Part shown: positions 1 through 64,000 of the stretch, one piece after another
Position numbering within the stretch: the first letter of the stretch is position 1
Layout of the letters: each line of letters opens with the position of its first letter
Assembly: GCA_016748015.1 (NCBI GenBank)
Contig: JAAOMT010000703.1
Location: 186,001-250,000 of the forward strand
Origin: Geosiphon pyriformis uo1
Lineage: Eukaryota > Fungi > Glomeromycota
Length of the DNA: 64,000 nucleotides
Direction: 5' to 3'
The notes under the pieces: generated by a model
Seen by the model: the letters and a program-made list of their open reading frames with translations, nothing else
Database searches by the model: none
Told to the model about the DNA's origin: nothing
Program-made: the position numbers and the translations under genes

Positions 1-620
1 TCTAATTATGGAATATTATTGGTGGATGGTGATACTATATAGTAATATGGTTTCAGTCAATTATTATGTACTGCTTTGGCTAAAATTTTGTTGTTTTATC
101 TTAATTTATAAGCTCTATTTCCTAGAATTTTTTCTATGTAAAATGATCTATCCTATTTAGGGTCAAATTTTTCACTCCATTGTTTTTCCGCTTTGGTATG
201 ATATAAAAATACTTTGTCTCCAATCTTGAATTCAACTGGTTTATCTGATAGTTGGTTATTATGTCTTTTTTTTTGTTTTTTTATGACTTTTGGATGTTAT
301 CAGCTGCTTTTTGCCATTTGTTTTCTAGTGTCTTTATTAAGTTATATGTTCTTTTTAATAATGTTTTTTGAAAATTTTTTTTTGTTATTGGTTCTGTTGG
401 ATATGTTTTAACTTCTATCTTAACTGGTAATATTGCTGTTCTATTGTATACTAACTCAAATAGTGTTGCTTGTGTAGTATTTTGCTTTATTGTCCAATAA
501 GCAAATAATACTGATAGTATAATCAAATTTTATTCATTCTAGTTTTCTTGGCTAATCTTGGCAATTGCTTCATACAATGTTCTGTTAAACTTTTTAACTA
601 ACCCATTTGTTTGTGGATGG
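1..620 (-). pseudogene. Element D (A-family Ty3/Gypsy): integrase C-terminal half; continues from 10788 after the insertion of A
   Basis: ORF 281..526 LFAYWTIKQNTTQATLFELVY aligns with the integrase of A. Joining 620 to 10788 across the TSD restores SYHPQTNG. Confidence 0.9.
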
Positions 621-1446
621 TATTACTCATAGAAATATAGGGAATATATATTAGCATAGTTATTAACCAATTAGAAGTAGACATAGTAAAATGTGGAATT
701 CCAGAATTTCAGAAATTACAGGATTCCAAAATTCCAGGATTCCTCTCAAAGAAATTGCAGGATTCAAGGAATCCCAGGATTCCTGTTGTGAAGAATTGAG
801 GAATTAAGAAATCTCAATTATGTATATATAGCAGTAGGATTAGAAGTTAAAAAAGACAGACTTCTCAGTTTAGATTTTATCTAGACAACTTTTCAAACCA
901 CAAATAAATAACTGTTTGTTATCTTAAATCTGCTGCCACTATTAACACTTTATGTTAATAGTAATTGATACTTAACCACACTAGAACAATAGCTCTTGAT
1001 CACAGCTATTGATGGAATACTAACTTGTAAATCGCCTTGGCTTATTTTTTTTCTTTCTTTATTTTTTTTTTCTTTATTTTTTGCTTTGATTTTATTGTTG
1101 TTTACTAACTCTATTGAGAATTAACGCGCAGAGTACTGACGTCAGGATAAACGTGACTGGTAAAAAACCCAGAAATAAGGGTAGAACACTCGATTGAGGA
1201 TAGCTTACTAGGAGGAATACTGGCCATTAAGCTGAAAAAGAAATTGACAAAACTGCAGTTTTGGAAAGCTACAGATAAAACTATTATTATTGAATCTCTG
1301 TCTATTATACAAAGAACTCAACCAAACCCTTTGGATACAAACCCTTTAGACACAAACCTTCAGATCACTATCAACTATAACTAGATTTGAGCACCAAGTT
1401 ACAGGTTTGTTATTTAATCTAACACCAAAAATAGTCATCTGTAACA
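621..1446 (+). repeat. Element A 5' LTR
   Basis: TATTAC...GTAACA; direct repeat of 9917-10787; followed by TT and the PBS. Confidence 0.95.
667..830 (+). promoter_or_regulatory. Putative U3 promoter: CCAAT box, GGAATTCC/GGATTCC repeats, TATATATA box
   Basis: CCAAT at 667-671, repeat block at ~693-790, TATATATA at 823-830. CCAAT-like and TATA-like motifs recur at similar offsets in other A-family LTRs. Confidence 0.55.
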
Positions 1447-1447
1447 T

Positions 1448-3300
1448 TTGGTGCTCTCTGTAAGGTATAATCCTACAGAAAACCAGCACCAACAATTAAT
1501 CAACAGTCGCAGAATCAGAAAGTATAGGAGCAAACTATTTAGGATTTGCGAAATCCTTATTTCAATACTACTGTCAACATTTGGGATTAAATCACAAGCA
1601 CATATCAGTGGAATCAGCTTTCAATTTCTATGTTAACAAAAGAATTGCCCATCTGTTAGGAACACTAGTAAATATTGAATCGGCAAGAGAAGCCTTTTAC
1701 TGTGAATTAATTCAAAATACCAACCTGCCAACAAATCACAATTTTGCCTCCATCATCATGGAAATCAACAAAAAAATTGAACACCACATACAGCAAAAAT
1801 ACTCCATTACTTATGCAAGCAAAGGCAAAGAAAAACTGCAAACACCAGCAGTAATACCCAAAAGAATACAACCACCTACTTGGAAGAAAACAAAAGTTGA
1901 GTCCCCAACTAATCCATCATACCACTATACACCCAGAAGTGCCATTAATATTACATCTACTGGTGCGGCCACATCAAACACGATATCAGCATTTGGACAA
2001 TTTCCATTCCAAAGTAAACAAAAAAAAACAGAGTTATTAAAACCATACAGCGCATATTTTAAAGGATTTAACTTGCAATCATTAATGCCATCAGGACTCC
2101 GATCGTCACCACCTCTCCCAAATTTCAGAATTTCTGATTTATGGAAAGTAATGGAATCAGAAGAAGAGGAAGAAGAAGAAGCTGAAGATCAAGAATTCAT
2201 TTACCAGAACTTGATCACTAAAAACCCAGAAATTGAAACCCCGAATTTTCAAATCCAGCAAAACCTAAATCTAGAAAATCTGGAAATCAAAACTCTGAAT
2301 ATTCAGACACCACCAACTTAGGATAATTGAAATCCCGATTTAATAAATCAACAAAACTTACCTCCAGTATTCATCATCGATCAACCACTGATTAATCTCA
2401 TAGCCAAACTTATATAGCAGCCACTTCAACTACCATCCCAACAACTCATGCAACAACAACTGCTTTAACAGCCACCACAACAACCCAACTTATATCCAAT
2501 GGCCTATGCATCAATCACAAAACTTGACAATTTCATTGGCAAGAAGGACAACACTTAGGTATGACTGAATAACGTGGAAAAAGCCATTACAATCAATAGA
2601 TAAAATGATGCCCAAACAATACAAGCCATTTCCTACTTTTTCAAGAATACCACTGATTTGTGGTTTTAAAGCTTAATTAATAAACCACAAGACTTTAATG
2701 CCTTCAAAGTGGAATTTTAAGATACTTTAGCAACAATAACAGTATCAACCAGTTAGCCAATACATTCAGCACTATGAAGCAAGGAAAAACAGAAGCAGTC
2801 ACTACTTACTTGGGATGCTTTTATCAAAATCTGCACCAAATCCAAGCAATTGATGCCAACTATTTTACAGCACCACAAATTTTCAACCAATTTATCTGTG
2901 GTCTGTATAGCAGCATCTTGCAACATGTACGTTCATCACATCCAGGCACCCTTTAAGATGCAGTCACATGTGCCAGAGATTTCAAATCTGCTGAGTCCGA
3001 AGCCAATCATGCCCAAGCTGTTAATCTAGTAATGAATGGATTATCTGACTTGCATCCCAAACTAAAACAATTCAGTAATACAATCAATTAGAAAATAGAG
3101 GGATACTTAGTGGACAATTGTGCAATCTATCAACCACCCCAACAATGCAATAATTTAGGAAATGCAAATTGTTTCCCAAATCAATCACATCTATCATCTT
3201 TTACCAATCAGCCATGGCAGCCAGAAATGTGTGTTTGCCACAACTGTGATAAACAAGGTCACATTAGAGTCAACTGTCGATTTTATAGCAACAATCCATA
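1448..3300 (+). pseudogene. gag: A: gag (N-terminal extension, capsid-like domain, CCHC zinc knuckle)
   Basis: KQGKTEAVTTYL...QFICGL retrotransposon-gag motif; CHNCDKQGHIRVNC knuckle in ORF 3110..3301; interrupted by stops. Confidence 0.85.
1449..1465 (+). other. Primer-binding site TGGTGCTCTCTGTAAGG (family consensus TGGTGCTCYCTGTGAGG; resembles the complement of an elongator tRNA-Met 3' end)
   Basis: Begins with TGG 2 nt after the LTR. Homologues at 26504-26520(-), 34203-34219(-), 36468-36484, 47432-47448(-) and 60286-60302. The tRNA identity is an inference. Confidence 0.8.
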
Positions 3301-3784
3301 ATCGGGAAATCAATATCAAAACTCTGATCACAGATTTCAGACTCAGAATCATTACCCAAATCAAGACCAATATCAAACCACTTACCTGCCAATGACGCAG
3401 CAACCAATCTATCAACCACCAGTATATCAACCTCCAATTTATCAACTACAGCCACTGGTAATTTATCAGCTGCAGTCCCAAATAATTTATCAGCCCCAAC
3501 AACTAATTCAAACACCACTCCAAAACCCCATTCAAATGACATCAGGAAACCAAAGACCTAGAATCACTCAAAACTGGAGATCGGCGATAGTTGTTTATCA
3601 ACTGATTCCCAGCTCCTTTTACCAATCATCAGGCTTTCAACAGTAAAATGCAGATACTGGTTCCACCCAAAACCCGAATTCTTAGAACTATTTAAGTCTC
3701 CTGGTTACCTCAGAAGATGCCACCACCAACAACTCGGAATTCAACCCACCCCAAACAACACTCACCAACAATATTCCACCAACA

Positions 3785-4234
3785 ATGATCACTGAAAACA
3801 AATCTCTCGCAGCCATCTTTTTTTTTAAATTGGAAGAAACCATCAACCCATCTTTGTTCAATGGAACAGTACTTGAGAAGAAATCTATCACTGCAATGTA
3901 CACTGATACGAAAGTTGATGGTCACTTCATCAAACTGATTCTAGATAGTGGATCAGCTGGTAGTATTATCACAAGACAACTCATGGATCAATTAGGTCGC
4001 CGAGTTGATTGCACTGTCAGCACCAGGATTATTACAGCCAATGAAGTGACCAAAACACCCATTGGAAAGATTGATAATTTCTCCATAGAAGTCAATGGCA
4101 TCATAGTACCAATCAAAGTACTCATCATGAAAGCCACTCAATACCAAGCACTCATTGGGAACGATTGGCTGTCTAAAACCAACACGATACTAGATTGGAA
4201 CACCCAAGAGCTTCAGCTTAGCCAAAATAGTTGA
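3785..4234 (+). pseudogene. A: aspartic protease (retropepsin)
   Basis: LILDSGSAGS active site and ALIGNDWL motif. Confidence 0.92.
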
Positions 4235-4639
4235 CACACACGAGTACCAGCCATGTGTGGCCACTTCAAGCCCATTATCATGCCATCAACACCACTTATT
4301 AAATTCAAGAAAGAAAAAGCGAAATCCACTTAGGAAGCATACTAAGTCTTGTGGGCCAATGTCAACCACAACAAACTGCTGCCAATACTCATCTGGAACA
4401 ACAATGACAATGGAAAGGAGAAACAAAGAGAAAAACCTATCTGGGAAGCCACCATCGACACTTGGACTGACAACAACCAAAGTAAGATGCCACCAATTCT
4501 AGATTGGAAAAAAAAGAACAAGGAAAAAGAGAAAGGAAGAGAAGAAAACATACCTGAAGAAACCACCACTGCAGAAGAAATAACTAGTGGCTGGGAAAGA
4601 GAATACTCATGTGAACCAATAAAAGAGCCACCATATATA

Positions 4640-5280
4640 CCTCTTAAATGCAAGGACTATGGAAAGAAACTGTCCTTAATGGAAGCTTGGATAGTGCCAG
4701 ATGAAGATTACAGGACACGAACCCATTACTCTTGCAAGTCCTGCCATAGAAAACAATATGACTACCCAAAAAAACAAGACAAATAGGACAATGAACCATG
4801 TCTCACTTGCAGTAAACAATTACTTAATAAAAGAATATGAAACAACATTCCTAGTCAAAAAAAAATGTACAACACTTCGTGCCAATACATGATTCTTATC
4901 AATGACTGGGTGAGTCGTGATATGCCCATTACAGCAGTATGGCACCAAGCTATATCCTGCCTAGATGGCTATCCACATGACAAGGATGAGATCTGGCAAA
5001 TGGCCAATGCCAATATAGAAGGTGCTTCACCCAGTGAAATTCTGGAAATCAAAAATAACCCTCCAGAACCAACAGATATTGTTTTTGTTCTCAACCTGGA
5101 CACCTTTATCAACTTAGAAAACAGCCCAGAAGAATTCCATAAACACTATCAGAATTTAGCACCTACTCGAGAAAAACAAGAACAATGGTTGGAAGAAATA
5201 AACACTTAACTATGTGACCACTGTTTGATTCCATGTAACTTCCAATATTGTAATAAGTGTGATCTCATTTACAATCCGCC
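4640..5280 (+). pseudogene. A: Cys-rich putative zinc-binding region between protease and dUTPase
   Basis: Several CxxC pairs (CKSC, CLTC, CDHC, CNKC) in the same frame as PR and RT; homologous to B 22115-22720. Confidence 0.65.
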
Positions 5281-5548
5281 ACCACGCATGATCTACACGA
5301 TCCAAGAAGAAGAGGAACCAATCAGCAGCTGTGCATCAGAATTGGAATCAATTTTTAATCCCGATTCAAACTCTGACAATGATGACAATGAAAACACCAG
5401 TTTCAGCTCTGTCTAATATGGCGAAAACAATAACAATGATTCCAACTCAGATTTAAACTCCAATTCAAACTATGAACAATATATTGCACTTCCTGACTTC
5501 ACCAAGGAACAGAAACTTAAATGGTTTAGCAATAATAATGAAAGTATT

Positions 5549-5941
5549 ATGCCAGAACAAGCGCATGATACTGATGCCAGGTTTGATCTGAATTATCTAA
5601 GAAAAGATGTCATCAAATTGGAACCATATTCACACACCTGCATTGATTTGAAAATAGCACTGGAAATTCCAGTAACGACAATGGTTCAATTAGCATTTAA
5701 GAGTAGTCTAATGAAAAGAGAGATAAATATAAGAGGAGAAATAATTGACATGGGATATGTAGAAAATATCATCACCATGTTACAAAATAACTCAGAAAAA
5801 ACATATATTATAGAGCCAAACAAAAAGATAGCACAGGCAATATTCCTGCCTCTGATTAAAGTAGCTCAATTAGTATTAGTGGGAAACAGAGAAGAACTAG
5901 GGATAACAGCAAGAAGGATACAGGGATTCGGATCCACAGGT
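5549..5941 (+). pseudogene. dut: A: dUTPase domain within the polyprotein
   Basis: All five trimeric dUTPase motifs in order: (A)RFDL, KSSL, IIDMGYVENI, KIAQ, RRIQGFGSTG. Confidence 0.92.
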
Positions 5942-6499
5942 AGAATAGATGTACCAGTTAATATGGTGGAAGAAAAAATTATTGGCCAAGGAGAAATTAT
6001 CTCAACCAGTCAAACAATTTCCATTTCACCATATAACCAATACATGTTAGCAATAGAAAGAAGAGAGAAGAAGCAAGAACAGATTTTTGAAGCAGAAGCA
6101 ATCCTTTGTGAATTAGAAGAAATTGGACTTATCAATCTACACATACCAGCCAAGAGCCATAATCATATCAAAATTCCTATCTACAACAACACTGGAAATG
6201 TTGTAGAAATACCAAAAGAAACCACTCTTGGATATTTAACCACGGAAATTGAAGATCAAGCACCAAGCAGCATTCCAGATTTTTCACAGCTTTGTGGATA
6301 TGTGGACATTACATTACAAACTATCTATGGACAAAACAAATGTTATCTGTTACAGCCAGAACAATTAGAACAGATAAACATGGGAAATCTAAACCCACTT
6401 CAACAGATACAACTAAAGATATTACTCAATAATTTCAATGACATCTTTGCCAGTGAAAACAAATTTGGCAGAACTGATATTATTCAGCATCAAATTAAG

Positions 6500-7775
6500 A
6501 CTGGAGATGCAATGCCAATCAAACAGTGAGCATATAGAGTACCACCAGCCAGCCATGAAATCATTTGTCAAGAGATCAACTGAATGCTTGACAATGGGTT
6601 AATTCAATCATCAATGAGCCTATGGTTGTTACCAGTAGTACTTATTCATAAGAAGAATGGAAAAATCCAATTTTGTGTAGACTACAAAAAACTCAATGGT
6701 GTAATTTGTGGAGACAACTATCCAACTCCACAGATACAAGAACTATTCGATACTTTCAGTGAAAACAAATGGTTCTCAACATTAGACTTAGATAGTGGTT
6801 ACTGGCAAGTAGCCATGGATCCAGCCGACAAAGAAAAAATGTTGTTCACCACAAGAGAGGGAAACTTTGAGTTTGAAGTTATGCCATTCGGCTTAACCAA
6901 TACTCCAGCTATATTTCAATGGTTAATAGAAATTATGTACACCAGCTTATTATGGAAATCAGTAGTTGTATACTTGGATAACACCAATGTGTTCTCAAAA
7001 ACATTCAATGATCATCTACATTATTTTCAACAAGTGTTCGAAAAACTACAATGAACAGGATTAAAATTGAATACAACAAAGTGTTTTTTCAGCAAAACAG
7101 AACTAAAATTTTTGAGACACATAGTTAGCAAAGACAGCATAAAAACAGATCCAGAGAAAATAGAGATAGTAAAAAACTTTCCAATACCAACCAATATAAC
7201 CAAGCTGAAATCATTCTTGGAATTTGCAAGCTATTATAGATGCTTCATAAAGAACTTTTTAAAGATAGCACAACTATTCAATGATCTTCAAACCAAAAAT
7301 GCAAAGTATGAATGGACTGAAACCCAGCAAGAAGCATTTGACATCTTAAGAAGAAAGCTTATTCAAGCTCCAGTATTGATCTATCCAGATCATAGTAAAC
7401 CATTTATTATTACCACTGATGCATTAGGTCAAGCATTGAGAGCAGTACTATCTCAGGGAAGATTGGATGGAAGAGAACATCCAGTTGCCATATGCCAGCC
7501 GAGGTTTGACTCCAGCCGAAAAGAACTATGGAACACCAGAATTAGAATATCTAGCAATCTATTAGACAGTTATGAAATGGAAAGAATACTTGAGCCAAAA
7601 GTTTGAGATGTACACAGATCACAAAAGATTGACATCACTCCAAAAACAAGAATTTGGAAACAGAAGACAGTCAAGATAAAAAATGACACTTGTGCCATAT
7701 ATTTATACTATACATTATAAAAAGGGAAAAGACAATGGAAATGCTAACAGTTTGTTGTGAATAAGACAAATCTAA
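6500..7775 (+). pseudogene. A: reverse transcriptase and RNase H
   Basis: FCVDYKKLN, LDLDSGYWQ, MPFGLTN, YLD(N)T, TTDA and YTDH motifs. Ends at TAA 7773-7775. A 1-nt insertion lies near 7489. Confidence 0.94.
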
Positions 7776-7836
7776 GAACATTTCAACCCAAAAATATAAC
7801 AAAACCAAAACAATACTCACAAAAATATAACAAAAG

Positions 7837-9174
7837 ATGAACACACAAAAATATCAACAACTTCAACATTATATAGATACTCAACAGTTCAAGGAGAAAT
7901 TATCTCAACTGGAACAAAAGAGGATCAAACAACAATCCAAATATTTTATCACTCACCAAAATATACTCTATCGGAAAAATAGAAAAGATTCAGATCAACC
8001 AACCAGAGTAATTACAGAACCAGAAAAGGAGACAATACTGTTTAACATGTACTCAGATTCAACTACAGAATATTTTCATAAAGAAGCAACCATAGAAAGA
8101 ACCAGAAAGAGATACTATTGGCCATCAATGTATTCAAACATCATCCAATATGTGCAAAATTGTGATGCTTGTCAAAGAAGAGGAGGAACAAGACCCAGTG
8201 AACCATTAAGACCAATCAAAGTAGGACAATCATTTGACCATATTGGAATCAATTTAGTCAGACCATTGACAATTACCAGCAGAGGCAACAAATATATTGC
8301 AGTAGTCATGGACTATTTTACTAAATGGCCAGAAGCCAAAGCAATTCAAAGAGCGGATGCAGAATCCATTACCAAATTCATCTATCAAGATCTGATTTGT
8401 CAACATGGATGTCCAAAAGAACTATTATCAGACCAAGAAACCCATTTTGTGAATAGAACATTAGCAGAACTAAGCCAAAAATTCGAAATTAAGAGACCAC
8501 TATTATTATCATACCATTTACAAACCAATAGATTAGTTAAAAGATTTAATAGAACATTGTATGAAGCAATAGCAAAACTCAGCCAAGAAAACCAGGACGA
8601 ATGGGATTTGTTCATACCATTAGTATTATTTGCTTATCGGACAATGAAGCAAGACACCACACAAGCAACACTATTTGAATTGATATATGATAGAACAGCA
8701 ACATTACCAGTTAAGATAGAGGTTAACACATATTCAACTGAACCAATAACAGAAGAGAATTTTCAAGAAACATTGTTAAAAAGAACATATGACTTAATAG
8801 AAACATTGGAAAACAAACGAAGAAGAGCAGCTGATAATATACAAAAGTCACAAGAGAAACAGAAAGAAAGACATGATAATTAACTACCAGACAAACCAGT
8901 TGAATTCAAGATTGGAGACAAAGTACTCTTACATTGTACCAAAGCGGAAAAACAATGGAATGGAAAATTTGACCCCAAATGGGATGGATTATTTCACATA
9001 GAAAAAATTTTAGGGAATGGAGCTTACAAATTAAGACTGGATAACAAAATCTTAACCAAAGCAGCACATGAAGATCAACTAAAACTATACCACAACATTA
9101 TACTACCATCCACCAGTAATATTCCACAATTAGGAGTACAGAAGATACTAGTCCAATTAGAGGAGATTTCATGA
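7837..9174 (+). pseudogene. A: integrase as a separate ORF with its own ATG; GPY/F-type C-terminus
   Basis: RYYWP..CDACQ zinc-binding remnant; degenerate DDE core (MDYFTKWP, LLSDQ, HLQTN..RFNRTL); KIGDKVLL..KWDG.F..GAYKL. Confidence 0.93.
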
Positions 9175-9273
9175 GATCTGGAACTAATCATCATCATTGA
9201 CAACAACACATTAAATTAATCCATCAAAAGAATATATAAAGACATGGTAGATGCGACTAGAAATATCAGAAAA

Positions 9274-9903
9274 ATGGAAATTACAGACAATATTCATTTA
9301 CTAGCACAACAACTTTTTCAATTGATTTAATACTAAGAGATAGAAATTACAATTAATCAACAAACCATCTGATATCAAGACACTAAAAAGACATCACCAC
9401 ATAGAACACAGAAGAAAACAAAAAATACCATTGACAAAATCATTGTGAAAGTAAAATTAGCAATAAAAGGGTTGACAAAAGAGTCACTATACCAAGAGTT
9501 GACTAAAAAAACTTGGAATTGGTGGATACAACAATTTTCAAGAAACTATTGTTATTTTTACTTGGGACAACACGTGAATATCCAGAATCTATATACAGAT
9601 AAAACAAAGTGATTATTCGACACAAAAATACTACAACAATTAGAACATTTTGTAAGAAAAAACAACTTATCCACACAGGCTCGAGCCATATACCGAATAC
9701 ACACAGCATTTCAGAATTGACCAGAAATCTTACTCAACAAAGCAATGGATACAGTTACCAATAATCAATTAGGAAAGATCACCAATGCTTAATTTGAAAA
9801 ATTACAGACTCAAATAACACAAATAATTCTCAAAAATAAAATTCAGAAAATATTTCAAGAAGGGGAATTAACAGAGTTAGATTTTGACAGAGCTCAATAT
9901 TAA
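9274..9903 (+). pseudogene. A: additional 3' ORF (ORF3), ~210 aa, unknown function
   Basis: One frame MEITDNIH...ELDFDRAQY*. All 6 internal stops are TAA or TGA, explainable by C>T or G>A. Homologous frames occur in E, H and B. Confidence 0.75.
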
Positions 9904-9916
9904 AAGAAGGGAATAA
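9902..9916 (+). other. A: polypurine tract
   Basis: AAAAGAAGGGAATAA immediately 5' of the 3' LTR. Confidence 0.85.
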
Positions 9917-10787
9917 TATTACTCATAAAAATATAGGGAATATATATTAGCATAGTTATTAATCAATCAAAAGTAGATATAGTAAAATGTGGAATTCCAG
10001 GATTCCTCTCAGGAATTGCAGGATTCCAGGAATTATAGGATTCTCACAAAAAATTGCAGAATTCTAGAATTCCAGGATTCCTCTCAAAGAAATTGCAGGA
10101 TTCCAGGAATCCCAAGATTCTTGTTGTGAAGAATTAAGGAATTGAGGAATCTTAATTATGTATATATAGCAATAAGATTAGAAGCTAAAAAGATGGGTCT
10201 CTCAGTTTAGATTTAATCTAGACAACTTTCCAAACCACAAATAAATAACTGTTTGTTATCTCAAACCCACTACCACTATTAACACTTCATGTTGATAGTA
10301 ATTGATACTTAACCACACTAGAACAATAGCTCTTGATCACGGCTATTGATGAAATACTAACTTGCAAATTGCCTTGGCTTATTTCTTTTTTTTCTTTATT
10401 TTCTTTTCTTTTCTTTATTTCTTGCTTTGATTTTATTGTTGTTTACTAACTCTATTGAGGATTAATGCGTGGAATACTGACGTCAGGATAAACATAACTG
10501 GTAAAAGACCTAGAAATAAAGGTAAAACACTTGATTGAAGATAGCTTACCAGGAGGAATACTAGCCATTAAACTGAGAAAGAAATTGACAAAACTGTGGT
10601 TTCAGAAAGCTACAGATAAAACTATTATCATTGAATCTCTGTCTATTATACAAAGAACTCAACCAAACCCTTCGGATACAAACTCTTCAAACACAAACCT
10701 TCAGATCACTATCAACTGCAACTAGATTTGAGCACCAAGTTACAGGTTTGTTATTTAATCTAACACCAAAAATAGTCACCTGTAACA
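9917..10787 (+). repeat. Element A 3' LTR
   Basis: Direct repeat of 621-1446, with extra U3 repeat units. Confidence 0.95.
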
Positions 10788-13700
10788 ATGGTATGATAAT
10801 AATAATAGTCTTTTAATTCCAAATCTTTGACTTAGTTTTGCTAATGTTTTATTTACAAAGTGAGTTCCTTGATCTAATAATAGTTTTTTTGAACATCTAT
10901 GTCAGCAGATTAAATCTTGATGAATAAATTTGGCAATGGATTTTGCATCTGCTCTTTGAATGGCTTTTGCTTTTGGCTATTTAGTGAGATAGTTCATGGC
11001 TATTGCAATATATCTGTTGTCTCTGCTAGTGATTGTTAGTGGTCTGACTAAGTTAATTTCAATGTAATTGAATAGTTGTCCCACTTTGATTGGTCATAAT
11101 AATTTATTGGGTTTTGTTTCTTTTTTTCTCTGACAAGTATCACAATTTTGAACATATTGGATGATATCTGGATATATTGATGGCCAATAGTATTTTTTTC
11201 TAATTTTTTCTATGGTTGTTTCTTTGTGAAAATGTTCTGTTGTTGGATCTAAGTGCATGTTGAATAATATTGTCTTTTTCTCTGAATCTGTAATTACTCT
11301 GATTGGTTGATCTGGATTTCTTTTGTTCTTCTGGTAAAGTATATTTTGATGGTTAATAAAATATTTTGATTGTTGTTTTATGTTATTTTGTTCTTTTTAA
11401 GATAATTTCTTCTTGAACAATTGGGTATTTATGTAATGTTGAAGTTGTTGGTATTTTTGTATTTTCATTTTTTTGTTATATTTTTGGGTTGAAATGTTCT
11501 TAGATTTGTCTCATTTATAACAAACCATCAATATTTCCATTTTTTTTTCTTTTTTTATAATGTACTGTATAATTAAATAGTAAAAACTTGATTTTCCATC
11601 TAATATAACAATTGTCTCCAAATTTTTGCTTTTGAATTAAAGTTAATCCTTTATAATCAGTATATACATCAAATTTTTAACTCAAGTATTCTTTCTATTT
11701 GATGACAGCCCAATAGATAGCTAAGTGTTCTAGTGCTGGAGTTCTATAGTTCTTTTTAACTGGATTTAAGCTTCTACTGGTGTAAGCTACTGGGTATTCT
11801 CATCCATCTGGCTTTTTTGAGATAGTACAGCTCCTAATATTTAACCAAATGCATCAATAGTAATGATGAATAGTTTGCTGTGGTCTGAATAGATTAATAC
11901 TGGGGCTTGAATAAGTTTTCTTTTCAGTGTGTTAAAGGCTTTTTGTTGGATTTCAGTTTATTTGTATTTGGTGTTTTTTGTTTGGAGTTAATGTAGTGGT
12001 TGGGCTATTTTGGAAAAGTTTTTGATAAATTGGCAGTAATATCCAGCAAATCCCAAAAATGTTCTTAATTTCATAAGATTATTTGGTACTGAAAAGTTCT
12101 TAACAATCTCAATCTTATTTAGATCCGTTTTAATACTGTCTTTGCTTACAACATGTCCCAAAAACTTGAGTTCAGTTTTTCCAAAAAAACACTTGGTTGC
12201 ATTTAATTTTAATCTGGCTCTTTTTAGTTTTTTAAATACTTGTTGAAGATAGTATAAATAATTATCGAATGTTTTGGAGAACACATTGGTATCATTCAGA
12301 TATACAATTACTAATTTTCATAACAGTCTGGTATAAATAATTTCCATAAGTCATTGAAATGTGGCCAGAGTATTTATTAAGCCAAATAGCATAACCTCAA
12401 ATTCAAAATTTTTTTCTCAAGTCATAAAAGCTGTTTTCTCTTTGTCTTCTGGTTTCATGGCTACTTGCCAGTAATTACTGTTTAAATCTAAAGTTAAAAA
12501 CCATTTCTTTCCTCCAAAAGCATCGAAAAGTTCTTGGATCTTTGAAGTTGAATAGCTATCCTCTTTTATTACTCTATTTAATTTTCAGTAATCCACACAA
12601 AAGCAAATTTTCTCATTTTTCTTCCAGACTAATATTACTGATGATAACCATAAACTTATTGATGACTGAATTAGCCCATTGTTAAGCATTTAATTAATTT
12701 TTTGACAAATAATTTCATGGCTGGCTAGTGGTATTTAATATGCTCTTTGTTTGATTGACATTGTATTTCCAGTCTTGATCTGATGCTAAATTGTGTCCAT
12801 TCTGCTGAATTCATTTTCACTGGCAAAGATATTATTGAAATTGTTGAGTAACATTTTAAGCTACATACATTATAGTAGATCTAGATTTCCCAAGTTCATC
12901 TGTTTCAATTGTTCTGGTTGGAGCAAATAATATTCTTCTTGTCTGTATATTGTTTGAGATGTGATGTTCATGTATTTACACAGTTGTGAAAAATCTGGAA
13001 TGGTGTTTAGGAGTTGGTTTTCAATTTCAGTGGATAAATATCTAATAGTAGTTCCTTCTGGTATCTTGATGATATTTTTTATGTTGTTGTAAATAGAAAT
13101 TTTAATGTGACTATGGTTCTTGGCTGGTATATGTAGATTGACTAATCTAATTTCTCCTGATTCACAAAGTGTGACTTCTGCCTCAAAAATCTGAACCTGA
13201 TTTTTCACTTTTCTCTTTATAATTACCATGTACCAGTTATATGGTGGAATAGAAATTGATTGACAGGTGAAGATAATTTCTCTCTTGTCAACAATTTTTT
13301 TTTCTGCCATATTAACTGATATATTTATTCTACCTGTAAATCCAAAACTTTGTATCTCTTTAGCTATAATTCCTAATTTTTTCCTGTTTTCTACTGATAC
13401 TAATTGAGTTATTTTAACCAGAAGCAGAAATATTGTCTGTGTTATCTTTTTGTTTGGCTCTATGATATAGGCTTTTTCTGAATCATTTTGTAGCATTGTA
13501 ATGATATTTTTTACATATTCTGCATCAATTATTCCTCCTTTGATGTTAATTTTCTTTTTTGCTAAACTACTTCTAAATGCTAATTGAACTATTGTTGTTG
13601 CTGAAATTTTTAATGCTACTTTGAGATCAATGCATGTGCACGAATGTAGTTCCAATTTGATGGTGTCCTTCCCTAGATATCTCAGATCAAAACTTGGCAT

Positions 13701-16700
13701 TGGTATCATATGCACATTCTGGCATAATATCTTTATCATTATCACTGAACTATTTCAATTCTTGTTCTTTGGTGAAGTCAGGAAGGGTGATATATTGTTT
13801 GGAGTTTGAATTAGAGTTTGAATCATTGTTGTCATTGCTAATTTGTATAGAGCTGGCACTGTTGTTTTCATTATCATTGTTGTCAGAGATTAAATCAGAA
13901 TTGAAAGTTGATTTTAATTCTGATGCACAGCTGCTGATTGGTTCTTTTTCTTCTGGAATCATGTAGATCATGTGTGGTAATGACACTTATTACAATATTA
14001 GAAGTCACAGAGAATTAAACAATAGTTACATAGTCATGTGTTTATTTCTTCCAATCATTGCTCTTGTTCTTTTTGAGTGGGTGCTAATTTTTAGTAGTGC
14101 TTGTGGAATTGTTCTGGGTCCATAGGCTCTAGTATAATATCTAGATTTAAACTCCAGTCAAGTTTTATGGGTTCTGGTGAGTTGTTTTTGATTGTTTTTA
14201 TTTCTTCTGATGATGTTTCTTCAATTTTGGCAAATGTTATTTGCCAGATTTTATTATTGTCATGTGAGCAATCATTCAGATATTTTACTGCTTTTCTCCA
14301 AGTGGCTTTTATGGGAGTTTTTTTTTGTATCCAGTTACTAATTAGAATCGTGTATTGACACAATTCATTATAGGTTTCTCCTTGTTCAGAAATGTTGTTC
14401 TATATTCCTTTGTCTAATAGGGTTTTTCTATAAGCAAAACAAGATTTGTTGTTTTATTTTCCTTGCCTTTTTGGTCTTTCAAAGTGTTTTAGGATGCATA
14501 AGTGGCAGTAGAATTTGGTTGCCATAGAATATTCCTCATTGTTACCACAGCACGTACCTATTGACAACAATTTCTTGTTATAATTAATACATATTAGTTT
14601 CAGTCTGCAATAGTTAGACTGGTGTGATAGAGAGTAAGTATATAGTGTATAAGTAAAGGTAGTGACTGGTGCTGATTTTTTTTTCTTCTTCTTTCTTTTT
14701 CTTTTTTCTTTCTAAGTCCAAATTGGTGATGGCTTGTTTTGGTTATTATTATTTCAATAACTGTGGTTGGTTTCTTAAGTAGGTTCTTCTTCTCTTTTTT
14801 CTTTTTTTTTGTTGTTCCATGATGATATTAGTGGTAATTTGTTGTGGTTGGCATCGGCCCAAGAAACTTGGTACACTTTTTAGGTAGATTTTTTTTCTTT
14901 AACTCAATAAATGGTGCTAACATGTTGTTACTGAGTTTAAAATGTTTACACATTGCTGGTACTCATGTGTGTTACCTATTTTAACTAAGTTGCAATTCCT
15001 GGGTGGTCTAATCAAGCATTATATTTGTTTTTAACAGCCAATTATTACCAACAAGTGCTTGGTATTGAGTGGTTTCCATAACTAGTACCTTAATTGGTAT
15101 GATAATGCCATTGACTTCTATAGGGAAGTTATCAATCTCACCAATTGGAGTTTTGGTTGCTTCATCAGCTGTTATAATTCTGGTGCTGGCAGCACAATCA
15201 ACTCGGTGACCTAATTGGTCTATGAGTTGTTGTGTGATGATGCTGTCTGTAAAACTATTATCTAAGATCAGTTTTATGGCCTAACTATTGACTTTAACAT
15301 CAGTATACATGGCAGTGATGGGTTTTTCTTTGAGCATGACTCTACTGAACAATAGTAGTTGTGATAATTTCTTAAATTCAAATGGGAAAATTGCTGCTAA
15401 CAATTCATTATTGGTTATGGTGACTAGAGGTATATTGCTGGTAAGTGATTTGTTTTGGTTGGATTCCCAGTTGTTAGATAAGACATTTTCTGGAATAACC
15501 AGAAGACTTAAATAGTGTTGGGAATTTGGGTTTTGGGCATATCTCGTCTCTAAATTCCAAGAGCATGTTTTTGATTGTTGAATAAAAGAGCTGGGAATCA
15601 GTTGATGAACAACTATTACTGATCTTCAGTTTTGTTGTGTCATTTTCAGCCTTTGTATTCCAGTTTAAAATAAGTTTTGTGGCAGTGTTTGAATTTGTTG
15701 GGGCTGGTATATTACTTGCGACTGTGGCTAATAAATGATAGATGTTGTTGGCTGATAAATTAAAACTTGATATATTGGTAGTTGATAAATTGGCTGTTGT
15801 GTTATTTAAGTGTAATGAGGTGAGTATTAATTCTGATTTGGGTATTGATTAAGAGTTTGAAACTTGCAATTAGGGTTTCGATATTAATTTTCCAATTATG
15901 AGTTATTATTATAAAAATAGCAATTAATTCTTAAATAGCCTTGTTTACCACAATTGTGACAGATACAAATCTCTTGCTGCCATGACTAATTAGATAATAA
16001 TGAAGAACATAACTGATTTTGGGAGCAATTCACATTTTCAAAATTATTGTGTTATTAAGGTGACTGATAAATTACACGATTGTTAACTAAGTATCTTTCT
16101 AGTTTCTGATTAATTGAATTACTAAGTTGTTTCAATTTGGAATCCAAGTCAGATAATCTATTTATTACTAGATTAATGACTTGGGCATGGTTTGGCAGAT
16201 TCAAAATCTCTTACATTGGTAACTATATCTTGGAAAGTTTGTGAGTACATTAGGTGTATATACTAAAAAATGCTGCTGCATAATTCACAAATAAACTGGT
16301 TTAGAATCTGTGGTGCTGTAAAGTAATTTGTATTAATCACTTATATTTGGCACAAGTTTTTATGAAAGCATTCTAGATAAGTAGTGATTGCTCCAGTTTC
16401 TTCTTGTTTTATGATAGTGAATGTATTTGCCAAGCAATTAATACTGTTATTATTGCTAAAATATCTCAAAAACTCAAGCTTAAATGAATTAAAATCCTAA
16501 GGTTTGTTAACCAAGCTCTAATACCATGAGTTGGTGATATCCTAGAAGAAGTATGGAATGGCTTGCATGGCTTGTGCATCATTTCATCCATTGGCTGTGA
16601 TGGCTTTTTTTACATTGTTTAGTTACATTTGGGTGTTATCTTCTTTGCCTATGAATTTTTTGAGTTTGCTATTGGGGCATAGGCTATTAGATCCAAGTTT

Positions 16701-17535
16701 GGTTGTTGTGGTGGTTGAAGTGATAATTGTTGAGGTAATATTAGTGGCTGTTGAAGTTGTTTAGCAATTGGATCAATTGGTTGTTGATTAATGATAATTT
16801 CTGGAGATAAGTTTTGCTAATTAATTATCTCGGAGTTTGAATTGTTGAGAGTTTGCTGGTTTTGAATATTCAGAGTTTTAACTTCTGGATTTTCTGCAAT
16901 CGGGTTTTGATAATTAAATTTTTGATCCTTTTTTTTCTCTTCTTCTGATGCTGTTATTTCCTAAGGACTTATAGTTCCAAAATCTGGTGGAGATAGTGGT
17001 GATCAGAATCCTGATGGCATTGGCAATTGTAATTTAAATTTTTCGAAGTAATTACCATAGATTTCTAATAATTCCGCTTTCTTTTATTTACTTTAAAATG
17101 GTAATCATCCAAATGTTGATGTTATGTTTAATGTGGATGCATCTGCTAATGTGATATTGATGATATTTCTAGGTGTATGATGATATAATAGATATAATAA
17201 GAATTCAATTCTTTGTTTCTTTTATGTTGGTAATTGTATTCTTTTTGGGATTACTGTTGGTGTTTGTAACTTTTCATTATTCTTATTTGTGTAGGTAATA
17301 GGGAATTGTTGTTGAGTGTATCTTTCAATTTCTTGATTAAGTTTTTTAATGATTGGTGCAAAACTGTAATTTCATGGTAAGCTGGTGTGTTAGATTAATT
17401 CTGTATAGAAATTTTTTCTTGCTGATTCAATATTAACTGGTCTTCTCAGAAAATCTGTGATTTTTTCATTGATGTAAAAGTTGAAGACTGATTCCACTGG
17501 ATAATGGTTGTTGGTTAAGCCTAATTGTTGGCTGT
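10788..17535 (-). mobile_element. Element D internal region (gag-PR-Cys-rich-dUTPase-RT-RH-IN), heavily decayed
   Basis: Colinear reverse-strand homologue of A: dUTPase ORF 12870..13745, RT fragment 11988..12284, gag fragment 17390..17581. Confidence 0.92.
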
Positions 17536-18402
17536 TGTTACGGGATGGTTTTCTTGTTATATTTAATTGCTGATATCCCACTTTAATTGCAATCAGTCTT
17601 TCGTGAGTTCCTCAATTCTATTTGTGTGATAATGTTACTGTTACACTGAAGGCTTTCTTTTTTTCTGTTGCGATGTAAGTTATTCTTTAATTCTTGATTG
17701 TTGTGTGTGTTTATGTACTCTTTTTCAGAGGCTGAACTGAAATCTACCCACTGTCTGGGGTCTTCTCTGAGGCTATCCTTGCAATTGTCTGATGTGTTTT
17801 TCTAATCTAGAAACACAGAATGTTAATGGTCTTAAGCGCTTTTCTAATTCTCACAATAAAGCTTTTATCAATTAGTAACAACATGAATAATCTTGATCAA
17901 GGATTATTCTTCCAAGGGATTCAGTTGATGAATGATAGTTTCATTCAATGAATAATACAAGTAAGTTTCTTAATACTTTGGGTTGTGATAGTTCAGTTTT
18001 AAATATTCTTTTTTATTTCTTTTTGATTTTAAAGGTTTCTTGGGATATTTAATTTGAAAGTATGATTTAAAGTAGAGTTTGTTGGATAAAATTGGATCTA
18101 TTGCTTGATAAGTTATGATTTTTATTACTTGATTGATTCTTTCCCAATATTAAAACTACTGTATATATACATGTTTGTAGTTCTACAAGAAAATACTTTC
18201 TTTTTGATATTTCAACCTGGTGTTTGCTGCTATCACCAGTTGGTGTTGGCTGCTATTGTAAACTGGTGCTTGCCACTATTGCGAAATGGTGTTTGCTACT
18301 ATGTTAATCATTACCTTTCTAAGATTATTACTGTGCTATATTATGATTGAATAGTTTGTATTATTTTTATGATTCTTTTTGCTAAATTCTTAAACCGTAA
18401 CA
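17536..18402 (-). repeat. Element B 3' LTR (867 bp)
   Basis: Preceded on the minus strand by the PPT GAAAGAAGGGGATAA (18403-18417). Confidence 0.93.
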
Positions 18403-18923
18403 TTATCCCCTTCTTTCAAGATTGAGCTCCGTCAAAATTGAAGTTAATTTCTTCATTAAATTCTAAGTTACTATAGTGGTTCAATACTGTGTTATTAATT
18501 TGTTGTTGTAATTCTTGAAATTGCGAGTTGGTAAGTCATCCAATACTGTTGGTTGNNNNNNNNNNNNNNNNNNNNNNNNNNNNNNNNNNNNNNNNNNNNN
18601 NNNNNNNNNNNNNNNNNNNNNNNNNNNNNNNNNNNNNNNNNNNNNNNNNNNNNNNNNNNNNNNNNNNNNNNNNNNNNNNNNNNNNNNNNNNNNNNNNNNN
18701 NNNNNNNNNNNNNNNNNNNNNNNNNNNNNNNNNNNNNNNNNNNNNNNNNNNNNNNNNNNNNNNNNNNNNNNNNNNNNNNNNNNNNNNNNNNNNNNNNNNN
18801 NNNNNNNNNNNNNNNNNNNNNNNNNNNNNNNNNNNNNNNNNNNNNNNNNNNNNNNNNNNNNNNNNNNNNNNNNNNNNNNNNNNNNNNNNNNNNNNNNNNN
18901 NNNNNNNNNNNNNNNNNNNNNNN

Positions 18924-19705
18924 ATATTTTATCATCTAGTCTTAGCTTGTATGCTCCATTTCCAAGTATTTCGTGAATATAAAATGGTCCATCCCACTTG
19001 TGATCAAATTTTCCACTCCGTTTTTCCATTTTTGTATGATGCAACAATACTTTATCTCCAATTTTGTAGCTAATTATATTATCTGGTAACTGGTTATCAT
19101 GTCTCACTTTTTGTTGTTTTTGTGATTGTTCAATATTTTGTGCTGCTTTTCTTCTTTTGTTTTCTAAAGTTCTCATTAATTTGTATGTTCTTCTAAGTAG
19201 TGTTTTCTGGAATGTTGCTTCCGTGATAGTGTCACTTGGATAAGTTGGGATAGTAAGTTCAACAGGTAATGTGGCTTTTCTTCCATAAACTAGTTCAAAT
19301 GGTGTGAATTGTGTAGTATCTTGTTTTACTGTTCTATATGTTAGTAGTACTGCTAGTATGAACAAATCCCATTCTTTTTCATGTTTGTTACTAATTTTCG
19401 CCAGTGATTTGCATAATGTGCGATTAAATCTTTCAACTAATCCATTTGTTTGAGGGTGGTATGGTGATGACAGTGGTCACTTGATTCCAAATTTTTGGCT
19501 AAGTTTTTTTAAGGTGCTGTTTACGAAGTGTGTGCCTTGATCTGATAGCAATTCTTGTGGACATCCATGTCGGCAAATTAAGTCTTCATGTACGAATTGA
19601 GCTACGGAAATAGCATCAGCTGTTTTAATAGCTCTAGCTTCTGGCCATTTGGTGAGATAGTCCATGGCTACTGCAATATAACGGTTGTTTTTTGTTGTTG
19701 TGGCA
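18924..19705 (-). pseudogene. B: integrase, N-terminal part missing
   Basis: MDYLTKWPEA, LLSDQGTHF, YHPQTNG and KWDGPF are present. The HHCC domain and first catalytic Asp are absent. Confidence 0.88.
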
Positions 19706-19721
19706 GGTGGGTTGGTGATTT

Positions 19722-21020
19722 TTATGTGTGTCTCATTCTTGACAAACAGTCAGCATTAGCATTTTTGGTACCTTCTTTGTATTTGATAATATAATCGTAT
19801 AGTGCTAATGTTTGTGACCATCTGGCGTATTTTCTTTTTAGCGCTTTCTTGTTATTTAACCAGACCAGACCTCTATGATCTGTCGTAATCTCAAAGGGTT
19901 AGTACCGTAAATATGTGTCAAAGTGAACACAACTCCAGACTACTGCTAAGCATTTAAGTTCATGTGCTGCGTAGTTTTGTTCTGCCGTACTGAGACTTCT
20001 GCTGGCATAAGCGATTACACGTTCTCTTCCATTATCATCTTTTTGTAACAGAATGGCTCCAAGTCCAGTTCCAAAGTCATCTGTGGCCAAAATGAATTTC
20101 TTGTTGAAATTCGAATAGATCATTATTGGTGATTCAATGAGCTTTTGTCTAAGGTACTCAAAAGCTTTTTGTTGTGCTTCAGTCCATTCAAACTTCACAT
20201 TTTTAGATAGTAGGTAATTAAGGGGTTTGGCGATGTTTGAAAAGTTTTCTACAAAGTGGCGGTAGTAAGATGCGAGTCCTAAAAAGCTTCTAACTTCTGA
20301 AACGTTTCGAGATACTGGAAAATTTTTCACTTTGTCTATTTTTGATGGATCTGGTTTTATTCCATCTTTTCTAACTACGTGTCCTAAAAATGCTAGCTCA
20401 TTTTTTCCAAAGAAACATTTTTCTAGATTTAGTTTAAGTCCAGCGTGTCTCAATCTCTCTAAAACTTGTTGTAAATGTTGGAGATGATCCGTGAATTTTG
20501 ACGAGAAAACATTTGTATCATCCAAGTAGACAACAATGGATTGCCACAGGATTCCGGAGTAAATTACGTCCATTAGTCTTTGGAATGTTGCAGGAGCATT
20601 TGTTAATCCAAATGACATTACATTGAACTCATAATTGCCATTTTGTGTTGTGAATGCTGTTTTATGCCTGTCCTTTGGGTCCATTTCCACTTGCCAGTAC
20701 TCACTGGTCAAGTCTAGTGTAGAAAACCATTTTGCTCCTTCAAAAACGTCGAAGATTTCGTCAATTAATGGTATTGGGTATGAGTTTTTGGTTGTTTTGC
20801 TGTTTTGTTTGTGATAGTCGACGCAAAATCTAATTTTTCCGTTCTTTTTCCTTACTAAAACAACTGGTGAGGACCATGGGCTCATTGATGGTTGTATTAT
20901 TCCTTTTTCCAACATGTTTTGGACTTCTTCTCTGATAAAATTATGCTCCATTGGTGGGACACGGTAAGCGCGTTGTTTTTCAGATCTGGCATCTCCAGTG
21001 GGGATTTGGTGTTGAACCAA
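19722..21020 (-). pseudogene. B: RT and RNase H
   Basis: ORF 19899..21020 with YLDD, FGLTNAPATFQ, LATD and AYASR; ends NADCLSRMRHT* at 19722-19724. Confidence 0.95.
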
Positions 21021-21554
21021 GTTGGTTCTTCCAAATTCGCCATTTCTTGAAAATATATCAGAGTATTTTAAAATTAATGCTTTTAATTGTCACTGTTGGT
21101 CAGGATCCATTGTTCCAATGTTTAATTTGGCCAATTTTTCTGGCGTAAATTGATAGCATTCTACTGGTTGTTGCCAATTTATTGAAGTGAGTTCACAGTA
21201 GAGGGCGATTTCTGGGAAATTTAGAATTTCTTGTGGTGTTGACGCGTTTTCTAGCTCCGTTCCGAGGTATCCAATGATGGTATTTTCCGGAATGTAGACA
21301 GGTTCTTCTGTGGTGTTTGTGATAAGAATTTTTATCCATTGAGCTTTATCAGCTGGAATAAAAAGGTTAGTAAGTCCTATGAGAAACTGTTGGCAAGTTT
21401 CTGGGTAGGGCTCAAATATTAGGTCTTTTTCTTTAATTGTTCTTTTTATTCTTATTTCTGATTTTCCATATGGTAGGAGCGTGATGGACCGCTCATTTTT
21501 AATTACTTCGCCTTTTTCCTCTATTGTTTCAGTGAAATTCGCTTCAATTCCTTT

Positions 21555-21945
21555 GCCTGTCGATCCGAAACCAAAAGTTCCTCTCATTGTTTGTGACAAT
21601 TCCTCACGATTTTTCACTGGCACGAATTTCCCAATTTTTACCAATGGTAGGAAAATTGCTTGTGCAATTTTTTCCTTAGATTCAATGGTATAAGGCTTTT
21701 CTGAATTGTTCTGTAGCAAAACCATCAAATTTTCAGTGTATCCAGAGTCAATTACTCCTCCTTGAATGCTTATTCCTTTTTTCGCGAGGCTTGATCACAA
21801 TGCCATTTGAACCATTATTCCTGGCGGAATTTCAACCGCTATTTTTAGGTCGATTTTGGTGATGCTCCTGGGTGGTAACGTTGTGGATTGGTCTTCCGGA
21901 TAATGTAGATCGAATCCGGCATCGGTTGGATGGGCTCTTTCGGGT
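21555..21945 (-). pseudogene. dut: B: dUTPase
   Basis: AHPTDAGFDL, (R)SSLA, GGVIDSGYT, EKIAQAIF and RGTFGFGSTG. Confidence 0.94.
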
Positions 21946-21974
21946 ATTATTCTTAGGTGCCCGTTGTCGAAGTA

Positions 21975-22720
21975 TCAGATATCGGTCACCTGTTCTATGT
22001 CGGTATAAGCTACAAATTTTTCTGACTCGGGACCGTCAGGTGAGTCTTGTTGATTTATTGATTGATTTTGAGACTGCTGATTCTCAATTTCCATTTTTCT
22101 TTCTAAGTCCCTTTTGTCTTGACATTCTTCACAGCACTGATTTTGGCATGGGATGAGACAGTTTTCGCAGAGGTAAGTGTTGATTTGGGCGAGGTATTGT
22201 TCTTGCTCTTGTCGAGTGGGGCATAGTTGTTGGTAGTAGTCCTGGAATTCGTCCACTGGGTCGAACATGTTGTAGCTGGCGACTTCGTCGGCTACTTCGG
22301 CTGACTCTTTCCAACGTTGTATTTCTTCGGCGGTTCCTTCTCTTACTTTGGCTTGTGCAGTGTTGTACAACTCGTCTTTGTCATGTGGGTAGTGCTGTAG
22401 TCTTTTTAACGCTCTGTTGAATGCTGCTTTGAACGGCGTTCCTCCTTTTACCCAGTTACAGATGAGGATCGTGTATTGGCAAGTTGCGTCACACGTTCCT
22501 CCTCTGTCTGGTAAGTCGTTCCAGTCACACCTTCTTGGTAATGGTTCTCCACAAGCGAGGCACGGTTCCTCGTCCCATTTTCTGTGTCTTTCTGAGTAAC
22601 CATATTTTTCTTTGTTACAATGGTTACAATAGTAGTGGGTGGGGTTTCTTGGGTCTTCGTCTGGTGCGCTGCACGCAGTCATAGATGAGAGTTTCTTCTT
22701 GCAAACCGAGCATTCTAGCT
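21975..22720 (-). pseudogene. B: Cys-rich putative zinc-binding region
   Basis: CSVC, HYYCNHC, CLAC, CDATC and CENCLIPC..CCEEC. Confidence 0.7.
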
Positions 22721-22929
22721 TTGGTCTGCGTCACTGGTGGTTTCTTCGTGAACTTACCTGGTTCCATTCGGATTTTTCTTCGCTGGTCCACGTTGGTACG
22801 GCTGGTAGTCCTGTTCTTTGGTCATCAGCCCAAAAGAGTTGATAGGTTTCGATGGCTGGTAGTGCTGGATTTTCCTCAAATTTGAAGGTAGGTCTTTGGT
22901 TGGCACTAGGTTTTTGGAAGTGGCCACAG

Positions 22930-23290
22930 GTGGCTGGAATTTTGGCCTGGTGGCTATTATAATTGATCAGAAGCTCTTGGATGGTCCAGTCTAGAGTGGC
23001 GTTGGCTTTTGTTAGCCAGTTATTCCCTACTAACGCTTGATATTGTGTAGCGTCCATTACTAATACTTTTGTAGGTATTACTATGCCGTTAATTTTGAAA
23101 GAGAATAAGTCGATTTTGCCATGAGGCAGCTTTGTACTTCCATCAGCTGTTATGATTTGGGACGTCGCGGCACGATCAACTTTGAAACCCAGTTGGTTTA
23201 CTAGTTGAAGCGTTACGATGCTTCAAGCGGATCCGCTGTCTAAGATAAGTTTGATTGGGGTATTGTTTACAGTGGCTTCCGTATACATAG
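22930..23290 (-). pseudogene. B: aspartic protease
   Basis: LILDSGSA and ALVGNNWL. Confidence 0.9.
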
Positions 23291-23600
23291 CAGTAATTAG
23301 GCATTTTTTGTCCAATGCTGCTCCACTGAACATAGCCTCATTTTCCTCTAATTCAAAAGGAAAAATAGCTGCGAGGCTGCTATCTTCGGTGGCAACTGCT
23401 GGTGGTATTGTCTGGCTCAATTTGGAGGAATTCTTGGTTCTGTTTATGTTTCTACCATCATTGTTTCCGATGATCAGGTTTTCCAGTATATTAAGGTAAG
23501 TTTGTTGATAATTTTGGTAGTTTGGATTGGTTTGCTGATTGGTTCCGGCGCGGTTTGGATTCCTCTGGACCAACGCGTTCTGGTTCCACATAGGCTGATT

Positions 23601-25796
23601 TCAGGTCTCGGGATGCCAATTCAGGTTGGCTATCATGGCCTGTTGCTGGTAAGCTCCTTGATTTTGATACGTGGTGGGATATTGGCATGGTATTGGCGTG
23701 TACTGGTTTCTGGGCATTTGGGGTGGCGCGTAGTAATTATTTTTGCGTGCTTCCTGCATTATTCGCGTTTGACATTGACTAATCAAATATCCTACGCGTT
23801 TGCAAAAATGGCAGACGCGTGTTTCTGTTCTGAATTCCTGGCGTGACGAGCGATTATTTCGACTGTCACTGACTTCCTGGCTGCGTCTTTGGGGTGGTTG
23901 GTATGTATTTTTTCTCGGATCCGGGATGAGGTAACTTTCTATTTTCTTAGAGAGTTCCTCCCCTAATCGCGTTACTCTTTTCTCTAATGTTTCTGTCTTA
24001 TTTTCCTCCATTACCATGTTAACCATTTGACTATGGTTAGCTTCTTTCTCAGCCGATTCAAGAGCTCTGGCGAGCGTAACGGCTTCTGGTAAGGAATTAG
24101 GGTGGACAGAGCATATTCTTCCTAAAATGCTGCTTTTTAATCCTCTAATAAACTGATTTAAAACCTGAGAATCAGTGTAGTATCCTTGTTCAATCACTTC
24201 AATCTGACGGCGAATTCGATTGAATAGAGCAAGATATTGGGTGACAGTTTCACTGGTATTTTGCTTGATAGTATTGAATTTGTTCTGTAGTTGGATTATG
24301 GCGTTTGGGTTGCTAAAATACTCCAGGAGTGCATTTTTAAATTCGGCGAAGCTCGTGGGTTTTGTTTCCAGGTTTTGATACCATGAGTCGGCTGTGCCTT
24401 TCAGGAAAAAAGGTAATGTTTGAATTGCTCTTTGGTTGTTCCAGTTATTTGCCTGGATGGCTTTTTGTGCTTCTCTGAGCCATGTGTGCATGTCCGTTTC
24501 TTCTTCCTCTCCTGAGAAATCTGTTAGTCTTATAATGTATGGTGTGGTCATTTCGTTGCCGTTTTCTGCTGGTGGGTTTATTGGTCTAAGAGGAGGTGGG
24601 ATGATATTTCCTTGAGTGTTCCTAAAGGTGGCTTCTCTTATATTCGGTTCTTCCTCTTGATCACGAGTTTCTTGGTTTCTGGACTGGCTGCTTGTTCCAG
24701 TGACTGGTCTTGTGATTGTTTTTTCACTGGTCTCTTTTTCGGATTCTGATTCAGACTCCTCTTCACGGTTTTCAAACCCCATTCTAAATTTTGGCTGAAA
24801 AAGAGGGTTTTGGAATAGTGATGAATATCCTCCTGTAATTGGTATGTCTCCCCAGTTACGTTGTTTAATTTNNNNNNNNNNNNNNNNNNNNNNNNNNNNN
24901 NNNNNNNNNNNNNNNNNNNNNNNNNNNNNNNNNNNNNNNNNNNNNNNNNNNNNNNNNNNNNNNNNNNNNNNNNNNNNNNNNNNNNNNNNNNNNNNNNNNN
25001 NNNNNNNNNNNNNNNNNNNNNNNNNNNNNNNNNNNNNNNNNNNNNNNNNNTGGCTGCTTGTTCCAGTGACTGGTCTTGTGATTGTTTTTTCACTGGTCTC
25101 TTTTTCGGATTCTGATTCAGACTCCTCTTCACGGTTTTCAAACCCCATTCTAAATTTTGGCTGAAAAAGAGGGTTTTGGAATAGTGATGAATATCCTCCT
25201 GTAATTGGTATGTCTCCCCAGTTACGTTGTTTAATTTTATCAATATAACTAGGAGTTTTTGGCATTTGTGGAGTTGATGTTGATGATGATGCAGCTCCTA
25301 ATGGAATTTGTATCTTATTTTCTGGTGAAAAATAGTATGATTTATCTTCTAGTGAATAAATACGTTGTTTCTTTATTGATTGAGTGACAGTTTTCTTTGG
25401 CGTTTGAGCTGGTGTTTCTAGTTTTTGCTGGTTACTTTCCTGATTAGTTTCTAAATTTTCTTTGGTTTTGTTGGTGCATTCCCTAGTGTTTCCTGTGGAT
25501 ATTAAAAAATTTTCGTTGGCGTATTGCTCAATTTCTCAATGGATTTTGACAATAGTTGCGGCTATTACTGCTACTTCTTTTGTAGTGTATTGTGATAATT
25601 CTCTATACAATCCAAGTTTTGCATCATGTGGTTCTTCTTCCTTTCCTATATGATAATTTATTCTGGCATTGATATAATAAATGAGGGCAGATTCTGCTGG
25701 ACAACACCCTTCTGGTAATCCAAGATCACTTTGATTTTGTGTGTAAATAGCACGGCAGAATTCAAGAACAGTAAGATTAGGGGTTTTTGTTGCCAC
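23601..25796 (-). pseudogene. gag: B: gag
   Basis: FLKGTADSWY, KQNTSETVTQY, QFIRGL and a degenerate CHFCKRVG knuckle. In frame with the protease across a TGA. Confidence 0.88.
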
Positions 25797-25859
25797 TTTT
25801 GTCTTTTCCTTTTTAGCAATGAATTATTGCTAATTATTATTTCCTTTTTGATTTTCTTT

Positions 25860-25876
25860 CCTCGTAGGGTTCACCA
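25860..25876 (-). other. B primer-binding site TGGTGAACCCTACGAGG (a different tRNA from the A- and C-families)
   Basis: TGG start 2 nt inside the 5' LTR boundary; identical at 53743-53759. Confidence 0.8.
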
Positions 25877-25878
25877 AA

Positions 25879-26392
25879 TGTTACGGGATGGTTTTCTTGT
25901 TATATTTAATTGCTGATATCCCGCTTTAATTGCAATCAGTCTTTCGTGAGTTCCTCAATTCTATTTGTGTGATAATGTCACTTGTTACACTGAAGGCTTT
26001 CTTTTTACTGTTGCGATGTAAGTTATNNNNNNNNNNNNNNNNNNNNAAAGTATGATTTAAAGTGGAGTTTGTTGGATAAAATTGGATCTATTGCTTGATA
26101 AGTTATGATTTTTATTACTTGATTGATTCTTTCCCAATATTAAAACTACTGTATATATGCATGTTTGTAGTTCTACGAGAAAATACTTTCTTTTTGATAT
26201 TTCAACCTGGTGCTTGCTGCTATCACCAGTTGGTGTTGACTGCTATTGTGAACTGGTGCTTGCCACTATCGCGAGATGGTGTTTGCTACTATGTTAATCA
26301 TTACCTTTCTAAGATTATTACTGTGCTATATTATGATTGAATAGTTTGTATTATTTTTATGATTCTTTTTGCTAAATTCTTAAACCGTAACA
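25879..26392 (-). repeat. Element B 5' LTR (contains an assembly gap)
   Basis: Matches both ends of 17536-18402. Confidence 0.9.
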
Positions 26393-26522
26393 CTGTACTG
26401 TTAAAATAAGGATTTAGTAAATCCTAAATGGTTTGTTCCTATTATTTCTAATTCTGCCATTTTTGGATAATTGTTGTTGGTGCTGGTTCTCTGTAAAATT
26501 ATACCTTACAAGAAACACCAAA

Positions 26523-27389
26523 TGTTACTGGTGATTATTTGGGGTCTCAATGCAAATAACAAATCCATAACTTGGTGCTCAATTGATATAATAATGTTAG
26601 TAACTGTATTTGAAGGTTTTCATGATCTGAAGATATTGTTTGTCTGAAAATTTTGGTGGAGTTTTTTGTATAATAAACAGAAATTTCAATGTAATTTTCT
26701 TTTAATGATGTTTTCAGTGTCAACCCACAGATTAAGTAGTTGTTGTTCATTACTTTCTGGAATCACAATTTCATTAATTTTTTTCTCAGCATGGTGGCCA
26801 GCAATTTTTTGGTAAGTTATTCTCAAATCTGAGTGTTTACTCTTATTCCTGGGTTTTTTACTAGTGCTATATTCTAATGTTAATATTTCCATATGTAAAT
26901 TTTTTTAATTAAGTTAACAACCAAAGAAAATAAAGCAAGAAAAGAAAATAATAAAATAAGAAACTAAGCCAAAGTGATTTGCATATTAGTATCTCATCAA
27001 TAGCTGTGATCAAGAGCTATTGTTCCAGTGTGATTAAGTATTAATTACTATTAACATGAAGTATTGATAGTAAAGAGTAGATTTGAGATAGTAAATAATT
27101 ATATATTAATATTTGTGATGTGGAAGACTATTTAGATTAAATTTAAACTGAGAGGTCTGTCTTTTTTACTTCTAATACTATCGCTATATATACATAATTA
27201 AAATTTCTCAATTTCTCAATTTTTCATACCAGGAATCCTAAAATTTCTGGAATTCTGCAATTCTTTTGAGAAAAATTCTGCAATTCTTTGTATGAGAATT
27301 CTGAAATTCTTAGAATTCCACATCTACTATGGCTATTTTTGATTGGCTAATTTATATACTAATATACTTCCTATATTTTATGAGTAATA
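26523..27389 (-). repeat. Element D 5' LTR (PBS at 26504-26520; start of gag at 26393-26503)
   Basis: Reverse-strand homologue of the A LTR, adjacent to the PBS. Confidence 0.9.
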
Positions 27390-30300
27390 GTAAATATTAC
27401 ATTACAAACTATTTACAGATGAGAAAAATGTTATTTGTTCTAACCAAAACAATTATAACAAATGAACTTAGGAAACTTAAACCCACTTTAACATATACAA
27501 CTCAAGATACTACTCAACAATTTTATTGATATCTTTGTTAGCAAAAATAAATTTGACAAAACTGACATTATTCAACACCAAATCAAGACAAAAAATACAA
27601 TACTAATTAAACAAAGAGCATACAGAATACCACTAGCAAGCCATAAGATCATCCAACAAAAAATCAACAGAATATTAGACAATAAATTAATTCAACTATC
27701 TATAAGTCTATAATTATTATCAATGGTATTAGTCCAGAAAAAAAATGAGAAAATACACTTTTGTGTAGATTACAAAAAGCTTAACAGTATTACTTATAAA
27801 GACAATTATTCAACTTCATGGATTTAAGAATTATTCAATATATTTGAAAGAAAGAAATAATTTTCAACATTGGATTTAAACAGTGGTTATTGACAAATAG
27901 TTATGAAACTGAAGAATAAGAAAAAGACTATATTCACAACTAAAAAAGAGAATTTTGAATTTAATGTTATGCCATTTAGCTTAATTAATGTCCCAGCCAT
28001 CTTTTAATGACTAATAGAAATTGTCTATACTAAATTATTATGAAAATCAGTAGTAATCTACTTGGATAACACCAATATGTTTTCCAAAACATTTGATAAC
28101 CATCTGTATTATCTTTAGCAAGTGTTCAAGAGATTAAGAAAAACCAGATTGAAATTAAATACAATTAAGTGCTTTTTTGGTAAAACAAAATTAAAATTTT
28201 TGGAATATGTTGTAAGCAAAGACAGCATTAAAATAGATCTAGATAAAATCAAAATATTTAAAAACTTTTTAGTACCAACCAATCTGACAAAACTATGAAC
28301 ATTTTTGGAATTTGCTAAATACTACTATTGCTTTATTCAGAACTTTTCTAAGCTGGCTTAACTATTTTATTGGCTCTAAGCAAAGAATGTAAAATATAAA
28401 TAGACTGAAACTCAACAAAAAGCTTTTAACATTTTAAGAAGAAAGCTTATTTAAACATTAGTATTAATCTATCCAGATTACAGCAAGTCATTTATTATTA
28501 CTACTAATGTATTTAGTCAAGTATTGGGAGCAGTATTGTCTTAAAAAAGAGCAGATAAACAAGAATACCTAATAATATATGCCAGTAGAAGTTTAAGTTC
28601 AGCTGAAAAAAACTATGGAACCTCAGCATGAGAACACTTAACTATTTATTAGGCTGTTATCAAATGAAAAAAATATTTGAGTCAAAAATTTGATGTATAT
28701 ATTGATTACAAAGAATTGACATTAATTCAAAAACAAAAATTCGAAGATGATAACCATGCAAGATAGAAAATAAAACTATCATTATTTAATTATACAGTAT
28801 ATTATAAAAAAAAAAATGAAAATGCTGATAGTTTGTCATAAATTAAAAAAATCTGAAAACATTTTCAAACCAAAAATATTAACAGCTTCAATATTTTATT
28901 AGTATTCAACAGTTTAAGAAGAAATTATCTTAAAAAAAACAAAACAACATAAAACAACAAGCCAAATATTTTATTACTTACCAAAATATATTATACTAAA
29001 AAAACAGAAAATATTCAGATCAGCCATTTAGAGTAATAATAGAGTTAAAAAAAGAAACAATACTATTCAACATGTATTCAGATCTAACAGCAGGACATTT
29101 TCATGAAAAAATAATCATAGAAAAAACCTGAAAAAAATATTATTGGCCATCTATATATTCAAATATTATTTAATATGTTTAAAATTGTAATGCTTATCAA
29201 AGAAAAGAAAAAACAAGACTTAGTAAACCACTAAGACCAATTAAAGTAGAACAACTATTTGATCAAATTGGAATTGACTTAGTTAAACCATTAACAATAA
29301 CTAACAAAGACAATTATTATATAGCAGTAGCTATAAATTATCTTACAAAATAGTCAGAAGTAAAAACAATTCAAAGAGCAGATGCAAAATCCATAGCCAA
29401 ATTTGTTCACCAAAATTTGATTTGTCATATGAATATTTAAAAAAATTATTATCAGATCAAAAAACTCATTTTGTAAACAAAACATTAACAAAATTAAGTC
29501 AAAGATTTGGAATCAAAAAACCACTATTATTATTATACTATTTATAAACAAATGGCTTAGTCAAAAGATTCAACAAAATATTGTGTGAAACAATAACCAA
29601 AATCAGCCAAAAAAACCAGAACAAATATGATTTGTTTATATTATTAATATTATTTGCTTATCAAACAATAAAGCAAAATACTACACAAGCAATACTATTT
29701 AAACTTGTTTATGATAGAATAACAATATTACTAATTGAAATAAACATCAACACATATTTAACAAAATCAATAACAGAAGCCAAATTCCAAAAAACATTGT
29801 TGAAAAAAACATATGAGTTAATAGAAACTTTAAAAAACAAAAAGTAAAGAACAGTTAATAATATTCAGAAGTTACAAGAAAAACAAAAAAAATAACATAA
29901 TAACCAATTACTAGAAACCAATTGAATTCAGAATTGGAGACAAAGTACTTTTACATCATACCAAAGCAAAAAAACAATAAAGTGAAAAATTTGACTTTAA
30001 ATAGGATGGATCATTTCATATTGAAGAAATTCTAAGAAATAGAGCTTATAAACTAAGATGAAGCAACAAAATTTTAGCTAAAACAGTACATAAAGATTGA
30101 CTGAAACCATATTACAATATAGTATTATCATCTACCAGTAATATTTCACAACTGGAAGTACAACAAATACTAGTTCAACCAAATAAAATTTCATAAGATC
30201 TAGAACTAATCATAATTATCAATACAAACATGTTAAATTGATTTACAAAAATAGTATATAAAAACACAATAAATATAACAACAGCAACAATAAAAAATAG

Positions 30301-31863
30301 AAATCTCAGATTATATTTATTCAATGACTTAACAACTATTTTAAGCCATAAATCAATAACAATTAGACATAGAAATTGTTATCAATCACCAAACAATTTG
30401 TTATTAAAACACAACAAAGAAAAAAAAACTAAAATTACTTTATATTAATAATCACAAAATTAAATAAAATATTGGTTAGATAAATCATAAAGAAAGTAAA
30501 AAACACTTTTGGAAAAATACAAAGAATAATTTCAATAGAAAAACTAACCAAGAAAAACTGAAAGTTATAAATAGAACAACTTCTAATAGCATATTGTTAT
30601 TATTAGTTAAGACAAAAGTTAAATATTCAAAAATTATGTATTGATAAATCTAAAAGAATATTCAAACAAGAAATAGTACAACAGATTAAAGAGTTTATTG
30701 AAAAAAAGACAAATTCAAGAATATACATCAAAACAATTTACTGACTACATATTATATTTCAAAACTATCTAAAAATATTACTACACCAAAAAATGGAAAT
30801 AATAACTGTTAACCAATAAGGAAAAATGAACAACCCTTAATATGAAAAAATAAAGAACAAAATTAAACAAACAATATTAGAAAAAGAAGTAATAAACTTA
30901 ATTCAAAGTAAAAATTTTGACAAAGCTCAATATAAAAAAAAAAAAATAATATTATTCATATAAAGAAAGAAAACTAGAAAAACAGATAGAAAAATAGACC
31001 AATAGAAGAATAATACTTAACACATAAACACAATATCAAAAAACTATAACATATTGCTAGCAAATTATAACACATTGCTTAATAATATAAGCAATATTAA
31101 TAAATTAAAGCATATTGCTTAAGAAAATATGAGATCTTATAAAACAAAAAATATATATATATAACAAGAGTATTAGAAGCAGAAAAAACAGATTTCATTT
31201 AAGAATTCAGTTTAGAATCAATACCTACAACTCATTAATTATCTCATATCTCTCTTTTCAAAAGATAGATTTCTACAACTTAAAGCAAAATCAAATCACA
31301 TATCAATAAAATATCAATTACTACTTGAATCTATGTTATTATTGCTTGATTAAAAGAATATTAAATACTTCTATTCTATTAACACTATATGTTAATAGAA
31401 TTTAATACTTAACTACACTGGACCAATAGCTTTTGATTATAGCTATTGACAGAATACTAATTTCTTAATTTTTTTTTTATTTTTTTTATTTTTTTATTTT
31501 CTTTTGTTTGTTTTGTTGATTTATTAACTGATTAAAGAGATTAAGCATTAAGTATTTTGATGTTAAAAATAGTCTAATAAAAGACCCAAAAATAAGAGTA
31601 TAAAACTCAAAAATTGAGAATAGCTTACCAAAAAGGCATAACTGTTAAAATAAACCAGCCACTATGCAAAAAAAAAAATTAATGAAATAACTATTCTGGG
31701 AGACTATTGAAACATCTATTAAATCTTTGTTTATTATATAAAAAATTTTACCAAAATTTTCAAATCACAAAAACTTTTAGATATTATTAATATCATTTAG
31801 CTATTGAGCACTAAATTATAAATTTGTTATTTATATCAATATCTCAAATAATTACCTATAACA
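27390..31863 (+). mobile_element. Element E, 3' half (RT-RH, IN, ORF3, 3' LTR at 30950-31863); host of D
   Basis: Colinear with A from ~6300 onward and very A-rich. ORF 29581..29847 is an integrase remnant. The 5' half lies outside the window. Confidence 0.88.
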
Positions 31864-31947
31864 GCATTTAAGATTGTAATTATTAATTCTATTCTGGTTT
31901 TCAAAAATGTGAATTTGTATTGAACTGGTTTTTTTTTGGCTTGCTGT
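31864..31947 (+). pseudogene. LINE-like element F: ORF1 fragment 1
   Basis: Joins 35122 across the TSD of G to give a C-x2-C-x4-H-x4-C-like knuckle remnant. Confidence 0.55.
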
Positions 31948-33187
31948 TGTTACAGATGATTATTTAGGGTCTTAAAGCAAATAATAAACTCATAACTTGG
32001 TGCTCAATTGATATAATAATTATGTTGATTTCTGAAGGTGTTTAATAATCTGAAGATTTGGTGGTTGAGTTTTTTGTATAATAAACAGAGATTCAATAGT
32101 TGTTTATCCATAGCTTCCTAGAATTGCAATTCTGTTAATTTTTTTCTTCAGCTTAATGGTTGATACTTCTCTAGTAAGTAATCTGTAATTCCTTTACATG
32201 CTCTATCCATTTGTAGGGGTTTTTTACTAGACAATTCTTGATGTTAATAACTTAGTGCTTAATTCTTTTAATCAATTTAGTGAATAACAAAAGAAAATAA
32301 AAGAAAATAAAAGAAAATAAAGAAAATAAAGAAAAATAAAAAAATAAAGAAAATAAAATAAAAAATAAGTGTTCTGTCAATAGCTGTGATCAAAAGCTAT
32401 TGTGTTAGCAAGTTAAGTAGTAGATAATAACATGAATTTAAGGATAATAGATAATTTCATTAATATGGAAGTGATTTTATTTCAAGTTATAGTATTCTAT
32501 CTTTTGAAGAAAGGGTATTTAATAATTATGATCTGTGAGTCTAATTGACTCTGAAAGTTGTACTAACTCTTAGTCTTCTTAACTTTGAGCCTAATTGACT
32601 AATTTTCTAGCTTCTGATATTACTACTATATATACATAAATTTTATTGTATGAGATTCCTTGAATTTCTCAATTTTTTAGCCAAGAATTCTAGAATTCCT
32701 GAAATCCTGCAATTTTTTTGAGAGGAATTCTGGAATTCTGGAATCCTGTAATTCTTCATACAAGAATTTTGAAATTCCTGGAATTCTGCAATTCTTCTAA
32801 GAGGAATTCTGGAATTCCACTTTTACTATGTTTATTCTGATTGGCTAATTTATGTACTAATATTTAATTCCTATATTCTATGAGTAAAATTATTCCCTCC
32901 TTTAATATTGAGCTTCTGCAAAATCTTCTAAATCTTTCTTTTGTATCAATGTTGTTGCTGTAATTTTTATTGCTATTTTTTTTTTAATTTTATACATGAC
33001 TGGAGTTTTTAATTATAGTGGTCTGTCCAAAATATCAATTTCAAATCTTGCATCTGTATTATGTACATGTTCAGACATAATGCTTTTATTATTATCACTG
33101 AATTTAGTTAATTCCTGCTCTATTGTAAGATCTAGAAGCATAATATATTATTTGGTATTTGAAGCAGAATTTGAATTGTTGTTGGCA

Positions 33188-33349
33188 GAGTTTGAATCAT
33201 TGTTGTCATTAGCAGAGTTTGAATCATTTTTGTCATTAGCGAAGTTTGAATTGTTGTTGTTATCAGTGAAGTTTGAATTGTTGTTGTCATCAGTGGAGTT
33301 TGAATCATTGCTGTTATTAGCAGAGTTTGAATCATTGCTGTTATTAGTG
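33188..33349. repeat. 27-bp tandem repeat x6 inside G
   Basis: GAGTTTGAATCATTGTTGTCATTAGCA-like units; the minus strand reads (NDSNSANDN)n. Confidence 0.9.
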
Positions 33350-33479
33350 GAGTTTAAATCAGAATTAAGTTTTGATTCCAATTTCTATTTGTTCTTGCTG
33401 ATTGGCTTTTCTTCAAATATATGATACATAAAAGTAAATTGTAACTATGTCTCAATATTTTAACTTAAAGCTGTCAGGT

Positions 33480-34100
33480 AAGTTTTGCTGATTTATTGGT
33501 ATTGTGAGAATTAGGTTTTATTGGTAAGTTTCCTTGTATAATAGTGGTGTTTAGAATTTATTGGACTTCAAATGTTCAGGTTTTTAAATAATTCCTAGAG
33601 TTTAAATTGTTAGAGGTTTAATGAGTTTTATCAACGGTAAGTTTCTTTGTATGATAGTGAGGTTAAAATTTATTGGGTTTCAAATGTTTGAGTCTTTTAA
33701 ACAATTGATTCTTGAATAATTGAAGTTTTAACAAGTTTATTAAAGATAAGTTTTAAATGTTCAGGGTTTTAATGATCAGGTTTTGAATAAACAGAGTTTT
33801 AATTTAATGAGTTTTAATGAATTTATTAATAATAATTTTCGAAGGTTTGGGGTTTTAACAATTGGGTCTTGAATAATTGGAGTTTTAATTTAATAAGTTT
33901 TTAACAAATTTATCAAGGGTAAGTTTCAAATGTTTGGGGTTTTAATAATCAGGTTTTAAATAAATGGAGTTTTAATTTAATAAGTTTTTAATGAATTTAT
34001 CAAGAGTAAGTTTTGAATGTTTAGGGTTTTAATAATTAAGTCTTGAATAATCAGAGTTTTAATTTAATAAGTTTTTAATGAATTTATCAACAGTAAGTTA
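33480..34100. repeat. ~87-bp tandem repeat (about 4 clear copies plus degenerate ones) inside G
   Basis: The anchor GTTTTAATTTAA recurs at 33796, 33882, 33969 and 34056. Confidence 0.8.
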
Positions 34101-35121
34101 AAATAAGGATTTTGTAAATCCTAAGTGATTTTCTTTTGTTTTCTTTTGGTCTGCCACTTTCCTGCATGGTTGTTGCTGGTGCTGGTTTTCTGTTGGATTA
34201 TACCTCACAGGGAGCACCAAATGTTATAAGTAATTATTTGGAATCTCAAAGCAAATAACAAACCCATAACTTGGTGCTCAATTGATATAATAATTATGTT
34301 GGTTTCTAAAAGTGTTTAATAATCTGAAGGTTTGGTGGTTGAGTTTTTTGTATAATAGACAGAGATTCAATAGTTGTTTATCTATAGCTTTCCAGAATCA
34401 CAATTCTGTCAATTTTTTTCTTTAGCTTGATGACTGGTACTCCTTTGGTAAGTAATCTGTAATTTCTTTATGTGCTCTATTCACTTGCAAGAGTCTTTTA
34501 CCAGACAATCTTTGACATTAATAACTCAGTGCTTAATCTTTTTAATCAATTTAGTAAATAACAAAAGAAAATAAAAAAAAATAAAAAAAATAAAAAAAAA
34601 TAAAAAAATAAAAAAAATAAAATAAGAAATAAGTGTCTTATTAATAGCTGTAATTAAAAGCTATTGTGTCAGCAGGTTAAGTAGTAGATAATAACATAGA
34701 TTTAAAGATAATAGATAATTCCATTAATATAGAAGTAATTTCACTTCAAGTTATAGTATTCTATCTTTTGAAGGAAGGGTATTTAATAATTATAATCTGC
34801 GAGTCTAATTAACTCTCAGTCTTTTTAATTTTGAGTCTAATTGACTAATTTTCTAGCTTCTTATACTACTACTACTATATTTACATAAATTTTATTGTAT
34901 AAGATTCCTTGAATTCCTTAATTTTCTAACCAGGAATTCTGGAATTTTTTTAAGAAGAATTCTGGAATTCTAGAATCCTGTAATTCCTCATATGAAAATT
35001 CTGAAATTCCTGGAATTCTGCAATTCCTCTGAGAAGAATCTTGGAATTCTACTTTTACTACGTTTATTCTGATTGGCTAATTTATGTACTAATATTTAAT
35101 TCCTATATTCTACGAGTAATA

Positions 35122-35587
35122 CTGTGCTTAATACAAACAATTTGGTTATGTTTCTGTTATGTGTTTAGTGAGTAAGAATTCTGGTGGTTACATTAAATAG
35201 TTGGTAACTTTTCAGGACCAGATTTGTTTAACAAGTATTTATAAAAAGAAGCAGACATTAATTGTTTGTCCAGTATTTTTTGGAGAGAAAACTTGGGTTC
35301 AGATTGCTAACAGTTTACTTCTTATATAATGCCTTTAGTTTTTATTGGTACTGATTTATCTTTGGATGTTAAACCTTTCCTACTGGTTTTTTTGGATGTA
35401 AGTAATAGGTTTGCCATTCTTAAACACAGTTTTGTCAACTTTTTAGAGCAGATTAATAAGCTGGCTAAAAGATTGGACACACTTAAGCCAATGGTTTTTC
35501 AGTTTAGCCTTAAATATTAGCCATTGGTAACCTTTTTATTACAGAATTAAGAAATAAATACAATAATAAATGAGAGTTTAAGTGTAA
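35122..35587 (+). pseudogene. LINE-like element F: ORF1 fragment 2
   Basis: Coiled-coil-like remnant in ORF 35329..35520; continues at 55845 across H. Confidence 0.6.
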
Positions 35588-38500
35588 TGTTACTCATAGA
35601 AAAAATACAAGAAAAAAAAATAAAAAAAACAGATAGAAAAATAGACCAATAGAAGAAAAATACTTAGCAAGTGAGCACAATATTAAAAAATTATGGCATA
35701 TTGCTTAGCAATATGTACATTGCTAACAAATTATGATATATTGTTTAGCAATATAAGTAATATTAGTAAATTAAGGCACACTACTCAAGAAAATATGAGA
35801 TTTTATATAACAAGAAATATATATATATAGTAAAAATATTAGAAACAGAAAAGACAGAATTAATACTAACAATCAGTTAGAACTTATTAATTACTCAATA
35901 CTTCTTTCTTCAAAAAATAGTTTTCTACAACTTAAAGTAAAACAAATTACATATCAATAAAATATCAATTATTATCTAAATCTATGTTATCATTATTTAA
36001 TTAAAAAATATTAATTATTTTCATTTTATTAATACTTCATATTGATAGAATTCAATACTTAATTATATTAAACCAATAATTTTTGATCATGGCTATTGAC
36101 AAAATACTAATTTTTTTTTATTTTTTTTATTTTTTTTGTTTTATTTTTTTGTTGTTTGTTAATTAATTAAAAAAATTAAGCACTAAGTATTTGACATCAA
36201 AGATAGTCTGATAAAAGATCTTAAAATAAGAGTAAAAATTTAAAAATAGCTTACCAAAAAAGCATGACTGTCAAATTAAACCAGCCATTATGCTGAAAAA
36301 AAATCATGAAAAAAACCATTAATTAAATCTTTGTTCTTTATACAAAAGACTTAACCAAAACTTTTAGACTCCAAAATCTTTAGAAATTACTAATATTAAC
36401 AACTATTAAATACTAATTTACAGGTTTGTTATTTGTTTTAATATTCCAAATAATCATCTGTAATATTTGGTGCTTTCTGTAAGATATAATCTAACAAAAA
36501 ACCAGCACCAATATCAATTATCCAGAAAAGTGGCAAACCAAGAAATTATAAGAGAAAATCACTTAAAATTTGCAAAATTTTTATTTCAATATTACCAAAT
36601 CTATTTTGGATTGACAAGTAATTATTGGCCAATAGAATTAACTTTTAATTACTATGTTAACAAAAAAATTAAATTCTATTTAAAAAACCAAGAAGATTCA
36701 AAAACTGCTTTTAATAATTTTTACAGTAAATTATTCCATTACACTTCTACCAAATTATTTGTTTGCACTATTAATTACGTAAATAAACAAAAAAATTAAA
36801 AAATACACCAAAAAAAAATTTCCTATTACTTTTGCAAATAAGAAACAAATACTAGCAGAAACATGAAAAAAAATACAACTGTCTACTTGAAAGAAGCCAA
36901 GAGTTATTTTATCTATTTATTTATCATATTATTATATACTAAGAAATATCATATACATATTATCAGAATTCACATTTCTATTAACTATAAAAACACTATT
37001 ATCTTGAGTTCTATTTCAAAATAATCAAAAAAAAGCCAAATTATTAAGAATTTACAGCAATTACTTTGAAAGATTTAGATTACAACCAATAATACTATCA
37101 AGACTTCAATCATTACCACCTCAACCAAATTTCGAATTTACCAATCATTGGAAAGATACTAATTCAGAAGAAGAAGACAATGATTAGAAAAATAATAACC
37201 AAAATTTGATCTTAAATAACTTAGAAATACAAACTCCAACTGTTTTAATTCTACTAAACCCAAACAATTTAAACCCTACTCTTATTATTCAGCAAGACTT
37301 ATATCTAGTAATTGTGATCAATCCACTAGTTGCACTAATTGTCTCATTACAACAATAATCTCAACCACAATTACAACAACAACTACTAGCACCAATGACA
37401 TATATACTTATTACTAAATTCAAAAAATTTATTGGCAAAAAAAACAATGTTTAAGCATGATTGAATAACATTACCAAAATAATTACAGCCAATAATTAGG
37501 ATAACACTAGAGCTTTTTAAGCCATTTTCTACTTTTTATGAGATATTATCAACTCATAATATCAGATTTAGTTAATAAGTCACATGTTTAAAACTGTATT
37601 TCTACAATATTTTAGCAATTATAACAGCATTAATTGCCTGTTAACTAGCTTTATTATTATTAAACAAGACAATACAAAAGCAGTCACTACTTACTTGAGA
37701 TGCTTTCACAAAAATTTGCACCAAATTCAAGCAATTCAAGCTGACTATTTTACTAAAACACAAATCTTAAATCAGTTTATTTATGAATTACATAATAACT
37801 TGTTACAATAAATATGCCCAATGCACTCAAACATTCTCTAAAATACAATTATACATGCCAAAAATTTTGAATTGGCCAAATTTAAAGCCAACTATGCCCA
37901 AGCTGTCAACTTAGTAATGAACAAATTATCTGAATTGAATACTAAATTGAAGCAATTTGGCAAAGTTATTAATCAAAAAATTGAGAGATACTTAGCTAAT
38001 AATCAGACAATCTATTAACTTTTACAATACTATAACAATTCAAGAAACTCTAATTGTTTTCAGAATCAATTATATCTATTATTTTTATCAGCCAATTAAT
38101 CATAGCAGCAAAAAATGTATATTTGTTACTATTGTAATAAACAAAAACACTTAAAATTAGACTTTTATACAAGATCAAATAACCAATAATCAAGAAATCA
38201 ATATTAAAATCCTAATTACCAGTTTTAAACTCCAAATTATACCTAGAATTAAGAACAATACCAATCTTATTACATCTTAATAATGCAACAACTAATATAT
38301 TCACCTCTAATATATTAAACTTCAATATTAGTTATCTATTAGCCACAGTTACAAATTATTTATTAACTGTTATTAATTCAAACACTACCACAAAATTTAG
38401 TTGAAATATCAATTAATAACCAAAAACTGAGAATTATTCATATGCAACAGAATTGAAGATTAGTAATAATAATGTACCAACCAATCTCTAGTTTATTAAA

Positions 38501-41104
38501 ACAACTATTAGAATTATGCCAACAAAGTTCAAGAAGTGGATATACTTAAAACCTGAATTTCCAGAACTATTTAAGTCTTCTAATTATTCTAGAAAACAGC
38601 ACATCTAATAATTTGGAAACCAATTAATAAACACTCACCAACAACATTTTACCAACAACTATTACCAAAGACAAATCACTTGTCACTATTTTTTTTTAAA
38701 TTAAAAACCCAATTAAAAACACTATTATTCAGTAGAATCATTTTCAATGCCAAATTTATCACAGTTATATACACAGACATTAAAGTTAATAACCACCCTA
38801 TTAAATTAATTCTTGATAGTAATTTAGCAAGCAGCATCATTATATAACAATTCATGAACCAATTAGATTATTGAGTTGATTGTGCTGTTAGTACTAGAAT
38901 TATTATAATTAATAGAATAACAAAAACTTTTATTAGCAAAATTAATAACTTTTTATTTAAAATTAATGACATTATAACACTTATCAAAGTTCTTATAATA
39001 GAAGCCATGCAGTATTAAGCTCTTGTTAGTAATAATTAATTATCTAAAACCAATGCTGTACTTGATTGAACTATGCAAAAGCTATAGCTCAGTTAAGATA
39101 GTCAACAAACTTAAATATCAGCTATCTGCAAACACTTTAAAGTTCTTTCAAAAAAGAAACTATTGATTAAGTTAAAAGAAAAAAAAACCTATTTGAGAAG
39201 CTTATTAAGTCTTGTAGGCTAAGAATAAGCACAACAAATTATTATTAATATTTTCTTAGAATGATAAAAAAAAGAAAAAAAAAATGAACTAAAAGTCATC
39301 ACAGTCACCAAAAAAATAATAAATGGCTAGAACTAATCATATTTTATAGACACAAGAAAGGAACTGCTATATATTCTACTTAGTTATATCAACTGTAACA
39401 AAAAGCTTTCCTCCATAAAAGCTTGAATTTTATTAGATAAAAACTACTAAACATGTACTTACTACTACTGCAAACTGTATCATAGAGAATACTTTAGTTA
39501 TTCTAAATAACAAAGAAAGTAGAACAACAAATCATGTCTCACTTGTAAAAAAACATTATTTAACAAAAAAATATGGAATAACATTTTTGGCTAAAGAAAA
39601 ACATATAATGTATTATGTCAATACATAATTTTTATTAACAATTGGATAAGTTGAAAAACATTTTTTAATGCTATATAGAACTAAGCACTTTTATATTTGA
39701 ATAATTACTTACATAACAAAGACAAAATTTGGCAAATAATGAATGCTAAAGTTAAAGATATTTCATTCAATGAAATATTGGTAATTAAGAATAATCTGTC
39801 AAAATCAGTCAAAATCATTTTCATCTTTAATCCAGATGTATTTATTAACATTCTAAATAATCCAGAACAATTTCACAAACACTACCAAGACTTAACACTT
39901 ACTAAAAAAAAGCAAAAGCAGTATTTAAAACAATTAAATGCTAAATTCTGTAAATATTGTTTAATTCCAAGTGACTTTAAATATTGTGATAATTGTGATT
40001 TTATTTACAATCTACCACTATACATAATCTATTTGATTTCTAAAGAAGAAAAACCAATTAGTGAGTGCATATTAGAATTGGAATTGAAAATCAATCATAA
40101 TTCAGATTCTAACAATAATAACAACAATGATTCTAATTCCATTCATTATGACAATAACAACAATAATTCAAACTCCAATTACAATTCTGAACAATATATT
40201 ACACTTCCAAATCTGTCAATAAAGCAGAAACTAAAATGATTTAGCAATAATAATAAAAATATTATGTCAGAACATGTACATAATACTAATACAAGGTTTA
40301 ATTTCAAATATTCAGAAAAAACTGCCATTAAATTGAAACTTTATTTACATATCAGTATAGATCTAAAAATAGCACTGGAAATTTTAGCAACAACAATGGT
40401 TCAATTAATCTTTAAATCTAATTTAATGAAAAAAATAATTAATACAGAATATGTAAGAAATATTATTGCAATACTATTGTTATGAGTTGGAGTAACAAGC
40501 TAATGGATAACAAAGGAGAACAGGATTGTAAGGTAATGGAAATAATCAAAGAGCTTTCAACTTCAATGAGCGAATTGAATAAGTATGGATTCAATATGCG
40601 AGATCAGTCTCATAAAATATCTCAGTTGCTATACTTTTTAAAGATAACCAGAGGATCTGAAAGTAGAGGGATAGTCCATACTATCAACAAATGATTACAC
40701 TTGGTATAATTCTATGCCTCATGTCAGTGCTCTTAGAATTCAATATCAAGTATCAGATGTGCTTTTCAGTCATGTTTTATTCAATAATCTTCAAATACTA
40801 CACTTATACATTTTAGAAAAAGGGTAAGGAATAACCAACAAGTAATCTTTTATCTTTAAAATGTTCAAATACTTGAAAGTAGAAGAAAGGAAATTAGCAA
40901 TAAGAAAAGGATTGAGATAAAGTTGTTATTTTATTTCTTTTGATTCTTACATACTTTTCTACAGCTAAAAGATTCATTGCTTATATAACTGTCAAAAGTA
41001 GTCAATGATCAGGTTAATGACTAGGTCAATGATCAGATCAATAATCACTTTCTAAAAATAGAATGGCTAATTTATGTAACATTAATGGCTAATACATGTG
41101 ATAA

Positions 41105-41572
41105 TTAATAAAAAGTATAAGTTTCAATTGTAACATCATCCTCTTCAAAAAGATTGAGCTTCAGCAAAATCTGGCTATTTATAATGTAATCTATTGGAAG
41201 AGTTTTATCTAACTCAAAGCTAACTAGTTTGTTGAAATCTTTTGTGGATAAGATATATAACACTTGAAGCAAAATGAGTTTTGTATCCAAGAGACTAAAT
41301 CTTTGTATTAGAGTTTTGGCTCTTTTAGTAATAGTTAAAACTCTTAGGACATCTAACCATATAATGCCCAAAATTTCTGTCTGTATCTTTGAAGTTGTTT
41401 TCTTTATGAGTTTTATATCCTCTATAATTTCATCAAGATGATCATAGAGTTCTAATTGTCTTTCATATGACAAGTTTTTGTCTATGGATAAAATTTCTTG
41501 AAGTGTTTTTCCAATTGTGTTAGAAAGTGAGAGTATAGCTGCCATTATACTTTCCAACAGATATTTATCCAT
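41105..41572 (-). CDS. C: 3' additional ORF (ORF3 equivalent), runs into the 3' LTR
   Basis: Open 155-aa frame between integrase and the PPT; helical-looking; only weak resemblance to A-family ORF3. Confidence 0.55.
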   Translation of the reverse strand: MDKYLLESIMAAILSLSNTIGKTLQEILSIDKNLSYERQLELYDHLDEIIEDIKLIKKTTSKIQTEILGIIWLDVLRVLTITKRAKTLIQRFSLLDTKLILLQVLYILSTKDFNKLVSFELDKTLPIDYIINSQILLKLNLFEEDDVTIETYTFY

Positions 41573-41809
41573 TTTGCTACCAATTTTTTCTTTTCTGGTA
41601 GTAGTTTTTTTTGGTCTAATAACAGTATGTGTTCCACTGTTATCAGTTATAGTGGTCTGTTTTCCAATAGTTAAAGTAGCATTTGGATAGTTTTTGATCT
41701 AATACTCATGAAAAGTATAAAAGGCATTTTGAATGTTTTAATCCAGAAAATAATTGTTTATGTTAATTGAAGATACCTCTGTTTTAGGAATGGTGTATTT
41801 ATTTATACT

Positions 41810-43115
41810 TGACTTTTGCTGATCATTTGAGTCAGTATTATTACAACAGGCAGCCAATCAGGGCATTTATGATATTTCTTGAGTCGTGTATCATGAACAA
41901 AACGATTATTAAAGATTGTTCCAGATTGATCTTGAAGAATATAAGAACTATTGTTCAAAACTTTATTGACTATAAAGAGTTCTTTCTACTGGCTAGAAAA
42001 TTTATTATTATAAATATTGTCTCTGTCAGAACAGTATTTTAGTACCAAGTCACCAACACTTAAAGAAAGTGTTTTATAGGTTTCTTTTTCTTAAGCTTTT
42101 CTTGGAACTGTTTTATCTTTTCAAAAGCAATTATTCGTGCTTCTACCAAGAAGTCAAGAATAGTACCAAGTTTTCTTTGCAAAATGTCTTTGTAATTTCT
42201 TATTGTGATCTCTTCAAAAGGTATTGTTTCAATGTCAGTTTCTATTGGTAGTGTTGTCATGTGTTCATAGAGCAGATAAAAAGATTCATAATTTGTTATG
42301 TCATGATTCACAGGGTTATAAGCAAACAAAGCTGAAGGCAGTAATTTGTCCCATAAGTTTGTTTCTTTACTGGTTTTGGCTAGGGTTTCACATAGTGTTC
42401 TATTAAAACATTCCATTAGGCCATTTGTTTGGGGGTGATAAGGAGAAAAAAGTTTATGATGTATTTTCATTTTTCTACAAAGTTCTTCAACCAGTGTACT
42501 AAGAAAAGCTTTTCTTCTATCAAATAAAAGTTCTTTGGGGCAGTCATGACAGCAAATGATATTTTCATAAATAAAATTGGCTATTGAGACTGCTGTTTGG
42601 TCTGGGGTGGCTCTTGCTTCTACCTACTTTGTAAGATAGTCAGTAGCTGTGATAATATATCTGTTGTCATCAGAAGTAATTGTTAAAGATCCAACAACAT
42701 CTATACCAATTCTGTCAAATGGTTGACCAACAGAGATTGGATGGATATCTTCTTTGTGATTGGGTTTGCCTCTTTTTTGGCAGATGTTACAGGTTTTGAT
42801 GTATTTAGCAATGTTTTTTCTCAAGGTAGGCCAATAATAATGAGCTAAAGTTTTCTGAATTGTTTTTGTTTTTTCAAAGTGTCTAGTTAATGAGTCAGTG
42901 TGCATATTGTATATTACAATTTCTTTTTTTTCAAATCTGATGACTCTTTGGAGGTGGTCAGGATCTTTTCTGTTTCTTTTGTATAATTGGTTCTGGCAGA
43001 TCAAATAGAAATTTGATTGTTTGCACAAATATTTTCTTTGCTGTTGAGTGTATTCTGGTGGGTATTGTTCTTTATCCAAAAATTCTATTAAAACAAAGTA
43101 GTTGTCCAAGTTCAT
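41810..43115 (-). pseudogene. C: integrase with its own ATG
   Basis: MH..HF..YYWP..CNICQ, IGIDVVG, TDYLTK and YHPQTNGLMECFNRTL. Confidence 0.92.
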
Positions 43116-43179
43116 TATTGTGTTTGTTTATAAAAAAGTTACTAATAATTAAGTTGGTTTGGTTTGAGAGATTGTACTA

Positions 43180-44460
43180 TTACTGGATGATAAGTCAAAA
43201 GAGAGCATCAATGTTTTGATGATTTGCTCTTTTGCAGTGTTGAATATCATAGTCAAATTCATCCAAGTGGAATATCCAGTGAGTTATTTGTTTGTGTTCC
43301 AGCTTCTTTTTCTTGTGCAGCCAAACCAAGGCTTAATGATCTGTTACCACTAAGAATTTTGCACCAAGAAAATATTGATCCCAGTAGCTAGTAGTCCAAA
43401 CTACTGCTAAATATTCTTGTTCAGTAATTGAATAGTTTTTTTCTGCTGGTGTAAGGAATCTACTGGCATATGCTATGGCATGTTCTCTGCCATTTTCATC
43501 TTTCTGTAAAAAGACAACACCAAGTCCATAATCAAATGCATCAGTGTGAAGGATAAAAGATTGGTTCAGATCAGGTTGTTTGAGAATTGGTTCAGTAACA
43601 AGTTTTTCCTTCAGAAATTCAAAAGCTTTTTGTTAATAAGTGCCCCAGTGATAATTGACATTTTTCCTGAGTAATTAATTAAGAGAAAAGGCAATTTTGG
43701 AAAAATTCTTAATAAATTTGCAATAGTAAGAGGCCAAACCAAGGAAAAAGTGTAGTTCAGGAACATTCATTGGTTGTCTAATGTTCTGGACTTTTTCAAC
43801 TTTAGCTGGATCAGAGAAGATTCTATCTTTTGTAATAAGATGACCAAGAAACTGGGTGGATTGATGTCCAAAAAAAGATTTGATTGGGTTGATTTTGAGG
43901 CCAGCATTTCTGAGCAGATCAAAAACCTTTTGTAAATGTTCAAAGTGTTCATTCTAGGTTTTTAAGTAGACCATTATGTCGTCTAAGTAGACCAGAACAA
44001 AGTTTTCTTTTACTGATTTAAATACTTTGTCCATCAGACATTAAAAAGTGAGAGAAGCATTGGTAAGACCAAAATACATGACTGTAAATTCATAAGTGCC
44101 ATATTTGGTGATAAAGACAGTTTTTTTTCTGCTTTTTGGATCCATTTCTACTTGCCAGAATCAAGCAGTTAAGTCAATGATTGAGAAGAAAGCAGCACCA
44201 TTGAATTTATCTAACATTGCATCAATTTTGGGGAGTGGGTACATGTCTCTTATAGTGATGGCATTTAATTGGCAGTAATCAACACAGAAGCATAGGGTTT
44301 TATCTTTCTTGGATATCACTACAACTGGAAAAGCCCATTTACTCTTGGTTTCTTGTATGAATCCAAGATCTTTTATCTGGTTTATTTCTTTTTTAATAAA
44401 CTTATCATTATGTTGATTGGATTAATAAGACTTTAAATGAATAGGGTGAGTTTCTTTGGT
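43180..44460 (-). pseudogene. C: RT and RNase H
   Basis: CVDY, FGLTNA, YLDDI (~43975-43989), LHTDA, AYAS and VTDH; ends with TAA TAG. Confidence 0.9.
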
Positions 44461-45045
44461 GGTAATGGTGTGTTGTATCACATGAATTCGTCCAGGGGTA
44501 TCATCTTCTTTTGAGATAACTGGGCTATTTTTAGCCAACAGATTTTCAATGTCCACTTTTTTTTCTTTAGGAGAAGGTTTTTTTTATTCTATAACTAATG
44601 ATTGGATTTCAGATGATTCATTCTCAAAAAACTTTTGTACTTCTTTAAGTTCTTTTCGAGGTATCAAGCTAATTGGTTCCCAATCTTTGTAATAAATCAA
44701 GCAGAATTTGTATTCATTACTTGGTAAATACAAAGGTTTATTACACCAGCACTGTGTACAAGGACCATGCCACCAATAACTGTATTTAGCTTTCTTGCTA
44801 GGTTTTCTGTTAAAGGTTCTTTTGAGAATATCATAGTAGGGCCAGCAGATCAGCTTGCCATTTACTATGATTCCTTTTTTGTCAGCTTTAATATTATCTA
44901 GTGGTTTGCCATTACTGGTGAAGATAGTATAGGTGAGTTCAGCAGTTTCTTTTGGTTTTTCTTGATCTTTATTATCACTCTCATCATCATTTAATTCATC
45001 TAATTGTTCTTTTTCTTGGTTTTGTTTGGGTACTGAAAGAGTTGT

Positions 45046-47340
45046 TTAATGTTGACATTTAACCACAATGGATTTCTCACCACATCTGATGGTTAGCTTG
45101 CAAAGTTTATATTCAAGTAGTGTTTTGGCTTTCTTAAACCATTTATTATCAACAATGATGGTGTACTCTTTTGCTTTAGATACTTCCATATCAGTTTCAA
45201 TACTGATACCATTGATGCAAACAGGAATAGCTTTGGCTATGCCCAGGCCTTTTTTCTTGTTACCATATACATTGGTCATTGGTTTTGTGGAAGGCTCATC
45301 AATCTTTCTGCCAATTGCTTCAAGAAAATGTTTGGCAATTACACTAACAGATGATCTACTGTCTAGGATCAGATTAATGAAGTAACCAGCCACTTGGGCT
45401 TTACAAATCAGAGAGATAATATTGCTGTTATTAGTAAGTCCAGCTTGGCGAGAGCATTTGTTGGTTTTTGGTGTCTTCTTCTTTGGTATCAATAATTTGC
45501 AAAGATCTTTTCTGAACTGTGGATGGGTCATTAATTGGCCAAATGTAATGTGTACTGGGGTTTCCATGAGATTTTTAACAACAGAATAGAGTCCAGATTT
45601 TTGTACAATTTCTGGGGGTTCTAACTTTAGAGAATTTTTAAAAACCTTAGTCTTTGGTGGCTTATTGTTATTAGCAAATAATTTGGATGCTTTGTTTGGA
45701 TCCAAGACAAAATCAATCTTGGCTTTTTTTTTTTTTCTGGTTGATTTAGAGGTGTTGATTGCTAGTTCATCTATATTATGATCATCATCAGTTATGTTAA
45801 AAGCATAAAAGAGGTTTTCTTCTGGTTGGCTTGTACTTTTGAAGGTGTGCCTACCAGTTTAAAGACTGATAAACAGTAGCTTTAAATAAGAGATCCTCTC
45901 CAAAGAAATTGATGTTGGCATAATTGGGTCTTTGATTGGGAATATTATTATTGTTGGGTTTGTTATTCTGGGTGTCATTATTTTTGAGAACTGGAGAAGG
46001 CAATGGAGGATTGTTACAGTTTCTGGAAAAGTGTTCAGTTAGTTCACAGCAATAGCACACAAGTGGGCCACAATTTTGTTGTCTTTGATATGATGGTTGC
46101 TGGGGCTGATTAAAGCAGAGTTCAAATCTAGATCTTTGAGATTGCTAGTTGTCTTTAACTGCTTGGGCTAATGGTTCTAATAGCCAGACAAGATTAGCTG
46201 TAAGTCTATCTATTAACTGTTCATTTGGGTCTTGAGTTTAGGCAGTAAAAGAGGTAGCAGCCATTTGAAGAGCAAGAGTTATAACAAGAGCAGGAGCAAA
46301 AACTGAAAGTGTAGATCCTAGATACATCCTTTGATTGTTTTCTATTTTCTGAACAAGTTCAATAGCCATATCCATTGTAGAATTATCTTTCAAGATCAAG
46401 AGAGGCCAAAGAGCATATGATAGATCAGTTTTCAGTTTTTTGTAAAGAAATGTATTTTTTGCTCTTCTGTCCAATTTCTTTTAAAGTCTACCCATTTAAT
46501 GATTTTCTTATTGCTTTAGCATATTCTGTCACAACCTTACCAGGGTCTTGAGTTTTTTTTTTTAATTCTATATGCCATTTTGAGATTAAGATGGAAGTTT
46601 TAAATTTTATTTCAAACCAAGTAGTGAAAAAAATGTTGTTTTCTCTGGTATTTGCTAGTGCCCATCTAATAATTTTTTGTTGAGCATTGGCATTGGTTTT
46701 TTGTGAGAACCAAGTAGCAAGAGAGCCTTGGAGGTAGCCACCAACAATTTGGAACTTGTATTCATTATTATATTAGTTTGCTATAGCAGCTCTCTCAAAA
46801 TTATCCAGCCATTTGATTGAATCTTGGGCATCACTTCTGAATAATGATAATGAGGTGTTGTTTCTTTGCCTTAAAGCAGTCTGTATATCTTGGAGGGCAA
46901 TCAGAATGTTTTGTTGCAGAGGGTCTTAAGCTATTGGTTTAGGTGTAACTGTTTGTGTAGAGTGTTCTGATTTGCTTGAAAAGAGATCAAAAACAGAAGC
47001 GGTTTGATAACTTTCTTCTTCTGTTTCAAGAAGAGTTTCAGTTGATTGATGAACAGCAATCCAAATATGGATTTGATGATTCAAATATTCAAAATCAGAG
47101 GGCTGTTGTTCAAAGATTGTTGAGTATAAAAGTTGATTAATGCTGTTGTTTTTTTCTTCACAGTTGTCTTCAAGATAAGTTTGGTCAAAGTAATAGATTG
47201 TATAAACTGTGTAGGTTTCAGCTGAATGCTCGTTCAGAAACCAGTTTCAAAAGTCTTGGAATTGTCTGCTGGATTGTTTTTCAATGGAGAAGCAAATCAA
47301 ACAGGAGAACAAAAGATTGAGTTCAATAAAGTCTAGATCA
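45046..47340 (-). pseudogene. C: gag and protease
   Basis: CYCCELTEHFSRNC knuckle (45851..46060); LILDS(R)SSVS protease site in 45046..45705. Confidence 0.85.
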
Positions 47341-50300
47341 TTTTTGTTGTGTGCTTTAAAGTGTTCTTCTGATTGTTGTGGCAGGTATGAATAATCACCC
47401 ATACAATAGGAAACAAAGTGAATTTTGACAACTTCACAGAGAGCACCATTTTTATATTATGAGTTAGAGTAATAAACTAACAGATAGCAAGAGAGAACAG
47501 GATTGTAGAGTGATGGAAATAATCAAAGGGCTTTCAATTTTAATAAGAGAATTGAATAAGTATGGATTTAATGTGTGAGATCAGTCTCATAAAATATCTC
47601 AGTCGCTATACTTTTCAAAAATAACCAGGAGATCTGAAGATAGAGAGATAATCTGTACTGTCAACAAATGATCACATTTGGTATAATTTTATGTCTCACA
47701 TCAGTGCTCTTAGAATTCAATATCAAGTATCAAATGTGCTTTTTAGTTATGTTTTATTCAATAATCTTCAAATACTGTACTTATATGTTTTAGGAAAAGG
47801 GTAAGGAATAACCAACAAGTAATCTTTTATCTTTAAGATATTCAGATACTTAAAAGTAGAAAAAGAGAAATTAGCAATAAGAAAAAAATTGAGATAAAGT
47901 TGTTATTTTATTTATTTTATTTCTTTTAATTCTTACATACTTTTCTATAGCTAAGAGATTATTGCTTATATAGCTGTCAAAAGTAGTCAATGATCAAGTC
48001 AATGACTAGATCAATGATTAGGTCAATAATTAGGTTAATAATCACTTTCTAAAAATAAAGTGGCTAATTTATGTAACATCAGTAGCTAATACATGTAATA
48101 ATTAATAAAAAGTATAAGTTTCAACCATAACACTATAAAATAACTCAAAAAAAGGATATATAATTGAACCAAATAAAAAAATAGCATAGACAATATTTTT
48201 GTTTTTGATTAAAATAGCTTAGTTAGTATTAGCAAAAATAAAAAAAAAGTTAGAAATTACAGCAAAAGGAATAAAAAAATTCAGATCAACAAATAGAATA
48301 AATATACCAATTAATATAACAGAAAAAGAAATAATTAATAAGAAAAAAATTATCTCTATTTATTAATCAATTTTTATTCTATCATATAATCAATATATAG
48401 TAGTTATAGAAAGAAAAATAAAAAACCAACCCCAAATTTTTAAAGCAGAAACAAACTTTTGTAAATTAAAAAAGATTGGTATTACTAATTTTTACATACT
48501 AGTCAAAAACAACAAACACATTAAAATTTCAATATACAACACAATTAGAAATTCTATAAAAATACCAAGTAGAACTATCATCAAATACTTAAGCATTAAA
48601 GTTGAAAATCAAGCATTCACCATTATTTCAGACTTTCTATAGCTTTGCAAATATGTAGACATTATATCACAAATTATATATGGACAAAAAAAGTGTTATT
48701 TGTTGTAACCAAAACAATTGGAACAAATAAACTTGGAGAATTTAAATACACTTTAATAAATACAACTCAAAATACTACTCAACAACTTTACTAATATCTT
48801 TGTCAGTAAAAATAAATTTGGCAGAACTGATATTATCTAATACCAAATCAAAACTGAAAATACAATATTAATTAAACAAAGAACATACAGAATACCACCT
48901 ATTAGCCATAAGATTATTTGACAGAAAATTAATAGAATGTTAAACAATAAGTTAATTCAATTATTAATAAGTTTATAATCATTACCAATAGTATTAGTCT
49001 ATAAAAAGAATAGAAAAATCTGCTTTTGTGTAGATTATAGAAAATTCAATAGTGTTATTCATAAAAACAACTATCCAATTCCATAAATTCAGAAGTTATT
49101 AACACTTTTAGAGAAAAAAATAGTTCTTAATATTAGACTTAGATAGTGATTATTAGCAAATAGCCATAAATTTAGCCAACAAAAAAAAGACAGCATTTAC
49201 CATCAGAAAAAAAAATTTCAAATTCAATGTTATATTATTCAGTTTAACCAATACTCTAGCTATTTTTCAATGAACTTATGAAAATTGTATATACTAAATT
49301 ACTATAGAAATCAGTAGTAGTCTACTTAAACAATACCAATATGTTCTTTAAAACATTTGATAAACATCTTTTCTATTTTTAACAAGTGTTTGAAAGATTA
49401 AAAAAAGCTAGATTGAAATTGAATACAACTAAATACTTCTTTAGCAAAACTAGACTCAAGTTTTTAAAACATGTCATAAGCAAAGATGACATTAAAACAG
49501 ATTCAAACAAAATTAAAATAGTTAAAAACTTTTCAGTACCAACAAACTTAATAGAATTAAGAACATTCTTAGAATTTGCTAAATACTATTGCCACTTTAT
49601 CTAAAACTTTTTTAAACTGGCTTAACTATTTTACCATTTCTAAGCAAAGAATATGAAATATGTATAAACTGAAATCTAACAAGAAGCTTCCAACATCTTG
49701 AGAAAAAAGCTTATTTAAGTCTTAGTACTAATTTATTCAGATTACAACAAACTATTTATTATTATTATTAATACATTTAGTCAAATATTGGGAGCTATAT
49801 TGTTACAAAAAAGAACAGATAAACAAGAATATCTAGTGGTATATACCAGCTGTAGTTTAAGTCCAGCCAAAAAAAACTATAGAATTCTAGCATTAGAATA
49901 CTTAGTTATCTATTGGACTATTATTAAATAAAAAAAATATTTAAGTCAAAAATTTGATGTGTACACTAATTACAAAGAATTAACATTAATTCAGAAGCAA
50001 AAATTTGGAGATAATCACTATGTAAAATAAAAAATAGAACTATTATTATTTGATTATATCATACATTATAAAAAAGAAAAAAAAATAGTAATGTTAATAA
50101 ATCTAAAAACATTTCAACTCAAAAATATAACAAAAAATAAACACACAAAAATATTAACAACTTCAACATTATATTAATACTCAGCTGTTCAAGGAAAAAT
50201 TATCTTAAAAAAAATAAAACAACAAGCAAAATATTTTATTATTTATTAAGATATATTATAACAAAAAAACAAAAAATACCTAGATTAGCCATTCAAAGTA

Positions 50301-51313
50301 ATCACAAAACCAGAAAAAAAAACAATACTATTCAATATGCATTTAGATTTAACAGTAGAACATTTTTATAAAAAAGCAACCATAAAAAAAACCAGAAAAA
50401 ATACTATTAACTATCCATATATTTAGGCATTATTCAATATGTTCAAAATTGTAATGCTTATTAGAAAAAAGAAGAAACAAAATCCAGTAAACCACTAAAA
50501 CCAATTAAAGTGAAACAACTATTTGATCAAATTGAAATTGACTTAGTTAGACTATTAACAATAACTAGTAAAGACAATTATTATATAGTAGTAGCTATGA
50601 ACTATTTTACAAAATAGCCAAAAACAAAAGCAATTCAAAAAGCAAATGCAAAATCCATAGTCAAATTTGTTCACCAAAATTTGATTTATCAATATGGATA
50701 CCCAAAAAAATTTTTATCAAATCAAAAAACTCACTTTGTAAACAGAACATTAACAGAATTAAGTTAAAAATTTGAAATCAAAAGACTATTATTATCATTA
50801 TATCATCTACAAATAAATGGTTTAGTTAAAAGATTTAATAGAACATTGTATAAAGCAATAGCCAAAATTACCCAAAAAAACCAGAATAAATAAGATGTGT
50901 TTATATCATCAATATTATTTGCTTATAGGACAATGAAGCAAGATATTATACATTATTTAAATTAATTTATAATAGAACAGCAATATTACCAGTTGAAATA
51001 GATATCAACACAGATTCAACTGAACCAATAACAAAAGCCAACTTCCAAAAAACATTGCTGAGAAGAACATATAACTTAATAGAAACATTAGAAAACAAAA
51101 AGCAAAAAACAGTTAATAATATCTAAAAGTTACAAAAAAAAACAAAAAAAATGACATGATAACCAATTACCAAATAAATCAGTCAAATTTAGAATTGGAA
51201 ACAATAGAATAAAAAATTTGACTCCAAATAGAACAGACCATTTTACATTAAAAAAATTCTGGAAAATAAAACCTATAAATTAAGATAAAACAATAAAATC
51301 TTAGCTAAAGCAG

Positions 51314-53809
51314 TGTTACAGTTTAAGAATTTAGCAAAAAGAATCAAGTAATAAAAATCATAACTTATCAAGCAATAGATCCAATTTTATCCAACAAACT
51401 CCACTTTAAATCATACTTTCAAATTAAATATCCCAAGAAACCTTTAAAAATCAAAAAGAAATGAAAAAAAATATTTAAAACAGAACTATCACAACCCAAA
51501 GTATTAAGAAACTTACTTGTATTATTTATTGAATGAAACTATTATTCATCAACTGAATCCCTTGGAAGAATAATCCTTGATCAAGATTATTCATGTTGTT
51601 ACTAATTGATAAAAGCTTTATTGTGAGAATTAGAAAAGCACTAAAGACCATTAACATTCTGTGTTTCTAGATTAGAGAAACACATCAGGCAATTGCAAGG
51701 ATAGCCTCAGAGAAAACCCCAGACAGTGGGTAGATTTCAGTTCAGCCTCTGAGAAGGAGTACATAAACACACACAACAATCAAGAATTAAAGAATAACTT
51801 ACATCGCAACAGTAAAAAGAAAGCCTTCAGTGTAACAGTGACATTATCACACAAATAGAATTGAGGAACTCACGAAAGACTGATTGCAATTAAAGTGGGA
51901 TATCAGCAATTAAATATAACAAGAAAACCATCCTGTAACATTTGGCATGTACTGGTTTCTGGGCATTTGGGGTGGCGTGTAGTAATTATTTTCGCGTGCT
52001 TCTTGCATCATTCGCGTTTGACATTGACTAATCAAATGTCCTACGTGTTTGCAAAAATGGCAGGCGCGTGTTTCTGTTCTGAATTCTTGGCGCGACGGGC
52101 GATTATTTCGACTGTCACTGACTTCCTGGCTGCATCTTTGGGGTGGTTGGTATGTATTTTTTCTCAGATCCGGGATGAGGTAACTTTCTATTTTCTTAGA
52201 GAGTTCCTCCCCTAATCGCGTTACTCTTTTCTCTAATGTTTCTGTCTTATTTTCCTCCATTACTATGTTAACCATTTGACTATGGTTAGCTTCTTTCTCA
52301 GCCGATTCAAGGGCTCTGGCGAGCGTAACGGCTTCTGGTAAGGAATTAGGGTGGGCAGGGCGTACTCTTCCTAAAATGCTGCTTTTTAATCCTCTAATAA
52401 ACTGATTTAAAACCTGAGGATCAGTGTAGTATCCTTGTTCNNNNNNNNNNNNNNNNNNNNGAATTTGATTGAATCGAGCAAGGTATTGGGTGACAGTTTC
52501 ACCGGTATTTTGCTTGATAGTATTGAATTCGTTCTGTAGTTGGATTACGGCGTTTGGGTCGCTAAAATACTCCAGGAGTGCATTTTTAAATTCGGCGAAG
52601 CTCGTGGGTTTTGTTTTCAGGCTTTGATACCACGAGTCGGCTGTGCCTTTCAGGAAGAAAGGTAATGTTTGAATTGCTCTTTGGTCATTTCAGTTATTTG
52701 CCTGGATGGCTTTTTGTGCTTCTCTGAGCCATGTGTGCACATCTGTTTCTTCTTCCTCTCCTGAAAAATCTGTTAGTCTTGCAATGTATGGTGTGGTCAT
52801 TTCATTGCCGTTTTCTGCTGGTGGGTTTATTGGTCTAAGAGGAGGTGAGATGATATTTCCTTGAGCGTTCCTAAAGGTGGCTTCCCTTATATCTGGTTCT
52901 TCCTCTTGATCACGAGTTTCTTGGTTTCTGGACTGGCTGTTTGTTCTAGTGACTGGTCTTGTGATTGTTTTTTCGCTGGTTTCTTTTTCGGATTCTGATT
53001 CAGACTCCTCTTCACAGTTTTCAAACCCCGTTCTAAATTTTGGCTGAAAAAGAGAGTTTTGGAATAGTGATGAATATCCTCCTGTAATTGGTATGTCTCC
53101 CCAGTTACGTTGTTTAATTTTATCAATATAACTAGGAGTTTTTGGCATTTGTGGAGTTGATGTTGATGATAATGCAGCTCCTAATGGAATTTGTATCTTA
53201 TTTTCTGGTGAAAAATGGTATGATTTATCTTCTGGTGAATAAATACGTTGTTTCTTTATTGATTGAGTGACAGTTTTCTTTGGCGTTTGAGCTGGTGTTT
53301 CTAGTTTTTGCTGGTTACTTTCCTGATTAGTTTCTAAATTTTCTTTGGTTTTGTTGGCACGTTCCCTAGTGTTTCCTGTGGATATTGGAAAATTTTTGTT
53401 GGCGTATTGCTCAATTTCTCAATGGATTTTGACAATAGTTGCGGCTATTACTGCTACTTCTTTTGTAGTGTATTGTGATAATTTTCTATACAATCCAAGT
53501 TTTGCGTCATGTGGTTTTTCTTTCTTTCCTATATGATAATTTATTCTGGCGTTGATATAATAAGTGAGGGCAGATTCTGCTGGACAACACCCTTCTGGTA
53601 ATCCAAGATCACTTTGATTTTGTGTGTAAATAGCACGGCAGAATTCAAGAACAGTAAGATTAGGGGTTTTTGTTGCCACTTTTGTCTTTTCCTTTTTAGC
53701 AATGAATTATTGCTAATTATTATTTCCTTTTTGATTTTCTTTCCTCGTAGGGTTCACCAAATGTTACGGGATGGTTTTCTTGTTATATTTAATTGCTGAT
53801 ATCCCGTTT
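51314..53809. mobile_element. B2: rearranged B-family sequence. Plus-strand LTR (51314-51940) fused to minus-strand gag, PBS and LTR (51942-53809, runs into a gap)
   Basis: The LTR is the reverse complement of 17536-18402 with a 240-bp deletion. 51942-53809 matches B from ~23693 to ~25926. Confidence 0.85.
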
Positions 53810-55844
53810 NNNNNNNNNNNNNNNNNNNNNNNNNNNNNNNNNNNNNNNNNNNNNNNNNNNNNNNNNNNNNNNNNNNNNNNNNNNNNNNNNNNNNNNNNNN
53901 NNNNNNNNNNNNNNNNNNNNNNNNNNNNNNNNNNNNNNNNNNNNNNNNNNNNNNNNNNNNNNNNNNNNNNNNNNNNNNNNNNNNNNNNNNNNNNNNNNNN
54001 NNNNNNNNNNNNNNNNNNNNNNNNNNNNNNNNNNNNNNNNNNNNNNNNNNNNNNNNNNNNNNNNNNNNNNNNNNNNNNNNNNNNNNNNNNNNNNNNNNNN
54101 NNNNNNNNNNNNNNNNNNNNNNNNNNNNNNNNNNNNNNNNNNNNNNNNNNNNNNNNNNNNNNNNNNNNNNNNNNNNNNNNNNNNNNNNNNNNNNNNNNNN
54201 NNNNNNNNNNNNNNNNNNNNNNNNNNNNNNNNNNNNNNNNNNNNNNNNNNNNNNNNNNNNNNNNNNNNNNNNNNNNNNNNNNNNNNNNNNNNNNNNNNNN
54301 NNNNNNNNNNNNNNNNNNNNNNNNNNNNNNNNNNNNNNNNNNNNNNNNNNNNNNNNNNNNNNNNNNNNNNNNNNNNNNNNNNNNNNNNNNNNNNNNNNNN
54401 NNNNNNNNNNNNNNNNNNNNNNNNNNNNNNNNNNNNNNNNNNNNNNNNNNNNNNNNNNNNNNNNNNNNNNNNNNNNNNNNNNNNNNNNNNNNNNNNNNNN
54501 NNNNNNNNNNNNNNNNNNNNNNNNNNNNNNNNNNNNNNNNNNNNNNNNNTAAAAAACACTTTTGAAAAAATACTATTAATGATCCCAACAAAGAAGTTAA
54601 CTGAAAAAAACTGAAAAATATATATAAAACAACTTTCAGTATTATACTGTTATTATTAGTTAGAACAAAAGCCAAATATTCAAGAATTATATATCAATAA
54701 ATCCAAAAGAATATTCAATCAAAAAATAGTACAACAGATTGAAAATTTTTTTGGAAAAAAAACAAATTCTAAACTATACATTAAAACAATTTATTGACTA
54801 TATATTATATTTCAAAATTATTTAGAAATATTACTATACTAAGAAATAAAAACAATAGCTGTTAACCAGTAAAAAAAAATAAACAATTCTTAATATAAAA
54901 AAATAAGAAACAGAATTAAACAAACAGTATTAGAAAGAGAAGTAATAGACTTAATTCAGAATAAAAATTTTGATAGAACTTAATATTAAAGGAAAAAATA
55001 ATATTATTTATAAAAAAAATACAAAAAAATAGACCAATAAGAGAATAATATTTAGTGAATAAGCATAATATCAGAAAATTATAACACATTGTTCAACAAT
55101 AAGCACATTGTTAATGAATTATAGTATACTGCTTAACAATAAACACATTATTAAAAAAAATAAAGCACATTGCTCAAAAAAATATAAGATTTTGTATAAC
55201 AAAAAATATGTATATATAGTAAGAATATTAGAAACAGAAAAAACAAAATTAATATTGATAATTAGTTAGAACTTATTAACTATTCAATATTTCTTTTTTC
55301 AAAAAATAGTTTTTTATAACTTGAAGTAAAATCGAATCATATATCAATAAAATACTTAAATCTATGTTATCATTACTTGATTAAAAAATATTAATCACTT
55401 CTATTCTATTAATACTCTATGTTAATAGAATTTAAAACTTAACTATACTGAACCAATAACTTTTGATCACAGCTATTAACAGAATATTAATTTTTTATTT
55501 TTTATTTTTATTTTTTTTATTTTTTTTATTTTGTTTCTTTGTTGTTTGCTAATTAATTAAAGGAATTAAGCACTAAGTATTTAATGTTAAGAATAGTCTG
55601 ATAAAAAACCCAGAAATAAGAGTAAAAATTTAAGAATAGTTTACTAGAAGAGCATAACTGTTAAATTAAATTGGCCACTATGCTAAAAAAAAAATTATCA
55701 ATTAAAACTCTGTCTATTATACAAAAAACCCAATCAAAACTTTTAGACTCTAAAACCTTTAAAAATTACCAATATTAACAACTATTAAGCACCAAGTTAC
55801 AGGTTTGTTATTTGTTTCAACACTCTAAATAATTATTTGTAACA

Positions 55845-58800
55845 GTGGTCATTAGTAATAAAATTGTTGTGAAAGTGGTGATTTTTGATATGTCAGTTGT
55901 TTTAAAGTTGAAAAAAAATATAGACAATTTGTTAACTACAATTATAAACCTAATGACCAAAATAAACAGTTTTAGTTTGGGTAAGAAAAATTTTTCTTCT
56001 TAATAACAGATTTGGTTTAAAAGATTGCTACTTGTAATATTAGATATTTTAATGTTTTTGTCAAGCAAAAAAATATTGTTTATTGGCATATAAATTTTGG
56101 TAACATGGTTTCTATTTTTACTAAGATGAAGTTGAGATTTAAAATTAGGCCATAGATCATAAATAAGTTTAATAGAGTTTGAATTTTTACTTCTAGTTTG
56201 GATAAAAGTTTTTTAGTGCTGATATTGCCATAATTATGGTTTTCTAGTTCAACATGTTTCAAAAGTGAATAAAATTCTGAATCAATTGATTTTGATACAT
56301 TTTTTATTCAAAAGCAAGCTTTTAATTATTATTCTGGATTTATATACTAATGTGTTTATTGATATATGGTTTGGCCAAGCTTCTAATATTAACTTTATGA
56401 TCTTTAAGACAGTTAATTTTAGCTTATTTGTGGTTTTGGATTGTAACTTTAATAAGAATGGTTCCAAGAGGAGTGCAAGTTTCAAATTTTGTTTGAATTT
56501 AGATCTAGTTAATATATTTGATAAACATCTATTGGCTAAGACTTCTACTTAAAGCAATTTTAAAAGGATTAAAAAAGTGTTGAATTTTATTTTTGTGAAT
56601 AAGAACTTGGTATTTGCAATAACATACTATAAAATCAATATTGTGACAGAGTTTTTTAACACTAATTATAAAGTGGTTTCAGTATTAATTGGTTTAAGTG
56701 GTTTTCTAAATGTTTGTTTTAGTAGTGTTTATAAGCAGACTAATAAAAATTAATGGAATTTCAAGCTAAAAAATACAGATAATACAAAGTAAGTATGATT
56801 TAAAAAGCAATCTTCTAATAGATTGTTGACAAATTCAAATGTGTTTGAGAAGATATATACTTGTAGTAACTTGGATACAATGTAGAAGGTGCTAAAAAAG
56901 ACCATGGTACATGTTACTGATATGATATTTTCTAGACATTGGTATAGTAAATATGATTGTTCAAATAACAAACAATCTTCAAAAAATTTTAAATTGAAAC
57001 TGTTCATTATGAAGATTATAAAGAAATAAAATTTGGAAGATCTATTGAAATTCAATTATCTTGTTGGAGTTTAGTTGTTTATTAATGTTGTTGAGGCATC
57101 TATAGTTATTGACATAATTTAAAGTAGTGTGTACTTAATTAAGTTAGTCAAGTATTTATTAATGGTGAGAAAAAAATATCAGAAATCTAAGTATTATAAA
57201 TTAAGAATATCTAAAAATACAGCTATTAAAAAGACAATTGAACAATACATAAAAAATTTCTGCTCTAACAAAGAACAAATAATAAAAAATATTTTGGAAA
57301 AACCATTTTACAAAGTTGTTTTGAATCACTTGGTGACAGAAAATAAACTGGTGGTAAAATCTAATAAAATGAAGCTTAGAGTTAACAAAATTATAAAAGG
57401 GTGGATAAAAAGACAGTCAATGTTTTCAAAAATGTCTGATCTTTGGTTTTGTTAATATATGCCTCTAAATTATGTGAATAATAATGCTTTTTTTGGTGTA
57501 ATAGAAAAAATTAATATGGAGAAGTTGACTGTAGTTGTTAATAATTTGCCAAATAGTAAACCTATTAAGTTGTTAGGAATATTTAATAAACTTTGAAAAC
57601 ACTGTAGTAAAAAGGTATTGAGTTGTCTTTTAAGATTATTGAATTTGTGTTTAACTTTAAGTGCAGTTTCAATTTTTTGAAAAAAAGCATAAGTTTTAAT
57701 GATCTCAAAGTTTTATAAATAAAATAGTGTCTTAACAAATACTAAGCCTATTGTACTAATCAAAACAGCTTGAAAAATTTTATTTAAGATTTTTGATTAG
57801 TATTACAAGATAATATAAAACTTATAATTTATTAGACTGGTATTATTTGAGGATTAATTTGTAATATATTAAAATGTGTAATTGGTTTATCAAGTTTTTT
57901 GGTAATATTTATGAGAATTGAATTAATAAAGTAATAACAGATTTTGGATTTTCAAATAGTTATAAGATATATAATAGTTTAGATCAGAATAAAGTTTTTT
58001 CTTTACTTTTTTGGAGAATTTTCTATGATCTGCTTTTGTGTAAGATCAAAAAACATAAACACTTATGTAAATACCAAATTAATACTAAATTTATAGCAAG
58101 AACTGATAGGATTGAAACTATTGAAGAAAAAACTTCTTTTTTTGTAACTGGTGTCTTTGTTGATAACATAATTTGAATTGAAAGTAGTTAAGCTTTTACA
58201 CAGTATATTTTGAATATTGCCAGTAAATTCTTTAATATCAATAATATCTCAATTAATAATAATAAAACAGTAGTCATTTCTATTAATTAGAGTGTTAAAA
58301 CTACCTTATTATTAATTAGTAATTTGCTGATTTCAATTGCTAAAAGTAGTAATTTGTATAAATACTTGAGTATTTTTTTGTTTATTGAGAGTTTTTCTAA
58401 GCCTAGCTTGGCTTAGACTTATACAGATGTTAGGTTTTTTTTCAATATAATATTAAAAAAAGTAATTATGAATAAACAGTTTTTTTACTTAATTTTGACT
58501 GTCTTGTAGTCCATAGTTAACTATCAATTTCAGTTTAGTTTTGTTTTATTGAATGTGTATTACAAGTATAATGTAATAGTTAGAAGAGATCTTAAGACCA
58601 AGACTTGTTTATTATGTAACTTTTTCAATAAGACTTTATATTATCTATCTTTATATAATTTAAAACTCTTTAAGCAAATACAGTCTAAAAGAAAAGTGGC
58701 TTTATTAATTTTTTTTTTCAATGTCTAAAGCATTTTTGGGCATTTATTTGAACATAGGTTTTTGGATTTGCAGATTCTGAGATGGTTTTTTTTTTGAATT

Positions 58801-59346
58801 TTCTGCAGTTTTGTTAAGTTGCATATTAGTCCAGTAAACAACTTTTTGGCCAAGGTAGTAAAAATCTTTTTGAACAATGAGCTATCTTTGACAAACAATT
58901 TGTCTAGTGTTTTTTATAATTCTGATAGATTTCTAATGTCTAGTATTTTGGGATAGCTCTTGTATTATAGTTTTGTTTTTTTTGAAGCAGTTTGGTATTG
59001 TATTTAATAACAAACTTCTGAACAAAAAGAAGAATGTGATAGACTAGAAAACTTTTTAATAGTATAAAAAATTGAATTCAAGAGATTCTGTGCCTTGTTG
59101 GTTTATGCTGGCATCTGAGTTTTTGCATAAAAATGTTTTTTTAAAGATCGAATCTATTAATATCTATGAGTTACTAGAGTTGAATATTTTGGAATCCAAG
59201 AAATTTTCTAATATATAAGAAGATTTACTAGAAATTCGGTCTAATTTTATCAAAATCTATATAAATAGGTTCTTGAAATGTGCTGATTCTGCTAGGGTAA
59301 CAAGTGAAGCAGCTGCTTACTTTTCAGCTTTAGATATAGATGTCAA
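55845..59346 (+). pseudogene. LINE-like element F: end of ORF1 and ORF2 (APE endonuclease, RT, start of RNase H)
   Basis: KIATCNIR (~56020), degenerate GDFN (LDCNFN) and DTDH APE motifs; TNT(R)PI.LI; GLDQG..SP.LWRIFYD-like; FVD(D/N) at 58156-58167; YLGI-like; YTDGS-like at ~59255. No LTRs. Confidence 0.8.
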
Positions 59347-62300
59347 TGTTATTCATAGAAAAAGTACAAAAAAAAAGTAGAAAAAACAGATAGAAAAATA
59401 GACTAATAAGAAATAATACTTAATAAAAGAACACAATATTAGAAAATTATAATATATTGCTCAGCAATGAACACATTGTTAATAAATTATGGCATACTGC
59501 TCAGCAATAAGCACATTGTCAAAAAATTATGGCATATTGCTCAACAATGAGCACATTGTCAGAAAAAATAAAACACATTGCTTAAGAAAATACAAGATCT
59601 TATATAACATAAATTATATATATAGCAAAAGTGTTAAAAGCAAAAAAAGTAATTTTTAGAGAATTCAATAAAGTTTATATTAATTTAGAACCATATCTCT
59701 TTCTTCAAAAGATAGTTTTCTACAACTTGAAGTGGATTTATTCTTATATTAATAAAATTATCTATTATTATTAAATTCATGTTATTATTACTTAATTAAA
59801 AATATTAATTACTTTTTATTCTATCAACACTCTATGTTGATAAAATTCAACACTTAATTATACTAGACTAATAACTCTTGATTATGACTATTGATAAGAT
59901 ATTAATTTTTTATTTTTTATTTTTATTTTTTTTATTTTTTTTTATTTTTTTTTGTTTCATTTTGTTGTTTTACTAATTGATTAAAAAGATTAAAGCACTA
60001 AGTATTTGACATCAAAGATAACATAATAAAAAACCCAGAAATAAGAGTAAAAATTTAATAATAGCTTATTAAAAAAGCACAACTGTCAAATTAAACTAGC
60101 CATTATACTAAAGAAAAAAATTCATGAAAGAAATCATCAATTGAATTTCTGTTCATCATACAAAAGACTCAATCAAAACTTTTAGACTCCAAAATCTTCA
60201 AAAATTACCAACTGTATCAACTATTGAGTACCAAGTTACAAATTTGTTATTTGTTTTAACGTTTCAAATAATTATTTATAACATTTGGTGCTTTCTGTGA
60301 AGTATAATTCAACAGAAAACCAGTACTAACATTAACCAGAAATTAGAGAAATATTTAACTAGCAATCAAGCAATTTATTAGTCTTTACAATATTACAACA
60401 ATTAAGAAAACTTTAATTATTTTCAAAATCAATTGTATTTATTATTAGCAAATCAATTATAACAACAAAAAATGCATAATTGTTATTATTGTAGTAAACA
60501 AGATTATCTAAAAGCAGATTGGTGCTCTAGATTTAATAATCAACAATCAAAAAATCAATATCAAAACCTTAATTCCAGATTTCAAACTTCAAAATATATT
60601 CCAAATTAAGAACAATATTAATATTAGTCTTATTATACTCTAATAACACAACAATCAATATATGTATTTCCAGTTTATCAAAATCCAGTACCAATAATTT
60701 ATTAACCACAGCCATAAGTAATTTATCAACTGCAGTTACAAGTAATTTATTAAACCCAACCAATTCAAATACTGCTCCAAAATTTAGCTCAAATAGCAAC
60801 TGAAAATCAAAAACCAAGAATTATACACATCTAACAGAACTGGCAATTGGTAATAGTAAAGCACCAACTGATTTTTAGTTTATTAAATTAGCTATTAGAA
60901 TCATGCCAGCAGAGTTTAAGAAATGAGTACACTCAAAATCTGAATTCTTAGAACTATTTAAGTCTTTTGATTACTTCAGAAAACAACTTATTCAACAACT
61001 TAAAAACCAATTCAAAAACACTACTTACCAACAACATTCTATTAGCAACTATTATTAAAGACAAATCACTTACAGCCATATTTTTTTTTAAGTTAAAAAA
61101 ATTGACAATAACACTTTTATTCAGTAAAGTCACTCTTAATAACAAACTTACAACTTATGTACACAGATACCAAAGTCAATAGCCAATCTATCAAACTGAT
61201 CTTTAATAGTAGATTAACAGACAACATTATTACATAACAACTTATGGACCAATTAGGTTACCAAGTTAATTGTGCTGTCAACACCAGAATTATTACAGTT
61301 AATAAAGCAATAAAAACTTTTATTGGCAAAATTAACAACTTTTTTTTTAAAGTTAACAATATTATTATGTCAATCAAAGTATTAGTAATAAAAGCCATGT
61401 AATATCAAGCTCTTGTTGGTAATGGTTGCCTGTTCAAAACCAATGCTGTGCTTAACTGAAATACTTAAAAACTACAGCTTAGTCAAAATAGTTAGCAAAT
61501 TCAGATATCTGTTACTTATAGCCACTTTAAAACAAATACTACTACTTAATTATCACTAATTAAGTTCAAAAAAAAAACCTATTTGGAAAGCTTATTAAGT
61601 CTTGTAGGCTAAAAACAAACACAATATATTATTACCAATACTTTCTTGAAATAACAAGAATAAAGAAAAAAAAGAAAACAAATTACAAGTTATTACCTTC
61701 ACAAAAAACAAATAATAGATAACACATTTTATACTTATTAAAACCAAAAAAAAACTATTTTACTATCAAAATCTAGCATCTACTTAAAAAAAACAAAAGC
61801 AGTATTTAAAACAATTAAATATTAAATTCTATAAATATTGCTTAATTTCTTATGACTTAAAATATTGTAATAATGATGATCTTATTTACAATTTGTCACC
61901 ATACACAATCTATTTAATTTCTAAAAAAAAATATAATTAGCAAATGTGCTTTAAAATTAAAATTAAAATTTAATCTTAATTCAGACTTTGATAATAACAA
62001 CAACAATAATTCTAACTCCATTTATAATAGCAATTACAATAACAATAATTCAAACTTCAATAAAAACTTTGAACAATATTTTGCACTTTCAAATCTTTCA
62101 CAGAAGCAAAAACTTAAATAGTTTAGTAATAATAATGAGGATATTATATCAAAACACATGCATAATAACAACACAAAATTTAATCTCAAATATTCAGGAA
62201 AAACTGCCATCAAATTAGAATCTTACTTGCATATCAGTATAGATTTAAGAGATTTTGATGGAGTTTAATATTGAAGGAGAAGATAATATTACTCATAAAA

Positions 62301-63171
62301 AAAGTACAAAAAAAGAAAGTAAGAAAAACAGATAAAAAAATAGACCAATAGAAGAATAGTATTTAGTAAAAGAACACAAGATTAAAAAATTATAATACAT
62401 TACTTAGCAATAAACACATTGTTAATAAATTATAGCATACTGTTCAACAATAAGCATATTATCAGAAAATTATAATATATTGCTTAAAAAAACGCAAGAT
62501 CTTGTATAATATAAATTATATATATAGCAAAAGTATTAAAAACAGAAAAAATAATTTCCAGAGAATTCAATAAAGTTTATATTAATTTAAAATCATACCT
62601 CTTTTTTTAAAAAATAGTTTTTTACAACTTAAAATACAATTATTCCCATAATAATAAAATTATCTATTATTATTAAATCTATGTTATTATTATTTAATTA
62701 AAAATATTAATTACTTTTTATTCTATCAACACTCTATGTTAATAAAATCCAACATTTAACCACACTAGACTAATAGCTCTTGATCATGGCTATTAATAAG
62801 ATATTGATTTCTTATTTTCTTTTATTTTTTTTATTTTTTTTTATTTTGTTTTGTTGTTTTACTAATTGATTAAAGAAATTAAAACACTGAATATTTAATG
62901 TCAAAGATAGCTTGGTAAAAAACCCAGAAATAAGAGTAAAAATTTAAAAATAGCTTACCAGAAGGATATAACTGTCAAATTAAACTGATCACCATGTTGA
63001 AGAAAAAAATTCATGAAAAAAACCATCAATTGAATCTTTGTTTATTATACAAAGAACTCAATCAAAATTTTCAAACTCTAAAACCTTCAAAAATTACCAA
63101 TTATATCAACTATTAAGTACCAAATTATGGATTTGTTATTTGTTTTAACACTCTAATAATCATCTATAACA
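59347..63171 (+). mobile_element. Element J: internally deleted non-autonomous A-family element
   Basis: LTRs at 59347-60283 and 62287-63171, PBS at 60286-60302, PPT at ~62272-62286. The 2-kb interior holds knuckle, PR and dUTPase-start remnants only. Degenerate TSD TCAA/TTAG. Confidence 0.88.
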
Positions 63172-63341
63172 TTAGGATTAAAATGAATAAACTTTTGTCT
63201 TTTATTTTGGCTGAGTTACAAACTGTTGCTTTGGCATTGGAGTGTGTTTTGTTTTCATGTGCTGTGGTTTTATATCTAAACAGCCAATCTGTAATTGATG
63301 TATATATATTTGAAGCTTTGTTTACTGTGCCTGATTTCCAT
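63172..63341 (+). pseudogene. LINE-like element F: RNase H continuation
   Basis: LAELQTVALALECV and YL(D/N)SQS, the RNase H catalytic E and D motifs; continuous with 59346. Confidence 0.75.
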
Positions 63342-64000
63342 TGTTACAAGTAATTATTTGAAGTGTAAATGCAAATAACAAATCCATAACTTGGTACTTA
63401 ATAGCTTGTTAATAATGATAATATTTAAAGATTTTGATAATTTGAAGATTTTGGTTGATCTGAAGATTTTAGTTGAGTCCTTTATATAATGGACAGAGAT
63501 TCAATAGTTGTTTCAGTATTTTTTTAGAAGTTTATTCTATGAATTTTTTTTTTAGTATGGTTAATTTATTTTAACAGTTATGCTCTTTTAGTAAACTATT
63601 CTCAATTTTATAAGTTTTCTATTTTTGTTTCATGGGTTTTTTACCAAGCTATCCTTAACATTAAAATTATTTAGTGCTTAATCTTTTTAATCAGTTAGTA
63701 AATTAACAACACAAAATAAAAAAAAATAAAAAAAAAATAAGAAATTAATATCTTATTAATAGTCATAATCAAGAACTATTGGTTCAGTATAGTTAAGTAT
63801 TGAATTTTATCAACACTCCATATTGATAGAATAGAAGTGATTTAATATTTCTTAATCAAATAACAATAATATAAATTTAGATAATAATTGATATTTTTTA
63901 TTGATATGTAATTTGATTCCATTTCAAGTCATAGAAAACTACTTTTAAAAAGAGAAGTATTGGATAATTAATTGATTGTAAATATTGATTTTAAACTAAA
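63342..64000 (-). repeat. Element K: A-family LTR (U5 end), truncated by the window edge
   Basis: TGTTACA terminus; reverse complement of an E/H/J-type LTR. Confidence 0.85.

Follow-up and report, generated by a model that had tools for sequence, protein, structure and literature searches.

A Gypsy-derived retrotransposon lineage with a separate integrase open reading frame

Introduction

Integrase normally reaches the particle as part of Gag-Pol; foamy-virus Pol is expressed apart from Gag. In Ty3/Gypsy retrotransposons, according to the part of PMC2774666 drawn on here, Pol is a single polyprotein with four domains. Expression of a downstream ORF beyond a stop codon is described elsewhere, again in the portions of the sources used: SART1 shows UAAUG coupling and LINE-1 has a 63-nt spacer, termination-reinitiation having been proposed (PMC5972666), while in the fungal viruses CHV1 and HvV190S, and in caliciviruses, a stop-restart takes place at overlapping or nearby stop and start codons, in another frame (PMC10275272).

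No description of a Gypsy lineage with a separate integrase ORF was found in the full-text literature, a scope outside which lie Repbase, GyDB and the subscription journals (cf. 10.1101/2021.03.30.436303, PMC11075540, 10.64898/2026.05.21.726589 and PMC12789967, each represented by part of its text). Two papers on Rhizophagus transposons mention Gypsy elements without an ORF layout in the parts consulted, and their supplements and libraries may hold such elements; an earlier description of the lineage may exist.

The window analysed here is a stretch of 64,000 nt from Geosiphon pyriformis uo1 (GCA_016748015.1, contig JAAOMT010000703.1, positions 186,001-250,000, forward strand). Judged from sequence, the integrase split is genuine, holds across the lineage and is consistent with active elements: in these Ty3/Gypsy-type elements the Gag-Pol frame ends past RNase H, and integrase starts at its own conserved ATG.

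Results

Retrotransposons in the window

The window is low in GC, with CpG at 0.27 of expectation, and holds nested, decayed LTR retrotransposons of three families (Table 1). Pfam domains occur in the Gypsy order: Retrotrans_gag, Ty3_capsid, aspartic protease, dUTPase, RVT_1, RT_RNaseH, Integrase_H2C2 and rve. The gag domains were called on a B-family copy (51913-52689). Each of elements A, B and C is bounded by two LTRs and flanked by a 4-bp target duplication, and all three were therefore inserted by an integrase. No tRNA genes were found in the window.

Table 1. Positions of retrotransposon features within the window.
Feature	Position	Strand	Remarks
Element A 5' LTR	621..1446	+	LTR pair 91.5% identical over aligned columns
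Element A target duplication	617-620 and 10788-10791		ATGG
Element A primer-binding site	1449..1466	+	
Element A decayed gag-pol	1500..7772	+	Pfam; 5' limit approximate
Element A gag-pol domains	protease 3905-4174, dUTPase 5540-5941, RT from ~6644, RNase H to 7772		Pfam
Element A Pol stop	7773..7775	+	TAA; majority letters in the family
Element A spacer	7776..7836	+	61 nt, G-poor, without ATG, unstructured
Element A integrase ORF	7837..9174	+	own ATG
Element A decayed ORF3	9244..9903	+	ends at polypurine tract
Element A 3' LTR	9917..10787	+	polypurine tract just 5'
Copy D (family A) stop, spacer, ATG	11466..11502	-	TAA 11500-11502, 31-nt spacer, ATG at 11468
Element B LTRs	17536-18402 and 25874-26392		target duplication ACAG
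Element B Pol stop	19722..19724	-	TAA
Copy E stop	28854..28856	+	TGA; ATG lost
Element C LTRs	47457-48132 and 40480-41135		target duplication ATAG
Element C third open frame	41105..41698	-	ORF3 position
Element C stop, spacer, ATG	43113..43182	-	TAA-TAG (TAA 43180-43182), 64-nt spacer, ATG at 43115
Copy H stop	50104..50106	+	TAA; ATG decayed to ATA

Families A and B have a dUTPase between protease and RT (5540-5941, 12873-13754 and 21093-21960), with a Cys-rich insert before it; Pfam found no dUTPase in family C in the window. Most of the decay changes are G-to-A and C-to-T, and they affect TGG and CAA codons outside CpG as well (6400-7775; copies D, E and H); the pattern in the family-A copies resembles repeat-induced mutation. 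By eye, the LTR end region at 1389-1407 is complementary to 1440-1457, which takes in the primer-binding site and the LTR terminus, and could fold over them; retroviral U5-leader stems fold over this kind of region. Element B (17536-26392), whose LTRs are 96-98% alike, sits within the leader of D, and a second B fragment (51320-53809) interrupts H. Element B spans assembly gaps with duplicated flanks and may be partly misassembled. Many further family-A LTRs and fragments, in both orientations and with some inverted arrangements, lie at 30859-32991, 54550-55900 and 59300-64000.

Pol stops and integrase start codons

An earlier note on this DNA had placed Pol stops in A, B, C, D, E and H, and all six are present (Table 1). 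The integrase ATGs that it described, in A, C and D, are present as well; B and E have lost theirs, and H has ATA. It had also called the spacers G-poor, and rightly so: those of A, C and D have about 3% G and essentially no structure (MFE 0 to -0.2 kcal/mol). Its placing of the stop four codons past the LSR motif fits A, B and C and does not extend to the lineage, where Pol tail lengths vary; copy H is without the LSR codons. The integrase frame of element A is closed 6 nt 5' of its ATG, and its only internal stop (8881-8883) is interpreted as decay. In element B a deletion of about 450 nt has removed the integrase ATG together with the zinc domain, and core homology to A resumes some 40 nt past the stop, at around 8292 of A.

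Four family-A copies were compared over 458 RT-RNase H codons. The codon at 7773 is the only one that is a stop in all four. Six other codons are stops in three of the four; these are Trp or Arg positions, and include the R of LSR. Because the window copies are decayed and share these other stops by decay, a stop shared within the window alone is weak evidence.

In the DNA contigs of run X1 (1,176 on 7735-7850), other letters all stay below 6% at 7773-7775 and 7837-7839, in contrast to the decay stop at 7677-7679, where G accounts for 87% of the depth at 7679; this run may be the window's own sample, and speaks for the family in the Geosiphon pyriformis genome only. At the LSR codon, used as a control in the same run, contigs dropped off as loose ends, without a substitution row. 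Five contigs diverge exactly past the Pol stop. The family is very abundant in run X1 (11,553 contigs on 900 nt), and next to nothing of it is present in runs X2 and X3.

Related loci and the geometry of the junction

From the DNA scan, 80 of 449 confirmed metagenome loci were kept, originating from 17 of the 64 parts of the collection. RNase H lies upstream of the integrase in 47 of the 80; the remainder, partly examined, contains many short loci and some with a long Pol tail. A continuous RNase H-integrase frame was found in none of the 47, and in 60 of 61 testable loci an ATG stands at the predicted integrase start, as judged with a profile from which the first six alignment columns had been taken out. 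Some split loci look intact, namely L022 (1621 + 424 residues), L008 and L051 (1338 + 416 + 139). The earlier claim that integrase is an ORF of its own is borne out. The viral contig collection gave three distant loci, one of which (L081) is a fused element.

The 41 mapped junctions are not independent, forming 36, 24 or 12 clusters at 90, 70 and 60% identity. Stop and start overlap or abut in 18 (gaps of -20 to +2 nt, two of them TAATG), are separated by 3-100 nt in 17, and lie further apart in six; L009 and L029, both with longer gaps, shrink to 62 and 61 nt if a premature Pol stop is allowed for. Spacers thus range from -20 to more than 700 nt across the lineage. At 18 of the 41 there are at least 400 open codons on either side of the stop. 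The overlaps are in the +1 frame in 15 of 17 cases, and the non-overlapping junctions are divided 8/8/8 among the frames. Six loci stand outside the 41, with a misassigned ATG (L068, L076) or no ATG call (L048, L066, L070, L078); read by hand, all six are split, with gaps of 39-521 nt. Most relatives have a Pol tail of 1-24 residues, and nine loci have one of 69-587. Where it reaches 216-344 residues (L008, L012, L022, L031, L051, L053), the ATG is still 62-93 nt from the new stop.

Seven loci have an in-frame stop 5' of RT (L014:2882, L016:870, L032:902, L052:3290, L064:1585, L065:3358, L070:929). Its context is TGA-CTA in six and TAG-CAA-TTA in one, which are readthrough-type contexts, and several of these stops apparently lie past protease, not past Gag. 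Neither context was found at eight in-frame Pol stops examined.

Related proteins and gene models

Among integrase relatives of 191-609 residues, the best 120 show 40-54% identity. Their starts fall within three residues of the same position in 102 and further in in 18, with none extended, and 105 begin with MD, MN or ME. At 610-2000 residues the best relative is a Cetraspora gene model (41%) without RNase H, and the others reach at most 38%. None of the 40 proteins listed for RT at 54% identity or above carries integrase. Named relatives come from Rhizophagus, Entrophospora, Cetraspora and Gigaspora, and Rhizophagus irregularis has members. In the stand-alone integrases H70, C107, C110, D137, D197 and E233 are invariant (41/41); the first His column was not located.

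Among the relatives, Pol and integrase are truly continuous in P0329 and in P0364, a member of the same cluster. Pol is also joined to integrase in the public gene models P0318, P0324, P0334, P0365, P0366 and P0124, the last being from Cetraspora. The Rhizophagus clarus models P0318, P0324 and P0334 drop the NADALSR motif and have two different junctions in one cluster, in which the unspliced P0367 ends shortly past NADALSR. Joined models of this kind apparently arise from predicted introns that differ within one family.

Phylogeny and class membership

Split elements, window copies, gene models and P0329 form one clade in the integrase tree (SH-aLRT 99) and again in the RT-RNase H tree (SH-aLRT 97), in both nested among fused Gypsy-type relatives; the trees are quick searches without bootstrap, those of RT using 51 and 28 of 148 rows, without named reference clades or other LTR superfamilies. 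A clade of the 18 split rows that excludes P0329 has the higher likelihood and is not rejected (p-AU 0.73), and the sequences are compatible with a single origin of the split, with P0329 as its fused sister.

The elements have the features of Ty3/Gypsy (Metaviridae): LTRs with target duplication, primer-binding site, polypurine tract, capsid, the order PR-RT-RH-IN, the zinc and DDE residues of integrase, and the RT phylogeny. The canonical organisation, with integrase inside the Pol polyprotein, was not found in any of the 47 loci, and the lineage is therefore classed as a Gypsy-derived variant and not as a canonical member. The chromodomain (PF00385) that would mark a chromovirus is not listed for any of the 120 closest integrases. 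An env-bearing errantivirus was considered and rejected, ORF3 typically having 130-160 residues, a predicted all-helical fold and no Pfam family at E <0.008. A Ginger/GIN DNA transposon, with an integrase without RT and with inverted repeats, was likewise rejected, given RNase H upstream in 47 of 80 loci and the LTRs of the window elements.

Conserved elements before the integrase ATG

A hairpin of about 40 nt, with a large A-rich 5' bulge, lies just 5' of the integrase ATG in 23 loci (e.g. L008:4464-4502) and in L084 (1236-1274, minus strand). It belongs to the subclade with a Cys/His-rich Pol tail. In 18 aligned copies, 98.6% of cells are paired and 6 of 12 pairs have two-sided changes; the covariation score was reached by 0 of 500 shuffles and the pair count by 10 of 500, where the structure derives from the same related sequences and the shuffle control is lenient. 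Rfam gave three matches on 15 loci, all below the gathering score and none on the hairpin. The hairpin model matches nothing in the window (best E 0.17) or in the viral contig collection.

When the motif alone was sought in 596 Gb of contigs binned as prokaryotic, with four stem pairs left free, two matches emerged, L084 and L085. In L084 the free stem pairs do pair, and the same integrase lies downstream. L085 receives no score from the hairpin model and was set aside as a chance match. The L084 contig is filed in a bacterial MAG yet is a piece of the retrotransposon lineage, and is probably misbinned.

A second conserved element, of 27 nt, is present in another subclade about 60-75 nt before the integrase ATG (L016:2767, L039:398, L079:237). 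It could be a promoter, a protein site or an RNA structure.

The third ORF

The tri-cistronic layout put forward in the earlier note agrees with the relatives, in which the third small ORF is conserved. The ORF3 family, mostly of 130-160 residues, was found in 25 loci, mostly between integrase and LTR and often ending at the polypurine tract, and its profile finds 617 clusters at 50% identity. The decayed ORF3 of element A is 27% identical to that of L001 (pairwise E 4e-14). A six-frame scan of the window with the ORF3 profile missed it; with the composition correction off it scores 19.1 bits, against 15.5 for the best of 400 shuffles. The third frame of element C is weakly linked to the family, with a pairwise E of 0.007 and a profile score within the shuffles.

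AlphaFold generates a confident, all-helical model of ORF3 (pLDDT 94.6). Pfam, PDB sequences, Foldseek PDB and the viral library gave no match at E <=0.001. In the ESM Atlas the matches were phage hypotheticals, with weak leads to a translation repressor and coat protein at 0.93 and only 134-139 shared features, and were not taken up. Our guess is that ORF3 acts in the particle or in RNA handling.

Discussion

Is the split genuine?

The window copies share decay stops at other codons, and one could suppose that decay in dead copies produced the Pol stop, or that the integrases are Ginger-like DNA transposases beside retroelements. The intact split loci L008, L022 and L051 refute this, and there are 18 loci with open frames of at least 400 residues either side of the stop. 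The closest listed RT relatives are without integrase, the RT and integrase trees agree on the clade, and the window elements have LTRs and target duplications. We consider such a reading extremely improbable. A normal Pol-integrase fusion, restored by splicing, frameshifting or stop readthrough, is also very unlikely, if a little less so. It draws on the fused models P0318, P0324, P0334 and P0124 and the truly continuous P0329 and P0364, on the +1 frame of the overlaps, which makes a frameshift formally possible in those few families, on copy D, whose integrase frame is open across the stop, and on L001, L006 and L042, where the stop is the sole in-frame block. However, the R. clarus models lose NADALSR at inconsistent junctions and the unspliced P0367 ends near that motif; L010, the sister of L006, has a second stop; the frames of the non-overlapping junctions are evenly divided, and the integrase frame is usually closed before its ATG, which is itself conserved. 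Only 2 of 32 short-tail loci could accommodate an intron that spares both the RNase H motif and the integrase N-terminus; the long-tail loci (9/9) all could, at the cost of a conserved tail. Looser donors are scattered over 32 of 41 loci, and nine have none. The earlier note had named a sense codon at the stop with a continuous frame, or an intron restoring a fused Pol, as fatal to its claim; for the lineage there is no sense-codon majority at the stop and no continuous frame among the 47 loci, and the intron is confined as just described.

How integrase might be expressed

A high-copy lineage that integrates without the Gag-Pol link must express and package its integrase in another way. Among the three routes offered by the earlier note, termination-reinitiation appears the best on the sequence evidence, and we give it an even chance. 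Ribosomes that terminate at the Pol stop would resume close by on the same genomic RNA and so translate integrase. At overlapping ORFs the restart would be at an AUG 1-20 nt behind the stop, and at junctions with a spacer (31-64 nt in the window) the ribosome would scan across a short stretch that is unstructured and poor in AUGs, in the manner proposed for LINE-1 ORF2. The outcome would be less integrase than Gag and RT, with the start Met taking the place of a protease cut. By analogy, integrase made on genomic RNA would likely remain attached to it and so enter the particle, a scheme modelled on the behaviour of LINE-1, hepadnaviruses and foamy viruses.

Reinitiation is favoured by the precedents of SART1, LINE-1, CHV1 and HvV190S, by the tight stop-start geometry, by the scarcity of ATGs in spacers of 20-200 nt (5 observed, 15.9 expected from composition), by the ATG remaining near the stop where Pol is extended, and by ORF3 often following close behind the integrase stop (gaps of -8, -4, 3, 32, 34, 40 and 41 nt). 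It is also favoured by the 18 overlap loci, where ATGs 5' of the integrase start show no depletion: their density is 2.8 per 100 nt, compared with 2.5 for the body of Pol, and 12 of the 18 loci have an ATG within 60 nt, in some cases at -7 to -15. A scanned subgenomic RNA would have to pass these ATGs. This support is weakened in that the 41 junctions represent only 24 families at 70% identity. Against it stand the long, ATG-rich spacers of L016 (365 nt with 7 ATGs), L068 (521 nt with 8), L065 (727 nt with 12) and L070 (156 nt with 2), and the presence in several loci (16/41) of another ATG nearer the stop. The TURBS core TGGGA (18S-complementary UGGGA) lies upstream of only 2 of 41 stops. Where an in-frame stop precedes RT, the end of Pol would be reached by few ribosomes, and in four loci the ORF3-family gene is 466-1358 nt or further past the integrase stop. 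The integrase ATG has a scanning-type context: -3 is A in 42 of 64 cases and +4 is G in 54 of 64, where 386 internal ATGs give 32% for each. This too counts against reinitiation; one calicivirus-type restart reportedly has no need of such a context, according to part of PMC10275272. In the portion of a review drawn on here, reinitiation past a long ORF is called highly improbable for most non-LTR elements (PMC3894237).

Ordinary scanning of a subgenomic or spliced mRNA of its own, with integrase packaged through RNA or a partner protein, is distinctly less probable than an even chance, though it is the stronger of the two remaining routes. The start context, the same four long spacers and the long gaps before ORF3 in some loci agree with it, and the 27-nt element could serve as a promoter or mark a processing site. 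A further point in favour is that foamy viruses express Pol from a dedicated spliced RNA. The undepleted upstream ATGs, in several overlap loci 7-15 nt from the start, argue against it; L002, L013, L042 and L057 lack an AG over the 60 nt that precede the ATG, and no conserved donor was found past the primer-binding site. The candidate donor AG/GTATAA of the earlier note falls away, being nucleotides 15-18 of the primer-binding site, with the GT absent in family B, L008, L029 and L051. Internal initiation independent of upstream translation, by way of the A-rich, unstructured spacer or of the hairpin that one subclade has, seems to us less probable still. The paired structure 0-37 nt before the ATG in 23 loci and L084, and the unstructured spacers of A, C, D, L001, L051 and L074, speak for it. 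But the hairpin is absent from the window and most subclades, and from L051, which lies inside the hairpin subclade and has three intact ORFs; for an IRES it would be very small, and it may instead serve to enhance restart or to bind integrase. Moreover, 18 of 41 loci lack any spacer, so the CAA-rich leader proposed earlier is not general. Different subclades may use different routes.

Returning to reinitiation, we tentatively suggest a wider picture, itself rather unlikely as a whole: that a polycistronic, virus-like RNA replaces protease processing in the whole lineage, with Gag-Pol, integrase and ORF3 in a stop-restart chain, free integrase loaded through its RNA, the hairpin as a restart or loading signal in one subclade, and ORF3 as a new helical accessory protein.

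The lineage offers a natural test of eukaryotic ribosome restart past a long ORF and of the loading of a free enzyme into a retroelement particle. The split explains the stand-alone 'integrase core domain' genes and the intron-joined Pol models in mycorrhizal fungal annotations, and standard LTR classifiers may misjudge intact split elements as broken. The ORF3 family and the hairpin are further unannotated parts.

Comparison with known systems

LINE-1 and SART1 resemble the present elements in having a downstream ORF past a stop, reached by UAAUG overlap or a spacer. Unlike them, they are non-LTR elements with no capsid to load, and their split lies between ORF1 and ORF2, not inside Pol. The restart of CHV1, HvV190S and caliciviruses differs in that here the TURBS core is nearly absent (2/41), the geometry varies from -20 to more than 100 nt, and the hairpin is past the stop and not before it.

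Tat, Gmr1 and foamy viruses share with this lineage a displacement of Pol-type enzymes from the usual polyprotein, and the parts of PMC10508981 and PMC2774666 drawn on here do not describe for any of them an integrase split from RT. The separate ORF of Tat holds an extra RNase H, the integrase of Gmr1 is only reordered, and in foamy viruses all of Pol is separated from Gag. The dUTPase-bearing fungal chromoviruses (PMC2774666, in the same part) are similar to families A and B in the dUTPase between protease and RT, and differ from this lineage in their chromodomain, PF00385 being absent among the 120 closest integrases.

In overall plan the elements resemble Ty3/Gypsy itself, with LTRs, primer-binding site, polypurine tract, a Ty3-type capsid and the order protease-RT-RNase H-integrase; the difference is that here integrase is a separate Met-initiated ORF, followed by the conserved small ORF3.
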